From Candidatus Caldarchaeales archaeon (GTDB taxonomy: Archaea; Thermoproteota; Nitrososphaeria_A; Caldarchaeales; Calditenuaceae), in NCBI GenBank assembly GCA_032249095.1, contig JAVVGN010000034.1:1-20076 (forward strand): 20,076 bases of DNA. Reading direction: 5' to 3'. The notes beneath the pieces are model-generated. The model was given only the letters and a program-made list of their open reading frames with translations, ran no database searches and had not been told where the DNA came from. Numbering within the stretch: the stretch's first letter is position 1; every line of letters starts with the position of its first letter. Made by a program: the position numbers and the translations under genes. Below are positions 1-20,076 of this stretch, piece by piece.

Positions 1-118
1 GCCAAAAGGTAGCGAAGAGAGACGAAAGAGCCCAGGAATTAAGCCACAAGGCATTTGGACACTATCGAGCTGGATGGAGAGATCCTTTTATAGCCCTTTC
101 GAGGGTCAATCTCTAGAA

Positions 119-514
119 ATGACGATATGGCATGGTGACCAGCATAAGAGGAAGAAGAGCGGGGGAAAGAAGGGGATACACCGGGGGAAGCGCCGCTTCG
201 AGAGGGGCCGCGACCAGGTCTATGCGCTCTTAGGCGACCCTGAGAGGGCCGTGATTAGGGTGAGGGGAGGGAAAGTCAAGCAGGTCCTCGTCTCCGATAG
301 GTTTGCAAACCTCTACGACCCAGGGAGCCGTAAGGTTGTGAGGACGGAGATCCTAGGCGTCAAGTCTAATCCTGCAAATAGAGACTTTGAGCGCAGAGGA
401 GTGATAACGCGTGGCGCGATAATCGAGACGAAGCTGGGGGACGCTAGGGTCACGTCAAAGCCTGGATCAGACGGAGTGGTCAACGCGGTGCTGATAAGCT
501 CGTCAGCCGCATGA
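119..514 (+). CDS. rps8e: 30S ribosomal protein S8e
   Basis: Lies in ORF 74-514. The internal ATG at 119 gives MTIWHGDQHKRKKSGGKKG..., the usual S8e N-terminus. The C-terminal part (RGAIIET...VTSKPGSDGVVNAVL) is also S8e-like. The stop overlaps the next start (ATGA at 511-514). Confidence 0.9.
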   Translation: MTIWHGDQHKRKKSGGKKGIHRGKRRFERGRDQVYALLGDPERAVIRVRGGKVKQVLVSDRFANLYDPGSRKVVRTEILGVKSNPANRDFERRGVITRGAIIETKLGDARVTSKPGSDGVVNAVLISSSAA

Positions 515-795
515 TTAGGAGAGAGGGATACTTAGTATGGATAAGATCGTTTGACGCTAGGAGGAGCAAGTCTGGGGGGAGGCGCGTCCCCGCAAATCTA
601 GCAGTCAAGAACCCCACACCTGAGATGATAGTTAAGGCTGCAGAGAGCCTCGGGTGGGGGGCGGAGCCCCTGCCTCTGAGCCACCCGTCTGAGTGGTGGA
701 GAAAAGGAGCCGCTGTTCTTATCAAGCCTCCGGCTGGGGTGACGAAGCATCGAGCGATCAGGCTTATCGCTCAGAAAATCCGGGGAGAGAGGTAA
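511..795 (+). CDS. srp19: Signal recognition particle protein SRP19
   Basis: 94 aa. The block RRSKSGGRRVPANLAVKNPTPEMIVKAAESLG matches the archaeal SRP19 pattern (S..eGRkVP...a...P...ei..a...LG). It overlaps S8e by 4 nt and shares a TAATG junction with the next gene. Confidence 0.85.
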   Translation: MIRREGYLVWIRSFDARRSKSGGRRVPANLAVKNPTPEMIVKAAESLGWGAEPLPLSHPSEWWRKGAAVLIKPPAGVTKHRAIRLIAQKIRGER

Positions 796-1049
796 TGAGT
801 GATACACATGTTGTGTTGGGTGAGGTGCTTAAAATTGTACGTGAATATGCAGTTGTTAAGGCCTCCAGCCTGCCAAGCCTCATGGAGCACGTTTATGATT
901 TAGAGGGCTCACATGTAGGTTACGTATCGGATGTCTTCGGACCCGTTAAAGGATTCTATGTGGTAGTTCGGATAGATCCCGGAGCGCCGAGACTCGCTCC
1001 TGGAGAGAAACTCTTCCTCAAGGCGAAGAAGGAGCAAGTCAAATCTTAA
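795..1049 (+). CDS. gar1: H/ACA RNP complex protein Gar1
   Basis: The internal ATG at 795 of ORF 693-1049 gives an 84-aa protein. It contains VGYVSDVFGPVKGFYVVV, the Gar1 hallmark (vG.V.DVFGPV..PY). The 5' part of the longer ORF overlaps SRP19 and is discounted. Confidence 0.8.
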   Translation: MSDTHVVLGEVLKIVREYAVVKASSLPSLMEHVYDLEGSHVGYVSDVFGPVKGFYVVVRIDPGAPRLAPGEKLFLKAKKEQVKS

Positions 1050-1057
1050 AGAACCAC

Positions 1058-1501
1058 CTAGCGTGCGGAGGCGACCTTCTTCAGGTTTGCGACAAGCTCC
1101 CGGACTTTAGACTTTGCCAGTTCCTGCATGATCCTCGCCCCGAGACTGGCCGCGACTCCTCCGACAGACACATCGGCAGCCCACTTCACGAGAGACTTTC
1201 CCTTCTCCTGCTCAATCAGGTCAAGGTCTATCCTGAGATCGACTGTTGACTGCATTCCAGTTCCGTGGCCAGTGACGGATATATGGCTTGGCGCCCGCAG
1301 GTCGGTGTACTTAAACAACATGCCAATATTCCCACTTAGCAGGCCTACCTTCAGCCTAAACTCTGCGTAAAAGCTCTCGGCGTCACGCGGCTCAAACTTC
1401 CTCAAATCAGGCAAAGCCCTCGACAACCTGCTAGGATCCGTCAGAAGCTTCCAGACACTTTCAGGAGGGGAAGGAACCTCGAAAGACCCCTCTAACCTCA
1501 T
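1058..1501 (-). CDS. SRPBCC-fold protein, CoxG (carbon monoxide dehydrogenase subunit G)-like
   Basis: 147 aa. The N-terminus MRLEGSFEVPSPPESVWKLLTDPSRLSRALPD follows the CoxG/SRPBCC pattern. It is divergent from a MoxR + VWA (CoxD/CoxE-like) pair, the usual genomic partners. Confidence 0.7.
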   Translation of the reverse strand: MRLEGSFEVPSPPESVWKLLTDPSRLSRALPDLRKFEPRDAESFYAEFRLKVGLLSGNIGMLFKYTDLRAPSHISVTGHGTGMQSTVDLRIDLDLIEQEKGKSLVKWAADVSVGGVAASLGARIMQELAKSKVRELVANLKKVASAR

Positions 1502-1574
1502 GTGTCCGTCAACTTAACATCCTCACACAGCTTTTTAACAATTTCTAAGAGGACTCTTCCACTCTTGTCGAGGG

Positions 1575-1587
1575 AAAAATTTTATTA
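1575..1587 (+). promoter_or_regulatory. TATA-box-like element upstream of the MoxR-type ATPase gene
   Basis: AAAAATTTTATTA sits about 30 nt upstream of the GTG at 1614. That spacing is typical of leaderless archaeal transcripts. Confidence 0.45.
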
Positions 1588-1613
1588 GGTCAGACTGAGG
1601 CTACTACGGTAGA

Positions 1614-2531
1614 GTGGTCGATAATTTGCGTGGAGCAGATCTCATAAAGAACTTATCTATTGATATGTTATTGAATAAGCTAGAAGAGCATCTATACGTC
1701 GCCGATAGGAGTCTCGCCACCGCTTTGTATCTCGCGATCAAGATGAAGAAGCCCCTCCTAATAGAGGGGGAGCCTGGCTGTGGGAAGACCGAGATCGCCA
1801 AGGTTTTAGCAGAGATCCTCGAGACTGATCTCATTAGGCTCCAGTGCTATGAGGGGCTAGACGCCTCGGACGCGATATACGAGTGGAACTATCCTAAGCA
1901 GCTGCTCTATATCAGGCTCCTAGAGAGCCAGGGAATTATGAAGGATGTAGAGTCAGAGATCTTCAGCGAAAGGTTCCTCCTTAAGAGGCCCCTCCTAGCA
2001 GCCATAATGCATGAGGGTGAAGTGCCCCCAGTGTTGTTGATCGACGAAATAGACCGCGCCGATGAGGAGTTCGAGGGCTTTCTGCTCGAGTTTTTGGCCG
2101 AGTTCCAGGCAACCATCCCCGAGATCGGAACCATCAAAGCGCGGCAGCAACCCATTGTAATACTCACCTCCAACAGGACGAGGGAGGTAGGCGATGGCTT
2201 GAAGAGGAGGTGTCTCTACTACTACCAATCATATCCAAGTCGGGAGAGGGAGCTCAAGATCTTGAAGCTTAAGGTAAGAGGCCTCCCCGACAACGTGGTG
2301 GAGAAGATCGTCGACTTCGTTAACCTGATCAGACAGAGGCAGGACATATTGAAGAAGCCGGGGATCTCTGAGTCTATTGACTGGGCCACAGCGCTCGCCA
2401 AACTCTCGGTCAAGGATTTAACTCGAGACATAATCCAGTCTACACTGCCATGCATCGTGAAGACTCAGGAGGATCTCCAGAGGCTGGACATTGACTCCAT
2501 GCTCTCTATGCTGGGAGGCAGGAGCACTTAA
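1614..2531 (+). CDS. MoxR-family AAA+ ATPase (CoxD-like)
   Basis: Walker A is GEPGCGKTE and Walker B is VLLIDEIDRADEE. The length (305 aa) and the immediately following VWA gene fit the MoxR-VWA pairing. The GTG start at 1614 fits the TATA spacing; an ATG at 1665 is an alternative. Confidence 0.85.
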   Translation: MVDNLRGADLIKNLSIDMLLNKLEEHLYVADRSLATALYLAIKMKKPLLIEGEPGCGKTEIAKVLAEILETDLIRLQCYEGLDASDAIYEWNYPKQLLYIRLLESQGIMKDVESEIFSERFLLKRPLLAAIMHEGEVPPVLLIDEIDRADEEFEGFLLEFLAEFQATIPEIGTIKARQQPIVILTSNRTREVGDGLKRRCLYYYQSYPSRERELKILKLKVRGLPDNVVEKIVDFVNLIRQRQDILKKPGISESIDWATALAKLSVKDLTRDIIQSTLPCIVKTQEDLQRLDIDSMLSMLGGRST

Positions 2532-2532
2532 G

Positions 2533-3690
2533 ATGAACCTCTATACGTTTGTGACAGATCTTTCCCGGGTTCTCCGTAAGTATGGGCTTAAGGTGGGCAT
2601 CTCAGAGTCGATAGATGCCTGTGAGGCGATATCACTAGTCGCCGGGGGAGGGGTACAGGATCTCTTGACTGCTATACGCGTCACAATGGTGAAGGATCCG
2701 ACGAGGTACCATCTAATTGAAGAGGCTATCCAGGAGGTCGCGTCGGGGGCTGGCGGAGGTGGGGATCGGGGCGAGAGCGAGGGGCAGGAGGGTGAGCAGG
2801 CTGGCTCTTGGCGTGGCGAGGCCCAAAGAGGTAAAGGCCAGGAGCAGGAGAGGGTGAGCACACAATACGTGATGTACAGCCCAGCGGAGGCCCTCCACAA
2901 GAGGACCCTCAGGCCCCTTGACGTAACCAAGCTCCGGACGGGCAGGCGTATCATAAGGAGGATGAAGAGGCGTTTGGCAGTTCTTCCGGGCCGACGCTCC
3001 AAATATTCAAAGCGTGGAGAAATAGAGTTTAAGCGGACCATAAGAGAGAGCTTCAAGACCTTCGGAGAGATAGTTGAGTTCAAGAGGACGCTGAAGACCC
3101 TCACGAGGGCGCGGCTAGTAGCCCTGATTGACATAAGCGGCTCCATGGACACTTATACCGACTGGCTCGTGAGGGCCATGTACCTGTTCAGCCGATTCAC
3201 TAGGCGCGTAGAGATTTTTGTATTCAGCACAAGGCTCAGGCGTGTGACCGACTACCTCCTCGTCTCCAATCTAGAGGAGATACGTAGACGGCTATCCGAG
3301 GAACTAGACCTGTGGGGGAGCGGAACAAGGATCGGATACTGCTTAAAGACCTTCCTCGAATCTTATGGTAACCTGGTTGATAAAACTTGGGTGGTTATAA
3401 TCGTGAGCGACGGGTGGGACACGGGAGAGCCCGAGCTGCTGAGAGAGAGTATAGAGATGCTGCGGCAGCGCGTGAGCAGGATTATCTGGCTCAACCCTCA
3501 CTCTGATAAGCCCGGCTTCAAGCCCCTCACCATAGGCATGCTGACTGCATTACCGTACATCGACATACTCGCAGGCACCAGCATCATGGAAGACTACCAC
3601 TCATTCCTCACATTCTTCGGCAAATCTATAAAGCCTATGAAGAGGTCTAGCTACCAGGCCAGATATGGTGTCTCAGCGAGGCCCATATAG
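2533..3690 (+). CDS. VWA domain protein (CoxE-like), partner of the MoxR ATPase
   Basis: The ATG at 2533 lies directly after the MoxR stop (2529-2531). A MIDAS motif is present (LIDISGSMD), and the C-terminal part has VIIVSDGWDTGEP...IIWLNPH, as in CoxE-family proteins. There is a Gly/Glu/Gln-rich low-complexity insert (GAGGGGDRGESEGQEGEQAG...). Confidence 0.8.
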   Translation: MNLYTFVTDLSRVLRKYGLKVGISESIDACEAISLVAGGGVQDLLTAIRVTMVKDPTRYHLIEEAIQEVASGAGGGGDRGESEGQEGEQAGSWRGEAQRGKGQEQERVSTQYVMYSPAEALHKRTLRPLDVTKLRTGRRIIRRMKRRLAVLPGRRSKYSKRGEIEFKRTIRESFKTFGEIVEFKRTLKTLTRARLVALIDISGSMDTYTDWLVRAMYLFSRFTRRVEIFVFSTRLRRVTDYLLVSNLEEIRRRLSEELDLWGSGTRIGYCLKTFLESYGNLVDKTWVVIIVSDGWDTGEPELLRESIEMLRQRVSRIIWLNPHSDKPGFKPLTIGMLTALPYIDILAGTSIMEDYHSFLTFFGKSIKPMKRSSYQARYGVSARPI

Positions 3691-4960
3691 AGCTATTACA
3701 GACTTCCGGGAGATAGGAGAGGTCCTAGAAGAGATACGCGCCAGAGTGCGCCCCCTGGTGCGAACCGTTTCCATGAGGACGCGCGACGCTGTGGGCATGG
3801 TTGTCGCGAGGGGGGTGATGGCGCCTAGAGACCACCCGCCTCTACATATGTCTCATATGGACGGGTTCGCTGTCAGAAGCACTGACATCAGGGACGCCTC
3901 TGAAGAGAGGCCTGTTTTCCTCAGGGTGGTCGGCTCGATAGGGCCTGGGCAGACCTCCGAGTTCCTTGAGAAGGGCTGCGCGGTGAGGATACACACGGGT
4001 GGCTACTTGCCGGAAGGGGCAGACGCCGTCATTAGGCAGGAGGAGATCGCCGTAGCCGATAGCGAAAAGATAGGAGTGACGCGCCCCATTGAGCCGATGG
4101 AGAACGTGGTACCAGCCGGGAGCGAGGTCAGGGAGGGAGAGGTGCTGGTCAGAAGTGGCGAGATCTTAGGGCCGGCTATGGCCTCTCTTCTTGAGACTCT
4201 GGGCATAGCTATGGTGGAGGTGAGAGCCCCCGTGAGAGTGGCCATAGTGTCGTTCGGGGACGAGCTCACTGAGGATCCGGAAGAGGTCCAGCGAGGGAAG
4301 CTCCTAAACTCACACGCCTACCTCGTGTACCACATGGTTAAGAGGCTTTTCTGCGACCCCATGAAACCCATCATCGTACCCGACGACCCAGGACAGATAA
4401 GGGAGGCGACAACTCGTTTACTAAGCAGCTCGGACTGTGTTTTGACGATAGGCGGCTCAAGCGTGGGCGATATCGACCTCGTTAGCGCCGAGCTCAAACG
4501 TCTAGCTGAGCTCTTCATACAGGGAATAAAGCTCCAGCCGGGGAGGGTGGGGGGAGCTGCGGTGATAGATGGGAAGCCGCTCATCATGCTTCCAGGGCTC
4601 ATACATTCCACCGTGAATGTTTTTAACTATCTGGCAGCCCCCATCTTAGCACATCTAGGCGGAACAAATATAGAGCAGTTTATGCTCAGGGTTAGGGCCT
4701 ACCTAGATTCCGAGATACACTTCCCTAAGAGACGAAACTTCGTCAGAGTCGTATGGGTTACTTTGTCGCGGAGAGGCGATGCCTACTACGCTCGGCCAAA
4801 CATAAGCGACGCGTCCAGCATAAGGAGCATCGCGGAGTCACACGGCTACGTAGAGATCCCCCCAATGGTTGTGGATCTAAAAGCTGGGCAGCCTGTCGAG
4901 GTCAAGATACCTCTCTGGCTAGCTGGATATGGCTTGAACATTTTCGGCAAGGCCTTGTAA
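3665..4960 (+). CDS. moeA: Molybdopterin molybdenumtransferase MoeA
   Basis: 431 aa. It has the motif HMSHMDGFAVRS (S.MDGfAv), IHTGGYLPEGADAVI, and a central TIGGSSVGDID MoCF-binding-like segment. It overlaps the VWA gene end by 26 nt. Confidence 0.85.
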   Translation: MVSQRGPYRAITDFREIGEVLEEIRARVRPLVRTVSMRTRDAVGMVVARGVMAPRDHPPLHMSHMDGFAVRSTDIRDASEERPVFLRVVGSIGPGQTSEFLEKGCAVRIHTGGYLPEGADAVIRQEEIAVADSEKIGVTRPIEPMENVVPAGSEVREGEVLVRSGEILGPAMASLLETLGIAMVEVRAPVRVAIVSFGDELTEDPEEVQRGKLLNSHAYLVYHMVKRLFCDPMKPIIVPDDPGQIREATTRLLSSSDCVLTIGGSSVGDIDLVSAELKRLAELFIQGIKLQPGRVGGAAVIDGKPLIMLPGLIHSTVNVFNYLAAPILAHLGGTNIEQFMLRVRAYLDSEIHFPKRRNFVRVVWVTLSRRGDAYYARPNISDASSIRSIAESHGYVEIPPMVVDLKAGQPVEVKIPLWLAGYGLNIFGKAL

Positions 4961-4962
4961 CA

Positions 4963-4970
4963 CTTAATAT
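4963..4970 (+). promoter_or_regulatory. TATA-box-like element upstream of orc1/cdc6
   Basis: CTTAATAT lies about 30 nt upstream of the TTG start at 4998, inside a 37-bp intergenic gap. Confidence 0.35.
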
Positions 4971-4997
4971 CCCTCGCTTCCAGAATTCATCAGGGCG

Positions 4998-6152
4998 TTG
5001 AGAATTTTCAAGAGCGAGGAGAAGCTTTCCCCCGAGTACGTGCCTCCGAGGCTACCCCATAGAGAGCGCGAACTCAGCCTCCTCGAGACCTTCTTCTCCA
5101 GCTACCTCGCGGGGCGACCGGCGGTGGCGGTGAGAGTGCTTTTGGTGGGCTCCGTAGGAACCGGAAAGACGGCTCTATGCAAGCTTTTTGGCAGACGACT
5201 TATGGAGGCGGTAAACTTTGCGAGATATGTCCACATAAACTGTAGAATCCATCCCACACTCAGCTCAATTCTCAAGAAGGTCGTAGAGTCTCTTGGGGCT
5301 CCTCTGCCAGTTAGGGGGCTATCGACCGAGGAGCTCGGGGGTAGATTGATGGATCTGCTTGAGAAGAAGAGGGTGCTGCTCGTCATCGGGCTCGATGAGT
5401 TCGACGGCTTCCTTCGAAACGATCCACAGGGCGTCTATAAGTTCCTGAGGCTGGGAGAGGAGAGGCAGGAGCTTGCACGCATCTCGACCATCGCGGTCAC
5501 GAGGAACATAGAGATCATGGACCAGCTCGATGAGGCTGTGCGAAGCATGTTCCAGGCAGGCGTGATGTATCTGGATGAGTATAGCGCGGATCAACTCAGC
5601 GATATAGTTGATTATAGGAGCTCGGAGGCGTTTCACGAAGGCGTTCTAAGCGAGGACGCTAAGTCCCTAATAGTGGATATCGCTGCAGAGCGGGGAGACG
5701 CTAGGTATGCGGTCGAACTGCTCTGGAGGTCGGGCAAGTATGCAGAGAACGAGGGTTCTCCCCGGATAACTCCGGAGCACGTCAGGAAGGCCGCGGCTAG
5801 CATATATCCCTCTATCAGGCGAGAAGTCCTCACGTTCACCTCCAGACACGAGAAGATGCTCCTGCTGGCCGCCTCAAGGTTTCTCCTGAACTCCGACCGC
5901 TCATACATCACATCCAGCGAGCTCTACCAAAACTACCGCGTGGTGTGCGAGGAGTACAAGGTAGCCCCCAAATCCTACACTAGGATCTGGGAGTATATGC
6001 AGAAGCTCGAGGACCTCGGCCTAATACGGATAAAGATATCGAGTAGCGGGGCGAGGGGGAGGAGAAGTCTGATCACTCTGCCGGGAATACCCGCATCGAT
6101 AATGGCTAGGGAGATCTCCGCCTTGCTCGAGTCGTCCTCGGACGAGGAGTAG
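4998..6152 (+). CDS. cdc6: ORC1-type DNA replication protein (Orc1/Cdc6)
   Basis: The N-terminus IFKSEEKLSPEYVPPRLPHRERELSLL is the archaeal Orc1/Cdc6 signature. Walker A is GSVGTGKTA and Walker B is LLVIGLDEFD. A C-terminal winged-helix-like region is present. The apparent start codon is TTG. Confidence 0.9.
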   Translation: MRIFKSEEKLSPEYVPPRLPHRERELSLLETFFSSYLAGRPAVAVRVLLVGSVGTGKTALCKLFGRRLMEAVNFARYVHINCRIHPTLSSILKKVVESLGAPLPVRGLSTEELGGRLMDLLEKKRVLLVIGLDEFDGFLRNDPQGVYKFLRLGEERQELARISTIAVTRNIEIMDQLDEAVRSMFQAGVMYLDEYSADQLSDIVDYRSSEAFHEGVLSEDAKSLIVDIAAERGDARYAVELLWRSGKYAENEGSPRITPEHVRKAAASIYPSIRREVLTFTSRHEKMLLLAASRFLLNSDRSYITSSELYQNYRVVCEEYKVAPKSYTRIWEYMQKLEDLGLIRIKISSSGARGRRSLITLPGIPASIMAREISALLESSSDEE

Positions 6153-7428
6153 CCGGTTCATGCTTGGGAGGCGCGGCCCGCTCCTTCTCTAACCCTCCAG
6201 CAGTGGTCCTCCCTACGAAGATCGTCTTTATGGCCTGAACCTCATCAGGATTCAGACCATAGTGCGCTGATATTCCTTGCTCGCCCCTACGCAACATCTC
6301 CGTAATGTAAGGAAGCATCTCTATCGCCGCCTTAACCCTCGACATCTTGGATTTCGCGGCTATCTTTGCAGTCGCCTCCTCGATCCTAGATCGAAGTTCC
6401 CTCGTCTGCTGCATGAACCGTATCTTGGAGGGAAACTCGAATCCTGCCCCTCTTTCGCCGCTAGCTGTCTTCACTATCCCGGGGCCAGCCCCCACGAGTG
6501 GTGTGATGTATCTGGTCAGGCCCCACATCTGGTACCTCTTCAGCCTGGCGTGATGATGATCGGCGTCGGCCAGTATCTTCAGCGCCTCTGCCAGCGCCTC
6601 CGGCTTCTGGTATTGTTTAAAGACGTTGTCGTAAACCCAAGTGAAGATCTGGTCGAGATCCAGCTCGGTGTTCATCGTTAATTGCCGGCCCTCAGAAGCC
6701 TTCTTGGCCCCAAAGACCGCGGCCAAGACATCGAAAGCGTTCTTCTCCCTATTCCTCTCACCTAGGTAGGCGAAAAGTAGCGAGGGGTTCGCCCTCATCG
6801 ATGATAATAACTGAAGATCATTTATCGCGGCCCTCATATCCCCCTCCGCCCTCTCCGAAATCTCCTTAAGCATTTCTTCATCAACCTCCAGCCCCTCTTT
6901 CTCTGCGATCACCTTTAGATGCCTCAATACCTCGTCCTTCCTCACCTTGCTGAACTTAATCATAGGCGCCAGCTCTCTCAGTGGGGCGAGTCTCGGGTCC
7001 CATGGGTCGTTAGCAACTAGGACTATCGGGACGCGCGACATCCTGATAAGCGAAGAAAGAACCGCCACCCCGCCTGCCGACTCTTTACCAGCGATTCCAT
7101 CAACCTCGTCCACAAGTATTATTCTCTTCCTTGTCCCAGCGATCGTGGTTTGGGAGGCGGAGGCCCCGACTAACGCCTTCAGCCTCTCACCACTCCTCTC
7201 GTCGCTCGCGTTTACTTCAACTAGATCCCACCTGTATTCGTTTGCGTAGGCCAGGACTAGGCTCGTCTTCCCCACACCCGGGGGCCCAACAAGCATAACG
7301 GCCTTCGATGATGGCGTGCCTCTCTCCCAGCCCCGCATCCACTCTAGAAACTGGTTGACGGCCTGCTTGTTTCCAACAACCTCTCGGACATATCTGGGCC
7401 GATACTTCTCAGTCCAGGGGATAGACAT
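6106..7428 (-). CDS. rfcL: Replication factor C large subunit
   Basis: The N-terminus is IPWTEKYRPRYVREVVGNKQAV. Walker A is VGPPGVGKTS and Walker B is IILVDEVDG. It lies 3 nt downstream of rfcS on the same strand. Its 3' end overlaps the orc1/cdc6 3' end by 47 nt. Confidence 0.9.
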   Translation of the reverse strand: MSIPWTEKYRPRYVREVVGNKQAVNQFLEWMRGWERGTPSSKAVMLVGPPGVGKTSLVLAYANEYRWDLVEVNASDERSGERLKALVGASASQTTIAGTRKRIILVDEVDGIAGKESAGGVAVLSSLIRMSRVPIVLVANDPWDPRLAPLRELAPMIKFSKVRKDEVLRHLKVIAEKEGLEVDEEMLKEISERAEGDMRAAINDLQLLSSMRANPSLLFAYLGERNREKNAFDVLAAVFGAKKASEGRQLTMNTELDLDQIFTWVYDNVFKQYQKPEALAEALKILADADHHHARLKRYQMWGLTRYITPLVGAGPGIVKTASGERGAGFEFPSKIRFMQQTRELRSRIEEATAKIAAKSKMSRVKAAIEMLPYITEMLRRGEQGISAHYGLNPDEVQAIKTIFVGRTTAGGLEKERAAPPKHEPATPRPRTTRARRRSP

Positions 7429-7431
7429 GTC

Positions 7432-8409
7432 CTACTTACTCTCGTGGGCGGCGGCGTATAGATGGGTCAGAAACATCATCAGCTGAAGCTCCGGGGTCGC
7501 GCCTTGGGATAGCCTGAAGTCAACCTCGCCGAGTAGCGAGATGAGTGTGAGCTTCTTATGCTCAGGAATATTCAGATAAAAGATCTCGCGATACATCTGT
7601 CCAATAAGGTCTCTCTCAGAGGCCCCGTTGACGTAGAGGATTGTTCTGAGCTGATTCCTCGCCTCCTCGAGTTTTCCCGCCACGGCAAACTCCATCAGCC
7701 TACGCACCTCGCCCCCCCACGCTATACCCGCAACCTGGTAGATCAGCGAGTCGTCTATATCTCTGCTATATGTAGAAGCCGTTTGTAGAATGTTTATACA
7801 GCGCCTCAGATCCCCCTCCGTAACTTCGTATAGAGCCTTCAACGCTTGGCTCGAAACCCGCAGTTTCTCCCTATTTGAGATCCTTTCTACTGCCAGCTTA
7901 ACGTTCTCGAACTCTATCGGCTTAAACTTGAAGACGGCACACCGCGACTGTATCGGCTCTATGATCCGGTTTGCATAGTTTGCCGCGAGTATGAAGCGGC
8001 ACGTCGCAGAGAACTGCTCCATAACCCTCCTGAAGGCGTGCTGTGCGTCTGCGGTGAGCATGTCCGCCTCGTCGAGTAACAGGATCTTAAACCCTATGCC
8101 GCCCATAGGGACGGTTCTTGCGAATCCCTTCACCTTCTCCCTAATCACGTCGATCCCTCTCTCGTCGCTTGCGTTTATCTCGAGAAAATGTCCATCATCT
8201 ATGTAGCGGGGTCCGAAGAGGTCTGCCGCGAAGGCGTGCGCCGTGGCGGTCTTACCTACTCCTGGAGGACCCGCGAACAGCATGTGTGGAGCCATGCGCG
8301 TCTTAACCATCGTTTGAAGGCTGGTCACGACCGCCTCTTGGTTTATGATGTCGGCCAGGGTTCTCGGCCTATACTTCTCTATCCAGGGGATTGTCTCCTG
8401 TAGAGCCAA
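7432..8409 (-). CDS. rfcS: Replication factor C small subunit
   Basis: The N-terminus is IPWIEKYRPRTLADIINQ. Walker A is AGPPGVGKTATA, the DEAD-type Walker B is LLLDEADMLT, and an SRC motif is present (IQSRCAVFKF). The apparent start codon is TTG (8409). Confidence 0.92.
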   Translation of the reverse strand: MALQETIPWIEKYRPRTLADIINQEAVVTSLQTMVKTRMAPHMLFAGPPGVGKTATAHAFAADLFGPRYIDDGHFLEINASDERGIDVIREKVKGFARTVPMGGIGFKILLLDEADMLTADAQHAFRRVMEQFSATCRFILAANYANRIIEPIQSRCAVFKFKPIEFENVKLAVERISNREKLRVSSQALKALYEVTEGDLRRCINILQTASTYSRDIDDSLIYQVAGIAWGGEVRRLMEFAVAGKLEEARNQLRTILYVNGASERDLIGQMYREIFYLNIPEHKKLTLISLLGEVDFRLSQGATPELQLMMFLTHLYAAAHESK

Positions 8410-8550
8410 CTGCCACCAAGCTTATCTCACCAGCCTACACTTTAGTTTTTGCATCTCAGGCAGGCGAAGAGCACCTTTGAGTAAAAACCTGGGATGCCTA
8501 GCCGGTCGATCTCTCGCCGTATATGTAGGTGAGCGTTATATAAGACCTCC

Positions 8551-8915
8551 TTATACAGGACGCCGTCCGCGGAACCCTCGCGCCTCACTCCGCCGAGATC
8601 TCGGTCTCCAGGCTATATATCCGCAGCTGCCACTGCCGACCTCCCTCATTGCCCTCACGACAGCCCTCTTTATCCCCGAGCCGTCGAAGGCCTCGCTCCT
8701 CTCATTCCTCTCAACAACCAGCAGCGATCAAAGACTCTTAGAACGTTATTTAACGAGTAGTGGCCCTCCTTTAGATGTCTATCATCCTCTAGCCGCTCCT
8801 CACCGTCTAAGGGTTGACAGTTTCCAGCGACTCTTTAAGCCCGGCCAGCCTCTAGCTTGCTATGAGTAGCGCGACGCCGTTCTTGGGGCCGCTCGTAGCT
8901 ACCAACGCTATGTTC
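8551..8915 (-). pseudogene. Possible decayed ORF remnant (unknown family)
   Basis: The minus strand gives protein-like stretches in three frames: NIALVATSGPKNGVALLIAS*, RLAGLKESLETVNP*, LDGEERLEDDRHLKEGHYSLNNVLRVFDRC, and VVERNERSEAFDGSGIKRAVVRAMREVGSGSCGYIA. They are broken by stops and frame changes, and no intact ORF of 60 aa or more exists on this strand. Confidence 0.25.
8593..8604. repeat. Perfect 12-bp palindrome CCGAGATCTCGG
   Basis: Read directly from the sequence inside the 556-bp non-coding gap. Its function is unknown. Confidence 0.5.
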
Positions 8916-8936
8916 AGTATTCTTGTTCACCCGCAC

Positions 8937-8947
8937 TTTTTTATAAG
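8937..8947 (+). promoter_or_regulatory. TATA box upstream of the 198-aa nuclease-fold gene
   Basis: TTTTTTATAAG is centred about 23 nt upstream of the ATG at 8966 (a second ATG lies at 8972). This is a leaderless-type arrangement. Confidence 0.5.
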
Positions 8948-8965
8948 TCTCCGTTCTCGCACTTC

Positions 8966-9562
8966 ATGGAGATGGACGGTAAAAGGCTCTATCGACAGGT
9001 GAAGCATAATGAAAGGTGCCCCAAATGTAAAGAAAGGGTTAGAGAGTTCCTGGAAAGGATTTATGGTGATGTACAGACTAACTACAGATTTTATTTAGGC
9101 ACACGTCCCATGGATTTCAAGAACACGCCCTACTATGGAAAACTTTTGGAGATCTATAGAGCGTTGCAGAACTACAGAGGGTACAAAGAATTCGTCAAAG
9201 CGAAAAACATTCCTAGATCCGACTTCTTCATCCCCGACCATGGATTTATCGTTGAATTTGACGAAAGTCAACACTTCACGATACCAAGGAAAATAACGCT
9301 TGAACTCTATCCTGAGATCGAGCTGGGTTACGATAAGACTAAGTGGGTCATGCTGTGTGAGAAGATCAACGCCAAAGATAACCATCCAATTTACAGGGAC
9401 GAGCAGCGTGCATGGTATGATACGTTGAGGGACTTCCTGCCATTGATAAAAGGTCTGAAGCCAACAGTTAGGGTGTTTGCATGGGATTTTGTGTGGTGTA
9501 ACCTTAACCCCGATAACCCCTCGGACCTTAAGAAAATTGAGAGCATCTTTGTACAATCTTAA
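8966..9562 (+). CDS. Restriction-endonuclease-like (PD-(D/E)xK) protein with a DUF559/Vsr-like signature
   Basis: 198 aa and lower GC than the flanks. SDFFIPDHGFIVEFDESQHF matches the DUF559/Vsr-type core (DF...p...l.vE.DG.QH). A later block, YRDEQRAWYDTLRDF...GLKPTVRV, resembles D..R...L...G..v.R. The N-terminus carries one CxxC (CPKC). Confidence 0.8.
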   Translation: MEMDGKRLYRQVKHNERCPKCKERVREFLERIYGDVQTNYRFYLGTRPMDFKNTPYYGKLLEIYRALQNYRGYKEFVKAKNIPRSDFFIPDHGFIVEFDESQHFTIPRKITLELYPEIELGYDKTKWVMLCEKINAKDNHPIYRDEQRAWYDTLRDFLPLIKGLKPTVRVFAWDFVWCNLNPDNPSDLKKIESIFVQS

Positions 9563-9753
9563 ATGGAGCTGGAAGATTGAGGTAAGAGAAGACCCAAACC
9601 CACAACTAGCCAGAATCATAATTGATGGTGAGTGGATTGGTAACTATATTTTCAGCTCGCTGTTTTACGCGGTTGACGTGAGTGTTATCTAGAGGGGTAA
9701 GTGCTCGCGGAATACAGTGACTTTCGCGGTATGGTGATTGTCTAGTCCTAACC

Positions 9754-9763
9754 TTAAATATAA
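9754..9763 (+). promoter_or_regulatory. TATA box upstream of the giant surface-protein gene
   Basis: TTAAATATAA lies 40-49 nt upstream of the ATG at 9803. An AGGTGA Shine-Dalgarno-like motif at 9788-9793 suggests a short leader. Confidence 0.4.
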
Positions 9764-9802
9764 CTTAGTTATGATGGACTGGCATGAAGGTGAAGTGGTG
9801 GC

Positions 9803-12800
9803 ATGTCTAAACTAGGCGAGAGAAATCTAGGCGCAGCGCACTTACTGTCATTCCTGTTGATTATCGCCTTAGGGGTTCCAGCCCCACTCTTTTTAAAAAC
9901 GGCTTACGAGACTCCCGATGTAGGAGTTGAGGGGGGAGTCTTTGATGTGCGTGTTGGCCCCACCCCTAGGTCGGGCGACATAGTTCTTGGATTACTTTAT
10001 GTTACAATCCCCGAGAACATGTTGGGGAAGGTTAGGCTTATTATAGAGTCAAATGCGAGGGACCTCGTCACGGGGAGAAAGCAGAATATTTGGCTAGAGC
10101 TGTGGAATGGTAAGATAGGGGCGGAAGAGGATACTTGGTGGGTGAATAGAAGGAAGCTGGCCCAGTCTTCTGAGGAGAGCCCGCGTATTAGCTATGTACC
10201 GCTTATTTACCGCGAGATGACGCTTGCCGTCGTCTGGGTCAAGAGTCCGGACTTGGATACAATAACGGTAAGAGTCAATGTTACGGCATCTCCAATTGTA
10301 ATAGTGGAAACTAAGCCAACTATATACGACGTCTTGTTAGAGAACAGTGTCACGCCCGAGAGCCCAATCTTTGAAAAGATCGTGCTGTCATTGAACAAGG
10401 ATCCTGTTAAGATATTCGAGTATGTTAGAAATAACGTGTTTTTCGACGCTTATTGGGGGCTTCTGAGGGGTGGGTTGCGGACCTACTATGACATGTATGG
10501 CAATAGTCTCGACCAGTCCAGCCTACTTGTCTCCCTCCTTAGAACTGCGGGCTATCCTGCTAGATTTGCCTACGGCATAGTTAGGGTGCCTACCAAGACC
10601 CTAGCGGAGAACCTAGGTTTGAGAGATACAAAAGCTGGGCTAGAGGGAGCTGTCTGGATTCATAGAGTCGCGGGACTTCTCTACCACAACGACCAAGACA
10701 GCTCTATGCTATATCATGTATGGGTCAGGGCGTATGTAAACGGAACATGGATAGACATGGATCCTTCATTCAAGCGGGTGGTCCGGAAAATTGACTCCCC
10801 CGTAACGCTATCAGCCACCCCCTCGTCAACTGATACTTCCTTCGCTAAAGCCTTTAGTATTTATTTACAGCCACTTTCAGACCTACCGTTATACGACATA
10901 AGTAGAGGTGTCTGGATTATTGAAGAAAGGGGTGTAAGAGGGCCGCCCGGTGAGTATACTTTACTCGGGCTATACAGCAGCTTGCCCGAAGAATTCAGGG
11001 GCTTTATTACTGTCTATTACCCCAAGTGGTCTGATGCTAGAGGATACGACTTCGCATGGGGAAATTACTCATTCACTCTTCCTACTTCAGCTTTGGGAGC
11101 TTACCGGCTGACTGCCCGGTTCATCCCTGCGTCAAAGCAGGCGGCTGATTATATCGCGAGCCGTCCGGACGGTTTAAGCGGCATCCGGATAAATGATAGG
11201 AAGGTTTTGCTGAGACCTCAGTTTCTCCTTAATGGGTTGGTGATTTCTCAGGGAGACGCGGCATTACCCGGGCACTGGTTACCGATAAAAATGAAGTTTA
11301 AAGTGACTCTCCCGGATGGGTACACCTTCATCGGCTGGGGTGAGGAAAGCTTGATGGGCTATGCCGCGTACGTAGTGGACTTCATGAAGACTCGTGCATA
11401 TGGCGAGATAGGAGTTGAGGGCGCTCGAGGTTCCTTGCTGGCCCTATTAAACCCTAAGCTGACTTCAGGCATCGATAAGGACGAAGTGGTCGGTCGAATA
11501 CTCTACCTCCAGACGCGGCGGTACCAGATTGAGAGATGGCATCAGATTGAGAGAATCTGGAGTTTCCGTCATATTGCGCACGTATTCCCTCTCAACATTC
11601 ATAAGGCTGAGTATTATCAGCTCATTAATGATGGCGGGAACCTTGTGATCGGCCCGCCAATGTTCAGCGCAGGCATAGGTTGGAACTCATGGGCATACTA
11701 TGTAGTCCTCGATCCTGAGGACGGAGTCCTTTCCAAGTCTGAAGGAAGGCCGGTTTCTATAAAAGAGTTGCACCCAAGCACAATACCCTCTTACCTCCCT
11801 GGCTCCTTCTATGAGGGGGAGGTGGTAGCAGCAATCCATAACACAGTACCATACTCGACAGTGCATACATTCCTCTATGCCGCATCCAAAGGCATAAAGA
11901 TCATACATGTTAATAGGGAGAACCTCTCATCCATGCCAAACTCGATACCCCGCTGGATTAGAGACGGGATTTCTAGAATAGCGGATGAGTGGAAAGGCGT
12001 TGAGTTTAACGCATTCATGCCCGAACTCCCAGTAAATCCTGATGTGTTATCAATCTTCGTCGATGACGATCCAAACACAAAGCCGCCAGAGATTAAACTA
12101 GCTGGCGAGATGTTCGGAGTGCTTACAGTAATGCCGCTCTCCAAATACCACGCCGCAGTGGGGGCTTTAATATATAACTTAGGACGAGGTGTCGAGTTGG
12201 GCGGAGGTGCACTAGCTTCTACGGAGCAGGGCTCCTACACAGCTCGTACGGAGGGCAGGGAGACAGGGTCCTCCTATTCCGAAACCACTTCAACAAGAAC
12301 GACAAGTGCTGATGAGATTGTGCTTGAAAACTCCGCGCAGACAGGGAAGACGGATGAGCTAGACCAACAGCTGGAGGAACTCAAAAAACAACTACAATCT
12401 ATAGATCCAAACGACCCTAGGTACACGGACATTCTTTACAAATATTTAGAGCTTGCAGAGGAATTAAGGAGAGAGTTAAGCGCTGCTGTAACGGATCTTG
12501 TTAAAGCAACTTTTGCCGCAGAGCTGGCGTGGAAGGTGATCAACAACCAGATCCCGATTTTCCTCAACCCAGACGGTATTCCCATGGAGGTGACAGACCT
12601 TGTGAAATATTTGGAAAATATGGGTGTAGACCGGGAAACAAGACTCAAAGTCATTCTCAACCAACGGGAGGCGATTCAGCGCGCAAACACTCTCGGGTAT
12701 ATCGAGCTTCCCTACGAGATAAATGGGGAAACAGTGGTCATGAGGCTGAACTATAAGTATAAGCTTGAGGTTTTAACAAGCGCCGGGATTAAGTTCACCA

Positions 12801-14569
12801 GCGAATGGTCCTCCATGACAGACGCTCAGAACGCAGTGAAATACTACGATGATCTAAAAGACTCCACAAAAAGTATCTCATTTGCTCTATCCAGCGTAGA
12901 GATCATCCCTCAAAATCCTATAACAGTAAACTACAAGGTTCAGGGTGGCCTCATAGAGAGTACGACAACCAAGAGCATAGAAATTGATAAGATAACCTTA
13001 ACACCGGAACAGCTTGGCGGGGGATTTGCCTTAAACGCGATAGTAGATCTCTATACAAATATTAAGAGCCTAAACAACGTGGTTTTAAATGATTGGAAGT
13101 ACGAGAGGGCAAACCTGCCCGGAGGATACGAAGCGAAGCCTCTGTATGAGTTCTGGAATCTTAGCGAGACCCAAATACAGAAAATAGAGGGCGAGCTTAA
13201 ACAGGGGATGCTGCCGAGCGACCCGCCGTTTATAGAGATGTGGCTCGAAAATCCAATAGGCGAGTTTGCAGGTTTCAACCCAGACATCGGCTACGGCTTC
13301 GGGCTGAACCTACTGACTTATTCGGGCGTCGGATCAAAGCCTAAGCACTTGGCGGTCTACGGTGTTTGGCCGGGAATATACTACCTCAATGTCGTGGGGA
13401 CTAAAAAGGAGGGGGTGGACGGATATGTCAGGATATCATATAAGTCTGGTGGGTTTGAGGAGGCTGTAAGTATTCCTTTCAAGGTTCAGTTCGGAGAGCT
13501 CGTGAAAATACCTATAATTGTTGATAGGTGGCAAAGGATAACGGTTGAGGAGGCCAGGCCTGGCATTAGGATATCGGCTGGTGAGGACGTATTTGTTGGA
13601 CGGGTCGGAAGACAGTTGGAAATATCCGGCAAGATTTTAGACCAGTTCGGCCGTGAAGGGGTCAGTGGAGCTAAAGTTATGGCGACATTCACGTCTCCAG
13701 ACGGGTCTATCCAAAACCTTGAAGAGGGCGTAACCCTTCCTGATGGATCGTTCAAGCTCAAGGTAACACCAGCTCTGGCAGGTCTCCATTATATCACCGT
13801 GGTGGCATCAGCCGACGGGTACTACCCCTCCACCAAAACGATTCTAGTCGTGGTACATGGTAACTTGAGGGTTTTAAACGATCTCAGTATTCCGAAGGAT
13901 CTCCTGAACGCGTATCTTAAAGTTAAGGATGGTACAAAACAATTAGAGATCCCTGTTGACTCAGAGATGGCACTCCCAGTAGGTCGATACGTATTATCAA
14001 TCAAGGCCAGAAGCTCTGAAAAATGGCAGATTACCCCCATGAAAGAAATGGAGGTCGAGACATATTTAGAGAAAGAATACAGCCTAAGATTGTCTGAGTT
14101 TTTATCCGCCAAGGTGCTTATAGACGTTTCAACGGACACAGGCAGTGTGGAGGGGGGTGGATGGTATAGGGTCGGGGACAAGGCTACGTTAACCGCTATC
14201 CCACCACCAGATGGTAAATACCAATTTGTAGGCTGGAAAGGCGACATAGAATCTACCCAGAATCCCCTCATAGTTCAGGTAGACAGGCCGTTAACTCTAA
14301 GGGCTCAATGGAAACCAGTAGTAGAGCAGACTCAGCAAACAACGACTACGCTGATTACGGCGAAGACCACTACCACCCATAAGGAGGACACAACTACAAC
14401 ACCCGACTTGACGACGACTTATAGGTCGGGGCAGACATGGCAGCAGGATTCAATGTTAATGCTGTTGGTGGTTGCGGCCTTTGTCGCGGCTCTTCTGGGC
14501 TTGCTCATCATCATAAGGCGTAAATCGTTGAAGGGAGTCAGGCCGGGGAAGGGCCCCGCTACCGCCTAG
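9803..14569 (+). CDS. Giant (1588 aa) membrane-anchored surface protein with a transglutaminase-like core and Ig-like and InlB-B-repeat-like domains
   Basis: The ORF is uninterrupted.
- N-terminal hydrophobic signal/anchor: LLSFLLIIALGVPAPLFL.
- Transglutaminase-core pattern: GNSLDQSSLLVSLLRTAGYPARFAYG...HVWVRAYVNGTWIDMDPS (about 10385-10777).
- Coiled coil: ELDQQLEELKKQLQS... (about 12355-12480).
- Ig-like segment: about 13600-13850.
- InlB-B-repeat-like segment: GGWYRVGDKATLTAIPPPDGKYQFVGWKGD...LTLRAQW (about 14148-14315).
- Thr-rich stalk, then a C-terminal TM helix followed by RRK. Confidence 0.92.
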   Translation: MSKLGERNLGAAHLLSFLLIIALGVPAPLFLKTAYETPDVGVEGGVFDVRVGPTPRSGDIVLGLLYVTIPENMLGKVRLIIESNARDLVTGRKQNIWLELWNGKIGAEEDTWWVNRRKLAQSSEESPRISYVPLIYREMTLAVVWVKSPDLDTITVRVNVTASPIVIVETKPTIYDVLLENSVTPESPIFEKIVLSLNKDPVKIFEYVRNNVFFDAYWGLLRGGLRTYYDMYGNSLDQSSLLVSLLRTAGYPARFAYGIVRVPTKTLAENLGLRDTKAGLEGAVWIHRVAGLLYHNDQDSSMLYHVWVRAYVNGTWIDMDPSFKRVVRKIDSPVTLSATPSSTDTSFAKAFSIYLQPLSDLPLYDISRGVWIIEERGVRGPPGEYTLLGLYSSLPEEFRGFITVYYPKWSDARGYDFAWGNYSFTLPTSALGAYRLTARFIPASKQAADYIASRPDGLSGIRINDRKVLLRPQFLLNGLVISQGDAALPGHWLPIKMKFKVTLPDGYTFIGWGEESLMGYAAYVVDFMKTRAYGEIGVEGARGSLLALLNPKLTSGIDKDEVVGRILYLQTRRYQIERWHQIERIWSFRHIAHVFPLNIHKAEYYQLINDGGNLVIGPPMFSAGIGWNSWAYYVVLDPEDGVLSKSEGRPVSIKELHPSTIPSYLPGSFYEGEVVAAIHNTVPYSTVHTFLYAASKGIKIIHVNRENLSSMPNSIPRWIRDGISRIADEWKGVEFNAFMPELPVNPDVLSIFVDDDPNTKPPEIKLAGEMFGVLTVMPLSKYHAAVGALIYNLGRGVELGGGALASTEQGSYTARTEGRETGSSYSETTSTRTTSADEIVLENSAQTGKTDELDQQLEELKKQLQSIDPNDPRYTDILYKYLELAEELRRELSAAVTDLVKATFAAELAWKVINNQIPIFLNPDGIPMEVTDLVKYLENMGVDRETRLKVILNQREAIQRANTLGYIELPYEINGETVVMRLNYKYKLEVLTSAGIKFTSEWSSMTDAQNAVKYYDDLKDSTKSISFALSSVEIIPQNPITVNYKVQGGLIESTTTKSIEIDKITLTPEQLGGGFALNAIVDLYTNIKSLNNVVLNDWKYERANLPGGYEAKPLYEFWNLSETQIQKIEGELKQGMLPSDPPFIEMWLENPIGEFAGFNPDIGYGFGLNLLTYSGVGSKPKHLAVYGVWPGIYYLNVVGTKKEGVDGYVRISYKSGGFEEAVSIPFKVQFGELVKIPIIVDRWQRITVEEARPGIRISAGEDVFVGRVGRQLEISGKILDQFGREGVSGAKVMATFTSPDGSIQNLEEGVTLPDGSFKLKVTPALAGLHYITVVASADGYYPSTKTILVVVHGNLRVLNDLSIPKDLLNAYLKVKDGTKQLEIPVDSEMALPVGRYVLSIKARSSEKWQITPMKEMEVETYLEKEYSLRLSEFLSAKVLIDVSTDTGSVEGGGWYRVGDKATLTAIPPPDGKYQFVGWKGDIESTQNPLIVQVDRPLTLRAQWKPVVEQTQQTTTTLITAKTTTTHKEDTTTTPDLTTTYRSGQTWQQDSMLMLLVVAAFVAALLGLLIIIRRKSLKGVRPGKGPATA

Positions 14570-14792
14570 ATGTGTATGGCACCTGGTTCAGGACGGCTGG
14601 CCTAGAGCCTGTCAGGCATGTGGGTACGGGAGCCTCGCTAACCCGCGGGCTTGAAGGGGTTACGGTAAGGGCGAAGCTTGCGGAAGCGCACCCCGGCGAT
14701 ATATTCCGGCCGACATGGGCGCCTCCAAAAGGTGGCTTGTGTCTGAAGAGCTTCGGGGGGCTTGAACAGTTGCTGAGGACCGTCGAGAAGGT
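14477..14792 (+). ncRNA. rnpB: Candidate RNase P RNA (archaeal type A-like); boundaries approximate
   Basis: - GGUAAGGGCGAAGCUUGCGGAAGCGCACC (14664-14692) matches, from memory, the CR-II/CR-III block GGUAAGGGUGAAAGGGUGCGGUAAGAGCGCACC.
- A CR-I-like GGGGAAGGGCCCC lies at 14545-14557.
- P4 can form between AAG/CCCC and GGGGCUU (14757-14763).
- P2 is a perfect 7 bp: GCUCUUC 14489-14495 with GAAGAGC 14745-14751.
- P3 is 9 bp: 14498-14506 with 14535-14544.
- P1: 14477-14488 with 14781-14792.
- UAUGGCA plus a P8-like hairpin lies at 14575-14592.
- The J2/4 consensus is not seen, so the model is incomplete. Confidence 0.55.
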
Positions 14793-14839
14793 AATCCCTG
14801 GGGGAGCGGAGAGGGAGGACCTAGAGATTTAGTTGGAGC

Positions 14840-15757
14840 TTATTGGCTGTATCTCGCTTCGCCCCAGCGTATCTTTATCTCGGCTTCGTCTGAGGTGTCG
14901 CGCCTTAGTGGCCGGTCCACTATCAGCCTCGCCCAGCAACGCGTCGGCTCGCCGTCCCCTATGACGTGATATCTCCTGTCCAGCTTGGGGCCTAGCAGCG
15001 TTCTGTTCTTGGCTCGGCATCCGAGCTCGTTGAGTATCCGGATCACGGCTCCCGCCGACGGCATGCTCCTCGCCAGCACCGTTACCGGCTCGGGCGGCCC
15101 CCTCACGGGTATCCAGAGAGCCTGCTTAGTCTCACCGCTGCCCACCCTGACGACCTCCTCCGAGACGGTCATGGTCTCGAGGCCGTGTTGGGCTGATAGC
15201 CCGGTCTCGAGGGTCCTCTTGATCTCTAGCCTCGCGTTTCTGAGGCCTGATCCGTATGCGGAGATGCTGCATGCTAGGCGCCCGTCTCGGGCCTCAAGGG
15301 TGGCTTGAGCCGAGATGTCGCGGTCAGAGACTAGTAGTACCCTCTTCGTCGGCTCTATGGCGGCTGGCTCAGGCGCAGGCGCGAGGAGCATGACCCAGAC
15401 ATCTAGGCCCCCCTCAAGATCTATCTTAGCCGCGGGCGCGAGGATGGCTCCGTGGAGATACCCGTCGCCCCTGACCAGGCCGGCGCATGGCTTCAGGGGG
15501 ACCTCAAATGTTAGTGGCTGGGTTTTGGGGGGCTGGAGGACGCTCCACACCTCTATGTGTCTGAAGCTCGCGCTCCAGCCTCTGCCCCGCCTGAAGAAGA
15601 GCCTCCCAAACCCTATCTCGATCCGCCTAGGATTCCTGCCCAGGCCCACATGCACCTCCGCCCTATCTTTACTGATGGTGGAGCCTGGGGACTCGGCCTT
15701 CGCTAGGTTGATTATCCTACCCAACACGCTCTCTTCCGATACGTTATGCAGTAACAA
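14840..15757 (-). CDS. Hypothetical protein (305 aa, very GC-rich, no recognisable motifs)
   Basis: This is the longest ORF in the region. The plus-strand ORFs opposite it are Ser/Leu/Arg/Pro-rich shadows. The apparent start is TTG at 15757, 16 nt downstream of the stop of the upstream wHTH-like frame. Confidence 0.6.
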   Translation of the reverse strand: MLLHNVSEESVLGRIINLAKAESPGSTISKDRAEVHVGLGRNPRRIEIGFGRLFFRRGRGWSASFRHIEVWSVLQPPKTQPLTFEVPLKPCAGLVRGDGYLHGAILAPAAKIDLEGGLDVWVMLLAPAPEPAAIEPTKRVLLVSDRDISAQATLEARDGRLACSISAYGSGLRNARLEIKRTLETGLSAQHGLETMTVSEEVVRVGSGETKQALWIPVRGPPEPVTVLARSMPSAGAVIRILNELGCRAKNRTLLGPKLDRRYHVIGDGEPTRCWARLIVDRPLRRDTSDEAEIKIRWGEARYSQ

Positions 15758-15772
15758 AATGAGAAAAAAGGG

Positions 15773-16240
15773 TTACCGCGTAGGGGCCTTGCTTAGCGGT
15801 CGGACTGCCCCCCCATCTCCCTCCACTATCTTTATTCTTTCTCCGAGCTTGTCTGTCTTTCTGTAGAGCCATTTCGCCCTCCTCCCGGGCCTCCTCTCCC
15901 TCTCCAGTACTTCTAGTGTGGTTAGGTGTTCTAGTGCTGGTCTTACGTGTTTGAAGTCTTTTGGGGCCCAGCCCCTCCTTAGGAGTTCTGAGGCTACGTC
16001 GCTGGCGCTCCTCCACTCGTCGAGGAAGCCCTCTAGGGCAAGCCTGACTATCCTTCCGTATAGCTCGTCCTCAGAGACCTTGACGTACTCGTATTTCCTC
16101 TCGTAGACTATTCTCGGGACCTAGCACTCTATCCTGACTTCTGGTACCTTGGATAGTAGTATTGAGCGGACCAGCTGCTCCAGGGCCTCCACTCTGTGCT
16201 TGAGTTCCTCGACCTCATCCTCGATGCCCAGCCAACACAG
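15773..16240 (-). pseudogene. Start-less wHTH-like ORF interrupted by an in-frame TAG (probable pseudogene)
   Basis: One minus-strand frame is open from 16240 to 15773 except for a TAG at 16121-16123. It reads LCWLGIEDEVEELKHRVEALEQLVRSILLSKVPEVRIEC*VPRIVYERKYEYVKVSEDELYGRIVRLALEGFLDEWRSASDVASELLRRGWAPKDFKHVRPALEHLTTLEVLERERRPGRRAKWLYRKTDKL... This is a coiled coil plus a winged-helix-like segment. There is no ATG/GTG/TTG start in the first 100 or so codons after the TAG. Confidence 0.45.
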
Positions 16241-16469
16241 CTACCCAAATCGCAATAGATAAGCTCAAATGGTCTTTTCTCGCCCTGGACTCGGCGGCCG
16301 ACGTTTTCACTTGTTCGCGTCTCAGGCGGCATTCACAGTTGGCATCACCTTCTATCTCCAATCCTGATGGGGTACTTATTGGAAAATCAAAAACGAGATA
16401 GGAGAACGAGTTCGGCACAGCATCTATGGTGCGCATTATAGTCAGCGACCAGGTACTGCCAAGTTTGTA

Positions 16470-17147
16470 TTATCTCCCCTCCCCCTTCAGGAGTAGAAGA
16501 AACCCTGCAAAATGCTGTTTGAAAACCTCCTCTGCAACACTCCTATCGTCAAGAATTCTACGGAAAACCTCAAGCCTCCCCTCTTCACTCAAATCATTCC
16601 ACGCATCCTTTGAATCACCCTGCACAGTAACACCGGCCAACCTCACTAGATGATCCTCAATCTTGTGGCTGGGACCGACCACATCGTCAAGCCCATTAAT
16701 AACTACAACAAACTTAAACCTATGGTCCCCCAGAATACACTTATAACATATTAAACGTCCCCCAACCGAATTCTCTATCTCCTCACATTTTACACCAATT
16801 TCGTTCAGTTTCCTCATAATTATTTCACTTAATGCAGACAGCTCGTCGCTCTCTTGGTCGAGTATGAATGCAATGGTTTTATAGTATTTAACAATTGTTT
16901 TTAATGTCTGTATAGCTCCATCTCGAGTATAGGTGGGCTTTACTATTGCGGCTGTTTTATTACCGTTGAGGTGGTGGCATATTAGCGGCACAACAACATA
17001 GTCCTCTCTCCCATCACCCAAAACGATTAACGAATCTGTTGGTGTTGCTTTGTCTGCAAGCATCTTCTGGGGGAGCTGCTTATCGATTTTACGCAGTTTA
17101 GACCTGATATTGTCATAGAGTTTGTTGTCTAATGGACAGGATCTCAT
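16470..17147 (-). CDS. Hypothetical 225-aa partner of the ABC-type ATPase; possibly Toprim-like (DUF4276/DUF3226/DUF4435-type)
   Basis: The start ATG overlaps the ATPase stop (ATGA, 17147-17144). The gene is AT-rich. Acidic motifs occur in Toprim-like order: IVLGDGRED (aa 41-49), FILDQESDE (aa 94-102), KIEDHL (aa 162-167). A CHH (aa 57-59) and a CxxC (CYKC, aa 134-137) are also present. The fold assignment is an inference only. Confidence 0.8.
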   Translation of the reverse strand: MRSCPLDNKLYDNIRSKLRKIDKQLPQKMLADKATPTDSLIVLGDGREDYVVVPLICHHLNGNKTAAIVKPTYTRDGAIQTLKTIVKYYKTIAFILDQESDELSALSEIIMRKLNEIGVKCEEIENSVGGRLICYKCILGDHRFKFVVVINGLDDVVGPSHKIEDHLVRLAGVTVQGDSKDAWNDLSEEGRLEVFRRILDDRSVAEEVFKQHFAGFLLLLKGEGR

Positions 17148-18172
17148 AGCAGGAAAACTTCGGCATATCGTGGATCAATACCTGCCTTAGCCCACTCCTC
17201 CAACTCGTCCGGCTTTACCCTCCTAGCCCTCAGCTTCCCATCCCTAAGCGAGGTAAGCAAAACAGTTGCGTCCTTGACGTATGCAATGATTTTTTCGACG
17301 ACTTCAAGGCTGTGGGTGGACACGATAACCTGTTTCCCCTCTTCAACCAAGTCAGCGAACCACTCCGTAACGTGGGATAAAAGCCGTGGATTGAAATGTG
17401 TTTCCAAGTCGTCCCACAAAACCACATCAGGCTTATAGTGCTCGTAAAGCATCCTATTGATGATGTAAAGATGTACACCAGCACCGAGGTCGCCTAACCT
17501 AATTCTAGTCCCGTCAGCCAAGAGTACATAGAAAGTTATGGAGCCGGCCATAAAGGGCTCAGCGCTAATATTCCAGTATTCCTCCGAAACAAATCTCGAG
17601 ACATCCTTAGCGATGAGAGCAGGGACCCCCGTGTTCAAAATCTCAATCCACTTACTTTGCAAGTATTCATATGCGAACTTCACTAATTTTGTTGAGAAAA
17701 TTAAAGTATTGTCCGTAATTAATACATGTTTTAATAAATATAACTGGGAGTCAATTCTACCGTCGGGATATATATATCCCAGATACATATAATCTCTCTC
17801 ACCAACTCTGCGTGTGTAGGAAGAATATCCAACAGGTAAATAATTCGTATATATACCAATACCCTCTCCAGGCTCTTTTGTGAATAATAGTTCTCGATCG
17901 TCAACTTTTATTACTATGTTTTTTGCAATATATTTGTTAAACAGGAAAGTATATCCTTTCTCCAATAGTGTTTTATGACATTCTTGTAGCACTTCAATGG
18001 CAGTTGGGGGATAGTACGGGACCAGTCTGAATGGGTTTGGTGCGAGGAATAGCGCCTCGAGTATTGTTGTTTTTCCCGAGTTATTAGGACCGACGAGTAT
18101 TGTGAGTTTGTCTAGCTCAACCTCGCCCTCGACGACGCCTTTGAAGTTTTCAAGCCTGAGCCGTTTTATCAT
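17144..18172 (-). CDS. SMC/OLD-type ABC ATPase (AAA_15/AAA_21-like)
   Basis: The N-terminus IKRLRLENFKGV...LTILVGPNNSGKTTILEAL is the RecF/SMC/OLD-type head with Walker A at 18068-18091. It also has a signature-like LGDLGAGV, Walker B DVVLWDDLE, and QVIVSTHS (the His-loop region). The gene is very AT-rich. Confidence 0.88.
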   Translation of the reverse strand: MIKRLRLENFKGVVEGEVELDKLTILVGPNNSGKTTILEALFLAPNPFRLVPYYPPTAIEVLQECHKTLLEKGYTFLFNKYIAKNIVIKVDDRELLFTKEPGEGIGIYTNYLPVGYSSYTRRVGERDYMYLGYIYPDGRIDSQLYLLKHVLITDNTLIFSTKLVKFAYEYLQSKWIEILNTGVPALIAKDVSRFVSEEYWNISAEPFMAGSITFYVLLADGTRIRLGDLGAGVHLYIINRMLYEHYKPDVVLWDDLETHFNPRLLSHVTEWFADLVEEGKQVIVSTHSLEVVEKIIAYVKDATVLLTSLRDGKLRARRVKPDELEEWAKAGIDPRYAEVFLL

Positions 18173-18198
18173 GCCATGTTTTCACATGCCTTGCAAGG

Positions 18199-18204
18199 TT
18201 ATAA
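18199..18204 (-). promoter_or_regulatory. TATA box for the ATPase-partner operon
   Basis: TTATAA lies 27-32 nt upstream (in the minus sense) of the ATG at 18172. This is leaderless-type spacing. Confidence 0.45.
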
Positions 18205-18213
18205 GATTGTTGG

Positions 18214-18639
18214 TTGTTTGGGAGTAATGTGACGCCTTCCTCCGGGGTCCGTCCAGCCCTAATCTCTTCATCCTTTTACATGGCTCTCTGCCTAAGCGGG
18301 GCGTCGGACTGGGAGGGGACGCTGATCCGGGAGCTCGGGCCGGAATCCCTCGCGAGGCACCACATATTCCCGAGGAGCCTCTTCAGGGCTGTGGGCGAGG
18401 AGGAGGGCTACGTCTCAGGGATGGAGAACGTGACCCTGATATCGCCTGCCCTGAACTCCGAGCTCTCCGACAGGCCACCGGCTGATTATCTTCAGCGATA
18501 TGGGGAGGAGCTCCGGAAGCACCTCATACCCACGGATAGGGAGCTGTGGGGTAAGGATAGGTTCGAGGAGTTCTGCGAGAGGAGGGCCGAGCTGATCCAT
18601 TCGTTCCTCAGGGAGAGGATGCCGAGGGTGGTGAAGTGA
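18214..18639 (+). CDS. C-terminal His-Me-finger fragment of a DUF262/DUF1524 (GmrSD-type) protein; probably a truncated remnant
   Basis: LARHHIFPRSLF...ENVTLISPALNSELSDRPPADYL matches the HHIFP...N.t.i....N......P..Y nuclease module found at the C-terminus of DUF262-family type IV restriction-like proteins. No N-terminal DUF262 part is present. The ORF begins (TTG 18214 or ATG 18280) right at the edge of the AT-rich cassette. Confidence 0.5.
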   Translation: MFGSNVTPSSGVRPALISSSFYMALCLSGASDWEGTLIRELGPESLARHHIFPRSLFRAVGEEEGYVSGMENVTLISPALNSELSDRPPADYLQRYGEELRKHLIPTDRELWGKDRFEEFCERRAELIHSFLRERMPRVVK

Positions 18640-18742
18640 GGCCAAGTCTGGTAGATAGGGAAGCCCCCTCCACTTGCCCGCGCCTCAATTGTCTGGAAGC
18701 CCTAAATATTGTTCCTTAGTCCCAGAGGGTTGTGGCGGCTTG

Positions 18743-19721
18743 GTGAGGGCGAGGTTTCTGGTGGCTGTTTTGGTGTCGGCGGCGCTGCTGTTCTCGGTCC
18801 TAGCGCTAGGCGGCATCTACCAAACTGGCGAGCCTAGGGGGAGGGAGGTTGGCTCTGGAGGAGGGGCTGAACTAACAATTACTACGCGGAGAGAGACGAC
18901 GCAGGGATCCACACAAACCACGGCTCGCGAAACCATAGTGATATATTCCGCTACCGAGAGGTGGCCGGAGGCTAGGGCGGTACTCGCTTTTCGAGGTAAT
19001 CGATGTTGCGGGGAACGTCTCCCTCTCGGTCGTCTATTTTGAGCGGGTTCCGGTCCCAGATGCGGTCTACTACGAGCCGCTCCCGAATGGTTCTGTGGTG
19101 ACGCATCTCAACGCAACTTACGTGCCGAGGCAGAATGAGACGATCTATCTCGCGACAGTCGCGTACATTGTTCGTGGTGATCCCTAGGGAGAGGGGGATC
19201 AAGGTGCCGGAAACTCTTTGCATCCGGCGGCAAGAGAGCCCGGAAACCCTGGCGAACTGCTTCATAATCCCCGGCCTAGCCACGGACCTGCTCCGCGGGA
19301 CGATCACCAGGGCGCTGGATTTGGGTTGAAGGTCTTGTCGGGAGAGGAGTTGAGGCTGGACCTCATCGACGAGGATGGTAGGCGCTACGCCCCTGTGGAG
19401 AGGGTTGTCGTCGGTGTGATGAATATTACAAGTGGTGGATCTTGGTAACTGGCCTACATGGAGTATGCGCTGCGCGGGTTGGGTGAGAACGTCGTCGGCA
19501 GGGGCTCGTACGCATACATACTTCCAGAGGATGCGGGGCCCCAATACCTCTACCTATACGTCTCCAAGACAGGCCTACTGTCCATACTTGACCCCGAGAA
19601 GGAGCGGCCAGTCGCCCTGATCAGGGTCGGGCGAGATCCAGATCCCGCACGAGTGCGTAGCTACCGCTTAACTAGCGTTGTATCGTGTTCCTGTGGAGGC
19701 CGGAGGTTACTTCCCCGGTAG
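18743..19721 (+). pseudogene. Decayed secreted/surface protein gene (several frameshifts plus an in-frame stop)
   Basis: The GTG at 18743 gives the signal anchor MRARFLVAVLVSAALLFSVLALGG followed by a Thr-rich linker. Protein-like reading then hops between frames:
- frame of 18942-19187: EVIDVAGNVSLSVVYFERVPVPDAVYYEPLPNGSVVTHLNATYVPRQNETIYLATVAYIVRGDP*
- 19135-19329: ...PRERGIKVPETL...
- 19218-19448: ...LKVLSGEELRLDLIDEDGRRYAPVERVVVGVMNITSGGSW*
- 19458-19721, in frame after a TAA: YLYLYVSKTGLLSILDPEKERPVALIRVGRDP, which is YVTN-repeat-like. Confidence 0.45.
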
Positions 19722-20076
19722 TTTCCGCCAATGACTCCGCTCCGAGCGGCGACTCCGCGTCGCCTAGGGTGCGGGAGAACCCGTGAGGCGTGGGGAGGCG
19801 GGAAGCCCGTGGGTAAGAGGTCTCTAGACTCTTAAGCCTAACACTCGCATCAATGTGGCCGGTGCGGGGGCTGTAAAATAGGCGGATCTTATAGCTCCTC
19901 GGGCAACACTTAGAAGGGGGTTGGGCAGTACTTGACGCGTCAAAGAGATGCCAAAAATATAGACAATACGTCGCTCCAAAGTCTCTTCCTCCAAGGGTCG
20001 GCTCTAGACTATTCATTACCTTATTCATGAGCTAGAGCTCGTCTCCAAACTATTTAAGCTTCTTCTGAGCATGGTG

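Follow-up and report, generated by a model that had tools for sequence, protein, structure and literature searches.

Organization of the two-gene cassette

The window analyzed here, a 20,076-nucleotide stretch of a Candidatus Caldarchaeales contig, contains two open reading frames that are read on the minus strand and encode proteins of 342 and 225 amino acids, which we designate the ATPase and the partner (Table 1). A sequence-only reading of the same DNA had described these genes as a compositionally foreign cassette with an ATGA overlap at 17147-17144, a TATA box upstream, and a degraded gene on either side. The reading frames, the overlap, and the TTATAA sequence were all confirmed. The location of the TATA-like box, about 29 nucleotides before the ATG of the ATPase, predicts that the pair is transcribed as a leaderless or near-leaderless bicistronic mRNA. 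The block caacaatcttataa lies at the same distance upstream in three related loci (L004, L011, and L014), and AT-rich equivalents are present in most of the others.

The compositional offset of the cassette was also borne out. Recomputed G+C counts over 60 nucleotides reproduced the earlier figures exactly: 14/60 at 17881-17940, 40/60 at 15361-15420, and 37/60 at 7441-7500. At the level of genes, the GC content of the ATPase and the partner is 0.43 each (GC3 0.43–0.46), compared with 0.51–0.57 (GC3 0.64–0.70) for core genes. The pair lies 7–11 points under its flanks in 7/7 contexts, and the GC minimum of the cassette falls within Insert 1 of the ATPase (0.31–0.33 over amino acids 57–160). Positions 8966-14569 of the window are likewise low in GC (0.43–0.49); thus, the window holds more than one atypical stretch.

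Both degraded flanking genes are present as described. The reading frame at 18214-18639 corresponds to the C-terminal end only of a GmrSD/BrxU-like protein (PADLOC HEC-05, E = 1.3e-5, model positions 519–593 of 600); its match to Pfam GmrSD_C (E = 0.015) is under the cut-off. At 15773-16246(-), a coiled-coil plus wHTH-like reading frame carries a TAG inside the frame. A third linked gene was considered and rejected: the wHTH pseudogene, the GmrSD fragment, and a DUF429 gene, which is close to the pair in two lineages only, are not kept across lineages.

Table 1 Features of the ATPase-partner cassette in the window.
Feature	Coordinates	Strand	Description
TATA-like box TTATAA	18199..18204	(-)	Putative promoter
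ATPase ORF	17144..18172	(-)	ABC ATPase, 342 aa, assigned to AAA_15/AAA_21 (OLD-ABC clade) by Pfam, PADLOC, and hhalign
Walker A / P-loop GPNNSGKTT	18065..18091	(-)	aa 28-36; G28, N30, N31, S32, K34, T36 invariant
Insert 1	17573..18052	(-)	aa ~41-200; hypervariable cassette; putative trigger-sensing surface
Signature-motif region RIRLGDLGAG	17477..17506	(-)	aa 223-232; R223, R225, L226, D228, L229, G230, G232 invariant
Walker B + D-loop VVLWDDLETHFNPR	17384..17425	(-)	aa 250-263; W253, D254, D255, E257, H259, N261, P262, R263 invariant
H-loop STHS	17309..17320	(-)	aa 285-288; T286, H287, S288 invariant
ATPase C-terminal tail	17147..17302	(-)	aa 291-342, ending GxDxRxA; putative docking element for the partner
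ATGA start/stop overlap	17144..17147	(-)	Read from the sequence; translational coupling
Partner ORF	16470..17147	(-)	225 aa; unannotated α/β plus helical family; putative effector
Partner motif 1 IVLGDGRED	17001..17027	(-)	aa 41-49, β1 end/α1 start; G46 invariant, D49 ≥90%; position 45 = D/N/E
Partner motif 2 FILDQESDE	16842..16868	(-)	aa 94-102, β3 end; D97 invariant, Q98 ≥90%, E99 majority
Partner motif 3 HKIEDHL	16647..16667	(-)	aa 161-167, helix start after β-meander; H161, E164, H166 ≥90%
Partner motif 4 DSKDAW	16599..16616	(-)	aa 178-183; K180 invariant, W183 ≥90%

Assignment of the ATPase

Judged by profile comparison, the ATPase is an AAA_15/AAA_21 protein of the OLD-ABC clade. Its matches to Pfam AAA_15 (E = 3e-21, 76.9 bits) and AAA_21 (E = 1.4e-17, 65.2 bits) exceed the respective cut-offs of 32.1 and 27 bits. 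Alignment to the ATPase half of P2 Old by hhalign yields a probability of 96.3%, and the closest PDB sequence is that of Thermus OLD (6P74). PADLOC models matched by the ATPase include AriA (2.6e-23), NsnB (8e-21), PDC-M38A (6.4e-15), Old (1.4e-14), and HEC-02A (1.7e-14); the AbiLi, Mad3, and HEC-02A models match with E = 1e-12 to 1e-14. These results agree with the SMC/RecF/OLD-type head recognized earlier, and all of the motifs quoted for it are present: LENFKG at amino acid 7, GPNNSGKTTILEAL at 28 (K34), LGDLGAGV at 226, VVLWDDLE at 250, and STHS at 285. The description of the protein as miniaturised is not distinctive, as AbiLi, NsnB, and HEC-02A are represented in PADLOC by models that likewise span 326–345 positions.

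Invariance of the ATPase motifs in Table 1 was judged in 11 orthologues that are 44–78% identical. In the signature motif, GxG replaces SGG, a variant shared with Old and NsnB. The signature region aligns with 'FGHGTQR' of Old and the Walker B/D-loop with 'IDEPELYLHP'. The catalytic Glu that is expected to follow the Walker B Asp is replaced by an invariant Asp (D255). The core of the ATPase is 42–48% identical between phyla, which is unusually conserved for a defense gene.

Sequence family and predicted fold of the partner

Conservation of the partner was scored over 65 family members, the family as a whole comprising 245 clusters at 50% identity among 1.84 billion representatives. Three acidic motifs that had been pointed out in the partner (IVLGDGRED at amino acid 41, FILDQESDE at 94, and KIEDHL at 162) proved to be conserved family-wide, and a D/D/H/E/H/K constellation is kept down to the lowest identity in the set, 23%. 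The CHH...CxxC set noted with them (CHH at 57, CYKC at 134) did not hold up: C134 is private to the window protein, and neither C57 nor C137 persists at family depth. A Zn site formed by this set was rejected because the cysteines are not conserved in the family.

The partner has no usable match in Pfam, NCBIfam, PADLOC, or PHROGs, and no matching entry was found in the literature on archaeal 'dark matter'. Response-regulator matches in NCBIfam (E ≥ 0.015) were taken as noise. Searches of PDB with sequences and profiles returned de novo designed α/β proteins only, which were rejected as matches of composition or of idealized β-α-β units. As far as such sequence searches can tell, the partner family is not covered by current domain or defense libraries.

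Similarities of lower strength appear at the level of the family. Four of five subfamily consensus sequences match the PADLOC model PDC-M38B weakly and colinearly (E = 8e-4 to 0.03), with partner amino acids 38–197 aligned to model positions 5–176 of 219 in one example; three single family members also match this model, and the window partner itself gives no match. HEC-02B is matched by 1/65 family members (E = 6e-5), and by neither the window protein nor the consensus sequences. A PD-(D/E)xK/NERD reading drawn from this match and from an α-β-β-β-α arrangement (amino acids 103–171) was dropped, given that the conserved residues lie off the meander strands and that the match is confined to a single member. 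NERD was not matched in Pfam by family members or consensus sequences.

The structure of the partner is predicted with confidence by AlphaFold2 (pLDDT 90.6, pTM 0.89). Foldseek searches with partner models against PDB and the viral structures of BFVD produced no match with E < 1e-3 (best E ≥ 2e-3, TM ≤ 0.51). The best geometric matches, to MogA/MoeA-III/gephyrin-E and B12-binding folds (TM 0.41–0.51), were judged to reflect the generic resemblance of three-layer sandwiches and not homology.

The partner had been considered Toprim-like in the sequence-only reading. Toprim domains contain a DxD motif after β3 and adopt a three-layer α/β fold with the sheet order β2-β1-β3-β4; they are defined by a conserved Glu in the β1-α1 loop (PMC12065111). 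The partner might be a very divergent Toprim nuclease, which would place the pair, as a compact archaeal representative, in the OLD, PARIS, AbiL, or MADS3-4 class of ABC ATPase plus Toprim. ATPases of this clade usually have Toprim partners, and the order β1-α1-β2-α2-β3-α3-β4 predicted for amino acids 39–127 is compatible with a Toprim core. Conserved polar residues follow both β1 ([D/N/E]45-G46...D49) and β3 (D97-x-E99). In addition, the sole segment aligned by hhalign sets 'VLGDGRED' of the partner on 'LLVEGKTE', the Toprim Glu motif of Old, and three GajA models in PADLOC gave weak single-member matches (E = 0.002–0.012). Against this reading, the canonical Glu is not conserved at position 45, where N is common and Glu rare, leaving D49 as the nearest well-conserved acidic residue, and the DxD position reads D97-Q98-E99. 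The hhalign probability for the partner and the Toprim domain of P2 Old is 0.2% (E = 0.31), against 96% for the ATPase control; the Toprim profile used is thin (4 sequences), because the homologue search with P2 Old Toprim gave 3 fragments only. Toprim, Toprim_OLD, DUF4435, DUF4276, RloB, and DUF3226, several of which had been recommended as profile targets, were unmatched in Pfam (E ≤ 0.1–1) by the window protein, the 65 members, and the five consensus sequences; AriB, AbiLii, and Mad4 were not among the PADLOC matches of the same set. No Toprim structure appeared in the top 50 of Foldseek, with either the whole chain or the core domain. We regard a divergent Toprim as unlikely, and assignment of the partner to Toprim or PARIS by sequence and model is unproven.

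Distribution and genomic context

The ATPase and the partner constitute a real, tightly coupled two-gene unit in several archaeal phyla. The ATPase gene precedes the partner gene in 18/18 related archaeal loci (~10 contexts, at least 3 phyla), as would be expected from the proposal that the pair is syntenic elsewhere, and an xTGA start/stop overlap was present at 10/10 junctions inspected (the window and 9 loci). Hosts include Caldarchaeales, Hydrothermarchaeota (Pyrohabitans), Methanoperedens, and other archaeal MAGs. The pair is widely distributed among uncultured archaea, both thermophilic and methane-cycling. Only 2 loci were recovered when 185,579 species genomes were scanned for motifs, because the patterns were narrow.

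A test for residence in defense islands had been suggested, and a housekeeping context had been named as an argument against a role in defense. Neighbors of the pair are housekeeping genes, including DNA polymerase B, ATP synthase, KEOPS, and thymidylate kinase, and the GmrSD-like fragment in the window is the only local defense remnant. Among 97 pooled neighbor proteins (~8 contexts), only scattered matches to generic-domain PADLOC candidate models were seen, and canonical systems such as RM and CRISPR were absent. HicAB, VapC, or HEPN-MNT modules are frequently near the pair. No relatives of the pair were found in a scan of viral contigs, and none were found by tblastn of both proteins against PLSDB plasmids. 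As no model exists for the partner, annotation of the PADLOC type does not see the pair, and the position of the pair outside defense islands means that guilt-by-association screens would miss it.

The insertion site of the pair varies between lineages, and its chromosomal position is stable within one lineage (L004 and L011–L014). By analogy with Rad50-Mre11 or RecF-type ABC ATPases, the pair could act in housekeeping, namely in the maintenance of archaeal DNA or RNA (repair, segregation, or processing). This explanation is consistent with the housekeeping neighborhoods in all of the ~10 independent contexts, with the strong conservation of the ATPase head and C-lobe across several phyla, with the stable position in one lineage, and with absence of the pair from the viral contigs and plasmids searched. 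It fits less well with the small size of the partner family, the few loci recovered by the narrow genome scan, the GC deficit that recurs in 7/7 contexts, and the change of position between lineages.

Exchange of alleles between strains

Comparison of three loci (L004, L012, and L014) that occupy one chromosomal site and have flanking proteins 98–100% identical revealed that the pair is mosaic. Between L004 and L012, the ATPases are 94% identical and the partners 65%; between L004 and L014, the ATPases are 68% identical and the partners 94%. Divergence of the ATPase in the latter comparison is concentrated in Insert 1, which is 25–55% identical, whereas both ends of the protein are 100% identical. 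In 108 close homologues, entropy peaks at 1.3–1.65 bits over amino acids 100–150 of Insert 1 compared with 0.02–0.6 elsewhere. Two cassettes with sharp boundaries are exchanged independently. The first is Insert 1. The second consists of the C-terminal tail of the ATPase plus the N-domain of the partner, which were swapped together in L012 relative to L004. With the partner N-domain, the tail shows a residual correlation of 0.63 and Insert 1 one of -0.14; the co-variation of tail and partner may result from DNA linkage alone. L012 and L013 carry a nonsense allele of the partner, and the ATPase is intact in both.

The shuffling of its alleles between strains that are identical otherwise makes the pair behave as an immune or conflict locus would, in line with the role originally suggested for it. 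Divergence to 65–68% identity of either protein between such flanks and independent exchange of cassettes are atypical for housekeeping enzymes, and the nonsense allele also speaks against that explanation, which we consider improbable. If it were nonetheless correct, the pair would represent an uncharacterized, conserved archaeal ATPase machine whose extreme allelic diversity needs an explanation of its own.

The nonsense allele bears on another alternative, in which the ATPase restrains a toxic partner and the pair is a selfish addiction module, akin to toxin-antitoxin (TA) systems (compare AAA_21 'AbiEii / type IV TA'), that is retained by post-segregational killing rather than by antiviral benefit. 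Inactivation of the presumptive toxin with an intact ATPase, the translationally coupled two-gene layout, and the low GC content would suit such a module. So would the nearby TA genes, although with TA modules ubiquitous among thermophilic archaea such proximity is weak evidence. The hypervariability of Insert 1 suggests a diversifying external ligand and not simple neutralization, the pair was not found on the plasmids or other mobile elements searched, and the large ATPase in first position and the protein sizes are unlike those of classical TA pairs. An addiction module thus seems to us very unlikely.

Comparison with other ABC-ATPase systems

ATPases of this class pair with varied effectors in defense systems (PMC11464382; PMC12065111; bioRxiv 10.1101/2024.01.29.577857). 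A compact PARIS/OLD-like module had been put forward. As in PARIS, the ATPase and the effector are separate, and AriA is the best PADLOC match of the ATPase. The AriA match is confined to two stretches at the conserved N- and C-terminal motifs of the head, and scores are comparable for NsnB, Old, and others. Phage satellites are the typical carriers of PARIS, whereas the pair described here is chromosomal and archaeal. The ATPase (39 kDa) and the partner (25 kDa) differ in mass from AriA (53–55 kDa) and AriB (35 kDa) (PMC11464382). The partner matches neither AriB nor DUF4435 and has no Toprim fold match; since the DUF4435 domain that defines AriB is absent, the pair is not PARIS.

Menshen consists of NsnA, NsnB, and NsnC. 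NsnB is the second-best PADLOC match of the ATPase and likewise has GxG in place of SGG (PMC12065111). In a published model, a C-terminal element of NsnB binds the polymorphic, Rossmann-like N-domain of NsnC (PMC12065111), an arrangement parallel to the co-variation seen here between the tail of the ATPase and the N-domain of the partner. The pair differs from Menshen in that a DUF262 (NsnA) gene is adjacent in 0/18 loci, that the ATPase has no DUF3696 in Pfam, and that NsnC and PIN are absent from the partner matches listed. The fragment next to the pair in the window corresponds to the DUF1524-side end of GmrSD only and is missing in other lineages.

OLD (P2 Old, class 1) and Gabija GajA carry a fused Toprim domain. 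They share with the ATPase a homologous head, the GxG signature, and the xDxxExxxxP layout of Walker B and the D-loop, but the second function of the pair resides in a separate gene in which homology to Old Toprim is not detectable. AbiL, MADS Mad3-Mad4, and HEC-02 are compact two-gene systems that combine an ATPase of ~340 amino acids with a small nuclease: AbiLii is an RloB protein, Mad4 a DUF4276 protein, and the second component of HEC-02 a NERD / PD-(D/E)xK nuclease. The partner lacks the RloB and DUF4276 matches expected for the first two, and the residues expected of a PD-(D/E)xK enzyme do not map onto the β-meander strands of its model.

PDC-M38 is a 'phage defence candidate' of Payne et al. 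in PADLOC, of untested function and, in the available part of the source, with no domain label; it was defined from bacterial RefSeq genes inside BREX, DISARM, or type I RM loci (bioRxiv 10.1101/2024.01.29.577857). Like the pair, it is a two-gene cassette that places an AAA_15/21 ABC ATPase ahead of a protein of ~220–250 amino acids, and its PDC-M38A model matches the ATPase. The pair, by contrast, is archaeal and in no case embedded in such loci, and similarity to the B subunit is weak and absent for the window protein.

A proposed archaeal conflict module

To our knowledge, ABC-ATPase immune systems such as OLD, Gabija, PARIS, Septu, Menshen, and HEC are well studied in bacteria, and almost nothing is known of them in archaea. 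On balance, we lean toward the view that the pair forms a self-contained archaeal conflict module of the immune or abortive-infection type, one that is vertically resident but recombines frequently; such a module probably carries a new effector family. The mechanism we propose is adopted from PARIS, in which detection of a trigger by an ATPase complex leads to the release of a nuclease (PMC11464382). The ATPase would form a complex with the partner and serve as sensor and switch, with hypervariable Insert 1 recognizing an invader-derived trigger. ATP binding or hydrolysis at the head would then alter the grip of the ATPase on the partner, with which its C-terminal tail may make contact. The partner would be the effector; its polar center (D49, D97-Q98-E99, H161, E164, H166, and K180) most likely binds metal and hydrolyzes a phosphoester, probably in nucleic acid, and an antiviral outcome may follow. 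We counted against a conflict module the housekeeping neighbors, the lack of relatives on viral contigs and in PLSDB, the lack of a recognizable nuclease fold in the partner, and the well-conserved ATPase core, as well as the weakness of the similarity to PDC-M38B and the candidate status of PDC-M38.

It is tempting to go further and speculate that the partner founds a new family of effector enzymes with a new or strongly remodeled α/β fold and a D/D/H/E/H/K center that has no counterpart in Pfam, PDB, or viral structures. Such a pair would amount to an immune module specific to archaea and composed of two specificity cassettes that can be exchanged independently (Insert 1; the ATPase tail plus the effector N-domain), kept polymorphic at fixed chromosomal sites by balancing selection. 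We hold this extended version to be possible, though doubtful; if true, it would describe a 'mix-and-match' innate immune locus located outside defense islands.

If the pair is a conflict module, it adds a new effector family and offers a clean case, found in nature, of alleles shuffled as modules, sensor versus effector cassette, in a single population, which would make the specificity determinants directly testable. The alleles coexist in a single metagenome sample (3300077104). RFC-S contigs break off at the border of this variable region.

Conservation of an archaeal two-gene ABC-ATPase system

The ATPase gene and the partner gene that follows it constitute an archaea-specific ABC-ATPase two-gene system with an uncatalogued candidate effector family. 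The ATPase stop codon and the partner start codon overlap in an ATGA, and a TTATAA box precedes the pair. An earlier sequence-only reading had described both ORFs, the overlap, and the box as found here; each motif and residue number it quoted was correct on a check of the sequence, and its three hand counts of GC proved exact on recount.

Coordinates of features in the window
Feature	Position	Strand	Remarks
Core-gene block	1058–8409		CoxG - MoxR-type AAA - VWA/CoxE - MoeA - Orc1/Cdc6 - RFC large - RFC small
Transglutaminase-core / CarboxypepD_reg / InlB-B-repeat protein	9803–14569	plus	1588 aa; C-terminal TM anchor
305-aa ORF	14840–15757	minus	GC 0.62, highest in window; GC3 0.74
Coiled-coil + wHTH-like frame	15773–16246	minus	In-frame TAG (…PEVRIEC*VPRIVYERKYEY…); no obvious start
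Partner ORF	16470–17147	minus	225 aa
ATPase ORF	17144–18172	minus	342 aa
TTATAA	18199–18204		~29 nt before ATPase ATG
GmrSD/BrxU-like remnant ORF	18214–18639	plus	141 aa

The synteny of the pair extends to other archaea, with the order ATPase then partner kept in 18 of 18 loci. These derive from the species of the window (L005–L008), related Thermoproteota-type contigs (L001, L004, L011–L014), Pyrohabitans of the Hydrothermarchaeota (L002, L003), Methanoperedens (L009), and other archaeal MAGs (L010, L015–L018). All 10 junctions inspected contain an xTGA overlap, and an AT-rich TATA-like element lies 27–35 nt upstream in most loci. This architecture remains constant though partner identity drops to ~26–37%.

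Both genes of the cassette have a GC content of 0.43 and a GC3 of 0.43–0.46; the core genes of the window (S8e, CoxG, MoxR, VWA/CoxE, MoeA, Orc1/Cdc6, RFC-L, and RFC-S) have a GC content of 0.51–0.57 and a GC3 of 0.64–0.70. The GC content of the pair falls 7–11 points below that of its flanks in each of the seven contexts tested. Positions 8966–14569 of the window are likewise GC-poor, so the cassette is not its sole atypical segment. The MoeA and RFC-L proteins encoded in the window are identical to NCBI MAG proteins, which identify the host as a Candidatus Caldarchaeales MAG.

Sequence relationships of the ATPase

The ATPase matched the Pfam families AAA_15 (3e-21) and AAA_21 (1.4e-17), both above cut-off. 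Its top matches among PADLOC models were AriA of PARIS (2.6e-23), NsnB of Menshen (8e-21), PDC-M38A (6e-15), Old (1.4e-14), and HEC-02A (1.7e-14), with further matches to AbiLi, GajA, PtuA, and Mad3. Each of these matches is limited to two stretches over the head motifs, which indicates that no single family claims the whole ATPase. When profiles were compared, the ATPase half of phage P2 Old aligned with a probability of 96.3%; the nearest PDB sequence, the Thermus OLD nuclease 6P74, corresponds to residues 1–43 only. The proposal that the system is miniaturized finds no support in the ATPase: 342 amino acids is ordinary for a class in which the AbiLi, NsnB, and HEC-02A models span 326–345 positions.

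Comparison of 11 orthologues (44–78% identity) revealed that Walker A, an unusual LFLxPNPxRxVPY block, the signature R-I-R-L-x-D-L-G-x-G, W-D-D-x-E-x-H-x-N-P-R, and T-H-S are invariant. The signature is of the GxG form, as in Old and NsnB, and the normal position of the catalytic Glu is occupied by an invariant Asp (D255).

The partner family and the Toprim question

An exhaustive profile search recovered 245 representatives of the partner family at 50% identity, nearly all of which are stand-alone proteins of 220–240 amino acids. The partner itself had no match in Pfam, NCBIfam, PADLOC, or PHROGs. Zero Pfam families were matched by 65 diverse members and five subfamily consensus sequences; Toprim, Toprim_OLD, DUF4435, DUF4276, RloB, and NERD were all absent from these results, as was DUF3226, which the sequence-only reading had suggested. 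One protein matched in the family search, P0291 (202 amino acids), is partner-like over its first ~115 residues, after which the sequence resembles a PP-loop (SGGIDSS) NAD synthase; the gene call is probably a chimera or contains a frameshift.

Residues conserved at family depth comprise G46, D49, P71, D97, Q98, G152, H161, E164, H166, K180, W183, F209, and Q211. The three acidic motifs recognized previously are genuine family signatures because they are conserved at this depth, and DSKxxW forms a fourth. The CHH...CxxC set recognized alongside them is private to one lineage.

The AlphaFold2 model of the partner is confident (pLDDT 90.6, pTM 0.89). Foldseek searches of PDB and BFVD with this model returned nothing at E < 1e-3 (best TM 0.34), and the core (amino acids 34–175), modelled separately (pLDDT 73), had no significant match. 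The best geometric matches of the core were MogA/MoeA-III/gephyrin-E and B12-binding domains (TM 0.41–0.51). Toprim structures did not appear among the best 50 Foldseek matches of either the full model or the core. The only matches in PDB profile searches, de novo designed alpha/beta proteins, were set aside.

By its published definition, Toprim has the sheet order 2-1-3-4, a Glu in the loop that joins beta1 to alpha1, and a DxD motif following beta3 (PMC12065111). In the partner, beta1 is followed by [D/N/E]45-G46 with frequent Asn instead of Glu, and beta3 by D97-Q98-E99 instead of DxD. Alignment of the P2 Old Toprim with the 65-member partner profile by hhalign, for which the Toprim alignment was thin, gave a probability of 0.2% (E = 0.31); its sole segment pairs partner VLGDGRED with Old LLVEGKTE. 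Three GajA models gave weak matches, each to a single family member. The Toprim assignment failed every statistical test run and the resemblance is restricted to motifs; Toprim identity is possible but not demonstrated, and identity of the pair with PARIS is unsupported.

Single members of the partner family matched HEC-02B (6e-5) and PDC-M38B. Four of the five subfamily consensus sequences matched PDC-M38B models colinearly at E values of 8e-4 to 0.03 (for example, partner amino acids 38–197 with model positions 5–176 of 219). As defined by "guilt-by-embedding" within BREX, DISARM, and type I RM loci of bacteria, the untested candidate PDC-M38 pairs an ATPase from a generic AAA_15/21 family with a small gene behind it (bioRxiv 10.1101/2024.01.29.577857). 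Together with the ATPase match to PDC-M38A, these weak B-subunit matches point to PDC-M38 as the nearest catalogued system, of which the pair is a possible member.

Allele shuffling within the pair

Strains of one lineage carry the pair at a fixed site, and their flanking proteins there are 98–100% identical. Contigs L004 and L012 of this group share 94% identity in the ATPase and 65% in the partner, and L004 and L014 share 68% and 94%, respectively. Sliding windows between strains with near-identical flanks resolved two cassettes. The first is Insert 1, the hypervariable ATPase segment (amino acids ~41–200), which is 25–55% identical while both ends are 100% identical. The second is contiguous and comprises the C-terminal ~50 amino acids of the ATPase and partner amino acids 1–140; partner amino acids 141–221, outside it, are 95–100% identical. 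Entropy among 108 close ATPases peaks sharply at amino acids 100–150, coincident with the GC minimum. Different alleles of the pair occur in one metagenome sample. On two contigs from one sample, the partner gene (8990–9655 in both L012 and L013) contains a single nonsense codon (NEG*KD versus NEGYKD in the intact relative P0022) beside an intact ATPase.

With overall divergence regressed out, identity of the partner N-domain across 11 pairs tracks that of the ATPase C-terminal tail (amino acids 291–342; r = 0.63) and not that of Insert 1 (r = -0.14). This co-variation would fit an interface between tail and partner together with a sensor that evolves on its own; linkage of the two segments on the DNA is an alternative cause.

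Genomic surroundings

The genes that neighbor the pair are overwhelmingly housekeeping genes. They include PolB, crenactin, GAN, and Pcc1 (L001); ferrochelatase, radical SAM, and RNA polymerase (L002); deoxyhypusine synthase, glyoxalase, TENA, and UbiA (L004 and relatives); thymidylate kinase, AdoMet synthetase, and PAC2 (L010); thioredoxin, Sua5, and CGI-121 (L015); and the A-type ATP synthase operon (L017). PADLOC searches with 97 pooled neighbors gave scattered generic matches only, and searches of viral contigs and plasmids yielded no relatives of the pair. No defense island is seen; the sequence-only reading had listed consistent housekeeping contexts as a result that would refute its proposal.

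The cassette of the window lies inside a strain-variable stretch from RFC to RIO1 that holds IS fragments, a GmrSD-like remnant, and a wHTH pseudogene. The remnant ORF, which is oriented divergently from the ATPase gene and has a host-typical GC content of 0.60, resembles GmrSD/BrxU-like type IV restriction enzymes at their C-terminal end only (PADLOC HEC-05, 1.3e-5, model positions 519–593 of 600; Pfam GmrSD_C, 0.015) and looks like a decayed defense gene. The wHTH-like frame, likely a pseudogene, is not conserved beside the pair in other lineages. In two unrelated lineages, Pyrohabitans (L002 3351–4079) and the L004 group (L004 7099–7752; also L012, L013, and L014), a DUF429 gene precedes the pair by 0.3–3 kb; the other contexts lack it, and this proximity could be coincidence.

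A model for the pair

The model is built on PARIS, Septu, and Menshen, in which the effector is a protein of its own that is held and regulated by an oligomer of the ABC ATPase (PMC11464382, PMC12065111). By analogy with these systems, it is proposed that the ATPase senses a trigger through Insert 1 and that ATP binding or hydrolysis would cause it to release or activate a partner docked at its C-terminal tail. The conserved Asp, Asp, His, Glu, His, Lys set suggests that the partner may be a metal-dependent phosphoesterase or nuclease. The GC deficit, the allele exchange, the entropy peak, the nonsense allele, and the tail-partner co-variation all favor a conflict-type locus despite the housekeeping surroundings. 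Of the earlier interpretation, the ATPase-plus-effector conflict module remains plausible and is strengthened by the mosaic alleles, whereas Toprim/PARIS identity, miniaturization, and the defense island are not supported.

Other features of the window

The window, L007, and L020 carry the gene for the 1588-aa protein (GC 0.49, below core genes); L005 has several small ORFs and a DUF4096 transposase fragment at this position, which marks the gene as a strain-variable surface-protein insertion. Three independent assemblies (L021, L022, and L023) all begin at the same point, 156 nt upstream of RFC-S, and L020 stops just before the pair, a pattern suggesting that assembly breaks down at the edge of a strain-heterogeneous region (window ~8410–19500). 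The Orc1/Cdc6 gene adjoins a GC-poor intergenic stretch (~8410–8965), and the two could represent a putative replication origin. The 305-aa ORF, predicted as a gene in L005 and L007, has no family match, and its exact sequence is absent from records.
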